Shown: one piece after another, positions 1 through 64,000 of the stretch
Position numbering within the stretch: position 1 is the stretch's first letter
Layout: the number at the start of each line of letters is the position of its first letter
Source: Mizuhopecten yessoensis
Taxonomy: Eukaryota
NCBI RefSeq assembly: GCF_002113885.1
Contig: NW_018405598.1
Coordinates: 1 to 64,000 of the forward strand
Reading direction: 5' to 3'
Length of the DNA: 64,000 bases
Position numbers and translations under genes: made by a program
The notes under the pieces: generated by a model
Told to the model about the DNA's origin: nothing
The model's input: the letters and a program-made list of their open reading frames with translations, nothing else
The model's database searches: none

Positions 1-199
1 ATGGAACCTGCTTATTTACGTAACCAGGTTTTTTCGGGATATATTTGAGATTGTTATCTATCATCGTGTTTCTGTTATATTAGAATTAGGAAACTTCTTT
101 CGTTGGCAACAAGTTAATGAGTAATGGCACACAGTTAAAGGTTTGATTTTTTAAATAACTTAACATGTGTATTAATTATACATTTCCTGCCTTTGTCGT

Positions 200-1087
200 N
201 NNNNNNNNNNNNNNNNNNNNNNNNNNNNNNNNNNNNNNNNNNNNNNNNNNNNNNNNNNNNNNNNNNNNNNNNNNNNNNNNNNNNNNNNNNNNNNNNNNNN
301 NNNNNNNNNNNNNNNNNNNNNNNNNNNNNNNNNNNNNNNNNNNNNNNNNNNNNNNNNNNNNNNNNNNNNNNNNNNNNNNNNNNNNNNNNNNNNNNNNNNN
401 NNNNNNNNNNNNNNNNNNNNNNNNNNNNNNNNNNNNNNNNNNNNNNNNNNNNNNNNNNNNNNNNNNNNNNNNNNNNNNNNNNNNNNNNNNNNNNNNNNNN
501 NNNNNNNNNNNNNNNNNNNNNNNNNNNNNNNNNNNNNNNNNNNNNNNNNNNNNNNNNNNNNNNNNNNNNNNNNNNNNNNNNNNNNNNNNNNNNNNNNNNN
601 NNNNNNNNNNNNNNNNNNNNNNNNNNNNNNNNNNNNNNNNNNNNNNNNNNNNNNNNNNNNNNNNNNNNNNNNNNNNNNNNNNNNNNNNNNNNNNNNNNNN
701 NNNNNNNNNNNNNNNNNNNNNNNNNNNNNNNNNNNNNNNNNNNNNNNNNNNNNNNNNNNNNNNNNNNNNNNNNNNNNNNNNNNNNNNNNNNNNNNNNNNN
801 NNNNNNNNNNNNNNNNNNNNNNNNNNNNNNNNNNNNNNNNNNNNNNNNNNNNNNNNNNNNNNNNNNNNNNNNNNNNNNNNNNNNNNNNNNNNNNNNNNNN
901 NNNNNNNNNNNNNNNNNNNNNNNNNNNNNNNNNNNNNNNNNNNNNNNNNNNNNNNNNNNNNNNNNNNNNNNNNNNNNNNNNNNNNNNNNNNNNNNNNNNN
1001 NNNNNNNNNNNNNNNNNNNNNNNNNNNNNNNNNNNNNNNNNNNNNNNNNNNNNNNNNNNNNNNNNNNNNNNNNNNNNNNNNNNNNNN
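200..1087. other. Assembly gap (888 N)
   Basis: Continuous run of N. The four long ORFs across it are artefacts. Confidence 0.99.
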
Positions 1088-4000
1088 TAATTATGGTCAC
1101 AGTTAAAACAAAAGAAAAACGTCACTCATTCTGCATTTTGAAACAAATGGATATTATGGAACCTGCCTACTTACGCAAACAAATTCCACGTTTACGACAG
1201 TAAATTTGCACTTTATATCTTATTTGATACTCATATCTTGTGGTAATTGACACCTATTATAGAATATTTTTTCTTAGTCGTTTGCAAACTGTGTCTGATA
1301 TTTTCAGAATATTAGAAAGACATAAAAAAAACTATAGAAAATAGCAATAAACTCCTATCAATAATTCGATTACGTTCAAAATATAAATAAAACGTCATTC
1401 ATTTTTCGTTTCGATTGACGTTAATGTTAATTTATTTGCAATGTTTTAACTATTTAACCGACACTCCCCGTGACATCAGCAAATTAAACTTTAACTGATT
1501 AAATAATACCACAAATTCACATCATTTTGAAGGAAACGTTCATAAACACCAAAAAGGTTTTAAGTACCCAGATCTAATTCAGCTGACAAAATACTAGGGA
1601 ATGTATGATACGTATAAAGACAAGTTAAACCGGTAAGATCATGTTCGATAACTCGTACATAGCTGATTGACGTTTTGCGCTTGGTTAAACATTAGATGCG
1701 AACATCTTTGTATTATGCAGAAAATAAAAGATGCATTTTAAAAATGGAAACATCTTCTTAGCTACTTTTCTGCTACACTGTGGCCTGAAAATGATCGCAA
1801 GTGCATTTTTTGTTAACTCCTACGGGAACAACTGTATTAAACAACAAGAAAGATAACACTTTTCATTCCTGCACAGCGGTGTAAAAAGGGAATATGTAAT
1901 CAACCAATACTGCACATGTCGCAATTCAGTTATTAGGTTCAGTCTCATAGCATTTAGTTTAAACCATATTTTATTCATATCAATAAACATGTACAATTAC
2001 ATAGAGATTTCATTCAGATGATTGGGGAACAAGTACTATTGTACTTATACATAGTCCTTCTTATTATATATAACAAGCTTTGATGATAAAACATGAATAA
2101 CTTTGCAGTGATAGTCTAAATATGTGTAATATGAAGAGAAACAGATAAAACATGATATTAGGGATAAAGATAGTAACTGGTGAAGTTTTACCCGGTTGGA
2201 TGGGTAGTTAAGTTTACACAGATAACTATAATATTTAATTTCATTCAGTGCGTTTTTCTAAGCTGATTTTTTTTATCAGCAACGTTTACATAGCAAACGG
2301 ATTCAATGCTGTCAGAAAGTGATGTCCCAACGACTGAATATCACCTTGTTGGATGGAGCTGGTAGTCAAAAACACGGGATTGACGTTGCTAATTCATATT
2401 CGATGCGTAAACGGTACTGTAACTTATTTTTGAAGGAATGAAGGCTTTTACTAATTAGTGCATCAATCTGATATGTAGATAACGGTGATATCATGGATTT
2501 AGATTTCAGCTGTTAAGATCAGTTTGACATGTAAACATATGCAGAGTTTATGGTATATGAAATTTCGGGTTTTGAGTTTATTTGAAAAAGGCGAGAAATA
2601 TTAAAAGCCGAAAAAAATATTTTTTTGATAATTTCTTTTCTTACGGGAGAAACTAATACCAAACAAGAAAGTTCATTTACAATTCTTCAAATCTGTAAAA
2701 TGATTCTTCTTTACTTGTGATCAACAAGTTCCAGAAATCCAATATTCCATGTTTAAAATGTATTCTGATAATGTTAATAAATCATTCACTCAACCGAAAA
2801 TTTAAGGATACTTAAAATTACAGACACAATACGCCTAATTGACTACACGTGAACAGATTTCGATTTAAATTTGTTAAATTATGTTAATAGTTGAATAAAT
2901 CGAACTATTAGAATAATTTCTAAACCCTAATATTAAAAATTTCTATGTAGTCACATGTGCTGGAGAAACCCTTATACAGCCCATATATCATGTAAACATA
3001 AAAACAGCCTGTAGAAAACACATCTGATTAAACACAGCTAACAAATCACAACTCGGATAATGTCACTCACTTTAAGTGGCAGTGATGTGTATGATTTGTT
3101 CAACAAACAAAACCGCAATTTTGTTTCTGTACGGATAAACAAGTAACATAATCCCCTTCAAATGTATATATATATATCCCAAGTGTACAAATGCACCTAT
3201 AACGACACAGGGTAAAACACCCGAACCAACAGCATACATAATGTATGGGGAACGAAAATATCTTATAAACTCGGGTAGGTAGGGTAGGCGGTACCGAAGT
3301 ATACACACCTGTCCGGTATATCTAGACAAGCTGTGTTGGGTATATATCAGAAACTAGTGGAATCATTAGACGGCACACCTACGCCTCTACAAGGTACCGG
3401 TATAGGGTATATGTAGTGGCTGTATATCCAGTACACGGTATTGAGCGGTGCCTACCCGTTAGGTTTAGGACTCAAGAAATCATTGAGATCAATATAACGC
3501 CATTCGAGAGTTGAAAGGAATGGTATTCTAATAGATTGAACTACGGCTGCCTGTTTTTGTACGGACCACAACATATTGCCGAGATATCCGGAAAATTCAG
3601 GATCAGTTCATTTATACATGTATTCAGCACGAAACGTTTTTAGATAATTCAAATTCATCAGAAAGTGGAAATGTATTACGTACTCATAGTGTAACAGTAA
3701 TTTGGCGTTGTGAAAGAATGTACGTGGAACTTTAAAGATGCATGCATTGGTTGCTTGCACACACATAAATTAAAAAGGTGTTTTTGGACAGGTAAAGTGA
3801 AATACGGACGATCGTATTTATAAGGTAATAAGGTGAAGTTTCTCTTTCACAAAAGGTGTTTTGATGATGTTGTAATATTAAGCAATCCAACATTCTATCG
3901 GAAGGCTTAGATAAATACGACACCTTTGAGACGTCGGTTTGATAGTGGCAATAGAAACTTCTGCAAACACGTTTACAAAGTTTAAGTGATTAGTTGTCAG

Positions 4001-4329
4001 GCTGAATAAAGAGGAAATATTCACGTGATTTAAGTGTGTTTTGACAGACGGAAAGGCTACATAGAGGACTTGTAAAGGCTGTATTTAAACACGCGAGTGT
4101 ATTTACCATAGGTCTAGGACAATTTTATCGAAGTTTGACAAGGAGAATGTGAGGATAAACCTACCAGCCACAATCAACCGTTATTCGGATCAACATCGCC
4201 CATGATACACACACAGGTAAGCTGGACGTCTACCTTTAAAGATATGAATATTTATACACTGAACACATGCTTTACAGCGTGAATGTTTATTTTTTATATT
4301 TCTATAACCATTATACAGTTGCCATTTAA

Positions 4330-4670
4330 TAGTAGTCTAGTCGTAGGACACCGGGCTCGTAACCGAATGGTTGCGGGTTCGAGTCACGGTACGGCACTGT
4401 GTTGTATTTTTGAGACAGATACTTTACTCCGCTTGTTCCAGTCTACTCAGCTGTAATGAGTGCGTGGTTGGGCAGTATTAGAATTATAGAATGCTAGCTG
4501 TGAGCGCCGAAATGGCAGCACCGGCTTTATGCTCCCCATGGAGTTGAGAAAGATACTGGCTGGTTGCAAAGGCCCTATAACCACAGATAATAATTTGTGA
4601 ACCGCTTTGAGACGACCTACGGACTAGGTTGTGATAAAGCGGTATATAAGAATTATTATCATTATTATTA
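4330..4670 (+). mobile_element. tRNA-derived SINE with Deu/Nin-like central domain and L2-like 3' tail
   Basis: A-box-like TAGTCTAGTCG (~4334) and B-box GGTTCGAGTCA (~4376). Central CAGCTGTAATGAGT...GCGCCGAAATGGCAGC...CTCCCCATGGAGTTGAG resembles the Deu/Nin core. Tail TGTGAACCGCTTTGAG...AAAGCGGTATATAAGAA ends in (ATT)n. Family assigned from memory of consensus motifs. Confidence 0.8.
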
Positions 4671-6279
4671 TATGAATGATTATGTCGTACATCAGACACT
4701 AAGACTTCATCCTGGATCAGTGGTTGCATACCATATGTATTCTTTTAAATGTAGAAATTCTGTTTCATATCGAAAAAAAGGGGAAACAACAAATAATAAA
4801 TAAAAAGTTTAAGTTAAACCGTTAATCGACTCACAATTTAGTTACATTTTTCCCCAGTTCGGTGAACTATTTATATGACATGTCTGAGGACATCACAAGA
4901 CTTTAGTAAACAAAACATAAAAATAGAAAATATTTTAGCCTCACTTGTCTTAGATCTAAGGTTTATATAGTATCGTGATTGATAGGCAAATGTCTATCTT
5001 GCAGAAAGTCCTGCGGTAACTGACATATGAAAGCATGATTTTACATTATAATTGGGGTGGTAAATGAAGTTAGATTTCATTGTATTGTGTAAATTCTAGT
5101 CATTAGTCATATGCTGTCCGTATGTATGTACCTTTATCTGTTTGTATATGTAAGTGCCTACTTATACTAGTATTCATAAGTACCTGTTTATGTTAATATT
5201 TCTTTAAGTACTTGTTTAATGAGGGATGTCACAAGCGGTAAAGGAATCGCATATTTTTCTATGTGGTTAAATCCTATTGGTTTTGACCCGGTGTCGTCAT
5301 GGGTTTTATTTATAATTTATTTGTTTGTGTGTTGATGCTCCATGTTTTTCTTAGTGTTTGTTATATTTTTTGAGTTTTGAGTTTTGTATGTTGATATCCC
5401 TGCTTTTTTAATGTTTTTTATATCTTTGTTTTCATGTTTTGTGTGGTGAAGCAGCGTGTTAGTGATCCGTGTTTATGACAACATAATAACCAAGGTCTGC
5501 GTGTTGATGCTCTGGCGGTTGTTTTTCAATAGATACTGTTTGAATAACCCCTATATACATTTATAATTTAATGAGTATGATGGGTAGTTGGACATATATA
5601 TGTATGTTTCATTGTATGCTATCTAAGGGAACAATCTATTATTAACTTATGTATGTTTACAGACCTATATTATTGTTAAAATATTAATTTTCCTGTTCGT
5701 TTATTTTTACTTTGCATTCATTATTTTCAGGTATTTTTCCATTGAATGTAATTGATATATAAATTGTGCCTTTCACGCGCAGAGCTACTTGTGCAGTGCT
5801 CCATCTACTATAAATTAACGTGGATCAACTCCAGATATCAAGAGAGAAATATTTGTTAATATTGTAAATATGTATTCGTTGAAGTTTCTAATGAATAACA
5901 TAAATTTATTAGGAGATATTTATATTTGCTTGGTATGCTTGTACAACTTATCAAATGGTAATTTCTAAGCATCAACAACTAGCTATAATAGCTATAAGTA
6001 ATTGTATGTACTCTCAAAAAGATATCAAAACAGTGTCATATGCATAAAATAATATAAAACAGATCGGCCTTTGATTTGATCATGGCCAAACCGATTTAGA
6101 TTTCAGCATATCCTAAAATAGGAAATAAATTAAAGAAAGAATGACCATCTGTCATATTAGCCAACCTCGTATTTTACCTTAATATCCATTGATTCAACAT
6201 CCATATCTCTATTTGTATACCTCTTTGTTTTCAATACATCCCCTCTTTTTAATGTTTACCCATTTTGTATATTTATATT

Positions 6280-6905
6280 ACGATTGTTAAACATTTATAC
6301 GTGTTTTACATAACTACCGGCAAGTTTTATAATCATACCACGTTGTTTTACATAAATACACCACACTTTATATTTATACTTGTATGTTAACATTTATTTT
6401 CCCATGTTTTACATTTATACCCGTTATTTTACATTTATACCCGTATTTTTCCTCATATGATTACATATATACCCCAAAGTTTTAAATTTTACCCGTATGT
6501 TTACCCATATGATAACATACATATCCTAAATGTTTTTCATTAATTCTCGCATGTTAACATTTATACCCCGTTGTTTTAAATTTTTACCCGTATGTTTACC
6601 CATATGATAACATACATATCCCAAATGTTTTACATTAATACTCGCATGTTAACATGTATACCCGTTGTTTTACATTTTTACCCGTATGTTTACCCATATG
6701 ATAACATACATATCCTAAATGTCTTACATTAATACTCGCATGTTAACATTTATACCTCGTTGTTTTACATTTTTACCCGTATGTTTACCCATATGATAAC
6801 ATGTATATCCTAAAAATTTACATTTATACTCGTATTTTAACATTTATACCCCGTTGTTTTACATTCATACCCGTATGTTAGCATTTATACCCATATGATT
6901 AACAT
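6280..6905. repeat. AT-rich tandem repeat, ~21-bp subunits organised into a ~95-bp higher-order unit
   Basis: ACCCGTATGTTTACCCATATGATAACAT recurs at 6491, 6586, 6680 and 6775. Degenerate ACATTTATACCCG monomers lie on both sides. Confidence 0.9.
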
Positions 6906-7384
6906 TGATCCCTTATTACATTTTTTTGTATCTTTTCCTGTTATGAATATCGTTTGTTTGATCATCGGGGAATTGATACTACTTTTGTTTTAGTATAAAA
7001 CTCTCTAACGGGGTGTATACCTGAACTTACACTTACCATAAATTCCAATACACTTCTACCTCTACAATATACATACAGGTGCCGTTTACGACCACCAAAG
7101 GGACATTTTCTGAACTACTGCCAAAGTTGTGTTGACCTTACATACGTACTGCGTAAGTCCCTATAGAATTGAATGCACACTAATAGGTCCGGGTTATCGT
7201 TAATCTTTTCTTGTCTACTTATCGTACAGGATTCAGGGTGAATAGGGATACTTTATAGACACTTTAAGCAAGTAATAGCTTGAGGGCTATTGCCTTGAAA
7301 ATGTAAATGCCGGAAATATCAATGGATAGCTTCGATGTTTATCAGTTATGTTTAATAGCAAGGTAATTCAAAATATACTATTTT

Positions 7385-7606
7385 ACATTCTGGAGAAGTA
7401 GATAACAGAGAGGAGAAACACAATATAGATAGAAAATATAGATACGTTCATTGTATTGTAATTGAAACATACAAAGAAATACCTATAATATTAATATGAC
7501 ATTCTAGAGAAGTAGATAAAAGGAAGAGAAACACAATATAGACTTTAGAAATAAATACTTTCAGTGTCTTGTATTGAAACATACAAAAAAAATACTTATA
7601 CTATAA
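7385..7606. repeat. Two-copy diverged tandem duplication (~114 bp)
   Basis: ACATTCTRGAGAAGTAGATAA...GAGAAACACAATATAGA...ATTGAAACATACAAA starts at 7385 and 7499. Confidence 0.8.
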
Positions 7607-10600
7607 ATCTGCATATTCAAGTATCTGTTTTGCAATATATTCTCGAATTAAGATCTTCTGGCGTCCGTCTCTCTGTCATTCCGTTTATATTGGTTCGATA
7701 TATTTGTATGGCACAATATGAGCCTTTTCTGCCAAATGGGAACTGAAGGCTGTTCATAAAAATTCATCTTTACATTGTGTTCCAGTCGAATGAAACAAAT
7801 TTTGATTGTCCATCACGACACAATAACGCGTGTATTAAAACCTCTCCGCCTTTTAAATTAAAATATGAATGGTTGGTATTTAACATGCGATAAATATGGC
7901 TTTCTATTTAAAAATGGATACTGTAAAAGTATTATATGTGCATTATAAGGATAGATTTATACCCGAGTATACAAACTGTCAGATCGAAGGTTAAAGACAG
8001 CCATAGCTTTCAGAGATTATACTTATACAGTGTTATTACTATAATCGATTAACACAAGTACGTCAGGTAGGGTATTCGGACTAAAATGTCAATAAAGACC
8101 GTTAGAAACGAAAGCAGAGCTGCACTCTGTGTAAAACAATGATTTTTTCTTCTTACATTGTGACCCACGTGAACATTCATTACCAGTTAATTTGTCGTTA
8201 CTGCCTACAAAGCGCATGTGTCACTTGTTTAAAACGACAACCGGTATGAACAGTATATGTACTTAGAAAGTTGAATAAATATACCATTATTGGTTTTCCA
8301 TGTTAGTCTAACAGAAACATCTTACCCACCCGGCCTTTTTATCTTTTCATTTTACAACTTGTGACATTTACATACGTTTGTGATTAAACAAGGCTTGTGT
8401 CTGTATGAATAGGACATCGCGTGTCAGACAAATTAGTAAGTACCATTATCATCTCGATTATGTATCTCTTTGGAATTGTCCACTGTTACCATGGACGTTC
8501 CTGGTAACGAGTGGACGTAGTCATTATCGAGCTTATCAGTCCAATAGATACTTTGTCATCAATGATACAAACTTAGCTTATATTAAAAACGTGAGAACAG
8601 TAGCATCGATAATTCTGAGGATGAATAGATCATATCTAAGCAAATGATTTATCATACTTACAGTATATGATATCTTCCAAACACCGGTTTAACATAGACT
8701 ATGATGAACTTGATGATTATTTGAGTATTGCTATTATCTATATAATTTAATATTTACTTGAACATTACATGTGTTCAGCACCCACTCGTGATATATAAAT
8801 ATTAGTCAAGACCGATATGTCAAATTCTTGAGTGGTATAATTACATGTGATACAGGGTAATGATTCCCTTTAGTTAGTAGTTAGTGTATATGTAAGTACA
8901 TGTAAGACAGGTTGATGATTCCACTCAATTAGTTTACATTTAAATTACATACTGTACAGGCCAAAGTGTCCAACTTTTAAGTGGCATAATAACATGTGAT
9001 ATAGGATAATGAATCGATTTATGTAGGATATAGGTAACTACATGTAGTACAGACTACTGATTATGATCACATACTGTTCAGTCTTTGTTGTCCAATAACC
9101 TAACAATTGTTTTTCATATTTATTATCTATTATGACTAATAATTTTCAAATAACAATAATACATAATTTAGGAACTGCAACTAGCACTCTACGTACCACA
9201 TCAACTGTCCTAAATGCTAATCAATCAACGTCAGGCAGGAGACGTATTAAGGGGTTTATTTCCAGTAGTGATGCAAATCGGCGTTCTACTCAGATAACTT
9301 TATTTTTGTCACTATTGCACAATAAGCAGCTGACTTTGAAAACATTTTTAAAATTACATTCATTATAAAAGTATGAATGGTCACTTATTGATATATTTTT
9401 TATCGTGTTAGTGAAAAGTTTTTATTTATTTACGACAATAAATATATAAAGTCAAGCGTATTGCAATGAAATATCAATATTGAAATATGATTAAAATCTA
9501 TGAGTTGATAAATCATGCATATGAAACTATATTTATCATATTTATGAACAAGCGTGAACAAAAGATGAGTTTTCACCGTTGGTTGATACAATATTCTTTT
9601 GAAACCTCATACACAGTTGTTAATTTCAACAAATAGCAGGGCATACATTTCATGAATATAAGAAAGACCTGCAAAATGATAAGCAATAAGAACATTGATT
9701 TAAAGTTGATTCATCTCCCGAAAAACTAAACAATCAATTGACTTGACAACTTTGATTTAAGGTTGAAATGATAAACTCGCTCACTCACACCTGGGGAATG
9801 CATTTGACACCACACTATCTATATCGATATGATCAAGAGAGCTAAGATGTATGCAATGTAAATAAGAAAAAAAATATTCTGAGAAGCTTCTTAACGCTTT
9901 CACCATTTCATAGGTTCATCAAGGGAGTGTCTTTTGTAAATAATTGCGTTAACAGAAAAACTATACAGCACAGAATCTGATGACGTAATGATAACAATAC
10001 ATTATGACGTCAGAATGCAACTTATGAAGACGTCATGCTAACTAATTATGACGCAGATTGCAATTTACCAACAAAAATACTGACAAAATAAAACTTTTGA
10101 CGTTAAAACTTGACGGGGCAATCCGGTATATGAATAAAAGATATTTAAATTGGTGCCAAATAGCATCATGATTTGAAAACTTTTTTAATTCAACAGTGAA
10201 TATTTGCCAACACTGTGTGGTGGGAGGATGGGCGGGTGTACTTGTATGTTGCATTTGATCAGTATTGTCTCAATTTACAACCCTTTTAAATCAGTTGTCT
10301 GACTCACAATTTCGAAACATATATAACAATAACACGGAAATGAAAACCTTGTATGAAGGATGGACTTATATGTGTTTTTGAAGCATGGACTCCCCCAGGT
10401 TTGGACATTTTTTTAAATATGTATACTTCATTAATCATAATAGATTGATTTTCATCGCATTTGGTCTGTGTATTAAGATTACATACTAGCTAAAAGTTAT
10501 GCACAGCAATTAATCCCTGTAATTCATTAACTTGTAATTTAAAAAAACGTAATTGTTCAGCCAGTGTTTGAAGGTATTTAAAATTCCTTTTAAAGCAGCA

Positions 10601-13600
10601 AAGGTCAATAATTATTATATTATGGATCTTGTTTTTAGTCCAAGGTCTAATATTATCTTGTCATTTTGATCATTGCCTTTTTTCCTGATTCATTAAAACC
10701 TGCCTTGAAAGAAATTGGTCAAAAGTTTAAAGTCCCAAAATTAGTTCTCAAAGAGCCATACAATGTATACATATCAACTAGACAATAAGGTAAGACTTTT
10801 ATACACTGTAGTAAAAATTGCCTATTCATCATAACTGTTGGTGTCAAATTGGTTAAAGGCCATTGTAAATGCGAGACGTTAGTTACAGTTTAAGTTGTTT
10901 TTGTTTGTTTTGATTTTTGAAGTTGACACGGACTTGGGCCTTATTGCCAATTACTTTCCAGTGAACTGACCTGTTACCTTTACTCAAATTCAATTCGAGT
11001 GACATGTTTAACTACGAATAATTAAAAAAATTATTAGCGATTTTTAATTTAATTAGTCAGTAACACGTCAAGCGAAAATGTTTAATCTAAATAGAAAAAA
11101 AACAGTGTTAACATACAAAGCCCCAAGGACACTTTAAATCATAACAAAATATTATATACTATATAATATAGGCGAAGTGTTATGAAAAGATAAGTGTTTC
11201 CAGCTTTCAGTCGAGATCCGAATTTAAAAAGAGTTTAATTCATACATTAGTGAATATCCAGATTAAATAAAAATGTTTTTAGAGGAGTGTTTTTATATTG
11301 GTATCTCTAGCTGTATCACAACGTTCGATTTCCGTTAAACTTGATCTCCTCATTGTTCAATGACAAGGTGCATGTTCGGTGCATGCCAGTGTTTGCTTTT
11401 CCAGCTCTATCAAACACTCTACAAGGCGACTCAATACAAAGAGCTTATAAAACCTAGCAACGCCCTATGATAAAGCACACAAGCCTGCCTTCACAGGGGA
11501 ATTCTGGGCATCGTGCATTGAGAAAAGATTAAACATATTTTCAACAGATGACGCAAACATGATCAATTACTTTAGATATTTAAAATACATTTTGATGAAC
11601 CTGGTATATTTAAGCAGTGCATGACACATCAATAACGAAAAGTAAAAATACAATAGTAAAGGGTATATGAGTTAGTTAAGACAGGAACCAGTGTATCGGG
11701 CGACTGCTAAACGATGAATGAGATTACTGGAATAAATATGTTAGAGTACATTTCATTTATGGTAAGTGATATATCACGTGTTTGGTATTACAGCATAAAC
11801 CTCGCTATTTCGATTTTATTGGAATCATGATAAAAATCGAGAGAAAAGGTGAGTCGATATGTCCAAGTTCAAATACTCAATAATTAAGTACTAAGATCCA
11901 AGATCTCAAATTCGTGAATAACATGGTATTTCAGATAGCTGAATACAGTGTTTGGTACTACAGATGGTGGGGAAAATACGAGAGTGACAGCTAAATCGAA
12001 AACATTGGTCACTGCTCGAATGAATTGGTACACAAATCTAACAGCAGAATTAAATTTGGATTGGTGTCGGCCATAGACACCGTTAGAATATCATAAGTTT
12101 ATGTGATTACTCTTATTACTAATATCGCTATCATACCGTAAATAACAAATCATGTTCTACTTGAAATGAAATCCCTGTCGGATACATTTCTCGTATATTT
12201 AATTATGATTATAACTAAAACTGTATTTATTAAAGGGTAAAGCTGTGTTTTCCTCTATTACCATTGTTGAACAGTGCGTTGACACAATCTAGAGTCATTT
12301 TAAAGGCGAAATGGCCCTTTTTCAAAAGAAAATTCAGGTAAAATTATTTAAGTTTAGATAATTTGATGTTCATATGATATGTAAAAAAACTCAAACAAAC
12401 TCGTTTCCATTCCATATGGTAATTATATTTGTTTGTTTTCAGAATGAACTCAAAAAAATCCGAAAATCGAAAAAACCATGTCAGCTATAAACAACACGTC
12501 AAAATAGAGTTATATAAGATCCATTTCACAGTTAGGTTTATAGGTTCAAGATAAGGATTAAGTGATTCTTTATTCATGACTTTACTGTTATCGACCGGTA
12601 ACAGGTAGCAGACCTTCCGTGGTCGATATCGATATGTGCGTAATGTAAAAGGACCTGCTATTGAAAGCGTTAATTGGAGTATTGCCTGATATATGGTGTT
12701 TTAGTAAAGCTAGGGATGTACTCCGTGGCGGGAGGAAGAGATTATGTAATATGTCTATAGGGACTGTATATAAATTAGAATACAATAGAATAAACACCTG
12801 ACATGAATTCAGTTGCGCTCAGGTGACTGGTTTACTGGTTCAGCCAATGACTTACTACAGCTCGACACAAGTAACAGTTACATTACAGCAATTTGTATAT
12901 ATGTATTACATTAAAAACTTTAAAACTTATGTGAGGTGTAACACACACTGTACAAGATATCTTCTTGGTTTATACTGACTAACGTACATTTATTGTGTCT
13001 TGATCTGTCTGTAGATATCGCTTGTTTGTGTCAGACGATCCAGTTATTACTATCGAAAGATTCTAATTTGGTAAAGAGAAAAGTGATGACCAATTAACGA
13101 TTCACATTCATTACATACTACATATCATAGTGTGTTACGTTACATATATTAAAAACCAGTGTTTACCCACATCTTGATTTGAATGTTTTATTTTAAACCA
13201 TCCTTGCTTTCTGAACGTTATTTATAAGTTCCTACAGTGTTTCTGGAATCAGCATAAGATTACATGTGAGAATATCCACGTTTTATCCAACATGGAAACA
13301 GCGAAATATTTCATATGTCTAGAGAAAGAGACCGAGTTTAACATTTCAAACAGTCCATCAAAGCGTACAATGTATATCATTCTATTTATTGACTTACCTT
13401 TATATGGTAGTTCCATTAGGAATATAGGGGAAGGTATTGCTGTATTGTAATATAATGGTTAACTTAGGTCGTGTAACCATCACCATGGTACATGTGCATC
13501 ATTATTTAGACCACAACTAGACCACACCAAGATCAAAAGAGTGTATAAAATATCTTTCTTACTTGGATTTGAAATAGCATTGTGTTTTGGAAGACAGCTA

Positions 13601-16555
13601 TGATTTATGCCTTATGTAAATCGTTCACTTCAAGTTCAATTTTACAACATTGCTCATATCGAACTATTTAATAAAATTTGCAATAATGGTTATGCCCTTA
13701 GGATTACAGCGATACAGACGCCTTATTGTATGTAAAACCTATGTAGATTTCACAGGCTCATTGTATATATAAACACGCGTACATGTCACAACCAAACACC
13801 GTACACTTTTATTGATTTTCATGAACAAGAGTGTCAGACATACTTTATAAAACCTTGTCTTTGGAGACATGTTAGTCTATTGTACATGCCGTAGATAGGT
13901 TTTACGGTATAATCTCACCTTACCATGCTGTAGCACTGTCAACTTTAACATATCTCACGATAAAAACGTTGACCAAATGTGTCCTATGATCAATTACAAT
14001 TATTAACATCGATAAATTGGATCATTACTTTGAACCTTTCAACAAGACATTTTTTTTATGAATTAAACCCTAAAGTTTCTGTAGTAACGGATTTATCATT
14101 AAGTGCAAAAGCGATAATCTTTACTTTAAGATTTAAAGTAGCGTATGCCTTTTGGAACATTTTTTTGCTATCGTGACATATTACAGCTATATTGGAGTAA
14201 AGAACTTATATGAAAGATATAATCAATACTCAAATTATTGTCGCTAGCCCTCAGATTGCATAGGCTCCATCACAATATTAACGTTGAAGGAACGAATTTA
14301 ATGTCCTATTTTTTTATTTGAATGTCATCAATACCAAACTTACCATACTTGATGTAAATATCGATAACGATCCGGTTTTAACGTATTTCTAGACAATACA
14401 CATCAATATAAATGTAACAATTTAGTCTGGAAACCGCCAAACTATATTTAGAGATAATTGTTGTAAATGTTTATCTTTAGGCAAAGAAGGTGGATTAGGG
14501 TTTGAAAATGTTTAACTAAAGCTACCTGGCACACATCAAATGTAAATAGTTCCTATTTAAACTCAGCCGAGGATCGGCCCTTCACAAACACTGGGTCCAA
14601 TGCCGTAGGTATATCGTACCCACTTGGGCTAACTCAAGGAGTGATTTTTACACCTTTCTACCCACGGGGACGCTTGTTCTAATATATATATATATCGATA
14701 ATGCTTAAGATGAAAAAGGGAAAGTGAGAAAATGTGACAGATAGAATTTGGAGTACATATAATAAACCGATAAAATGTTTTAAATCTTTTGTTCGCAGGC
14801 CGTGACCTCGGGAGATCTTTCTACTGTATATGAATATCGTCCTACCAGATATGCTAATGGGAGGAGTGAACGCTAATGTGATTTCAATGCCGCGCAAAGT
14901 AACGTTAGGTTCTAATTAAATGTTGAAATAACTTTAGGCTATACATTTCTCACTTTGTGTTACACCTGGCATTTAGTTAACTAACTGTTCCTTGTCTAGA
15001 ATTAGATAATACCTGAAACACTTAAAAGTACAACTTTTATATCGTCCTAAAGTTTTGTGAATAGTTTTGCTTTTCATTAGAATATGATTATCACAACATT
15101 ACCACTACTTTAATGAAAAATATTTAAGTATTTTCTTAAATCTTAAACAAAATACACATGTACCGGGACACAAATAACCATGTTTTAAGGTTAGTGAAAA
15201 CATGAGTTTGCTGTATTTATCATATATAATGACTGTAACGTTTGATAGCCACAGACATTTTAACACTTACGGAGAGCATATGTGTAAAGTTAAGTCAAAA
15301 CAGTTATGTTGGTGGTAGCGATTTGATCCTTTTATGTTTATGCAAAAGCAATCTGTTACAATTTTGCTGAAAGTCGGAAAATAGTATGTTATCGGTAAGG
15401 AATGATTATACAGTCGTCCGGGAATATCGTTGAATAACTTGGCATTATAAATATTTACATTCGGGTTGACTGCCCATTCTATGAACCTATCTGATGTAAC
15501 ATGTCTTATGACGTCATTAATAATATTTCCCATGTGACGTTAGGCAGTCCGTTCATATAACTCAAAGAATAAGATTGAATCGTCCAAGGTACTAGGAGTC
15601 TTGTTGTGCTGTTCCGTCGATATCGTTTCATTGACGATATAAGTTACAAACAGAGTGCGCCGTGACCCTACGTGATATTCGTCAAACAACATTCCAAGAA
15701 TTTGTTTACAATGATTAAAACCTCCTAACACCACTACAAAATGTTCGCGGTTAAGTGATGTTCCCTGGATAGTATTATTAGTGTGTACTTAAGACAATAT
15801 TCAGACACCTTAATTAAAACATATGATAACTTTATTGTTAAGTCATTATAACGATTTTATACATTGATGTCTGCACAATTATCATGTTTTAATGTTTTAA
15901 AAGTGCTATAATAGGGATCTTAACTATGATATTTTTTCTAATTAAATACATGACTTGCATGATGACTCATACAGTTTGTGGGTACTGCTCCGGTAACGTC
16001 TCTATTAATGTCTATATTCAGATTATGACTAGTTCAATTTATGTGTCGCTATTATTAGTGACCATGTCTTCAAAATGCTGTGATATTTTGCACACTACTG
16101 AATTGGACAATTTATAAATGGAGTTCAACCCGATTCGCATTTAAAATCCCCATATTTATATCACTAAGTATACTTAATTTTCAGAAACACTAGTATTTTA
16201 ATGGTCGTCGTACTTTGAGAGCATGGGTGAGCATTGTTGAGAAATTATTACTGCTCAACAGATCCATTATCATACATCCTATAACCTTGATGTTATGAAT
16301 TACTGAAGGATTTAAATGTGATTTAGCAGTTGTACTTATACAGGGAAAACATAATACTGGCGAGGCTATGAGAATAATGCAGGTTGCGCCTACTCATGAA
16401 TTCCATGAATACGTTACAGTTTTACATTTTGTAACATTTGTCGTCAATATATATAGAAACATATTCAATTATGTGTTTATGTATTAATACGTTCCCCTGG
16501 AGAATTGTGTTTATATGTTATTGCTCCACGCAGTATAGTTTGTGGCGGCTCGGGT

Positions 16556-16622
16556 CCTTACCTTACCTTACTTACCTTACCTTACCTTACCTTACTTACC
16601 TTACCTTACCTTACCTTACCTA
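16556..16622. repeat. (CCTTA)n microsatellite
   Basis: About 13 copies with two single-base deletions. Confidence 0.95.
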
Positions 16623-18121
16623 TTGGGGCATTAGTAGTTATGTACCTGTATTAAGTACAACACATGGTAATTTCATTGAATTGAAGACACACACACAAAT
16701 TGAAACAAAAACATTTTGTGTGAGTGTGTGTTAGATGGAGAGAAGTTGATGGAAAATTGTATATTTAGAGCATTTCAGATACAAAAATCAACATGCATGT
16801 TGGTGTTTTAGTTATAACTGTTATGAGTAATTATAACGGGTTGGTCCAATATGCTTCTCGGGTGCGGGATCATAATCGCTATCACTTTCCTCGCTGACGA
16901 CTTATTAGTTGAGCCTGCTAGGAGGTTGTAAACATTTCTGGTTACCCACTAGTGTGTAACACCCTGGAGCTGATTTCATCGGTCAATAATTCAATTATGA
17001 CGTCACGTAACAATGCTTCATGATCCATGGTAATTGTAAACACCATCGGAAAACAAACATAATGTGTTTCCATGTTAAACATGTTGTTTTCCAAATAAGA
17101 TGTAAACGTGGTGGAAGGAAAGGTTCCTCCAAATCGTGATGGTTGGTTATCATATAAACCTTGTGTCATTTTTTACAATTTGAAAATAAACTCGAAAAAG
17201 TGAGCAACAGTTTTCCAATCAGAAAACATCATGACGTCACTTAATTGATTCTTTATTCAATGATGTAGTTATGATACAATTAAAACTGCCAACCGGTATG
17301 GATAATCTTTATAAAATATAAGTATCATATCATGAAATAGGATGAAACCTGTTTAGTAATGCTTTTATGGTTAGGGTTTAGTGATGATTTTCTAAATAAT
17401 ATTCCGAGCGTTTCGAAAGGCATTCCCTGCTTCCAACATCAGTTCGTGTCAGTGGAGTTTAACATATAAAAGATCAACCTCATTGATAAGCATGGTGTTA
17501 ATATCAAATAAAGTGCAAGTATACAATCCCTGACCTCGTGTGTTGACCTAATGACCTGAATTTAACGGAGAGTGTAATTTGTATATTTATCTCTAATCGA
17601 TTGTGATTGATACAGGTGTGTATACAATGTGCATTCATTCCATTTCGATAAACATCATAAAGCGTATGATATGGAGTTATGATAACACATTTTAAACATA
17701 AAGGTCAATGTTTTCACGGCTCGGTTATCTGTCATTTATAGAAACAGAAACACATAATGCTTTGATAGTCAAAGGTACAATTCAATAGACATATACAACA
17801 CATTCGGCTATACCTTTAGCAGTACGGGGAAATCATATGACAATGTACATAATAGTAGGATTATTTCTAGTTACGTATCGTTAATATCAGCTGTGTATAG
17901 TTTACACAATGTGTGTTTTTATACTGATGACGAATTTAAATGTATGTGAATAAAAAACCTAATATTTTGATTTTTATCAAAGTATCGGTATATCATACTG
18001 ATAACACGATTAATAAATACTCTATTCGCTAAAATTCCGAACAATAAATGAAAAGAACCTGAATTATTCTTCTAATAAATTACTTTTTAGGTAATTAAAA
18101 TATATCATCGACAGCACTATA

Positions 18122-18250
18122 ACGTGTGGGTTTTCTCCGGATGACCCGGTTTACTCCAACATTAATAACCTCTGTACACTTGTTTAATATAGTAATATAA
18201 CGTTTAATATAGTAATATAATGTTTAATATAATTGTAGAAATAAATCTAT
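18122..18250 (+). mobile_element. 5'-truncated V-domain SINE fragment
   Basis: GTGGGTTTTCTCCGGATGACCCGGTTTACTCC resembles the V-SINE core. The 3' part (TAATATA...AATTGTAGAAATAAATC) resembles the copy at 38.9 kb. Confidence 0.6.
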
Positions 18251-19453
18251 TTCATGTTTCTAACATTAAAACCATATAGCTAGTATCATTCTCTTGGGAT
18301 CAAAAAGTGTTACATGTGTACATGTGTACGTATTTAAACAACTATAATGCAATAAGCTTGGCCACAGATGGTGACGAGGGCAGAGTGTGCATAAACATAC
18401 ACTGCAGTCTTTGAGGGAGCGACACTTATTTATCATAGTTCACGACAGGGTGTGGTGGGCCGTTCCAGAAAAACCAATATCGAGTATGAAATTATAATCA
18501 CGATAACACAAAAATATGGCTTGTTTGCTCAAAAGATTTATTAGATTTGAACTCCACTTAAGCAGCAGCAAATAAAGCATGCTTTCTTAACCAGTTCTGG
18601 TATTCACATATCGTCCGACACGGCGTCCACACCTCGGCCGTTATGTACCCGAATACTGATTATCGAAACCTAAGGAAAAGAGCACCAATGTGTAGGTTAA
18701 ATGGGAATGGGGATTTTTTGAAACATTCTGTTCCTAGTGTCACTAATGCTGAATAAGTCTGTGATACAAACAAAATACTTTGTTTATTTCAGGCTTACAA
18801 ATCAAAATGTCAACTATTTGTCACAAGAAAAATGGTTATTCTTATATTATCTGGTAACATATTGTGAAGCCGATAAATGTACATTTTAGAAACAATTTAA
18901 AGGTACGCCCATAATTCAATAGTTTTATCATACCCTTGAAAACAATTTGGTCGCTTAAAATAAGCAGTTTTATTGTTTCTAGAATGTTCTGATAATACTT
19001 TATTGTCATTTCTGTGTATTTAATTGAAATGCTTTTTCCGAAGATATCAATAAGTGACACTAATTATTGATTTATAGCGACAGTGTAATGTTATGCCCTA
19101 TTTCACGTCAAAAGGACCGATATTAATAATTGACCCACCGGATTTCTGCAAAGGAAATGAGATATAATAGCACTTTGTTGTTAAGAAAATAAACCATCGA
19201 AAAAGCATTTCTGTCCATTAATGTATTATTGTCAGCTACAGACATAATCCCCATTCATTGTACAACTTCCTGTGCCACGTTAACAGAGAGTTGTCCGATT
19301 TGGCAGCATGGATATATTATGATGATAGTAATTTATACCTATGCATGACACAGCTTTTTTATGATATTGGCTTTGTTTTGCCTTCGTAATGTATTGTTTA
19401 TTATGACGTCATCATTTGTTGCGTTGTATTGTTCTCTTGTCAACGTGATTGCT

Positions 19454-19800
19454 TAAAAACATAAACACTTACTCCGTAACGAACCTCCTATAAAGGCCTA
19501 TCACGTTGGTTTTAATAAAAAAAAAATATATATATATACAGACTAAAAAGCATCATCAAGGTAAATTAAGTCGACCTTTGCTAACGTTTCACTAAGACTT
19601 CATAAGATTAAATGTTTACAACATAAACACTTAAATGTTTAAAACATAAACACTTACTCCGTAACGAACCTCCTTTAAAGGCCTATCACGTTGGCTTTAA
19701 TCTTTTTTATATATATACAGACTAAAAAGCATCATCAAGGTATACAAAGTCGACCTTTGCTAACGTTTCATTAAGACTTCATAAGATTAAGTGTTTACGA
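19454..19800. repeat. Two-copy tandem duplication (~185 bp)
   Basis: ATAAACACTTACTCCGTAACGAACCTCC...AAGACTTCATAAGATTAA starts at 19461 and 19646. Confidence 0.9.
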
Positions 19801-21274
19801 CGTTTCAGTGATGAATACCACATATTAATTAGTGTATTCATGTATAAAATGTATAAAGATAATGCTTTATTAGAGGGTAGTTCTGATTATTGGCTCTGTA
19901 TATATCGTAGTGTGGATGAGTTTAGCAATAGCGATGTTATGAAGAGATACTGATTCCTGTAACGTTTTGAGAGCCATTATTGTAGCATTAATTCGTGGAG
20001 ACAATCATTTTAATTAATGTATCGATGTAAAAAGAAAAATGAAACTCAAGCATGTTTACTAGATCGTATATTTCGGTTCTTGAATCAATTAGAACAGCGA
20101 ATACTAGTTAAATCAAGTAAACAGCTCATCAGATATATTAAATACTGAAAAGTTTCGATCTGCAATATACCGGTCTTATTCTTCTAATATCGTTACATAA
20201 CCTTTGCTAATATTAAATGTGTATATCATAAAAGGACACCGTTATTCGTAGCATGGAGATAAAATGTTGGCATTGGATATCAAAGTAAAGCACTATCAAT
20301 TTGTCCCATATTTCGGTCACCCTGTGTCACTGATGTTGGGAAATACACACAGGCCCAGTCTGACCTACAATAAATCGCTTTGTAACTACTCGATAATGTG
20401 GAAATTATCCCAATACAGTGACAAAAATATAAATACTTCCGTTGTTACACGGCTCCCGTATCGGTACAGATCAATATTTCTTGTTTCTTTTGTGATAATG
20501 ATAAACTAGAGGTTTTACATTCCAAAATTACCCATTGTTAATATTCCTTGTCCGAACACTATGTAAAACATAACCACCGCCAGCGTCGGTAACGGTTTCT
20601 CTAGTATTGGCTGTATATTGTTATAGTCGTATTTTCGTTAGTATGTCAATACGCGTATACTTAGAAGATGAAGTATTGATATTCATTGTGATACCTTGGT
20701 GGTGTAAAGTCACATGCCAAGTTACAGGGCGCATGGCCTTTCCCTTCTTATTTCATTCATTTCTATTTTTTTCAATGGTGATGATTATCAAAAGTAAATT
20801 TGAATAATGAAAAAGCATTTTCTGTTTTTCATCTCTCGCAACGCTTTGATTTCTTTCGGTTCTGCGGCATTATTTATGTTGCTCCCTTTTTTTTATTATT
20901 TTACCCAATTTCATTGTATTTTACTTGTTTACCACCTCATATCCCGAAAACCCGAAAGAGGAAAGCTCAGTCTGAGCTGTTTGATGGTGTTGTCTCAAAA
21001 GCGACAAATTTTAGCGACGATATTCAAAATTTGCTAAATGTAAAGTTGCATGATGTTGAGAAGAAAGGCCGTTTGTACACGTGTCCCTCAATTATGCACT
21101 AGACGTTATCTTATGTTGGTTCATAATTTGGTACTAAAATATTTTTATAGTATGCACCTTTTCCTGACATTTTTTTCACTTTTTTTTATCTTATTTACGA
21201 ATATAAAATTCAATTGCAAATAAATCACTAGTTATAAAGATGCCTTTAATATTGATTTGGAGCATTTACTGAAG

Positions 21275-21600
21275 ACGATATTTTGTACTTTTATATTCAT
21301 TACAATATATATCATTTACAAAAATCGATTTTCTGATGTTTTATAAAAGTCTTTACAATAACAAACGTCAAATGATTGTATTTTTTATTACAGTATATAC
21401 AATTTACAGAAGTCGTTTTCTTAATTTTTATTACAGTATATACAATTTACACAAGTCGATTTTTTGTATTTTTTATTACAGTATATATTTACAAAAGTTA
21501 ATTCTCTGTACTTTTTATTACAGTATACAATTCCCAGAAGTCAATTTTCACTACTCGTTAGATCATAGTATTAACTGTTCACAAAATTCGATATTGTGTA
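21275..21600. repeat. Degenerate ~40-bp tandem repeat
   Basis: Recurrent TATTACAGTATATACAATTTACARAAGTCG. Explains the spurious YYSIY-repeat ORF. Confidence 0.75.
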
Positions 21601-22218
21601 CTTCTACACACCAGCTTTTCGATTAGGAGATGGATCATCTATCTCTCTAGGGAATGCTTAGTATAGGTAATTAAAGGTAGATGAACCCGGGCATGCAATG
21701 TATCCCGAAATAAACAATCGGGTACATACCCATAAATAACATTGTGTTACGATGTGACCGATAAATATTTTTTACCTAAAGACGATAGAGTAGTTTTATC
21801 AGACAACATCTGTGAATGCTAACAGTTTATGTAGGGAAGCTCACAACTGTTACTTTACTATTTTGTACCAGATATAAATTAAAAAATATATACTAGCGAC
21901 TGTTTTGGTAGACCTTAAAGACTGGAGAGAAAGGAACCGAGTGAACATTTTATAAAGGAATGTATTGTTCTTAATATATCATTTGTCAGAACAAAATGGA
22001 CGAGTCCTACGTATTTATAATGCATATATATAGTGTACATACATTTTATTTTTCAATATTTGAATACATATATACGTTTGGATATTTGAATCATTAACTC
22101 CTTATGAGTCTAATAGGATAAAGTCTTTAAGAAATAAAGACCACTGGATGTCTTTCATCTTCAGTACAATAGCATTATTTTGTGCTTGCAGACATGAGAC
22201 GTTTCACTTGACTACACG

Positions 22219-22360
22219 ATGTACTACCGTAGCGTGGAGAAGTCGGACACGTACCCTCGGGTACTACAGAGACGATCCCAGTCGGCACGCGAGACCTACC
22301 ACCCCTCCATCACAGACCTCAGCGAGCAGGCACTCAGGCTCCCTAACGGCTTCGGCTCAG
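22219..22360 (+). CDS. Uncharacterised ~350-aa gene, coding exon 1 (MYYRSVEKSDTYPRVL...NGFGS)
   Basis: Acceptor TTGCAG at 22191. An in-frame TGA precedes ACG-ATG at 22219. The phase-1 donor CAG|GTAATC joins the next exon in frame. GC content is raised relative to the flanks. Confidence 0.7.
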
Positions 22361-24161
22361 GTAATCATAGGGGAGGTTCAGAAACACAGATAGACAAATA
22401 GAACAACGTAAACACAGTTGGTCATATAGGTGCTCCATATTACAATAGTTCCAGATAGCAATAAAATAGACCTTAGTCACAACATAGTTATCACTGACAG
22501 ACTCTAGTCACATCATAATGATTACTGGAAGTCATATAGTATACATATTACCATAGAGCTGTCCTATGTTCCCAATAGATAGGCGCAGATACCATAAAGA
22601 AATTCAATATTACCATATTGTAATGATAGATCATACAATGTGCTCACATCTCTTAAACAAGCGCCAAGTAATTCTGTACAAGTTGTATGTACATTTTGTA
22701 GCACTATATTAGCCTCACCCTACGTGTCACGAAACACCTTTATGGAATTTAAGTTTGTAATACTTAAATGTAACATATGATCATGTTGTCATTTAGGACG
22801 CATCAGTGTTACTTTAATGTTAAAAGATTAGAAAATGCATGTCTAAATTGTTCATAACATATGCAGAAATACAGCAAAGCGAAACGTTGCCCTTTTATAC
22901 GTTACAAATGAACAAATTTTGGCATTGACAGCCAAGTTATTTTTTAACTTGTATTGCATTTTAACGCTATCAGAATAAAATGCAGCAACAAGGTTAAAAC
23001 ATAAAGATAAAAAGATGAAATCGCATTAAGGTTTTGACAGTTAATACTTATAAGAGATCGAGTACTCGGGGGACCCATATATTCACTCCACTTAGTCATA
23101 TAAACACTCGTTTTATATTGTATTGTCCACATTATCAATCATTGGGTATTTATTGTTTAATTAGAACGAAGAATATTTCAACAGACAATCAGTTATCCAT
23201 TGTAGTCTAACTGTACATCACTTCGCACAATTTTCTATTTGTATTTGTATGGAGCTGGATGGATGTATACAAGTGCTATTCAAACAGGTGATCCGCCAGA
23301 TATATTGATGATCTTAAAATGTCCTGGAATAGGAAGAACTTCGAGGACTATTTGCTTCTCATTTTTCTTCCAAAAGCGAACATGAATATACCACAGCCGT
23401 CGAGTTAACTACAAATCTTAATTCTGTTCCATACATGACAATTATGCGCACCTCAAACTAAACCATCGCGAAGTTGTCACTTACGCCAAGTTTCTTTTTC
23501 TTGTTAATAAGAACTGTCACCCATTGATTCAATTTCCAGAACCTATTCTGATTGGCGACTTATTTAGGTACATTTTTTTTATTTATTTTTTTACTTTATT
23601 CATTCGTGCATTCATTCATAGAAGAAATGGGTTTTGTTGACCAAACATCTATTAAGCCATGAGTAGCAGTGTGTAGATGAGCGGCTTTCATCCTTTTTTG
23701 AGGAAACATGGGAATAATGAGGTTCCAGTGTCTACCACGATAAAAAAAATACATTTACTTTGTCTTCGATCGTTTGTAGCCTACATAATTTTCTAATTTC
23801 AAACGGGAGACATAATGATGATTGATACATTTTTTGCTTGAAAAGTTTTAACGATTTCTCACCTGTGGCTTTTTATTGGAGTTCACAAAGCTTTTTTGTT
23901 TTAGTATACTCAGTTCCTATCGTGGGTAATCTCATCGACTTAGAGTTTTGCCCTTCCTTTTGATGCTGATTACTTGTTAACTTATTTGTATTTAACATAT
24001 CTATAAACTATATCATATCAGGTCATCTTCCTATATACAGAGAAAATATTGGCCAAGATCATAAATCACTTATATGATTTGTAGCAACAACATAATAGAA
24101 TTGTACTGATATGACAAACTTTCGTAATTTATAAATCTGACAACTTTTTTTTTTATTCCAG

Positions 24162-24615
24162 ACGAAGAGACTAGTATTTACCCATTAACCAATGGACACT
24201 TCGGTGACCGGTCAGTCAGACTTGATTTGACGAATGAGGAAACCCCCTCAAGAACAGATGACTTGCCTAATGGAACATTCTCTGAGGTGAATGGCGGGAA
24301 TTACGTGAACAATACGTCAACATCCCGCCCACCTAGTATTCGAATACATTCTACGAGGCTCCCTAAGGTTCCCGACGACAGTTACAGAGACAGAGTGTGT
24401 TTGTCAGCCAATAATCGCCATAAAATTGGTGGATATTACCGACGTCCGCGCAGTGTTGAAATCGGGCGACTGTCGTCTGCCCGCTCGCCTCGTACTATTC
24501 CCAGCGGATATTCAGACACTGATATGGAAAATAACAATTTAGTACCACCTAACTTCCTAATTAGGAATTCATGTTCTACGTCACTTAACACTGCCAACGC
24601 TGTCTCAAATTTAAA
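24162..24615 (+). CDS. Uncharacterised gene, coding exon 2 (DEETSIYPL...NAVSNLK)
   Basis: Strong poly-T acceptor TTATTCCAG, 454 nt open, phase-2 donor AA|GTAAGG. Confidence 0.8.
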
Positions 24616-24845
24616 GTAAGGCCTGTTTAATGATGGGTTTTTTTGTTCATTTTACAAGACAACAATGATAAATGTGAAAGCAATCTAATATAAAGTCTTA
24701 ATTATGTTCAAAATAAGTAATAATTCGTCATTTACATTTCGCTTTTAAATTCGTAGTACGTGTATGTTTAATTTTGCAATATCATTAATTTCATATTTCT
24801 TCCATTTATTGTTTTTTAAAAGATTCTCTATTGATGTGTTTCCAG

Positions 24846-25302
24846 GAAAAACACAGATGACACTCAGCAACGGCCACAAAGCAAGGGGAGATCACCAGGG
24901 ACTCAGCTATCTAACGGTTGTGAAGAAAAAGTCAATGGATTTCATCAGCACTTGGTGAATAAACATCCTCTTCTGAAACAACGTATATCTCGTTGGTTGA
25001 CAAACGGAATAAAAATTCAAAGTTTAAGGTCGAAAAGTGTTCGCAATATGCCAGGTGATTGCCGACCGTCTTCCGAACGACATTCCTGTAGCCGAGGATC
25101 TCGAAGGAAGTTTTCGGAACACAATCTAGTTGAAGAAATGAAAAAAATAAAATTACGTCAGCAGAATCTTTCGAATGAAGTGGAGCCTTGTGATTCAAGT
25201 GACTGGGCATTGACATCATCACTAACAATCACAAACCTGTCCAGGGAAGCAACTATGACGAATTCGCATAGGGACATTACTCTGACAAACTCAAATCATT
25301 GA
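24846..25302 (+). CDS. Uncharacterised gene, terminal coding exon 3 (KNTDDTQQR...LTNSNH*)
   Basis: Acceptor GTTTCCAG is phase-compatible and the frame is open to TGA at 25302. Total CDS is 142+454+457=1053 nt = 350 aa, Ser/Arg/Asn-rich and probably disordered. Confidence 0.78.
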
Positions 25303-26668
25303 AACATTATGTCAGTGTATGCATAGCATTATTAACAGGAACGCAAATTTTGGCTTGTTAATTTTATATTAATGACAAAACATCTTTTTTTTTAAATAGG
25401 TATTTATCAGAGCTGACGATGTGCAAACACCAGACCTTGAATGTCGTAACTTTGACCCTATAACGACGACACGTGTATTCTATGTTCTAGAAAGACAAAG
25501 AATGTATTAGTTTTGGAGAATTTACAGAGGTCATAATTTTGATTTAATTTAGAAGACCTATACCTGGCAAGATAAAGCCGGTCCAGGATGCGAAACTCAA
25601 AAATCAGATGAACTTCAAGTCATTACATCGTTTATGCTGATAAAATACAATTTGTCACCACGTGACGAACGTGAACTAATGGAATTGCTAGATTGTAGAA
25701 GATGTGTGGTACTTATTTATTAGTGTTGTTAGATAGTGATACGCACTTTATATATACGCATGTGATGCATCTCGCCACCTATCGTTATACAAGTCACTTG
25801 TAGTTGTTTTGTATAGTAATGCATCTCTATTTTATTCATTGAAGATTTTTGATAATGAACACCATTTGTATATTATTATTTTAGCATAATACAATCGATA
25901 ATATTAAAACATGTCCCTCCTTAATTCTGTAGACTGCTCGGACTGATATCAAAAGAAACCTAAAACAGTGTGTATGTTATTGATTGAAACGTAGAATGTA
26001 TTCATACATTCTTATATTGTGAGAAAATCAATCTATACGATGGAATATTAGGCAACGAGAGTTTCGACAAAATATACAAAAATACCTGATGTTGCTCCTA
26101 TCTACTTCAACCTGTTTGATACGTTAATGCAGTCACTGGTAACCCGGTTGTCCCACTATGTAACCTACATTACAATCTGTTTAGTCCGGAGAGAGAGCAC
26201 AGTACAACGGTCCTCAGCTGTACATATACATGTAAATTATATCTCTATTGCCTATTTATTCATTCTGAAATTCTGTTTTAACCCTATAGCTACTAGAAAT
26301 GATACATCTATAATTGTTCATACGTACAAAGTTGTGAGAGGTTTCCATAGCTCACATGTCTGGTACAACATTAACACACTACCAGTTGCATACCTTGTGA
26401 AAATAGAACCAATTAAAACGTTTTATCGGTGTGTTCAGTAAACGAAATGTGTTTATGGCGTATTTTCAAATACTTTTAAGTCATAAAAAGGAATGTTTCC
26501 AAACAGTATTCATCCTCCCAACGTAACAACTAATTGTGGTTGCTATGGATATCTCCTTTGTTGGTTGTATAGGTAGGACATTAATACGTGTATATACAGT
26601 TGTGTAATTATTATTTGTTGCTTGGTCACTGGTAGTGTCTCTGTTTCGTTTTTATATTATAGAGTATT

Positions 26669-26861
26669 AATAGCATGACGTGTATACACTACAGACAATA
26701 GCATGACGTGTATACACTACAGACAATAGCATGACGTGTATCACTAGACAATAGCATGACGTGTATACACTAAAGACAATAGCATGACGTGTATACACTA
26801 CAGACAATACCATGACGTGTATACACTACAGACAATAGCATGACGTGTATACACTACAGAC
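26669..26861. repeat. 28-bp minisatellite (AATAGCATGACGTGTATACACTACAGAC) x~7
   Basis: Direct inspection. Confidence 0.95.
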
Positions 26862-27099
26862 CCTTTCACCATGTGTCGCCTTGTGTTTGTGTAGGTCATA
26901 CCATTACTCGTTACCTCAATTTATAGCGATGACATAAATTCTTTACAAAGCAGTATTGTTAAAGTGAATACCGAATATTATAGTCGTGACTATCACACTG
27001 ATTCTTTATAATATAGTACATACTGAATTATACAATGATTACCATGGTGATCAATCAGAGTTTTTACAAAGCAGTGTAGATATGCTTCCTACTTAGTTA

Positions 27100-27335
27100 T
27101 ACAATGGTAGTCATGATGACCATACTGAATTGTACAATGGTAGTCATGGTGACCATACTGAATAGTACAATGGTAGTCATCGTGACTATACTGAATTGTA
27201 CAATGGTAGTCATGGTGACCATACTGAATTGTACAGTGGTAGTCATGGTGACTATACTGAATAATACAATGGTAGTCATGGTGACCATACTGAATTGTAC
27301 AATGGTAGTCATGGTGACCATACTGAATCATACAA
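27100..27335. repeat. 33-bp minisatellite (TACAATGGTAGTCATGGTGACCATACTGAATTG) x~7
   Basis: Direct inspection. Produces 11-aa-periodic ORFs in three frames. Confidence 0.95.
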
Positions 27336-29006
27336 ATGTAGACATTGTAATAAAATATTGCTTCATGTTTGGTAGTTATCTTTTGTTCATTCTACTACAA
27401 AATGAGAAGTTTTGTCAAAATATATTATATACTTTTATGAAGAGAGACACTACACAACTTGATTGGTTTTGATAGACATTTACCAATTAAAAGATTATTA
27501 AGGACGAATAAGATACTATAATATGTAATGTTTAGTAAATTACCCCCCTTATGTATTTGTTTTCATCACATTACGTAAACAAGGCATATATATATCTGGC
27601 GTATCTTATAAAGACTATTTATATTTACTTGATAAAGTATGTGCAACAATAACGATCAAAACAGAGAAAAAACAACATAATTTGATTTAATCAAGTTACG
27701 TTTAATCTTCGTTTTAAAACTTCGTCATCATTGGCGTAAAACAATTTAAGAGGCATTGACATCATTTACGTTTGAACGCTGCCTTTTCAAGTCTCCTTTT
27801 CGAATTAAGATTTGAAGACTGAAAGTTTCATTGATAGAGATCATCTATGTGGACCTGGGTCACATTAAGTAACTCCAATACATCACACTGAGACCTTAGA
27901 TGGCAACATGACCTCGTGTTTTGTCATCTACGTTTTATACCGTTGTGTCTTTTGTACGGACCTAACTTATTAACCACAGTCGTTTTCACACACACTATCA
28001 TATTACAGTAACAGGCACTACTGCTTGGCATATTGCTTTGCACTGCACTAAGAATCCAGCAAGTTATCAGATGAATAATTGATATGAACTGGAGATAAAT
28101 CAGACAGATAGGTATCCTACTGACCTACACAGAGGTAGCCCGGTCCTACTGCCGGTAACGTGACCTTTCTATTGGTAGATAGCTAAGCTTTATTGTATCT
28201 TTATATCACTGACAGCGATACAGTGTTGTTATGTGACGTATCAATTTGGATTAAAGGAGAAGTTATAATAGGTGAAATATTTCAGATTCAGATGGACATC
28301 GTTCCTTAGACACGCCAACAAACGGAGGCAGTACCATAGAAAGGTCAATACAGAAGTAGCGTTCCACAGACGTGCCAACAGATGTCCTAGAACATTCCTG
28401 GTTCTTAAAAAAAACGCAACTCATTTTAAGTGTGAAACGAAAACAAAAGAAATATCAATGAAAATTGTAACACCAAGAACATAAATAGTAAGTCAAATCT
28501 CACATAAAATTAAAACACAGGATCCTAGGAGTATCAAAACAAACAAGGGGCATAACGAATACGAACATAACGTTTTGAAATTTAAAGAATCAGTCCGTTA
28601 TTACCAATTAGATATGTACATGTATGCGGGTGTTTTTCTCCCTGCAGTATATTATATCGTAGAAGAGGGTGTAAATACACCGTGACCTATATCGGATGCA
28701 GTGATTAAGTCAAGACAAACTACCAAGTGTTGAGGTCGATTGTAAGACATGTGTTTTGAGATAAATTAAATGAGGTCACAGTGATGAAATATCTAATAAA
28801 ATTATACTGCCTCGGCTAAGTGACTTCTCCTCTAGTGACCTCTGTATTCCCGGGTTCGACTTCTAGATGAAGAACTTGAAGAAGAATACTCAGTTTAATA
28901 TACAATAATAACTGTTACAAAATAGCACTGTACACATCTAGCAAAAAGTAATGTTTTGTTTCCGAGCACATATACTTTAAGGGGAGTAACTCTTAGATTA
29001 GTTGCN

Positions 29007-29373
29007 CACAACTAAAGGCTATTTACAATTCTAGCACGTCGGTGATGTTACGACACTTAGGTACCAACATTTAGAGAGATAAGAACACAACTAAAGGCTA
29101 TTTACAATTCTAGCACGTCGGTGATGTTACGACACTTAGGTACCAACATTTAGAGAGATAAGAACACAACTAAAGGCTATTTACAATTCTAGCACGTCGG
29201 TGATGTTACGACACTTAGGTACCAACATTTAGAGAGATAAGAACACAACTAAAGGCTATTTACAATTCTAGCACGTCGGTGATGTTACGACACTTAGGTA
29301 CCAACATTTAGAGAGATAAGAACACAACTAAAGGCTATTTACAATTCTAGCACGTCGGTGATGTTACGACACT
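29007..29373. repeat. 79-bp perfect tandem repeat x~4.6, starting at a single-N junction
   Basis: CACAACTAAAGGCTATTTAC at 29007, 29086, 29165 and onward, with identical units. Confidence 0.95.
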
Positions 29374-30530
29374 TTTCATCGATTAACCAATGGTTTAGCT
29401 TTGTTGGGTGTTGGAACGCATGCTCGTGCATGTCTAATCATTTCCACCGACACCTTAAATAAACTGACAGGCACAGGAAATTCGATTGATGCGTCAAGAA
29501 ATTATGGTATCAGCTGTGTGTTTGTTGCAATGAAAGTGAGGCATCACGTGACAAATGTTAACAGGCGCAAAAAACAGCCTAATTTGAATAATCGGATTAT
29601 CAAGGGCACGTTGTCTTGTAAGCACTGAAGTAAAATGAAAGTATATTCAATTTCATTTCCGTGTGATAGAACAGATATAATACAATATGTGTGTAAATTA
29701 TGTAAAACATATAAATTGAGAATCGAAAATGTCATTAACTCGGGATGAAGCGGTCTCCGTTGACATTTTCTCATCGTTTATTGCACAATGACACGCATGC
29801 ATGTGTTGAATACTTCTTAAATATACTCAAACAAATGACATCACAACATCAAATAGTAACGTACATACAAGCATACACATGTAAATAAAAACACAAGATC
29901 ATGAAGTTCATACAGCTTCATTGTATATACACTTCTGCATACACCACAAACTAAAATATACAGAAAAGTGTAAAAACTGTTTCACATAAAAAAAATAAAG
30001 CTAGCGGTAGCTAGTGTTCCTTTATTTATGAGACAGTGAATGCTGCAAGTGAGAAACAAAACGTAGTACATTGAATGCTATTTAAAACACTATTTTCTTG
30101 ACAAAAAATATTGCTTGCCCATCAATCCCCCTTAACTTTAATGTTGTAGAAGTTATCGGTAAATTTGTCTTTATTTCACAGGTTTGGTGTGCAATGGAAA
30201 AAGAAAAATTAATAAGCATCAACATTATTAATATCATGGCACAAGGGGGACCTCGCAAATAAGCTATCAGTTCTACATATATACATGTTGGTCGGCTAAA
30301 ATGCCCTGTATGTCTAAGGGAACAACGATTGACAGTCTCGTTGTTGATTGTGGTGATAGTCAAAGCATTGTATCAGGTTTTGTTTTCATTTATATCTGAA
30401 GATCCTGTTTCAATGACACGTGTTTTTGTGTTTTAACTCCTAGCATTACAGATAACATTTTCAGCAATTTGTGATTTTTGATCATTAATCGCTAATCTGA
30501 GTTCCATAAATATTCCTGCGTCATATATGT

Positions 30531-30740
30531 AACAAGAGGCCCATCGGGCCTGCATCGCTCACCTGGTATAAATCTCACACTTGTAACCTTAAAAGTGATC
30601 TAAAATAAAGCTACAGGCAAAATAAAATATCAGTATTTATGATTAAAATTCATTCAAAAGAACCTGTTATTTTGTTTTAAACATTTCACCCCTGTGATTA
30701 AAAGTCGAACAGAGTCATTATGTTGAACACATTTTATAGT
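30531..30740 (-). mobile_element. Truncated HINE-like element end (duplicate of the 30949 copy)
   Basis: AACAAGAGGCCCATCGGGCCTGCATCGCTCACCTG terminus, cut off at the N at 30741. Confidence 0.65.
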
Positions 30741-30948
30741 NAGGATTGACAGTCTCGTTGTTTATTGTGGTGATAGTCAAAGCATTGTATCAGGTTTTTG
30801 TTTTCATTTATATATGAAGATGCTGTTTCAATGACACGTGATTTTGTGTTTTAACTCCTAGCATTACAGATAACATTTTCAGCAATTTGTGGTTTTTGAT
30901 CATTAATCGCTTATCTGAGTTCCATAAATATTGCTGCGTTATATATAT

Positions 30949-31656
30949 AACAAGAGGCCCAATGGGACTGCATCGCTCACCTGGTATAAATCTCACACTT
31001 GTAACCTTAAAATGTTATAGTCTTTCATCTCAGGATGCAACTTGCAAAGTATCAATATCCTGGGACCCATGGTTATTCAGAAGAGGTCGTTTAAAGATTT
31101 TAAACAAATTTGACCCCTGTGACCTTGAATATAAGCCAAAGCTTGATCCCAGCATGCTACTGACGACTAAATATCAACATCCTGAGCCTTTTGGTTATTC
31201 AGAACAAGTTGTTTTGGTTTATTTTATATTTTGAACATATTTGCTCATTGTGACCTTGAATATGATTCAAGGTCATACATTTAAACAAACTTGGTAGCCC
31301 TTCAGCCAAGCATGCTACTGGCCAAATATCATCTCCCTGGGCAGTTTGGTTATCGTGAAGATGATGTTTAAAGTTTTTTACATATTTGACCCCTGTGACC
31401 TTGAAAATGGGTGAAGGTCATTAATTTTAACAAACTTTGTCGCCCTTCATCCAAGTTTGCTTCTGGCCAAATATCATCACCCTAGGCCTTTTGGTTATTA
31501 GGAAGAAGTCGTTTAAAGTAAAATGTTGACGACGGACGACGGACGTCGGACGGACGGACGACGGATNACGACGGACGGACGGACGGACGACGGACGGACG
31601 ACGGACGCCGCGCACGCACAAGCTCACTTGGCACTTCGTGCCAGGTGAGCTAAAAA
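30949..31656 (-). mobile_element. Non-autonomous Helentron-associated element (HINE/DINE-like) with internal satellite-like repeats
   Basis: One end has the hairpin AGCTCACTTGGCAC-TTC-GTGCCAGGTGAGCT plus AAAAA (31621-31656), next to a (GACG)n microsatellite (31529-31607). The interior has repeats containing TGACCTTGAA. The other end has subTIR GCTCACCTG and palindrome GGCCCAATGGGAC. This matches the architecture known from bivalve HINEs. Confidence 0.8.
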
Positions 31657-32807
31657 TGGTTCCATTTTCGGTACCGTTCCATTTTTGGTACCCTAACCCT
31701 ATGCCTGAAGTTATAGAAATAATTATTATAGAAAAAAATGGTTTGTTTGGTTTAAATTCTATTCCACGAAATATAATATAGAATCTTATACCTAATTAAA
31801 ACACTATGTTGTCTTACACTGATTCTGTGTCCCTCGCTGTAAAACTGAGTGTATCGGGTTGACCTGCAGACTAACAAATACGCGTAATATTATATGGGCA
31901 ATTGCAAACACTGCTACATATGTGTGTCAATACAAATAAAGGTGCTCATTTTACTAGCATCTACACATATTTAAATATATTTATATCATCAGAAAAAGAA
32001 ATGCTTTCTTATGTGCAAGATTCACAAAATGAAGATGAAAGTAATAGAAGGGAGGCAACTCTTGCGCAAAATGTTCATATCATTCATTTATATTCCTCCC
32101 TCAATCTATCCATCCATCCGTTCATCCCTCTATTAAACCACTCGTTCGTAATAATATTATATTCGCGACTTAATGTTAGTCATCGTGTTACATTTTACCG
32201 AGAATGTGAATGCTTAGACGCAAAAATTACACGTAATCAACATACAGAGAGAGACGTTTTATCTCTTCGTGCTCATGTTAGACCAAAATACAATTTTAGT
32301 TCAAACACTTTTTATGCTCTCTACAATAAGTACATAAATATTACCACATAAGTACTAACTCTATATGATTGTTATATAGCGTCGACATATTTGACAATTT
32401 TTAACAAGGAGTAGACTAACCGCAGAGTAGTTATATCAAAGCCGGAAGACGTCAAACAATAGTTCCGGAGTAAGGTTCTCAGGTCGCCGGCTGACACACA
32501 GACTTGTTGTATTCGTGAGAGACTCATGTCGTTGGTTAATACACAGCGAGTCACCACATACAAGTGATATATGGAAGACATGGATATCCGTTGGATGACA
32601 TGTTCAAATATCTATTAATTGTATATGTTCGGATCGAAAGACATGTGCACAAACATTCCAAACAAACATAGCACACGCTCAAACATGAATTTCTCCCCAA
32701 ACCCTTCACGCTTAACCTCTCCACCATCCTTTTAATTCCTTTCAGCCATCACTTTCATCCTCTTTATCAACCCCTCTAACCGTCATTACTATCAAATCCT
32801 CTCCAAA

Positions 32808-34000
32808 CCATTCTATCTTCTCTCAACTCACACTTCCCACAACATTCTATCTTCTCTCTACAAACACTTCCCACACCATTCTATCTTATCTCTACCCAAA
32901 CTTCCCACAACATTCTATCTTCTCTCTACTCACACTTCCCACAACATTCTATCTTTTCTCAACTCACACTTCCCACAACAATCTATCTTCTCTCTACTCA
33001 CACTTCCCACAACATTCTATCTTCTCTCTACTCACACTTCCCACACCATTCTATCTTCTCTCTACTCACACTTCCCACACCATTCTATCTTCTCTCTACT
33101 CACACTTCCCACACCATTCTATCTTTTCTCAACTCACACTTCCCACAACAATCTATCTTCTCTCTACTCACACTTCCCACAACATTCTATCTTCTCTCTA
33201 CTCACACTACCCACACCATTCTATCTTCTCTCTACTCACACTTCCCACACCATTCTATCTTCTCTCTACTCACACTTCCCACACCATTCTATCTTCTCTC
33301 TACTCACACTACCCACAACATTCTATATTCTCTCTACTCACACTACCCACAACATTCTATATTCTCTCGTCCAACACTTCCCACACCATTCTATCTTCTC
33401 TCTACTCACACTACCCACACCATTCTATCTTCTCTCAACTCACACTTCCCACAACAATCTATCTTCTCTCTACTCACACTTCCCACAACATTCTATCTTT
33501 TCTCAACTCACACTTCCCACACCATTCTATCTTCTCTCTACTCACACTTCCCACAACATTCTATCTTCTCTCTACTCACACTTCCCACAACATTCTATCT
33601 TCTCTCTACTCACACTTCCCACACCATTCTATCTTCTCTCTACTCACACTTCCCACACCATTCTATCTTCTCTCTACTCACACTACCCACAACATTCTAT
33701 ATTCTCTCTACTCACACTACCCACAACATTCTATATTCTCTCGTCCAACACTTCCCACACCATTCTATCTTCTCTCTACTCACACTTTCTACAACAATCT
33801 ATCTTCTCTCTAATCACACTCCCCACAACAATCTATCTCCCTCTACTCACACTACCCACACCATTCTATATTATCTCCTCCAACACTTTCCCCACCATTC
33901 TATCTTCTCTCTAATCACACTTCCCACAACAATCTATCTTCTCTCTACTCACACTTCCCACAACAATCTATCGTCTCTCTACCAACACTTCCCACATTCT
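32808..34000. repeat. 34-bp C/T/A-rich minisatellite (CTCACACTTCCCACAMCATTCTATCTTCTCTCTA) x~35
   Basis: Period of 34 (e.g. 33001 to 33035). The top strand has almost no G. Confidence 0.97.
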
Positions 34001-36244
34001 ACATTTTCTCTTCAAACGCTTTGCACAACATTTTATCATTTCCTTATCACCACCACCCGTATTATTCTGCATTCTCTCTGCCAACACCTCTTCCAACTAC
34101 TCATCTCTGTTCCAATCATTCCCACAACAAACTATCATATATATATCAAAAAACCATTCCCTCTATCACCAGTATGCCTGTTCCTCCTAACTGTCAAAAT
34201 TTCATCTTAACCAGACATCTTTTTTCTCTACTTCATCCTCCCTTACCATATGCCTATCACTATCACAATCGTTTGCTCTCCATCATCTCCCTTACCCACC
34301 CCTTAACCAGATTCTTATATCAGCCATTTTCTTTCATTGCTCCATTATCACCAAACATTCCGTATCCTCCATTCTCATTATCTCAGCTTCAGACTCCTCT
34401 CCTCATAACATAAATCATTTTATTATAGATACAATTCACCATCGCGCTATCGCAATGAGGCAAAACACCAACATACCATGTATTCAACATACACAAATGC
34501 ACGCATGCAATGCACACATAGAGAAACGTCCTTAAATGAGCTGTTAATAGGACGTTAAACATAATAAAAACTTACCAAACCTCACCATATTTATTAGCTT
34601 TTGAGTTTGTTTTCATTCTACTAAAACCTATCACAGACAATACCACCCATTCAGAGAACATTTTAGAGGTTATTAAATTTCTGTGAAAACGCCAGATGTT
34701 GTACAGGCTTAGCAAATATTATCCATCGTACTTACCTCGAAATTATTTTATGTTAATATATTTTGTTTAATATATATTACTTTTTACAGACTGGGAGAAT
34801 GTCAATATATTATGAATATAAATTATTAAAACACTGAGGGACGCTGGTTCGAATCACAGTATATCACAATGTATATTCGTTTCGCCTTATCTCCTACTGC
34901 AAGTACATATACGCTAGTAAGATTATTTTCCTACGTGCATAAAATGTCATGTTTTTGTTGCTGCGTCACCACAAAACAGATTTACGAGTTTGATCGTGTG
35001 ATGACCCGTCTGTTTCCATGGTATGCGTCTAGTGTATATCAAAGTATCAACATTAAGTGATTATAATCCAGCGGCAGGGGTAAGTAGTCGCGAGGATATT
35101 AATGGGTATTGATTGGTGCAAACCAGTGCATGATTGAATAGAGTTTAAAAGGTTGTATTGATGCAATATGGTAAGATAATCAGAATATTAAACTTTCATT
35201 TGCGCGAAAGACAGCGATGTAAGCAATGTTATAATAAATATTAAAAGTCGACGGCGTCAACTTTTTTTTCCGTGTCACATCAATCGCGTTAAGTATATAT
35301 AGAGGATATTAAATGTTTTCCCGTCGAATATCATATATAATTCATGAGTACGGCAGAGTACCGATAATTTTTCTCGAGTGCAAAGCGAAAGAGAAAATAT
35401 CTGTGTATTCTGCCATACGAGGTAAAATATCAATTTTGACATATGCCACAGTGTGAAAGATCTCATTTGTATTAAGTTGATGGAATCGATATTTCAGTCG
35501 CAAAAATGTAATAGATAAGTTTAGGAAACGCATGAAACGTTTTAATTCTTTCAATACGTTCGTGACTTTAAGACGAATTTGGTTTCGCATCCTTATGGAG
35601 CTGAATTTAAACAAAAGCTATTAAAAGACGATAGCTTTCATTTCAAATTCAGAGTTTCAATAACTAACTGCATCTCATTATCCTCAAGAGCATGTAATTA
35701 AATATTAATGAACTTACTGGCATTTCCTCCTCAGCTGAATATGTTAGTAATTACTTATAGGGGTAATTGTCACCTTACTATTCAACTCTCTGACAACCGT
35801 GAACACTTCTTGTGTTTTATGGTCTGTTTTCCTTTCCTCGTTAGTAAAATATCAGCCTTTCTTCTGCTTATAGTGTTTACAAATCGAATCTCTACTCAAG
35901 AGCCTGTTCTAGGTTTTGAATAGAAGCACCCCAGTCATTAAGTATCACATCAATAGTTACTGCATGAACAGAGGCTTAAGAGTTGGAGCATTTCGAGATA
36001 TGATGTTTATATAAAAAAAAAAATTGATTTTTAAGACCATATTGTTGCGGCATTAAAGCTGATTATTAATTCTTTCTCATATCACTATTGCTACGCCGTG
36101 ATGCTTCAGGCAAAAGGCAGTGTGAGTATTTCTCTGTTGTCTTTAATCTTTATAGTGAACCTTCTTAAACGATTTTCACTAGCTCCTTGCTTTTACTTGG
36201 ACGTATAGTGTAGTGTCACATCCGCAGGTAATCCCTTAATGAGA

Positions 36245-36462
36245 TTGGGTATACTGAAAGCTTAATTGCTTAATGTATATCTTGTATGGAGGCCATGCGT
36301 TGCCGTAAGACATGGTTGTGTGTATCAGGTGAAGCATGCTTGAATGAAAATATTTGGGTATACTGAAAGCTTAATGGTTTAATTATATCTTGTATGGAGG
36401 CCATGCGTTGCCGTGTGACATGGTTGTGTGTATCAGGTTAAGCATGCTTGAATGAAAATATT
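36245..36462. repeat. Two-copy tandem duplication (109 bp)
   Basis: TTGGGTATACTGAAAGCTTAAT...GAATGAAAATATT starts at 36245 and 36354. Confidence 0.92.
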
Positions 36463-38924
36463 CCAAAACAATATTGTAGAGTAGTGAAAGAAAACTGTCC
36501 CCGACATTGATACGGAATTCAATGTATGTCTCCCCTTAGTTTAAAACGGGTAAAGAACAACAGGAGAATACCGAAGAGTCGGCCAAACCATAATACGAAC
36601 TCAAAATCGATAAAGCTTAGACAAAATATAAACAAAATATAGGTTCACATGAATCCATTGGAAAAGTACAGGTATTACAAGACCAGGTGTTCCGCAAGGG
36701 TATGCGTTTTCTGCTACATCAATGACACTCGCTATGTGCATCAGTAACTAAATCTACGTCAATTCTAAGACGGAAGTAATGTGATGTTATCACATCGAGA
36801 ACTCGGGTAGTGACCGTGATACCACAAGGCACTCTTATTTTAAATATGCTATACACCAAACACGCTTGTAGTGAAGTGTTACTGATGGTCCTCCATGCAA
36901 AGTACTACTATGTTCGAGGGAAGAAATTATGGTTCGTCCACAATAGTCGACATGAAATCGATATTGACGATCAGACTTCAATATCAATATCAATTAATGT
37001 TAATTGGTCTTGACTTTAAATATCTCATAAAACAATCACAGTCGTACTCTGTTTGGGGTGAATGAAATTATTTAATTTGTACACGATGAAAGGAGCCTTA
37101 TTCCCGATCCTCCTCCTTTTCCCCTTACCCCCTCTCTCAATCTTTGCCCTTCTCACTTTTACTGCTCCATCATCCCCCGTCTCTGATTCGCATATGTCGT
37201 ATGTTAATATCACATTCGCTGGGGGTTTTAATGAAAATTTCTTATTCGTGGTTAACTATAAGACATGTGCACGTCCAGTAGGAAATAAATAGATCGTTGA
37301 CTAAACACATTTCCCTAAATGTTCGTATTTTATGCAGTTATTTAACTCAAATTTTGACAATTGTTTGTATCCATGCATTGTATATCGGTAGATAAACTAT
37401 ATAGTGGCCAACCTATTTTACGGGGTTTGTATATGTTCAGAATCGCGATTTCCTCCCAGGGCTTCCTGCCGTTATGCCTACAATCTACGCTGTGCAATTT
37501 TAGGGTCACCATTCTGATATGATTAGCATCTATGTCATTTCGCTATAATTAAAGATGTGTCCACAATCTCGGGTCGTTCATGATCGACATATTTCTGTCT
37601 GTCATTTGTTTGTTAGTATAGAACAGTTTTGAACCAATTTAGTTTTAACTTATTTAGCCATTCTACATGAAAGTTATCGAGATTTCTGCAAACAAATCAT
37701 CACTAGAAATATGAAGAAAAGGAAAATCTATTTAGGAATCAATGATATCGATGCGAAAAAATAAAGGGATTGAAACATAACGTCAACGTAGACAGGCTAT
37801 GCGAGATTATCTTGTTTATCCAGAACATCCTGAAGAAATGAGTATGATGGCCGTTGGTCAACATGAAATGGTAAAATGATTTTCATTTCACATCAATTAT
37901 AACAAATTTTGATCATACAACTGTTTTACGTCCTATTTACAGCTATGGTCAAACCGTGTGGGGTCAAATGTCTCCAGCTTTTCAGAGATTTACAAATCCT
38001 GAAATAGCATATAAATACACGTATCATGGGTTGGTAAGCGAAACTACCCTTTTAAAGAAACCTATGTGTGTAGCTTATGTTGATTCTTGTTCTCGATAAA
38101 CTTATCTTCATCCCTTTAAGTGAAGTTCTTACTCGTACCCAATTTAATCATTCTATGCCAGTTGGATGAGTTCAATCACCAGAACTTGTCTACGTTCCGT
38201 TGGGACTAGTACTCCGGTTATTGCAGTATAATGTACTTGAACCTTGTTTGACTTAAGGCGTTATCCATCGGATTCTTTTGCTGGCTGACTTTTCTTGTTT
38301 ATAGTGTCAAGCTTGATTGGAGTATCCAGGGATACGTATTGTTACATATAAGATGAAATACTGCTAAAAATAATAACAACTGCTACATTTGGTTCTTTCT
38401 TTTCTGACAGACACATAATCGTTTGACACTATATGACCTTATTGTGTTGATGGGCTGTAAAGGATACCAAATCACGCACAATAGTATTTGCTATTTGGTG
38501 ATCTATTTATCAAATTACGTTAGGTGGTTTTCTCTATCGGGGTGATATAGAGAGAAATCATAGTCATAAAAGACTAGAACAACAGTATGGACCGTTCTTT
38601 AAGCTCAAAGCAGATTTCCTGCTTGGGCGTGGAATTTCAAACGTCAATAAGATTTCTGGTTTTTCATATTGTTCAATCTTATACGAAAGTGTGATAAAAA
38701 TATCCTCATGCAAAAAACAAAACCATAAAACACCAGATAGGTCATGCCGGCTTGAATCGGTAATTGCGTTTTGAATTTGTTAAGAGAAATGAATGAGACG
38801 ACACATTTAAAAAAAAAACTGTGCCCATGTTGTAATTTCTTTTTTTACTAGAACTACCTTTATTGAAGTATTTTTCTTGTGTGAACCGATGGAGGAGGGG
38901 GTCAAATATGACCACTAGCTAGTG

Positions 38925-39118
38925 AGTGGTCGGGTTGCGCACCGGATAGCGCACTTGACTTTCACCAAGGCGGCCGGGGTTCGATTCCCTGATCGGACGT
39001 GGAAAGGTATTTGGTCACCTGCCCGCCAACGTGGTTTTTCTCCAGGTACTCCGGGCCAACATGGGTGATTAATATAAGTTTTAAAACTAAATTCATAATT
39101 GGTGTAAAATAAATCAAT
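38925..39118 (+). mobile_element. tRNA-derived V-domain SINE (internally deleted)
   Basis: tRNA-like head with B-box GGTTCGATTCC (38978-38988), V-core-like GTGGTTTTTCTCCAGGTACTCCGG (39031-39054), and an AT-rich tail ending AAAATAAATCAAT. Confidence 0.75.
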
Positions 39119-39179
39119 ATATAGTGCTCTCGATGTAACAATGGCCATATCTCTTATATTAATTATCTACACATTCGTT

Positions 39180-39702
39180 TTGATCAAAATGACCTCAGCT
39201 TAAAACCATTGATAAACACTGATCAAAATGACCTCGGCTTAAAACCATTGATAAACAGTAATCAAAATTGACCTCAGCTTAAAACCATTGATAACCAGTA
39301 ATCAAAATGACCTCGGCTTAAAACCATTGATAAACAGTGATCAAAATGACCTCGGCTTAAAACCATTAATAAACAGTAATCAAAATGACCTCGGCTTAAA
39401 ACCATTGATAAACAGTAATCAAAATGACCTCGGCTTAAAACCATTGATAAACAATAATCAAAATGACCTCAGCTTAAAACCATTGATAGCCAGTAATCAA
39501 AATGACCTCGGCTTAAAACCATTGATAAACAGTGATCAAAATGACCTCAGCTTAAAACCATTGATAAACAATAATCAGAATGACCTCGGCTTAAAACCAT
39601 TGATAAACAGTAATCAAATTGACCTCAGCTTAAAACCCTTGATAAACAATAATCAAAATGACCTCAGCTTAAAACCATTGATAAACAGTGATCAAAATGA
39701 CC
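39180..39702. repeat. 39-bp minisatellite (ATCAAAATGACCTCGGCTTAAAACCATTGATAAACAGTR) x~13
   Basis: Direct inspection. The 153-aa ORF with a 13-aa period is a by-product. Confidence 0.97.
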
Positions 39703-40334
39703 AATATGTTTATGCAATGAAGCTTGGCAATATAGTCAATATTTCGTAAAATATGTTATTTAAAACCAATAAACCATATCGGCCGTATTTATTTTTTAAT
39801 TAATTTGTTTACGGTATACATCTTATTTATCTATAAATATATTTATATTGAAAATAATTTGATAATTTGCCGACATGTCGTTAGGTTCATAAAGCTATAA
39901 GCATAACTGATGCACTGGACTGTTGTAATTTGTGTGTCCTACATAAGTAGGCTACAGAAGGTCGTGCGATGCTATTCAACTAGCAAGGCCGTCTATTTAA
40001 TATTAGTTTTACTCAGATATAGAGTACGGAATGCCTTAAGCAAGCTAATCCTAGTGGGCAAGGTATCGGCCCTTGGGAAATATAATCAATGAACCTGATG
40101 TAGCAAGTGCCCAGCGAAAATCCGATACTAAGTTGATGAGATAAAATGTTAAAATCGAAATGACCTTAAGCTAGAAAGAGAATGAAAGTCTATCAGCGAG
40201 ATAAAAATGTGTAATCGTGCTTTTTTCGTGATGGTTGTCATTTGTCCTGAAGATGTGATTGTTCTACAGCATGAATACGTATCACACCAAGAAAGTATAT
40301 GGAAATATAAAGGTAGGATCTTGTCATTTGTCTG

Positions 40335-40546
40335 TCCACAATTTGAAAAGTTTTAAACAATTAAACCTATCAAAAATGAACACGCTAAATGTTGTCGGAT
40401 AGTGGTATCGCTACATCTTTGCTGACAGCTTTACCAGAAATGGACTGGCAACCACGACGTCAGAACACGACTGTGGAACAGACAATACCAGTGCCGTGAA
40501 TTGTGATACGTCCGTTTACTTAGGAATTGACCAGGAGTTCATAAAG
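40335..40546 (+). other. Putative upstream (5' UTR) exon of the Amt gene
   Basis: TATAAA at 40306-40311, a GC-richer segment and a perfect donor AAG|GTAAGT at 40546/7. The first Amt coding exon is preceded by acceptor AGs (43232, 43262). The start coordinate is a guess. Confidence 0.45.
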
Positions 40547-43283
40547 GTAAGTGTCAATCATAGCTTCAGTATAAATATCAAGTTTAAAACTAATATAGAG
40601 GCATGAAAACTCCCTGAAAAAACATCAAGGAAAGAATTTGTATGTCCAATGTTCATGAGTTATATGTTTTCAAACAACAATTTGTTGGTAAGCGTAAACA
40701 TTTCTGATTTTAACATTGTCAATATTTATTCATGCATTTTCAATCAACGTTTTAGGTGTCCTATGATTCCATAAAACTCAGTAAGATATGATGTTTACAA
40801 AAACAGCTACATGTATCGTAACCCGTGATTGTAGAAACTGATTTGAAGAAGTTTAAATGTACATAAACGGTCTTTTTCATTAACCGCTGCCACTAATTCT
40901 CTGATCCCGATACGGTTAGTAACAAAAGACTGGTTGTATGGCTGATAACTTTTGTTTGTTTAAAGCAACATTGTTCTGGAATGAAAATTAAAATACAAAT
41001 ATTCATGTTTAATTCATAAGTCTTAAACGTTATTGCTACTGAGATTAAGTATATTATTTGTAAAAAAAGAAAACACTAAATCTAATATCATCATTTCTTC
41101 AATATTGTTATGCTTTAATGATACATGTAGTTCAATAATCTTAATTTTATGATGTCAGTTGTGTTTAGTCTTCTTTTACGCGCAATTTTCCATAACAAAT
41201 GTTACACAATAACGAAGTTAGATAATGTACCTTAAAGTTAGTATACACTTTTTAATTTACAACAATTATGAAACAAATAAAACTTAAAGTTGTCCAGTAT
41301 AACATTTTAAGAATTATTGTTTTTGCTAATGACTGTTTACTCAGCCTTGACTTAATACATTTTATATATGCTACAATATAGTTATCAATTGTAGCGAAAA
41401 CCAAAGAAGGTATGCTAATGTAATTTCTTTTAGGTTAGAGACAAGACTGGCTAGACTTTATGTTATCCTGCTGTTCCTTTGTTCTATTCCTCCTCAATTC
41501 ATTTGGTAACCTTGAGTTCTGTTTATGTGTTGATGATATAATATTGTTTAATTTTACCACATACTTATACTCCATTTTTAAACATAAAACAATCGACATG
41601 AAAACCTTCGATGATTTGATGGCACCTACGGACTGTCCAATTAAGTGTTTTATTATCCTGCATTCACGTTAAATAAGATTTGCAAATATATTTTTCGACA
41701 GGTATTGACAAAATATCCGCTTAAGATTGCATTAAATTGTTGTTTACGTATTGTTTTAAATTTTAAAAAGTCTAAACTAATCAAACTATCCGTTTGTTTT
41801 AGCAGTTATATATGTGAAAAAGATCGATTTATCAATACACTGATCCACCTGTTTTTTATGTTTTACACGAACGTTGAACACTTGTCATGTCATAACTAAA
41901 ACATACTGATGTATAATTCCCAAGTCGCCGTATAGATGTATCGACATCTATGCCTCTCCACCCATAACAAGAATAACTCAAACAAGAAATGTGAGTGAAA
42001 TGGCCACCCAAAGGGTGACATTATATTTATTATACTGATTAAGCCACCATGTGGCTTCTATCAAAAACTTAAGACTATACAAAGTGGTTGCAAATATATC
42101 AAACATGGTAGCAACTACAATCAAAATATAACTAAGAACCTTAGCTAGCCTAAGTGGGGTTGCCAAAAAACGCCACAAAGACATTCATGGAACACCCCAC
42201 ATGAATCAAAGAATGTTTGATATAATAACATGATAGTCATTTTTATTTTCAATTTAAACTGTTTGTTTAAAGAATATGCTTTAATGTTATCTATTTATTG
42301 AAACGTTTTTCATTTTTTTGTAGATATATCATATTGATATAAAACAAAAGTATGTCCTTTGACTTCAGCTTTTTAACCATTTAGGAATTCTGAATACGGG
42401 TTCTTACGAAAAGTAACAAAAGAATGCTTAGTATAAAATACATATATAATGTGGGACACGATATTTCTAATACATGATCTTAATTTTCAGTCTGTGAAGC
42501 GTGTTACCTGCTAGTTAAGATATTTTCATTGTCTTATCTCTTTTAACCTGCGAACAAAAATGCTATAATGAATAAGAGAGATAGTTTTAATCTACAGTTT
42601 ATGTTTTAATATCCCATTCCATTTAAAACGTTAATCAAATACCCACATAAACTGATGTCGTATTATTTTTCAATTATCCTGTGTCTTTTAACTGACATAA
42701 ATGGAAGCTGATCTATCAACATATAGTTATTATATATAAACAAAAAAATATGCTGTGGGAATGGGGCATTATGGTATGAGCTGTCTGCTCTGAACTACTC
42801 CACGGGGAGACATCTTATAGATTGGCGTGTCCAATGGATGCCATAGCTGATTACGTGTAGGTAAATTAGAATACACCTGTTTACTCGACATGTGTACTTA
42901 TAGGATACCTAACCACTACAGACATCGGCCGATGCCTTCAGATATACCGACGTTTAGTTTCCAGAGATTGTGTTTATATCAGTGTACAACTTATGCATTT
43001 GGTTGAGTGTTATCGTGTTTGATGAACATTCGATTGACATTTAATTGAAAATAAATATTTTGTGCCAAGCATAAATTTGTGTTTTGTGGTTAACTTTGCT
43101 GGTGGGAAGACATTGTGAAAGTGAACTTATTAATTTCGTATGTACAAACTGGATAGTATGCCCCTTATTATAACATAACATCAGATTTGATCAACATGCG
43201 CACTGTTACATCAAAGTGTATCTCTGCTGCAGAATCAGGAATAGGTGTTGACATTGAAACAGGTTGCCAGTCCAGTACTAGCA

Positions 43284-43422
43284 ATGAGTACCGTTAGTAC
43301 GGACAACGTGTCAAGCACATACACCACCACTAACATGGGTGTCGGAAGCATTGGACCGATCACCTGGGACGATGCTACATGGATCCTTACAAGCTCGTTT
43401 ATTATTTTCACAATGCAATCAG
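43284..43422 (+). CDS. amt: Ammonium transporter (Amt/Mep family), coding exon 1
   Basis: MSTVSTDNVSS...WDDATWILTSSFIIFTMQS(G) is the typical metazoan Amt TM1. Phase-1 donor G|GTAAGA. Confidence 0.9.
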
Positions 43423-45841
43423 GTAAGAAACGAACTCCATTAATTAATTCAAGCTTTCCCAAATCTGTTCAATATGCGAAATACGCAATGTATCCCAACT
43501 ACAGTCTAAAATATTTTAATTGCCCTAGTTTCATCCCAGGACCCAAACCCATTGTAATGTCAATTTGGAACATTGGTTTTAACATCTTGTTGTTACAAGC
43601 TGACTCTTGAATGTTGTAAGTTACTTTGTTGTATATTTTGCATCAATTTGATATCACATATACACAAACTATGAACATCTTACCTTAGCTATTACTTGAT
43701 GTTGTAAGTTTGCTGTTACCAATTGGTACGTATCTTACAAGTATGGAAAGGGAAAATACCAAAGAAATAACCAGGTTTTTTCCTGATATGTTACAAGTGT
43801 TATAACAGCGATCGTGACGTCACAAGTCATAAATAAATCCTGATATTTCGATGGGGCGGTTTAATCTCCCACTATCCCCACATATTACAGTACCAGACAT
43901 TACAGAGTTTAGTCGGTAATTTCCCGTTTGTTTTACATAGTTTAGTAAATTACATAATAAAACTAGTTTCAAATTCATTCCATCACTATCTTTCACAACT
44001 CACGCTTAGTTGATATGAAAATAATTATATGGAATGTTGTGATCATTTTTCTTCTATCGCAAGATTTTAATAACACGTTTCCAAATGATTTCCTCAGCAT
44101 TGTCATACTTATTTCCATTATTTGTTGTATTTCAATGTGAGCTTCCCAATAAAATGAATTTAGGGGAGAGTAATAATCATTAAATACGATAAACACGGGG
44201 ACTGCCTTGGGTTTTGCTCCAGTTACCGAATGAGTGTTTCATGTCCCAATCCTTCACCCCAGACCTGAAGGCGTACTTTTCTTTTATTCCAATCACCAGT
44301 TTAGCTTACCATGTTTCGCAAAAAAAAAAAGTTTAAATAGGAAAATTAAACCAAATTATGAATTATATGTTAATTAACCTTTAATTTCAATTTTACCGCT
44401 TCGGTAGTTTCTGCTTCGGATTTTTTCCGAAATAGTCACTCACGTGAGTTTGATCACATTTTGACTTTAGAATAAGATTATTTTTCAAATGTCTGATTTT
44501 TACACGCTTTGATTACAATATGATTGTATTGAAGCTTTCATTGTTTCTTTGCTTCTGTCTCAACAGTAGTTTAGACACTTTGTTTTCCAACGTTTTGGCC
44601 CTTAGCTTCACCAGGATGAAACATCTGTATGGTGCAGTGTAATTCATTTTTGGTATATTATATCTACTGCAAAATGTGATAGGTGCAATGGCCTGTGTGC
44701 GTCTCACGTTCATCATTCCTCAGTTTAAGCAACCCAGGAGTTTGTAATTAAAGTGCAAAAAGGAAATAATGTACCAGCAACAATGTTCTTCTCACGAATA
44801 CTAGATATATAATAACAGAATTAGTATTATAACCGGGATTACATTTAGTATCGATGAAAATGACCTTCAATGAGGAAACAAACCATTTATAATAAATACA
44901 AACAATATATTTGCTAGAAACTTTCTCCACAACTTTTGCTTCTTAAGAAAGTCCAAATAATTGATGCAGGGACATAGCTTTCATTTCATCATATTGTTAA
45001 TCAGTTATATCTCTCGACAAAAATAAGCAAGAGTAGTTGCTCATGTAAATATTTTACCCGCAAATAACAGTCAGTCAGACTGCACAGGAGATATGTAGTA
45101 GTAACTAATTCAATTAAGGAATGATCTATGGATGGATTGGGTTTTACATCTGCACAACAGAGAATGTCAGACGACGGCGGTGTCCACAGATAACTGGGCC
45201 ACTGACGAACAATTGTAAAATGTCATATCATTGAAGATTCAATGACTTGTCTAAAAACAGTCTAAAAAGATTCGCCATTCCGTCACGTTGTTCTAGCTAT
45301 GGGATAAACAGAGCTGTACAGGGAGAATTAACCAAAAAGGAAGAAAGGGAAAATAAATGAAAGGATCCAAATGTGCATAAGCGGAGGCAAATAAACTTTG
45401 GTTTATTATGTGTCGTCATCAAGAAAACAAAAGGGTCAAAACATCCTAAGCGTGCATGACCCCTGCACCCAGAGGTCACCTATAAAAGGCATGACAATTC
45501 GTGCCAGCTCACTCATTCAAAGATAATCTTTTGTTGGCAAACTGACCGGACTAAAGGGTCAGAAAAACCGATAGGTTGTAGAGGGTAACTTCACCGTCCA
45601 GCCTTCGGGCTTTCATTACGGAGAATCCCTCTCATCCATCGCAAGCTTGGATGAGGGGGGGGGATTATCCTACATTTCAAGCCCTACGGCTTGCCCGGTT
45701 AATTTGCATGTTCAAAGTGTTTGACAACAAACATCAGTAAATGTGAAAACTAATAGAGAACCCAAGATAACAAAACTTAGTTCAATTATTTTAATCATGT
45801 AAAATTTACAAATAAATTCAAAATTCATATCTTCGCCACTT

Positions 45842-46820
45842 CTACTCGGCCACTGTTGCACCCCCAAAGTTCATACGGTTCCCGTTTGCTGCAACACCCT
45901 CAGCAAACGAAGTTTCTGCTGTAGGTTCCACATCCCGTAGGTAAAACCTCCGGAATGTCTGAGACGATCTCCATGATGCGGTTTCCAAAATCGCCTTCAG
46001 CGAAGTTCCAGCCGAAAAGGCAGCTGATGACGCTGCTCCCCTCACCGAATGTGGCTTGAATCCCTCATTCACTCCTGCCTCTGTCATGGCACTGCGAATC
46101 CACCTCGCCAACGTGGAAGTGGATACCGATGTCCCCTGTTTGAAAGAGACTAACAGTTTATTAGACTTGCGTATAGAAGCTGTTCTTTCAAGATATTCCC
46201 TTAGCAATTTTATAACACAAAGTTTCGGATTGGAATATTTCATCAATTTTACCTTATAAAAAGGATCCGAACGTTTAGATATTTTCATGATCATTAACTC
46301 AGGGATAGTAAAGACTATCGAGTCACCCAAATCCTGCATGTATTATACATCCAGGTTAACCAATGTCTGTGCCCTGTGTGCCGATACCAACGCTATCAAA
46401 CAAGTCAATTTTTTGGTCAACATTCTAGATTCAATTGCGGGAATAAAGTTTCCTAATACTTCAACAAAATAGAAACATCCCATGTCGTGGAATACCTAGG
46501 TTTAGGGGGTTTTGCGTGAAAAGCCCCTTTCATGAACCTTGAAATGACCAAATTCCCAATCAGCCCAGTATTACCTAACAGAGCTGTGGTCTGTACCAAA
46601 ATACATTTATGGGTGTTTATGAGTTAAACAAATGTGTCAAATACTCTATTACCTGCGAGACAGTGGGACAATTGGCACCGACCTGTCTCTAATCACACCA
46701 AGACACCCAGTTTTTCCAGGCCAAGTCATATTGCCTAGCTGTCGATCTCTTCCATGATGAGAAGACCAGCATGGCAGCTTGTTTCGATAGGCCTATCCTT
46801 TGCAAGGATCTCCCGATACG
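45842..46820 (-). pseudogene. DIRS tyrosine recombinase (disrupted)
   Basis: N-terminal SSWKRSTARQYDLAWKNWVSWC and catalytic-region motifs SAHRAQTL, FKPHSVRGAASS (HxxR) and ASWRSSQTFRRFY (W...Y). Stops and frameshifts lie between 46340 and 46690. Confidence 0.9.
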
Positions 46821-47179
46821 CAACAAGCGATCACTCTCAAACTCTTTGCTAGAGGATGTGGTTCGCCCTGCGGGGATAGAAGAAGTCCCCGCCAACTGGG
46901 CAACCGAGCTGGCGCAGCAACAACAACGTCTAATAGCGTAGGTAGCCATACCTGGTTTCGCCACAAAGGAACTACAATTATCGCTAGACTCACCTTGTCT
47001 TCCTTTATCTTTTGCAAGGCCCTGGCTAACAGGCTGAAAGGAGGGAAAATATAAGGTGTAAGCCCATTCCATGACAACATAAATGCATCGTAACACATAG
47101 CATGTGGATCTGGCATCCAAGATAAAAATTTGTCCAGCTTATAATTAAGTCTACTCGCAAACAAATCAATGTCTGGCAT
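46793..47179 (-). pseudogene. DIRS Dam-like (N6-adenine) methyltransferase domain at the C-terminus of pol
   Basis: PDIDLFASRLN...DAFMLSW...YIFPPFSLLARALQKI...IVVPLWRNQVWLP is the characteristic DIRS1 MT-like domain. It overlaps the YR 5' region in another frame. Confidence 0.85.
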
Positions 47180-48557
47180 AAAAAAATGCCCACAAATTCT
47201 GTTGAATATCTCTGTATGTAATGACCACTCTCCTGATGATTATAATGCTCTAGACAGGAAATCTGCCACCACATTTTCTGACCCTTGAATATGACATGTT
47301 GACAGATGAATACTTCTATCCTCACACCAAATCCAAATAGCTTTAGCTAACTCATTCAACAGAGCTACATTACCACCAGGTTTATTAACATATGCTATAG
47401 TATACGTATTATCCGACCTTATCCTAAAACCCCTGGGTTCCTATCTCCCCCAGTTTGGCCCCCATCCTACGAGAGAGGCTCAGTTTCAATGACAACTTCC
47501 GGTTCACTAGGTCTAATACTCCTACCATTCATGCTGTCTATGTTATCGATCCACCAGCAAATCTCATTTCTAGACTGATCCGATAAAATTATAAAATCAT
47601 CGTAATCCTTGCCCTTGTGCAAGTGCCCAGTCTTTTCTCGTTCTGTGATTCTATAGAACAAACCTGATAATCTAACCGCTCTCAAAGCAGAGGTAAATAG
47701 ACCTACCAAACTTGCCAACTATCTTAACCTGACTTGACTTTTGTCTAATACCGTCTTGCAGTATTTACTTATCTTTTCTATCTTTTCCTTAGGAAGAGAT
47801 ACTGTGAAAGCAATCGAATTGATCAGATAACCAAGATGAACTATAACATTGTTCGCCACCATCATAGACTTCTCGTGATTAATTTGGAAACCTGCCTGTA
47901 CGAAGTTGCTAGCCAACATCTCACAATTGCTTTCGCACACCTCTTTATCTCTATCCTTGACCAAAGAGTCATCAATGTAATAAAATGCTACTACCCCCAG
48001 GCTCCGTACTTTAGCAAATATAGGTTTCAAACCCTTAGTGAAGACCCGACGGGCGCTAGTAAGGCCAAAAGGTAAAGATATAAACTCATAGAGACCACCT
48101 CTCCATCTAAATTTGAGGTATTTCCTATCTTCCTCATCAACCGGTATGCTTAAATATGCATCCTTTAAGTCTATCGACGTGAAGAAATCGCCTCTTTCCA
48201 CCGACTCGAGTACCACCTCTAGTGTTTCCTGTTTAAAATGGTGATACACAATACACTCATTTAATTTCCATAAATTTATTACTGGTCTGAATTTACCATT
48301 CTTTTTCTGTACTAAGAACAAGTTGGACACAAATTCCCCTTGTTCGCTCTGTGATTTTCTCACTGCCCCTTTTCTCAATAGCTCCTCTACTTCATAATCT
48401 ATCAATTCCATCTCATTGTTATCAAAAGCTATGGGACTTGGATTCCATGTCTGTACTGGAATTTCCTCAAACTCTAGTTTCAGCCCTTGGACTGTTTCTA
48501 GTATCCATTTATCATCAGTGATCCTCTGCCAATACAACAATTTCGATTTCAACAGAC
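47180..48557 (-). pseudogene. DIRS reverse transcriptase / RNase H (disrupted)
   Basis: RT motifs KKNGKFRPVINL, SIDLKDAYLSIP, LPFGL and YYIDD. In-frame TAG at 47719. The RNase H ETDAS-GWGA motif is frameshifted (~47480), the segment before SDNT is deleted, and NVVADFLSR is retained. Confidence 0.93.
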
Positions 48558-48583
48558 CTGAAGGTAAAGATCCACCTACCTTG

Positions 48584-49881
48584 CTATCTAGTCCCTCTGT
48601 TTCCGTGGACCGCTTTGCTGGTGGTTTCCACTTGCTTGGTATTGGGGTTTCTTGTACCCGTACCCTCGGCCCCTCGGAGCCTGGTAGCCGTGCCGTAAAA
48701 AAGGACGTGATCGTCCGAGTCCACGGCCCCTCTGTCCGTTCTGGTGGTTACCACCTCAGGCACCTCTGCCCCTGTTCTGTGCATGCTGGTTCATTCCGCT
48801 AAACGCCTTCGCCGTTTCGTTTAATTCTTTAACTTTTTTCCCCAGCTCGTCTCCGAACAATTGCGTTGAAATTGACATGTCCTTAGCACAAATGGCTTGA
48901 TAAGCCACCGGCAGTGCCGGTCTCATGAAATACCTTCTCTTCACCGAGATGGTCTGAAAAGCATTACCAACCAAAGCCAAAGCGTCCACACAAAGTGTGC
49001 GAAGCGTATCTCTAAATTGGGGCAAGCCCATTAACGCCTCTGTAAGTTTCAATACCGGTACTAAGCCCGAGCCTAGATATTTCTGTATCTCCTGCAGTTG
49101 CACGTCTTTCTGCTGTATTGGCTTTGGTAATTTCCCCCATATTTCAGGCTTACAACGTGGTACAGTAACACCCAGACAGTTCTGCGGTACAAATATTTCT
49201 CTATAATCTTACCTACCTCCGCATTTTTAGTGTACGACGTGTTAACTAATCGGGCAAACCCTTCGTGAGCCCCCGGTCCATATTTCTGTTCCCCAAAAAT
49301 TTCGGGCATATCGATTCCTTCAGCCACTGTGGCCGGGAAAATATCCGAATATATGTCGTCCATGTCCCCATTGGACGCAGCCCCGCTGATGGGTACAATA
49401 CCCTGGACACATTCATCTCAAACGGGGTCCTCATCTCAGTATATCAAACTCGAACCCATCGGGTCCATGTCTAAAATTGGTATCGTAACACGTGGTACCA
49501 CCGGTACGTCCTGTACCAAATGATCCCCGGAACCTCGTTCACGGGAAAGGCAGGCAATACGAGCCTCTACCGCCATTAACCTGGAAGCCATTTCGTCAGT
49601 TCGTACCTTTTTTGCTCCTCCGGCTTGCGTTGGGGCTCCTAAAGCCGCCGAAGCCACTCGTTTCATGCCGGCGCCCCCATTACCTACATAAGCGTAAGGG
49701 GCCTCGCCGCTTAGCACATCACCAAGTACATGTGCTTCCGGCTCCGGGACATCGTCCGCGGAAGGCTGTCTATTATGATTCGAGACGAAAAAATCGTCAC
49801 AGCCGTCTGCTTCATCCTCTGCGGGATGAAGCGAGATATTGTCATCGACCGACTCTTCGTCGTTACCAAAGTAACCGACAT
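48584..49881 (-). pseudogene. DIRS gag-like ORF1 (stops and frameshifts)
   Basis: Acidic N-terminus, then VPQNCLGVTVPRCKPEIWGKLP...DVQLQEIQKYL...DALALVGNA...KRRYFMRPAL...LFGDEL, typical of DIRS ORF1. Confidence 0.8.
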
Positions 49882-50309
49882 GTTCTTACCTTTCACCGTG
49901 GATATGTTGCGCCCCGGTTCACACGAACCATCACGGCCTCGTGTACTGTAATACAGTCTACTGTAGAACTGTAATAATACCGTATTCTATTTACGTCTGA
50001 ATGACAGACAGAACAACCTGTCTTATTCTGTGCGCGCACCTGAATGACATAAAAGTAAGCTGGCACGAGTTGTCATGTCTTTTATAGGTGACCTCTGGGT
50101 GCAGGTGTCATGCACGCTTAGGGTGTTTTTAACCCTTTGAAGGTCAGTCGCGCACCTAATAGGTGGCAAGTATGCAAATTAACCGGACAAGCCGTAGGGC
50201 TGGAAATGTAGGAGAATTACAAATAGTAGCTACTGAATCAGGATCTTTTAGAATTTTTTTCCCTAACACTTCCCTCACCTGTAATTTGTTTTATGTATGA
50301 CTGTTATAG

Positions 50310-50378
50310 GTTTTGGACTTTTGGAGGCAGGATTTGTTTGCGGGCAAAATCATGTCAACTATATGTGCAATCCTCCTG
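50310..50378 (+). CDS. amt: Candidate alternative Amt exon, diverged duplicate of the exon 2 5' segment ((G)FGLLEAGFVCGQNHVNYMCNPP)
   Basis: Acceptor TGTTATAG|, donor G|GTGAGA, 69 nt, phase 1-1. It is identical to the exon 2 start at 13 of 19 residues, with 7 synonymous codon differences. Confidence 0.65.
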
Positions 50379-51978
50379 GTGAGACTTCCAAATTAATCGG
50401 ATACACTATTTTATATTGGTTAATTTTGTTCTCCTTTCCTATTCTGAATGTTGGATTTGACACTACTGTTTGAACAGGCATCGCTTATTGAAACCAATGA
50501 AATATATTAAATGCGTATGCATAAAAAGTAAAACACACACACTTAAAGTCCCATTTTTCTCACAAATACATATCACAAGCTTATTCACATTCATGTATAC
50601 AACTTTTGTTATGATAAGAACACAGTATGATCAAATCCGTATTAGAAAACCCAAGAAATCACATCGAATACAAAAATTTCACTGCCTATTACCTTCGAAA
50701 AGATTCAATTTCACTGCCAAATGTACATTCAACTTGTTAGAGTTTGACTTGATGTGGTTTTCTAGAATACATTACACCGTGAAAACGATGCCACAGCAAC
50801 CAAATACACGGATACAGCCGCAGAAAATGTAATTGGTAACAGTTTTTTACCATGTACCCATAATTACATGTTATGTTGCTGTAAAGTTTCTGTAACCTTC
50901 GAAAAGATTCAATCCATCTTACTACCAAAATTAGATATCATAGTTTTTTAAACTTATAGTCTTATATGACCTTTCCTTAAAATCAAATTTCCTCTATGTT
51001 CGATTCGTGTATGCCTCTCGTTACAATTCCCATCACTTCGAACAAGTTCGGACGATTCGAATCTTTCATATACTCACACCGAACATATCTGGTGGACACG
51101 CATGATTATTTTGTTATTAACCATCATGCGAGAACAGTTCTCTGAATGTCTTGTTTAAGGTCGGTAAATGTTAAATCCAACATTATTGGATTGTCTTTGC
51201 TTAAAATATCATTTTTGTCAAGCACGATTTTGTAAGTGCACTAGCTTTCTGTGTTCACCTTTTCTAACTAACAGTTACAGAGTGGGTAAAAAGAACGAAT
51301 TTATTGTATTGTCCGTGTAAGGCAAACTATTCCCCGAGGGCGTATGCTTCAAATTTGTGATTTTTAGTGAATTATAAATGACTACTCCATTACCTGAACT
51401 GTTTTATCATAACGACGCAAACTATTTGATTGTGTTGACCTTTTCCATTGTTGTTTGTAATCAACTGTTGTTTGCCTTGGGAAATATACCTGATCGAGGG
51501 TGTACTAAAAGCCTGCTATGATACCGAATAATAAAACTAAAATATATACCGAAATCTCTCTGTCATGTTTTGTTTCACCGATACAAATTACAGACTTTTT
51601 TTTAAATCCCTTACCAGAAATTGAGAAAACCTGTCAAAAGCTATATATTAAATTATCCACTCTGTCTGCAGTGATATCTTAAAAGACCGATAACAAAGAC
51701 GTTGGGGGTACGGAGTTAAGTTGGAATACTAGCGTGGCGCTCTGACATGCTATGGACGGGGCGATTGGAACGTGATTGTTATGATCATCATAACAAGGAA
51801 ATTGTCCTGAAACGATAGCCTGGTAAAATGAGCTATTTTAGCTGGATATATCATCTATCGATTTCGGATATATTGTATTAATTGTATGTAAGAGTATTAA
51901 CAAATGTATCGTAAAATCTATATACTATTTGTTACTTTTATATATCGATATCACAATGATGAACCTTTTATATTTAAG

Positions 51979-52528
51979 GTTTTGGACTACTGGAAGTTGG
52001 GTGTGTTTCGGGAAGGAACGAAGTGAACATCATGATGAAGAACGCTGTAGATGTTATATTTGGAGGCCTCTCCTACTGGGCCGTAGGATTCGGTCTCAGT
52101 TTTGGGATGGATTATGGTTCGAACCCTTTCTGCGGTGTCGGTTCATTCTTCGTTGACTCGTCTGACGAACGCATGGGTCTTCTATTTGCCACGTTTGTTT
52201 TCCAGTTGTCATTCGCTACCACAGCAACAACCATAGTCTCTGGAGCTATGGCAGAGCGAACCAAAATGACGGCTTATATCCTGTTTTCGATAACGAACAC
52301 AGTGGTATACTGTATACCTGCGCATTGGGAATGGGCGACAAATGGGTTCCTGAGAACCATGGGATGTGTCGACATTGCAGGTTCCGGTGCTGTGCATCTC
52401 ACTGGTGGTATGTCTGCTATGGTGGCCGCCATCATTCTTAAACCCCGTTTGGGAAGATACGACAAAGGAACAGGTCAGAAAACGCCACCGAATCCAGTCA
52501 GTGCCCTCGTTGGCATGTTTATGCTTTG
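51979..52528 (+). CDS. amt: Ammonium transporter, coding exon 2
   Basis: GFGLLEVG...FQLSFATTATTIVSGAMAER...AHWEW...DIAGSGAVH (Amt signature with the first pore His). Acceptor TTTAAG, donor TG|GTAAGA. Confidence 0.96.
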
Positions 52529-54208
52529 GTAAGAGACCTTTGTTTTGCCTCGTCGTCTTTGCACATGTTTTATATATTTCGAGAGTAGCTTTTGTATATT
52601 TCCGTGATATTATTCATCGAACACTGTTGTTACTCTAAACAGAATCTATTTCATTATAATATATATAAGACATATGTTACAATAATGAAGGGAGGGAGGG
52701 GCTTATTACAACACTTAGCAGAAGTGTTTGTTTCGTGAGGTTAAAGAGACCAAGAATACGGTCAGGACAGCTTATCCGTAAAACACAACAGACTGCACTT
52801 ACAGATTCCAGGATAGCAAGCACCGTATGTGACACCCATATTTATCTGCTGCCAAATCGCCAGAGCGCGTGTTCATCACCAACGTAGAGCTAATACGCAA
52901 TGATGATATGAGAGTAGTTCTATGGTAGGTCTAAGTAGGGTAGAGATACACCATTAATTAGAAAGGAAGAAAAGGAAGAATAATGACCATGATGTTTTTT
53001 AAGTGAAAGTTCAATGAAATTTTTAAAAACCTTTCTTTTTTGTAGACATTTGATTCCATTGTTATCGACAAAACCTCCTCTACCTTAGTGATATTGATGT
53101 ATTTAATTTTTAGTTGTGTCATATATTAAATAATTTAAGATATAATTACTGTTAATGAACAAAATGGTACAGGTGTCACACGATAATCGACTAACAACCC
53201 TTGAAACTATTAAAGGGTTTTGAAGTTAAATATATTTTTACATAATTAGTGTATGCTCCATCTTTATTTTTTCAAAGATAGCCATTTAACTGTGTGATAT
53301 TACAATCTAACATTTGTTAATTAATCTTGGGTGTTGTACGTTATACAAGAGGCGCTGCTATATAATATAACAGAGGTAAACATCAATAGATCAATCGCCA
53401 TTTGTGTCTGTTCTTCATAAAACAATATCAAATAATGCATTTGAAGTCTGATGCTGCATTTTTGTATTTAAATGCCTTGATAAATTGCGTGACATTCGTT
53501 ATTTGATATACTTAAACGCAAGCATACTTTGATGGTTCTTTATTCCATTTTGTGTGCTCAACACTAACAAGTGTATGAACTTTATCACTGCACGCAACGG
53601 AATCGCCTCGTCTTTTAGCAATCATCCCCTTACTTAGCCTATCAGAGATCAATCACTCTAAGCCCTAACAAGGTAATAACAGCATTGGGCACGTGACGGG
53701 AAACATTAGAAAACTACGTCAAAACTGTGAAAAAAACCGGGATAGTCACTTAAAATATGTACGATGCCTGACACCGGTAGAACCAACGTGTGTATATACA
53801 GACATGACGGCATTGACCGCGTTATCTGTTTTGCAGCTAATTTATATTTGATGTTGCATTTCATTTGTGTTTCCAGAGATGAAATGTTCTTTTACTCGTT
53901 CTTAGCTTTTCTCACTTAAGCGTTAACCATTATCCAGACGTTTTAAGTCTGTTTTCTGTACACACAAAACAAATCTTATAAATAGGTGTTCAGTTGTTTA
54001 TTTTGTCTCTGTACATAAAAACAACTTATAGATAGATGTTTAGTTGTGTTTTCTGTATACAATGACAACGTATCTGAAGGTGTCCAGTGGTGTATTTAAA
54101 AGTAAGGCAGTAACCATCCCAAATCTACTAGACTCTCTATTGTTAATTAAACAGGCAGAGACACTGTAATGCTTGTTAGATGTGTATGTTTAACACGCTC
54201 TGATTCAG

Positions 54209-54280
54209 GTGGGGTTGGCTGGCCTTTAATTGCGGTAGTACTTTTGGGATATCCGGTGGAAAATGGAAACTTGCAGCAAA
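54209..54280 (+). CDS. amt: Ammonium transporter, coding exon 3
   Basis: WGWLAFNCGSTFGISGGKWKLAA (W-x-x-F-N gate motif). Boundaries TTCAG| and |GTAAGT. Confidence 0.95.
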
Positions 54281-54815
54281 GTAAGTTAAATTAATAAAGT
54301 ATGAACATATAAAATATTTACATAGACACTCTTTAAAAAGCACAATGAGAATAAAATTAGGTCTTCCCGAAATGTACGCGTCGTGTGCTTGTTCGACGAA
54401 GGGAATCAAATGTAAAGTCACATTTTTAAATAGTGAATAGAAAGTGTGACAGCGAAGACGGTTATATTGTCAACAAATAAAGGAGATACTACAATTGAGT
54501 TCAAGGAAAAGATCACTTGTCAATGTGATCAATGATTTATTTCTTTATTTACATCTGTAGTTTAACTCATTAGAGCAAACGTCCTGTAAAGTGACTAGCG
54601 GTAATTTTGAAAATGAAATGGGACACTATTTAATTTATGTATAATAAACATCGCGTCTTGCATTTCTCAAAAACACTAGGAATGCAACGGTACAATGCAT
54701 TTTATTCCTCGGTGACTCCGAACTATAACGTCTAAATGTAACGGTGCCTCTCACTTAACATACGGTATGTTTTTTGTTTCAATACGAGGACAATCTTTAA
54801 TGTCCATGTTATTTC

Positions 54816-54956
54816 AGTATACTAGGAAATGTTCGCCTTTCGCCGCTAAAATCAGTATACGCCCAGTTGTAAATTCGCTGTAACGATTATGGCAGCATTT
54901 CTGAGCGCGAAAAAGGCTAAAACTAAACTGCAGTGAAAAATGTCCCGGTATCCAGT
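54816..54956. mobile_element. Possible degenerate MITE
   Basis: Imperfect inverted ends (CAGTATACTAGGAAATGTTCGCC ... GTGAAAAATGTCCCGGTATCCAGT) with internal TTCGCC/GCGAAA motifs. Confidence 0.35.
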
Positions 54957-55186
54957 TTCTGTTTTACATGAACAATCTTTGAAGGTTAAAATTAACAGTG
55001 TGCACACCATAATCTTTTTTTATTATTATCTTTTTTGTTTTGTACGTTAATGGTTGAATAGATGTAAGGGGCTTCATACGTATTCTAAATGAACATAGAA
55101 TGGCTGTGCAGATTTATTACATCCTTACCACAATGGGAATGGGTAGCCAAAGTATAGTTTAATCCCTATATTGTTTTTTATTACAG

Positions 55187-55246
55187 ATCAGCCGTCACAA
55201 CACTTATTGGATCTATGGGAGGAGGTGCCACCGGCGTCATTATATC
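55187..55246 (+). CDS. amt: Ammonium transporter, coding exon 4
   Basis: SAVTTLIGSMGGGATGVII. Boundaries TTACAG| and |GTAAGC, phase 2-2. Confidence 0.92.
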
Positions 55247-55609
55247 GTAAGCCTGACAACCCTCGATCAGGATTATAATCAACCATCATTCAATATACCT
55301 CACATTTGTGTTCTTTCACAAATGATCGGGAATCTTTGTCATAAATAGTGAGAAGTATTTAAAATAAGGAATAATGGTCAAGTAATAACAATCACGGGTT
55401 AATAGGCAACTTACATAAGATTGACAAAGATGTTAATTTCATAACTGACAATTCTTGACCTCATCTTGTACTCATTTCGGTATATCAACATTAATCATTT
55501 AAATCTTAAATAGTACGATCGAATGTGATAGCAAAACACAAAGCTTGTGCAGTAATAAATAATTAACACTTAATAGTGTTCATGTCGCCTTTGTTTTCGC
55601 TGTGATCAG

Positions 55610-55683
55610 GTACATCATCAGCCGGAAGTACGCCGTCGACTACCTGGTGAACTGTGTACTCTGTGCTCTAGTGTCCATCACAG
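55610..55683 (+). CDS. amt: Ammonium transporter, coding exon 5
   Basis: YIISRKYAVDYLVNCVLCALVSIT (equivalent of NG-L-GLV-IT). Boundaries ATCAG| and |GTAAGT. Confidence 0.92.
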
Positions 55684-56739
55684 GTAAGTAGCCGTGATTG
55701 GTAGGATAGCACAGTACAATGGCTATAGCATGTAACCCAGATACACAGGATAGTCTCTTAGTGCAAAAAGATTTGAAAAACGTTACTTATATAAACCAGC
55801 GTGGCGCGGTAAGGTACACGACTGATATCATATATCAAACAACAATTGTCAAACTGGTGGTACTTAACAGCTGTCCGTACAGGATCAGCGCTGTTAAAAC
55901 GGTTCAATTGTTTGATAATATCGTATTGATTTAGATACACTTTTAATGACATAAGGTGTGTCCTCTTAACATTGAGACAATTACGGCATAGCAGCGTATC
56001 GTGCTTGAGCTTAATGACTTTGTTGAGGATTGAACGTCAGAAAGCTAACATTTTCCTTCTTAAAAGAAATTTCATGGATAATTGTCAAAGGTGTTGGTAG
56101 TCATTTTTTTAAAGTCTGGTATACCAGAAAGTTATAGATATGAATTAATGTGTGACCCCTGAAAAAAGATGGTAGGACAAGACGAGGTGAACCGCAATGT
56201 GAAGCGCCTAGTGTTTCATCAATGACACTGATTCAGATTACTTTCAATTGAATGCCATGGCCCTTAAGTTGTCGTTATAGCAGCTGTAACGTTGGATACT
56301 GCTTAACCTCCTTTCAAGTTGGCTGTTATATCAATTAAACCATCATACACGATACATACACTCATTTAAAATCATTATTAATTTTGATAAATATAAAAAA
56401 AAAATTGGGATGACAATAGTTCTTTCAATGAAAAAAAACACATAAATATCGAACAGCTTTCGAATGCATTCATAGTCAATATAAATTCCAAGTGGAAGGT
56501 GACAATTCAACATTAAGCGCTTAAATGACAGAGCGCCAATAGCATTGCGCAACGCCGTTGGCATATTTCGACGTGTTCCTAATTTTCGGTCCAGCAATCC
56601 TACAGGTGTTCGATACAACTATGAAACGAATATAGCAGGGCAAGTCTTCAGTGTTACTATACTACTAAGGAAAGGGAAATAGAGTTCCTTTGTTACGGAA
56701 CTAAGGAGAGAGGTAACATGTATGATAAATATGTTGTAG

Positions 56740-56888
56740 CCGGCTGTGCCGTGATCAGACCGTGGGAAGCCCTCCTCATTGGAGCTATAGGAGGAGTCAT
56801 TTGTATCGGTTCGACCAAACTCATGGACAAAATGAGGATCGATGATCCTGTGGGAGCGACTGCCGTACACGGGGCAGGTGGAATATGG
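56740..56888 (+). CDS. amt: Ammonium transporter, coding exon 6
   Basis: GCAVIRPWEALLIG...IDDPVGATAVHGAGGIW (second pore His). Boundaries TTGTAG| and |GTAATA. Confidence 0.95.
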
Positions 56889-57780
56889 GTAATAAAACAC
56901 CCCCAGAAACATACTCTTAGTAAAATAAGACCAATGGTCAGGGATAGTATAATATTAATTATGCCAGTAGGAGGACATACAAAATGTACAAGAGGTGTAT
57001 TTGAAAATATAAAGTGCATCACAAATTGTTTTAAAATTTAAATCAGATTAATCTGTGAGGAATACGGCCATTTTAAAGTTTTTTTGCACATTCTGGGCCA
57101 AGGAAGACATGTTGTATTTCTAATTTCTCTGGTTATCTAGCATGTACTGGAAAAATCTAGATAGCATTTTCTGTGTAATTCGGAAACTAAATGTTCTTAT
57201 ACAATTTGTTGGGATCATAATCCTACCTGTTTGTACTTCAATGAACAGAGTAGTAACATGTATCAGTGCATATACTAATATTGAAACTACATATGTGGAA
57301 CTTCAGACAAGTAGTAAAAGCAGTTACATTTCAGCATCAGCTAATACCTACATTGGTGTTTTGTTATCAATTACATATCAGTTGTCATTTGCTAGCAGTC
57401 AACATTATAGTAGCCATGCTTTTCTGTTGTCTGTGTGCTGCACTTGCGTGGTTCAGCTATCCAGGTAGCATATATGGATTCGTGCCGTCTGGGATTAGGA
57501 TGTCCATTCTCTCCTCAGTCTCTGATGACTTATCATATCGAAATCCTTCTTTGTGTATTGAAGATTTAGTATTAATATATTATCATTTAGGGATCAACAT
57601 CATACTGTAACATAAATAAATACTGTTAACTTGCCAAATATTCATATTTACCGGTAGTGTCCTCTCCTGAAACGACGTGACATTCACTTTGTTTTAAAGG
57701 AAAATAAAACATGATTACAAAAGATCATTAGAAAAATACCCGGATGTACCATAAATTGTATAAATCATTGTAATGTTAAG

Positions 57781-57948
57781 GGCATGCTAGCAGTCGGCTT
57801 GTTTGCCGAGAATGAACCGTTGGAGAATACAACCCAAGGACGGGCTGGAGTGTTTCACGGGGGAGGTTTCTACTTGATGGGAATACAAATGCTCTCGATT
57901 GTTTGTCTAGTAGCGTGGAGTGCAGTGACCTCATTTCTACTACTTATG
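57781..57948 (+). CDS. amt: Ammonium transporter, coding exon 7
   Basis: GMLAVGLFA...GVFHGGGFYLMGIQ...FLLLM. Boundaries GTTAAG| and |GTAAGA, phase 0-0. Confidence 0.93.
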
Positions 57949-58163
57949 GTAAGACATAGTTCACGTATTTCTGTTAAACACCTGGAACCTTTGTATTTAT
58001 TATGTTTTACAGTCGGGATTCCTTTCAATATACTAACGTTACTTTATGGGAATTTGTTAAAGCTGAACTAATGAAAGCCCAATTATGTAATATCGTGATT
58101 GTACACCTTGAATTACTTATTTACACATTTCATCATTGCTATCAGTCAACACTGTCATTACAG

Positions 58164-58514
58164 GTTATCAAGTACACAGTGGGCCTTCGTCTGAGTGAGG
58201 AGGAGGAGCGTCTTGGTGCGGACATCGTCGAACACAACATTGGTGCGGATATGTATGGAGGTCAGTTCCTTGGTAGACCGGACAGTGTCTGTGCACTGGG
58301 TCGACGAGACACGCTTCTGCCATGTAACCAGGTCCCTAATGGCGAAACAACAGCCGGCGACACCAACGACTCCACGAGACGCCGGGACTCTGTTGCTTCC
58401 AGAAAGTTAAAGACCGTGTCTCCCGGGCCGGTTCAACAGCAACGCAGACCGCTTCGACGGCAGGACAAAGTAGTGCCTGATAGTATACCAGGCCAGTGTA
58501 TTCTGTACCAGTAA
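58164..58514 (+). CDS. amt: Ammonium transporter, terminal coding exon 8
   Basis: VIKYTVGLRLSEEEERLGADIVEH is the conserved Amt C-terminal motif, followed by a cytoplasmic tail to TAA. The eight exons sum to 1563 nt = 520 aa. AATAAA at 58593. Confidence 0.92.
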   Translation, partial: VIKYTVGLRLSEEEERLGADIVEHNIGADMYGGQFLGRPDSVCALGRRDTLLPCNQVPNGETTAGDTNDSTRRRDSVASRKLKTVSPGPVQQQRRPLRRQDKVVPDSIPGQCILYQ

Positions 58515-58910
58515 GCGTCAGCCAGTCTTTGCACAAGTACCAGGCCATGTTTAGCGTTTAGAGATTTCTAAGTCATCGAATTTCATATCATTAATAAAAC
58601 AACGTTCCAGTATCGTATGGATTAATGACTGTCAGTTGTGAACTTAGTCAACAGTTTTCCTAACGTTGTTTTGTGAATGATAGCTCACTGATACAAATAG
58701 AATGGTCATTTCTTAATAAAATTGTCTCATTTTATGAAGAATTGATCGTTTTCAGAGAACATGACAACGTTTTACACAACCAGTCACGAATCTCACGTGT
58801 CTAATGTAACATTACGTTTGTACATTCTCATAGATGACGTTTTCCGAAGTTGGTCCCGCGTCTCTTTGTTTTTGCCAATAGAACTGTCTATCAAGAACGA
58901 TGAATGTTAT

Positions 58911-59258
58911 TCAGGGCCACACAGTAGTCTGAGAGGTCAATCAACGCAATGATGTCATCAGGGCGACACGGTAGTTTGAGAGGTCCATCAACGCAATGAT
59001 GTCATCAGGGCGACACGGTAGTCTGAGAGGTCCATCAACGCAATGATGTCATCAGGGCGACACGGTAATCTGAGAGGTCCATCAACGCAATGATGTCATC
59101 AGGGCGACATGGTAGTCTGAGAGGTCAATCAACGCAATGATGTCATCAGGGCCACACGGTAGTTTGAGAGGTCCATCAATGCAATGATGTCATCAGGGCC
59201 ACACAGTAGTCTGAGAGGTCCATCAACGCAATGATGTCATCAGGGCGACACGGTAGTT
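58911..59258. repeat. 47-bp minisatellite x~7.4
   Basis: TCAGGGCGACACGGTAGTCTGAGAGGTCCATCAACGCAATGATGTCA recurs. Confidence 0.95.
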
Positions 59259-60524
59259 TCAACAGCAAATGAACACACTATAATATCATACAGACCAACA
59301 TGGTAATCTGAACGGCCCATCAACATAAGAATGTCATGCAAGATCACAAAATAAACAATGGGCGTGGCAATAGACTCTAGAAGTAGCAAATATTATAGGA
59401 AATGGACAGATAAAGATTCTTATTGTCGCAAAGGTCGCGGCAAACCAGTTAATGGCTTTTTCCCAAGGGACACGGAGATAACCACCAGAGACTAATTAGG
59501 ACTGACATAAGTCGACTCGTTAGATACAGCGACGGTATACAGGAAGACAAATAGTTTATCTTTATCACAATAAGAGTGTTGTCGGTATCAACTGTTCTCT
59601 CCCAGCTCTAGAGCATCTATATTTTGCTTTAAAATGTTGTAATTTTCTAGTGACAGTGTTTTTAACCGTGTCGAAACAATATATACCTTGAAACAGGTCA
59701 TTCATTGAATCGTACTACAAATTCACATAACAAGTCGTTCCTTGAATCTGTTTAAAACCCATGTACATTATAACAAGTCATACCTTGATTCATATTAAGA
59801 AGATATTCTCCGTCGGCGTAACAACAACATTCATTACTACAATTTTCGTCCTATCTTATGTCGTACTAGTATATACAGGAATACTTTCCTGCCTTCTGTT
59901 ATTGATCTGGAACGCCTTTCTTTACAGATTATTTCAGGTTAAACACAGATATATTAAATTTGAAAGTGCGCAAGATGTATAAAGAAGAATCACAATAATG
60001 CAACAGGAGTTTCATCTTAATAATAAATAATAAACAGATTTGCTTATTTAATTTGTTGTTTGCAAAACATCCATTGTGAATCAAATAAAAACAGAATAAA
60101 CAAAGCCTCAAATGTTATTTATCATCAAAGTCACGGTTTTTATTATACGTTATTTATTAATCAGTGTTGTCGTTTTAGGAAACGTTTAAATGATTTGATT
60201 TTGAGCAGCAGCAAGCCTATCTCACGAATACATTATGATAATATTCTGTCAATTGTGTCAGTAATCCAGGAATCTCAAATAGACATCAAATGTAATATTT
60301 CTCATATAAATGTCAGTAATAATACACATACTATCTTGCGTCTGTAGGCGTAGACGTAAGACTGTAAAAATGTACTTGTCGACATAAGTGTAATGTACTT
60401 ACACAATAGCGATATAAAGCCGTATAGACATAATGAGTACATTGTGTAAAATTGTATTCAACCATTACACATTACTCTGGCATGAATACTAATAAAACAC
60501 GTGATAAAGTCACTAGAGTATCCA

Positions 60525-61170
60525 AGGAAACCAGGCAATCACCACCACCGCTAAGACAACCAAACCATCACGAGCAACCCTAGAAAACCAAGCCATTACA
60601 AACATTGTAGAGAGAACCAAGCCACCACGAGCAATCCTAAAAGAACCAAGCCATCGCGAGCATCCCCAAGATACCAAACCTTCACTAGCATCTCCAAAGG
60701 AGCCAAGCCGTCACGAGCATCCCCAAGGCAACCAAGCCATCACGCGCATCCCAATAGAAACCAAGCCATCATGAGCATTCCCAAGGCAAACGGCCTTCGC
60801 GAACATCTCCGAAGGAGCGAAGCCGACACGTGCATCCCCAAGGGAATCAAGCCTTCACGAGCATCCCCAATGCAACCAAGCCATCACAAGCGTTCCCTTG
60901 AGAGAAAAGGCATAACAAGCATCCCAAAGGGAACCAAGCCATCACAAGCACTCCCAAGGCAACCAAGCCTTCACGAGCATTCCCAAGAGAACCAAGTCAT
61001 CACGTGCATCCCCAAGGGAACCATGCCTTCACGAGCATCTCCAAGGGAACCAAGCCATCACGAGCATCCCCAAGGCAACCAAGCCTTCACGAGCATCCCC
61101 AAGAGAACCAAGCCATCACGTGCATCCCAAAGGTAACCATTCCTTCACGAGCATCCCAAAGGGACCCAAA
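60525..61170. repeat. Degenerate 30-bp minisatellite (GAGCATCCCCAAGGGAACCAAGCCATCAC-like) x~21
   Basis: Direct inspection. Gives 10-aa-periodic ORFs in several frames. Confidence 0.9.
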
Positions 61171-63211
61171 CAACAACGAGCTGGAGACCTTAACCAACAT
61201 GAGTATTCTCTTGAGGACCAAAAAGCTATCACAAGAACTCCTAAGAGCACAAAAACCAACATAGGTAACATAGAGAACACTGTTCCACGTCACAAGCTGA
61301 TCTGGACATTCCTCTTTTAATTTAAATTGCTGTTTTGACATCCATGATTGCTCTACCGAGATAAAGGGAGTAACAAATTATTTTAAGGGATGGGATAAGA
61401 TATTAAATGCAAAGAAAACTAAACAAGTATGCTTCTTTTCTTCTAGATCAAGACAAATATTAGGGTTGAGTAACAGCGTATTATGTTCGTAAACACCAGA
61501 AGCCTTTATATAAGCATTAGTAAAATCTCTGTGTGACGATGCTTTGATATCATTTCTTGCCTTTTATACGAGTACATTTCACGATGTTTTTGTTTTGTAT
61601 GATGCAATATACTTTCGTTCCTTTTTCCGGCCATACCGGTTGTTTCATTAAATAAAGCTGATATTGAAATAAATCTAAAAAAGATGTGAGAGAAAATGTA
61701 TTGCAGTTCTATTTTCAAAAATATATTGATGATGATTTTTGCCGTATACCTCGCGTTGCGTTTTAACTATAGTGCACCTCTTTTAATACATACCTTAAAA
61801 ATATACATCGAACTATTTTAGCAGGTTTTTGAAATTTTGTTTAATTGGAAGAGAAAGGTCAAAAAGGCGACCCAAATCATCTATTTTGTTAAGATTGTAC
61901 ATACATATATAACATACACCAAGATTGTATTGTTATATCCTGAGAAGCCACATCCTCGTTAAGGCTGTATACGTGACCTCTAACAACGCGACACATTCGA
62001 CCTTGTAAACGGACACGGCAACCCTTGTCAAACCGGATGTTATACCGGAGGCTGGAAAGGAGATTCAGATTTTAAACTTAAGGGTCAGCAGTTATAATCG
62101 TGACATATATGGACTACTTTCCAGTTTGGATAACACATCACACATCGTTGTCTACTACGTATACTTAAAGACACTGAAATAGAGTTAAGCATACAGTTTA
62201 TTGTTAGGGTTCACAAATTTAAATAACCTTTCCCGAGTTTCTAGTTTCCATGTTCTTGATATTTACTCTAAATATTGAAGTAATATACATGAAAGCCAAT
62301 ACATTATAATAGTAAGTTGTAATTCTGTTGATTAATACAATCAAAAATGAAAAAAATAACATCTTTGACGGTCAAGAAGTTAATTCCATTCAAAGAACCT
62401 GGACTGAAATAGTATTTCAATCGGAGAACAGCAGTTTGTTCGCAGTGTATTAAACTAAAACTCCATTCATAGAACCAGGTAGAATACGGCAAATGATATG
62501 TCATATACCTGCTCCCAAGTGAAGATAACTCTGCAATACGCAAAGACGGAATTCAGAAGGAAGGACTGGAGCACGACTAACTGTGACGTTGATATAAGAA
62601 ATAGCAACAATTGTTAAGCAATGTAAATAAATGTTCATCCCTTCCAACATAAAGGACATTATCGGCACTATAGTGATCGTTTCGAGTAGTACCTGAGGAG
62701 AAACGGCTTCTGTCACCTACACAGCATCCCGAACTTGAGTTTGTTATACAGATTTTCCTTACGGAGATTGGCTACGCTGATTCTGGAATAGCTGTACCAC
62801 AGCGTCATCTTCCTCATCTTAATATTCTAGCGTGTATCTACAGTAAGACAATAACGGTCACGTCACTAACAAGGTATCTGATTAACTTGCAGACTTAAAT
62901 TTCATGACGATTAACTTTTTTTTCGCGTTAGTCACATCAATTCCTGCCATGCTGGTCATAGTTGACACGCACTTTCAGAGCATGTTCTAAGAATCATGAA
63001 CGTAAAACACGTACGGGTGATTATATCATTAAAGGATAAGTGTCTATAAGGCCCTATTTTGGGCCCCGGTATTTTCGGAATCTCACCTCTTTAATTTGTT
63101 TAAAGATGTCCTATTGCATTGCATGCGAAAAAACTAAGGAAAAAGTTTGTTCGAAAGTGAGTTTTTTGGGGTACCAAAAGGGGAAGATAAATCACAAAAA
63201 TAATTTCGTAC

Positions 63212-64000
63212 TTGACTTCCTGTCCTTGTATCAGTTGTGTGGGGACAAACCTATTTGACTTCCTGTCTTTGTATCAATTGTGTGGGGACAAACCTACTTG
63301 CCTTCCTGTCTTTGTACCAGTTGTGTGGGGACAATCCTATTTGACTTCCTGTATTTGTATCTGTTGTGTGGGGACAAACTTACTTGACTTCCTGTCCTTG
63401 TATCGGTTGTGTGGGGACAAACCCTATATGACTTCCTGTCTTTGTATCAGTTGTGTAGGGACAAACCTATTTAACTTCCTGTTTTTGTATCAGTTGTGTG
63501 GGGACAAACCTATATGACTTCCTGTCTTTGTATCAGTTGTGTAGAGATAAACCTACCTGACTTCCTATCTGTGTACCAGTTGTGTGGGGACAAACCTATT
63601 TGACTTCCTGTATTTGTATCAGTTGTGTGGGGACTAACCTATATGACTTCCTGTCTTTGTACCAGTTGTGTGGGGACAAACCTATATTACTTCCTGTCTT
63701 TGTATCAGTTGTGTATGGACAAACCTACTTAACTTCCTGTATTTGTATCAGTTGAGTGGGGACAAACCTACTTAACTTCCTGTCTTTGTATCAGTTGTGT
63801 AGAGATAAACCTACTTGACTTCCTATCTGTGTACCAGTTGTGTGGGGACAAATCAGTTGTGTATGGACAAACCTACTTAACTTCCTGGGGACAAACCTAT
63901 TTGACTTCCTGTATTTGTGTGTGGTTACAAACCGACTTAACTTCCTGTATTTGTATCAGTTGAGTGGGGACAAACCTACTTAACTTCCTGTCTTTGTATA
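63212..64000. repeat. 43-bp minisatellite (TTGACTTCCTGTCTTTGTATCAGTTGTGTGGGGACAAACCTAY) running off the window end
   Basis: Period of 43 (63212 to 63255), about 18 copies. Confidence 0.96.

What the first reader, a model, noticed from the sequence alone, without database searches (positions are those of the whole stretch)
50310..50378. Hidden 69-nt duplicated Amt exon with a purifying-selection signature, possibly a switchable TM1-loop module
Seen: a 69-nt AG/GT-bounded, phase 1-1 segment encodes (G)FGLLEAGFVCGQNHVNYMCNPP, versus (G)FGLLEVGCVSGRNEVNIMMKNAV at the start of exon 2. Thirteen of the first 19 residues are identical, and 7 of those use different synonymous codons (CTT/CTA, TTG/CTG, GAG/GAA, GGA/GGG, GGG/GGA, AAT/AAC, GTC/GTG). 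That pattern fits an old duplicate conserved as protein rather than a decaying copy. It is too short for the ORF track. Known: this segment is the end of TM1 and the first cytoplasmic loop, and cytoplasmic loops of Amt/Mep proteins contact the regulatory C-terminal tail. Inference: inclusion as a cassette gives a 543-aa isoform with a tandemly doubled GFGLLE motif, which could alter gating, trafficking or trimer activity. I know of no description of such an Amt isoform.
Basis: partly seen in the sequence, partly recalled or inferred. Interest (0 to 1): 0.85.

Follow-up and report, generated by a model that had tools for sequence, protein, structure and literature searches.

The report
Conserved duplicated mini-exon in scallop Amt
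Intron 1 of a Yesso scallop ammonium-transporter gene holds a 69-base copy of the start of exon 2 that four scallop genera have kept intact, so it is most likely a real scallop-specific optional exon, although no RNA evidence for its use could be obtained here.

Summary
Window 50310-50378 is an AG/GTGAGA-bounded, phase 1-1, 69-nt copy of the first 69 nt of Amt exon 2, with 13 of 19 residues identical.

- **Host gene:** Mizuhopecten yessoensis XP_021351721.1. Its annotated models skip the segment.
- **Not a decaying relic:** the segment lies in intron 1 of the orthologue in Pecten maximus, Ylistrum balloti and Argopecten irradians. Splice sites and the open Amt frame are kept in all three.
- **Conservation:** the segment differs at 8-14% of sites between species. 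Four-fold degenerate sites of exon 2 differ at 39-64%, and the rest of the intron cannot be aligned.
- **Already annotated once:** the P. maximus RefSeq protein XP_033749231.1 (546 aa) includes it as a cassette.
- **Lineage-specific:** it is absent from oyster, pearl oyster, ark shell and a scallop paralogue.
- **Kind of selection:** constraint is largely at the nucleotide level. Synonymous divergence is far below that of exon 2, the last 9 codons have dN/dS near 1, and the flanking intron is conserved. Two complementary intronic islands lie downstream. This is the usual profile of a regulated alternative exon.
- **RNA test failed:** four RNA runs gave no reads on the whole gene.
- **Replacement route:** its internal acceptor is not conserved.

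Verdict: a new member of a known kind, a cassette exon derived from tandem exon duplication. Its function is untested.

The parts
43284..43422 (+). Amt exon 1: start codon to CAG|GTAAGA donor, phase 1. Encodes the N-terminus and the first half of TM1 (...DDATWILTSSFIIFTMQS).
   Evidence: 100% match to XP_021351721.1 residues 1-47.
50282..50309 (+). Conserved 3' splice-site region of the cassette. TTATAG is invariant in four scallops.
   Evidence: Alignment A1; BLASTN island.
50310..50378 (+). 69-nt duplicated mini-exon (cassette), phase 1-1, encoding (G)FGLLEAGFVCGQNHVNYMCNPP.
   Evidence: The orthologous segment is included in P. maximus XP_033749231.1.
50379..50471 (+). Conserved donor (GTGAGA, invariant) and about 90 nt of conserved downstream intron. 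Contains arm 1 of an RNA duplex (about 50446-50470, core TGGATTTGA at 50452).
50622..50654 (+). Second conserved intronic island, arm 2 (core GATCAAATCC at 50629), complementary to arm 1.
   Evidence: Duplex dG is -22 to -26.5 kcal/mol, reached by at most 2 of 1000 shuffles. Present in M. yessoensis, P. maximus and A. irradians, not found in Y. balloti.
51979..52528 (+). Amt exon 2 (550 nt), the parent of the duplicate. Its first 69 nt are the homologous part.

Best explanation
The segment is a scallop-specific alternative cassette exon.

Origin (inferred): a tandem duplication copied the acceptor and the first 69 nt of Amt exon 2 into intron 1, and a GTGAGA donor arose at the copy's end. This happened before the divergence of Mizuhopecten, Pecten, Ylistrum and Argopecten, and after the split from oysters, pearl oysters and ark shells.

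Shown: the copy, its two splice sites, its open Amt frame and its flanking intron are under strong purifying selection.

Inferred:
- It is spliced in between exon 1 and exon 2 in a minority of transcripts or in particular tissues or conditions, as in the P. maximus RefSeq model.
- It adds 23 residues.
- The cassette's GFGLLEAGFV completes TM1.
- Its divergent tail, ending N-(P/A)-P-G, together with the displaced exon-2 copy of GFGLLEVGCVSG, forms a first cytoplasmic loop about 23 residues longer.
- The downstream complementary intronic islands probably take part in regulating inclusion.

The effect on transport is unknown. The most likely effect is altered gating or regulation through the enlarged loop 1, possibly acting within mixed trimers.
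For: - **Presence in orthologues:** the segment is in intron 1 of three other scallops with AG and GTGAGA intact and 22 of 22 codons open. The peptides are FGLLEAGFVCGQN followed by HINLMCNAP, QISLKCNPP or HFNLKCNPP.
- **Frame:** only the Amt frame is open in all four species. Read-through past the donor meets a stop after 3-13 codons in three species.
- **Rate:** cassette sites differ at 8-14% per species pair, against 39-64% at four-fold sites of exon 2 (Fisher p 3e-4 to 3e-13).
- **Intron background:** the cassette block and one 25-33 nt island are the only alignable parts of the 3-8.5 kb intron.
- **Flanks:** constitutive exons 1 and 2 carry only 8-12 nt of conserved flank. The cassette has about 28 nt upstream and about 90 nt downstream.
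- **Alternative-exon profile:** length is a multiple of 3, and synonymous divergence is low (dS 0.08-0.51 against 0.8 to above 1.3 in exon 2). These traits are known from the literature on alternative exons, cited from memory.
- **Annotation:** P. maximus XP_033749231.1 (546 aa) contains ...TMQSGFGLLEAGFVCGQNHINLMCNAPGFGLLEVGCVSG....
- **Structure model:** the AlphaFold model of that protein keeps a confident Amt fold (pTM 0.81). TM1 is residues 29-57, ending in the cassette copy. Residues 60-81 are a low-confidence loop, and TM2 runs from residue 85.
- **RNA duplex:** the complementary conserved islands are the best partner of each other in the whole intron in P. maximus and A. irradians.
Against: - Four M. 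yessoensis RNA runs gave zero reads on 50230-56000, constitutive exons included, so this is no test.
- RefSeq models of M. yessoensis, Y. balloti and A. irradians skip the exon and list no second isoform. Inclusion is therefore at best minor in the tissues sampled.
- The P. maximus model could be an ab initio choice by the gene predictor.
- Substitutions across the four orthologues show no significant codon periodicity by my count from the sequences (7, 4 and 3 at third, first and second positions). The last 9 codons have dN/dS about 1.
- Five family-invariant residues are lost in the copy.
- No fragment proteins carrying the cassette were found in the protein collection.
- The AlphaFold placement follows the way MAFFT aligned the doubled motif, so it is not independent evidence.
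Confidence: 0.65

Rival explanations
1. The block is a conserved non-coding element, such as a decoy acceptor/donor pair or an RNA structure that controls the efficiency or order of removal of the long first intron. It never appears in mature mRNA. The P. maximus model is then a prediction artefact, and the open frame is a by-product of nucleotide-level constraint on a sequence that began as coding.
For: - Synonymous sites are as conserved as non-synonymous ones.
- The last 9 codons have dN/dS about 1.
- Conservation runs about 90 nt into the intron and includes a complementary pair of islands.
- Three of four RefSeq annotations skip the segment.
- No reads were available to show inclusion.
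Against: - Conservation of the open frame stops exactly at the donor.
- All three changes in the first 13 codons are synonymous third positions.
- Both splice sites are invariant, and the length keeps the frame.
- A gene predictor accepted it as coding in P. maximus.
- A decoy exon has no need to keep the Amt frame open in four genera.
Confidence: 0.22
2. The copy replaces the start of exon 2 rather than adding to it. The cassette donor would join an internal acceptor (TAG at exon-2 nt 70-72, next base 52051), giving a same-size protein with an alternative TM1 end and loop 1.
For: In M. yessoensis and Y. balloti, exon 2 reads GTA GAT at that point. An AG therefore exists, and the frame would be kept as ...MCNPP-DVIFGG.... 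The product would look structurally neater than a doubled motif.
Against: - The AG is absent in P. maximus (GTC GAT) and A. irradians (GTT GAC).
- The 26 nt upstream are purine-rich coding sequence with no pyrimidine tract.
- The product would lack the family-invariant K21-N22.
- The only database isoform with the cassette uses the normal exon-2 acceptor.
Confidence: 0.05
3. The segment is a neutral relic of a partial Amt duplication and is decaying.
For: Only one eighth of exon 2 was copied. The 3' third of the copy has lost the family motif KN(A/V)(V/I)D. A DIRS-like retroelement lies about 90 nt upstream in this species.
Against: - Neutral sites between these scallops are 39-64% different, and the intron is otherwise unalignable. 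The copy is 86-92% identical, without indels or stops, in four genera.
- The retroelement is specific to M. yessoensis and lies outside the conserved block.
Confidence: 0.02

Closest known systems
Alternative exons derived from tandem exon duplication (Letunic, Copley and Bork 2002, as cited in PMC9013439; Ivanov and Pervouchine 2022, PMC9013439)
   Same: An unannotated copy of a neighbouring exon lies in the adjacent intron, on the same strand and in the same phase, with its own splice sites and conserved in related species. PMC9013439 reports such unannotated copies and tissue-specific RNA support for some of them.
   Different: Most described cases are whole-exon copies of equal length used in a mutually exclusive way. 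Here only the first 69 of 550 nt were copied, a new donor was acquired, and the only conserved productive route is tandem inclusion, which doubles a motif.
Tandem inclusion of a duplicated exon, for example the COE/EBF HLH motif (title and abstract of PMC2394523, seen, not read further)
   Same: Both copies of a duplicated exon can end up in one mRNA, giving a tandemly repeated protein motif.
   Different: In vertebrate COE genes inclusion is mandatory. Here three of four annotations skip the copy, so inclusion appears optional.
Competing or looping intronic RNA structures at duplicated exons (PMC6071210, title and abstract seen; discussion in PMC9013439)
   Same: Two short conserved complementary boxes lie in the intron next to a duplicated exon.
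   Different: Only one pair of boxes was found, both downstream of the cassette donor. No docking-site/selector series was seen, no covariation could be tested with three sequences, and one species lacks arm 2.
Amt/Mep/Rh ammonium transporters, first cytoplasmic loop (E. coli AmtB, yeast Mep2, plant AMT1; from memory, not tested here)
   Same: The host is a standard animal Amt (PF00909). The duplicated part corresponds to the end of TM1, loop 1 and the first turn of TM2. In known structures this region lies near the cytoplasmic exit and the regulatory C-terminal region.
   Different: Among the 454 Amt proteins collected here, only the P. maximus model has a tandemly doubled TM1-end/loop-1 motif.

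Membership tests
Amt/Mep/Rh family (host gene) | Significant match to Pfam Ammonium_transp PF00909 across the exons | tested here: met
   Exon 2 E=1.6e-52. Later exons E=1e-14 and 6e-06. 100% match to M. yessoensis XP_021351721.1.
Alternative exon derived from tandem exon duplication | Sequence homology to the adjacent exon, same strand and reading phase | tested here: met
   13 of 19 residues identical, and 78% nt identity over 32 nt.
Alternative exon derived from tandem exon duplication | Own acceptor and donor, frame-preserving length | tested here: met
   TTATAG| and |GTGAGA are invariant in four species. Length is 69 nt.
Alternative exon derived from tandem exon duplication | Conservation in orthologues above the intron background | tested here: met
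Alternative exon derived from tandem exon duplication | Transcripts that contain the exon | tested here: inconclusive
   Zero reads on the whole gene in four RNA runs, so no test. One RefSeq model contains it (P. maximus) and three skip it. No transcript-derived fragments were found.
Mutually exclusive exon pair | Two homologous exons of about equal length, of which exactly one is included | tested here: not met
   69 nt against 550 nt. The internal acceptor needed for substitution is absent in two of four species. The only model with the cassette also has all of exon 2.
Recursive splice site / RS-exon | A strong 5' splice site is regenerated when the upstream exon is joined to the site (AG|GTRAGT) | tested here: not met
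   The junction would read CAG|GTTTTG, with mismatches at positions +3 to +6.
Decaying pseudo-exon | Divergence at the neutral rate, with indels or stops in some lineages | tested here: not met
   8-14% divergence against 39-64% at neutral sites, with no indel or stop.
Known structured RNA (Rfam) | Match at or above a family's gathering score | tested here: not met
   The best hits in 50200-52000 score 14-22 bits against thresholds of 40-65.

The most novel reading that the evidence does not exclude
The cassette and its conserved intronic RNA duplex form a regulated switch unique to scallops. Inclusion would produce an Amt subunit whose first cytoplasmic loop is enlarged by a displaced half-copy of TM1. 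That subunit would change gating, or would inhibit or re-tune mixed trimers. This would be a natural, splice-controlled regulator of ammonium transport.
Probability: 0.2. Interest if true: 0.65.

Novelty: new member of a known kind. Interest (0 to 1): 0.45.

Why it matters
The case shows that an apparent exon relic can be told from a maintained exon by comparative data alone. If the exon is used, it gives transport physiologists a natural variant that changes only the TM1 end and first cytoplasmic loop of an Amt. That region is thought to take part in gating and in cross-talk with the C-terminal regulatory tail. It also corrects or qualifies the annotation of this gene in four scallop genomes, where one model includes the exon and three omit it. 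Finally, the paired intronic boxes offer a small, testable example of RNA structure next to a duplicated exon outside insects and vertebrates.

Tried and rejected
- **RNA reads:** X8, X11, X12 and X13 were laid on 50230-56000 and gave no read at all, not even on exons 2-5, so this is no test.
- **Transcript-derived proteins:** searching the protein collection with the P. maximus N-terminus, both full-length and as a 150-aa piece, returned only XP_033749231.1 with the cassette.
- **Retrocopy or longer copy:** a tblastn alignment suggested homology running upstream (FVLCMTVIG against FIIFTMQSG) and downstream (YW). The upstream peptides are not conserved and contain a stop in A. irradians. Read-through stops after 3-13 codons in three species. 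The DNA alignment covers only 50304-50344. Rejected.
- **Internal acceptor (replacement) route:** not conserved.
- **Recursive splicing:** the regenerated donor is poor. Rejected.
- **Capture by the neighbouring retroelement:** the DIRS-like element ends at about 50217, is absent from the other scallops, and lies outside the conserved block. Rejected.
- **Known RNA family:** none. The region as a whole does not fold better than shuffles (z = +2.1).
- **Dating the duplication from nucleotide identity:** uninformative. The copy is about 60% identical to every exon-2 start, outgroups included.
- **Not done:** I did not build or search a joined exon 1 + cassette + exon 2 model of the M. yessoensis protein. 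The database protein of P. maximus was used instead.

Full report
**What is there**

The window carries an Amt ammonium-transporter gene on the + strand.
- Exon 1 is 43284-43422 and ends CAG|GTAAGA.
- Exon 2 is 51979-52528 and matches Pfam Ammonium_transp at E=1.6e-52.
- Further exons lie near 54210, 55185, 55620, 56733, 57781, 58146 and 60609.
- The exons translate 95-100% identically to XP_021351721.1 and OWF51366.1 of Mizuhopecten yessoensis, the Yesso scallop.
- At 50310-50378 lies the reported segment. It is preceded by TTATAG and followed by GTGAGA, is 69 nt long, and reads (G)FGLLEAGFVCGQNHVNYMCNPP in the phase left by exon 1.
- It matches the first 19 residues of exon 2 at 13 positions. 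The repeat finder reports the pair independently.

Only the first eighth of the 550-nt exon 2 was copied.

**Surroundings**

Intron 1 is 8556 nt in this species. About 4.8 kb of it is a minus-strand retroelement with reverse-transcriptase and tyrosine-recombinase ORFs and inverted terminal repeats at 45428-45709 and 50054-50217, so it is DIRS-like. The element ends about 90 nt before the segment. It is absent from the other scallops and plays no part in the finding.

**Expression test**

RNA runs of the same species label were found. Four of them, from four studies with 1.7-1.9 Gb read each, were laid on 50230-56000. None gave a single read, not even on constitutive exons 2-5. The tool itself marks this as no test.

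**Comparative test**

A library search with exon 2 and two searches of the protein collection gave the orthologues from Pecten maximus (P0209, XP_033749231.1, 546 aa), Ylistrum balloti (P0239, 520 aa) and Argopecten irradians (P0217, 520 aa).

The P. maximus RefSeq protein contains the cassette in tandem with the exon-2 motif...TMQSGFGLLEAGFVCGQNHINLMCNAPGFGLLEVGCVSGRNEV.... It is the only one of 454 collected Amt proteins with a closely doubled motif.

I fetched the three loci. tblastn finds the segment in intron 1 of all three, at L001 6273-6341, L002 5229-5297 and L003 4412-4480. The alignment shows the following.
- TTATAG| and |GGTGAGA are invariant.
- There are no indels.
- All 22 full codons are open.
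- Only the Amt frame is open in all four species.
- Read-through beyond the donor hits a stop within 3-13 codons in three species.

The segment is absent from intron 1 of the oyster, pearl-oyster and ark-shell orthologues and from a scallop paralogue, all of which share the same intron position. The duplication is therefore specific to this gene in scallops and predates the split of the four genera. The copy keeps Ala at position 7, as the outgroups do, whereas scallop exon 2 has Val.

**Strength and kind of selection**

- Between species pairs, four-fold degenerate sites of exon 2 differ at 39-64%. All sites of the cassette differ at only 8-14% (Fisher p from 3e-4 to 3e-13).
- BLASTN between the introns aligns nothing except the cassette block (window 50282-50471) and one small island (50622-50654).
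- A neutral relic is therefore excluded.
- The constraint is not simply that of a protein. NG86 gives cassette dS 0.08-0.51 against 0.8 to above 1.3 for exon 2, and cassette dN 0.06-0.12 against 0.04-0.075.
- The first 13 codons show only three changes, all synonymous and all in M. yessoensis.
- By my parsimony count on the sequences, the last nine codons have about eight replacement and three silent changes (dN/dS near 1), yet still change several times slower than neutral sites.
- Compared with 398 family members, the copy keeps every invariant residue of the TM1 end. It has lost K13, E15, I18, K21 and N22 of the loop and TM2 start.
- It ends in N-(P/A)-P followed by Gly in all four species.

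Four traits together are the classic marks of conserved alternative cassette exons (knowledge from the literature, not tested here): low synonymous rate, relaxed amino-acid constraint, a length divisible by three, and conserved flanking intron. The flank is about 28 nt upstream and about 90 nt downstream, against 8-12 nt at constitutive exons 1 and 2.

Drift of exon 2 alone can produce those differences.

**A conserved RNA pairing**

The downstream conserved intron contains TGGATTTGA (50452). The second island contains GATCAAATCC (50629).
- Each motif occurs once per intron in M. yessoensis, P. maximus and A. irradians, 178-317 nt apart.
- The extended arms form duplexes of -22 to -26.5 kcal/mol, reached by at most 2 of 1000 shuffles.
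- In P. maximus and A. irradians, arm 2 is the best partner of arm 1 in the entire intron.
- The pairing appears in the minimum-energy and centroid folds.
- Y. balloti lacks arm 2.
- M. yessoensis has an even better species-specific partner at 51153.
- Three sequences are too few for a covariation test.
- No Rfam family matches.

I take this as a probable splicing-regulatory structure. This is an inference.

**Which splice route**

Cassette inclusion keeps the frame and uses only conserved sites. The alternative noted earlier in the scan (s1-519575) has the copy replacing the first 72 nt of exon 2. It needs the AG of GTA-GAT inside exon 2. That AG exists in M. yessoensis and Y. balloti but not in P. 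maximus (GTC GAT) or A. irradians (GTT GAC), and it has no pyrimidine tract. Joining the cassette to exon 3 would shift the frame. Recursive splicing is unlikely because the regenerated donor would be GTTTTG.

**Protein consequence**

An AlphaFold model of the P. maximus protein with a 100-sequence alignment keeps a confident Amt fold (pTM 0.81).
- TM1 is residues 29-57, so the cassette's GFGLLEAGFV finishes TM1.
- Residues 60-81 are a low-confidence loop. They comprise the cassette tail plus the displaced exon-2 GFGLLEVGCVSG.
- TM2 starts at residue 85.

Inclusion would thus lengthen the first cytoplasmic loop by about 23 residues. The model follows the way the aligner placed the doubled motif, so it is illustrative only. 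Any effect on gating or trimer regulation is conjecture.

**Verdict**

The finding is a maintained, scallop-specific, duplicated mini-exon, most likely an optional cassette exon (confidence about 0.65). The main rival is a conserved non-coding splicing element with a mis-predicted P. maximus model (about 0.2).

It belongs to a known kind, tandem exon duplication feeding alternative splicing (PMC9013439). Its less usual features are a partial-exon copy and tandem rather than exclusive use. A full-text search found no paper linking ammonium transporters with duplicated or cassette exons among the listed results.

No joined M. yessoensis exon model was built or searched. No contig was taken for human, and no N run was filled.

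Noticed in passing
window 45428-50217 (- strand): A DIRS-like retroelement sits inside Amt intron 1. It has ORFs with RVT_1 (47722-48747) and a tyrosine recombinase / Phage_integrase domain (45845-46342), bounded by inverted repeats 45428-45513/50054-50139 and 45664-45709/50172-50217. It is absent from the orthologous introns of three other scallops.
   Followed up: partly
window 60609-61133 (+), with similar open frames over 60517-61317: The last exon of the M. yessoensis RefSeq model (residues 520-694) is a run of degenerate repeats such as ...TKPSRASPRQPSHHEH.... The orthologous models in Y. balloti and A. irradians stop at 520 aa, and P. maximus at 546 aa with the cassette. The tail may be a species-specific extension or an annotation artefact.
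   Followed up: no
window 50446-50470 and 50622-50654; also 51153-51184: A conserved complementary pair of intronic boxes lies downstream of the cassette (see parts). In M. yessoensis only, a stronger partner for arm 1 (dG -28.9) lies at 51153.
   Followed up: partly
window 32716-34532 (+): About 1.8 kb is open in all three + frames and made of repeats such as ...SHNILSSLYSHFPQHSIFSL.... This looks like a tandem-repeat array rather than a gene. The only Pfam match is below threshold.
   Followed up: no
P0456 (XP_021344183.1, 170 aa, on a 1797-nt contig): A second M. yessoensis record is nearly identical to the C-terminal part of this Amt. It is probably a haplotig or an assembly duplicate.
   Followed up: no
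window 27080-27469 (both strands) and 39255-39746 (+): Further short tandem-repeat arrays give long open frames (MVVMVTILNCT... and NQNDLGLKPLINS... units).
   Followed up: no
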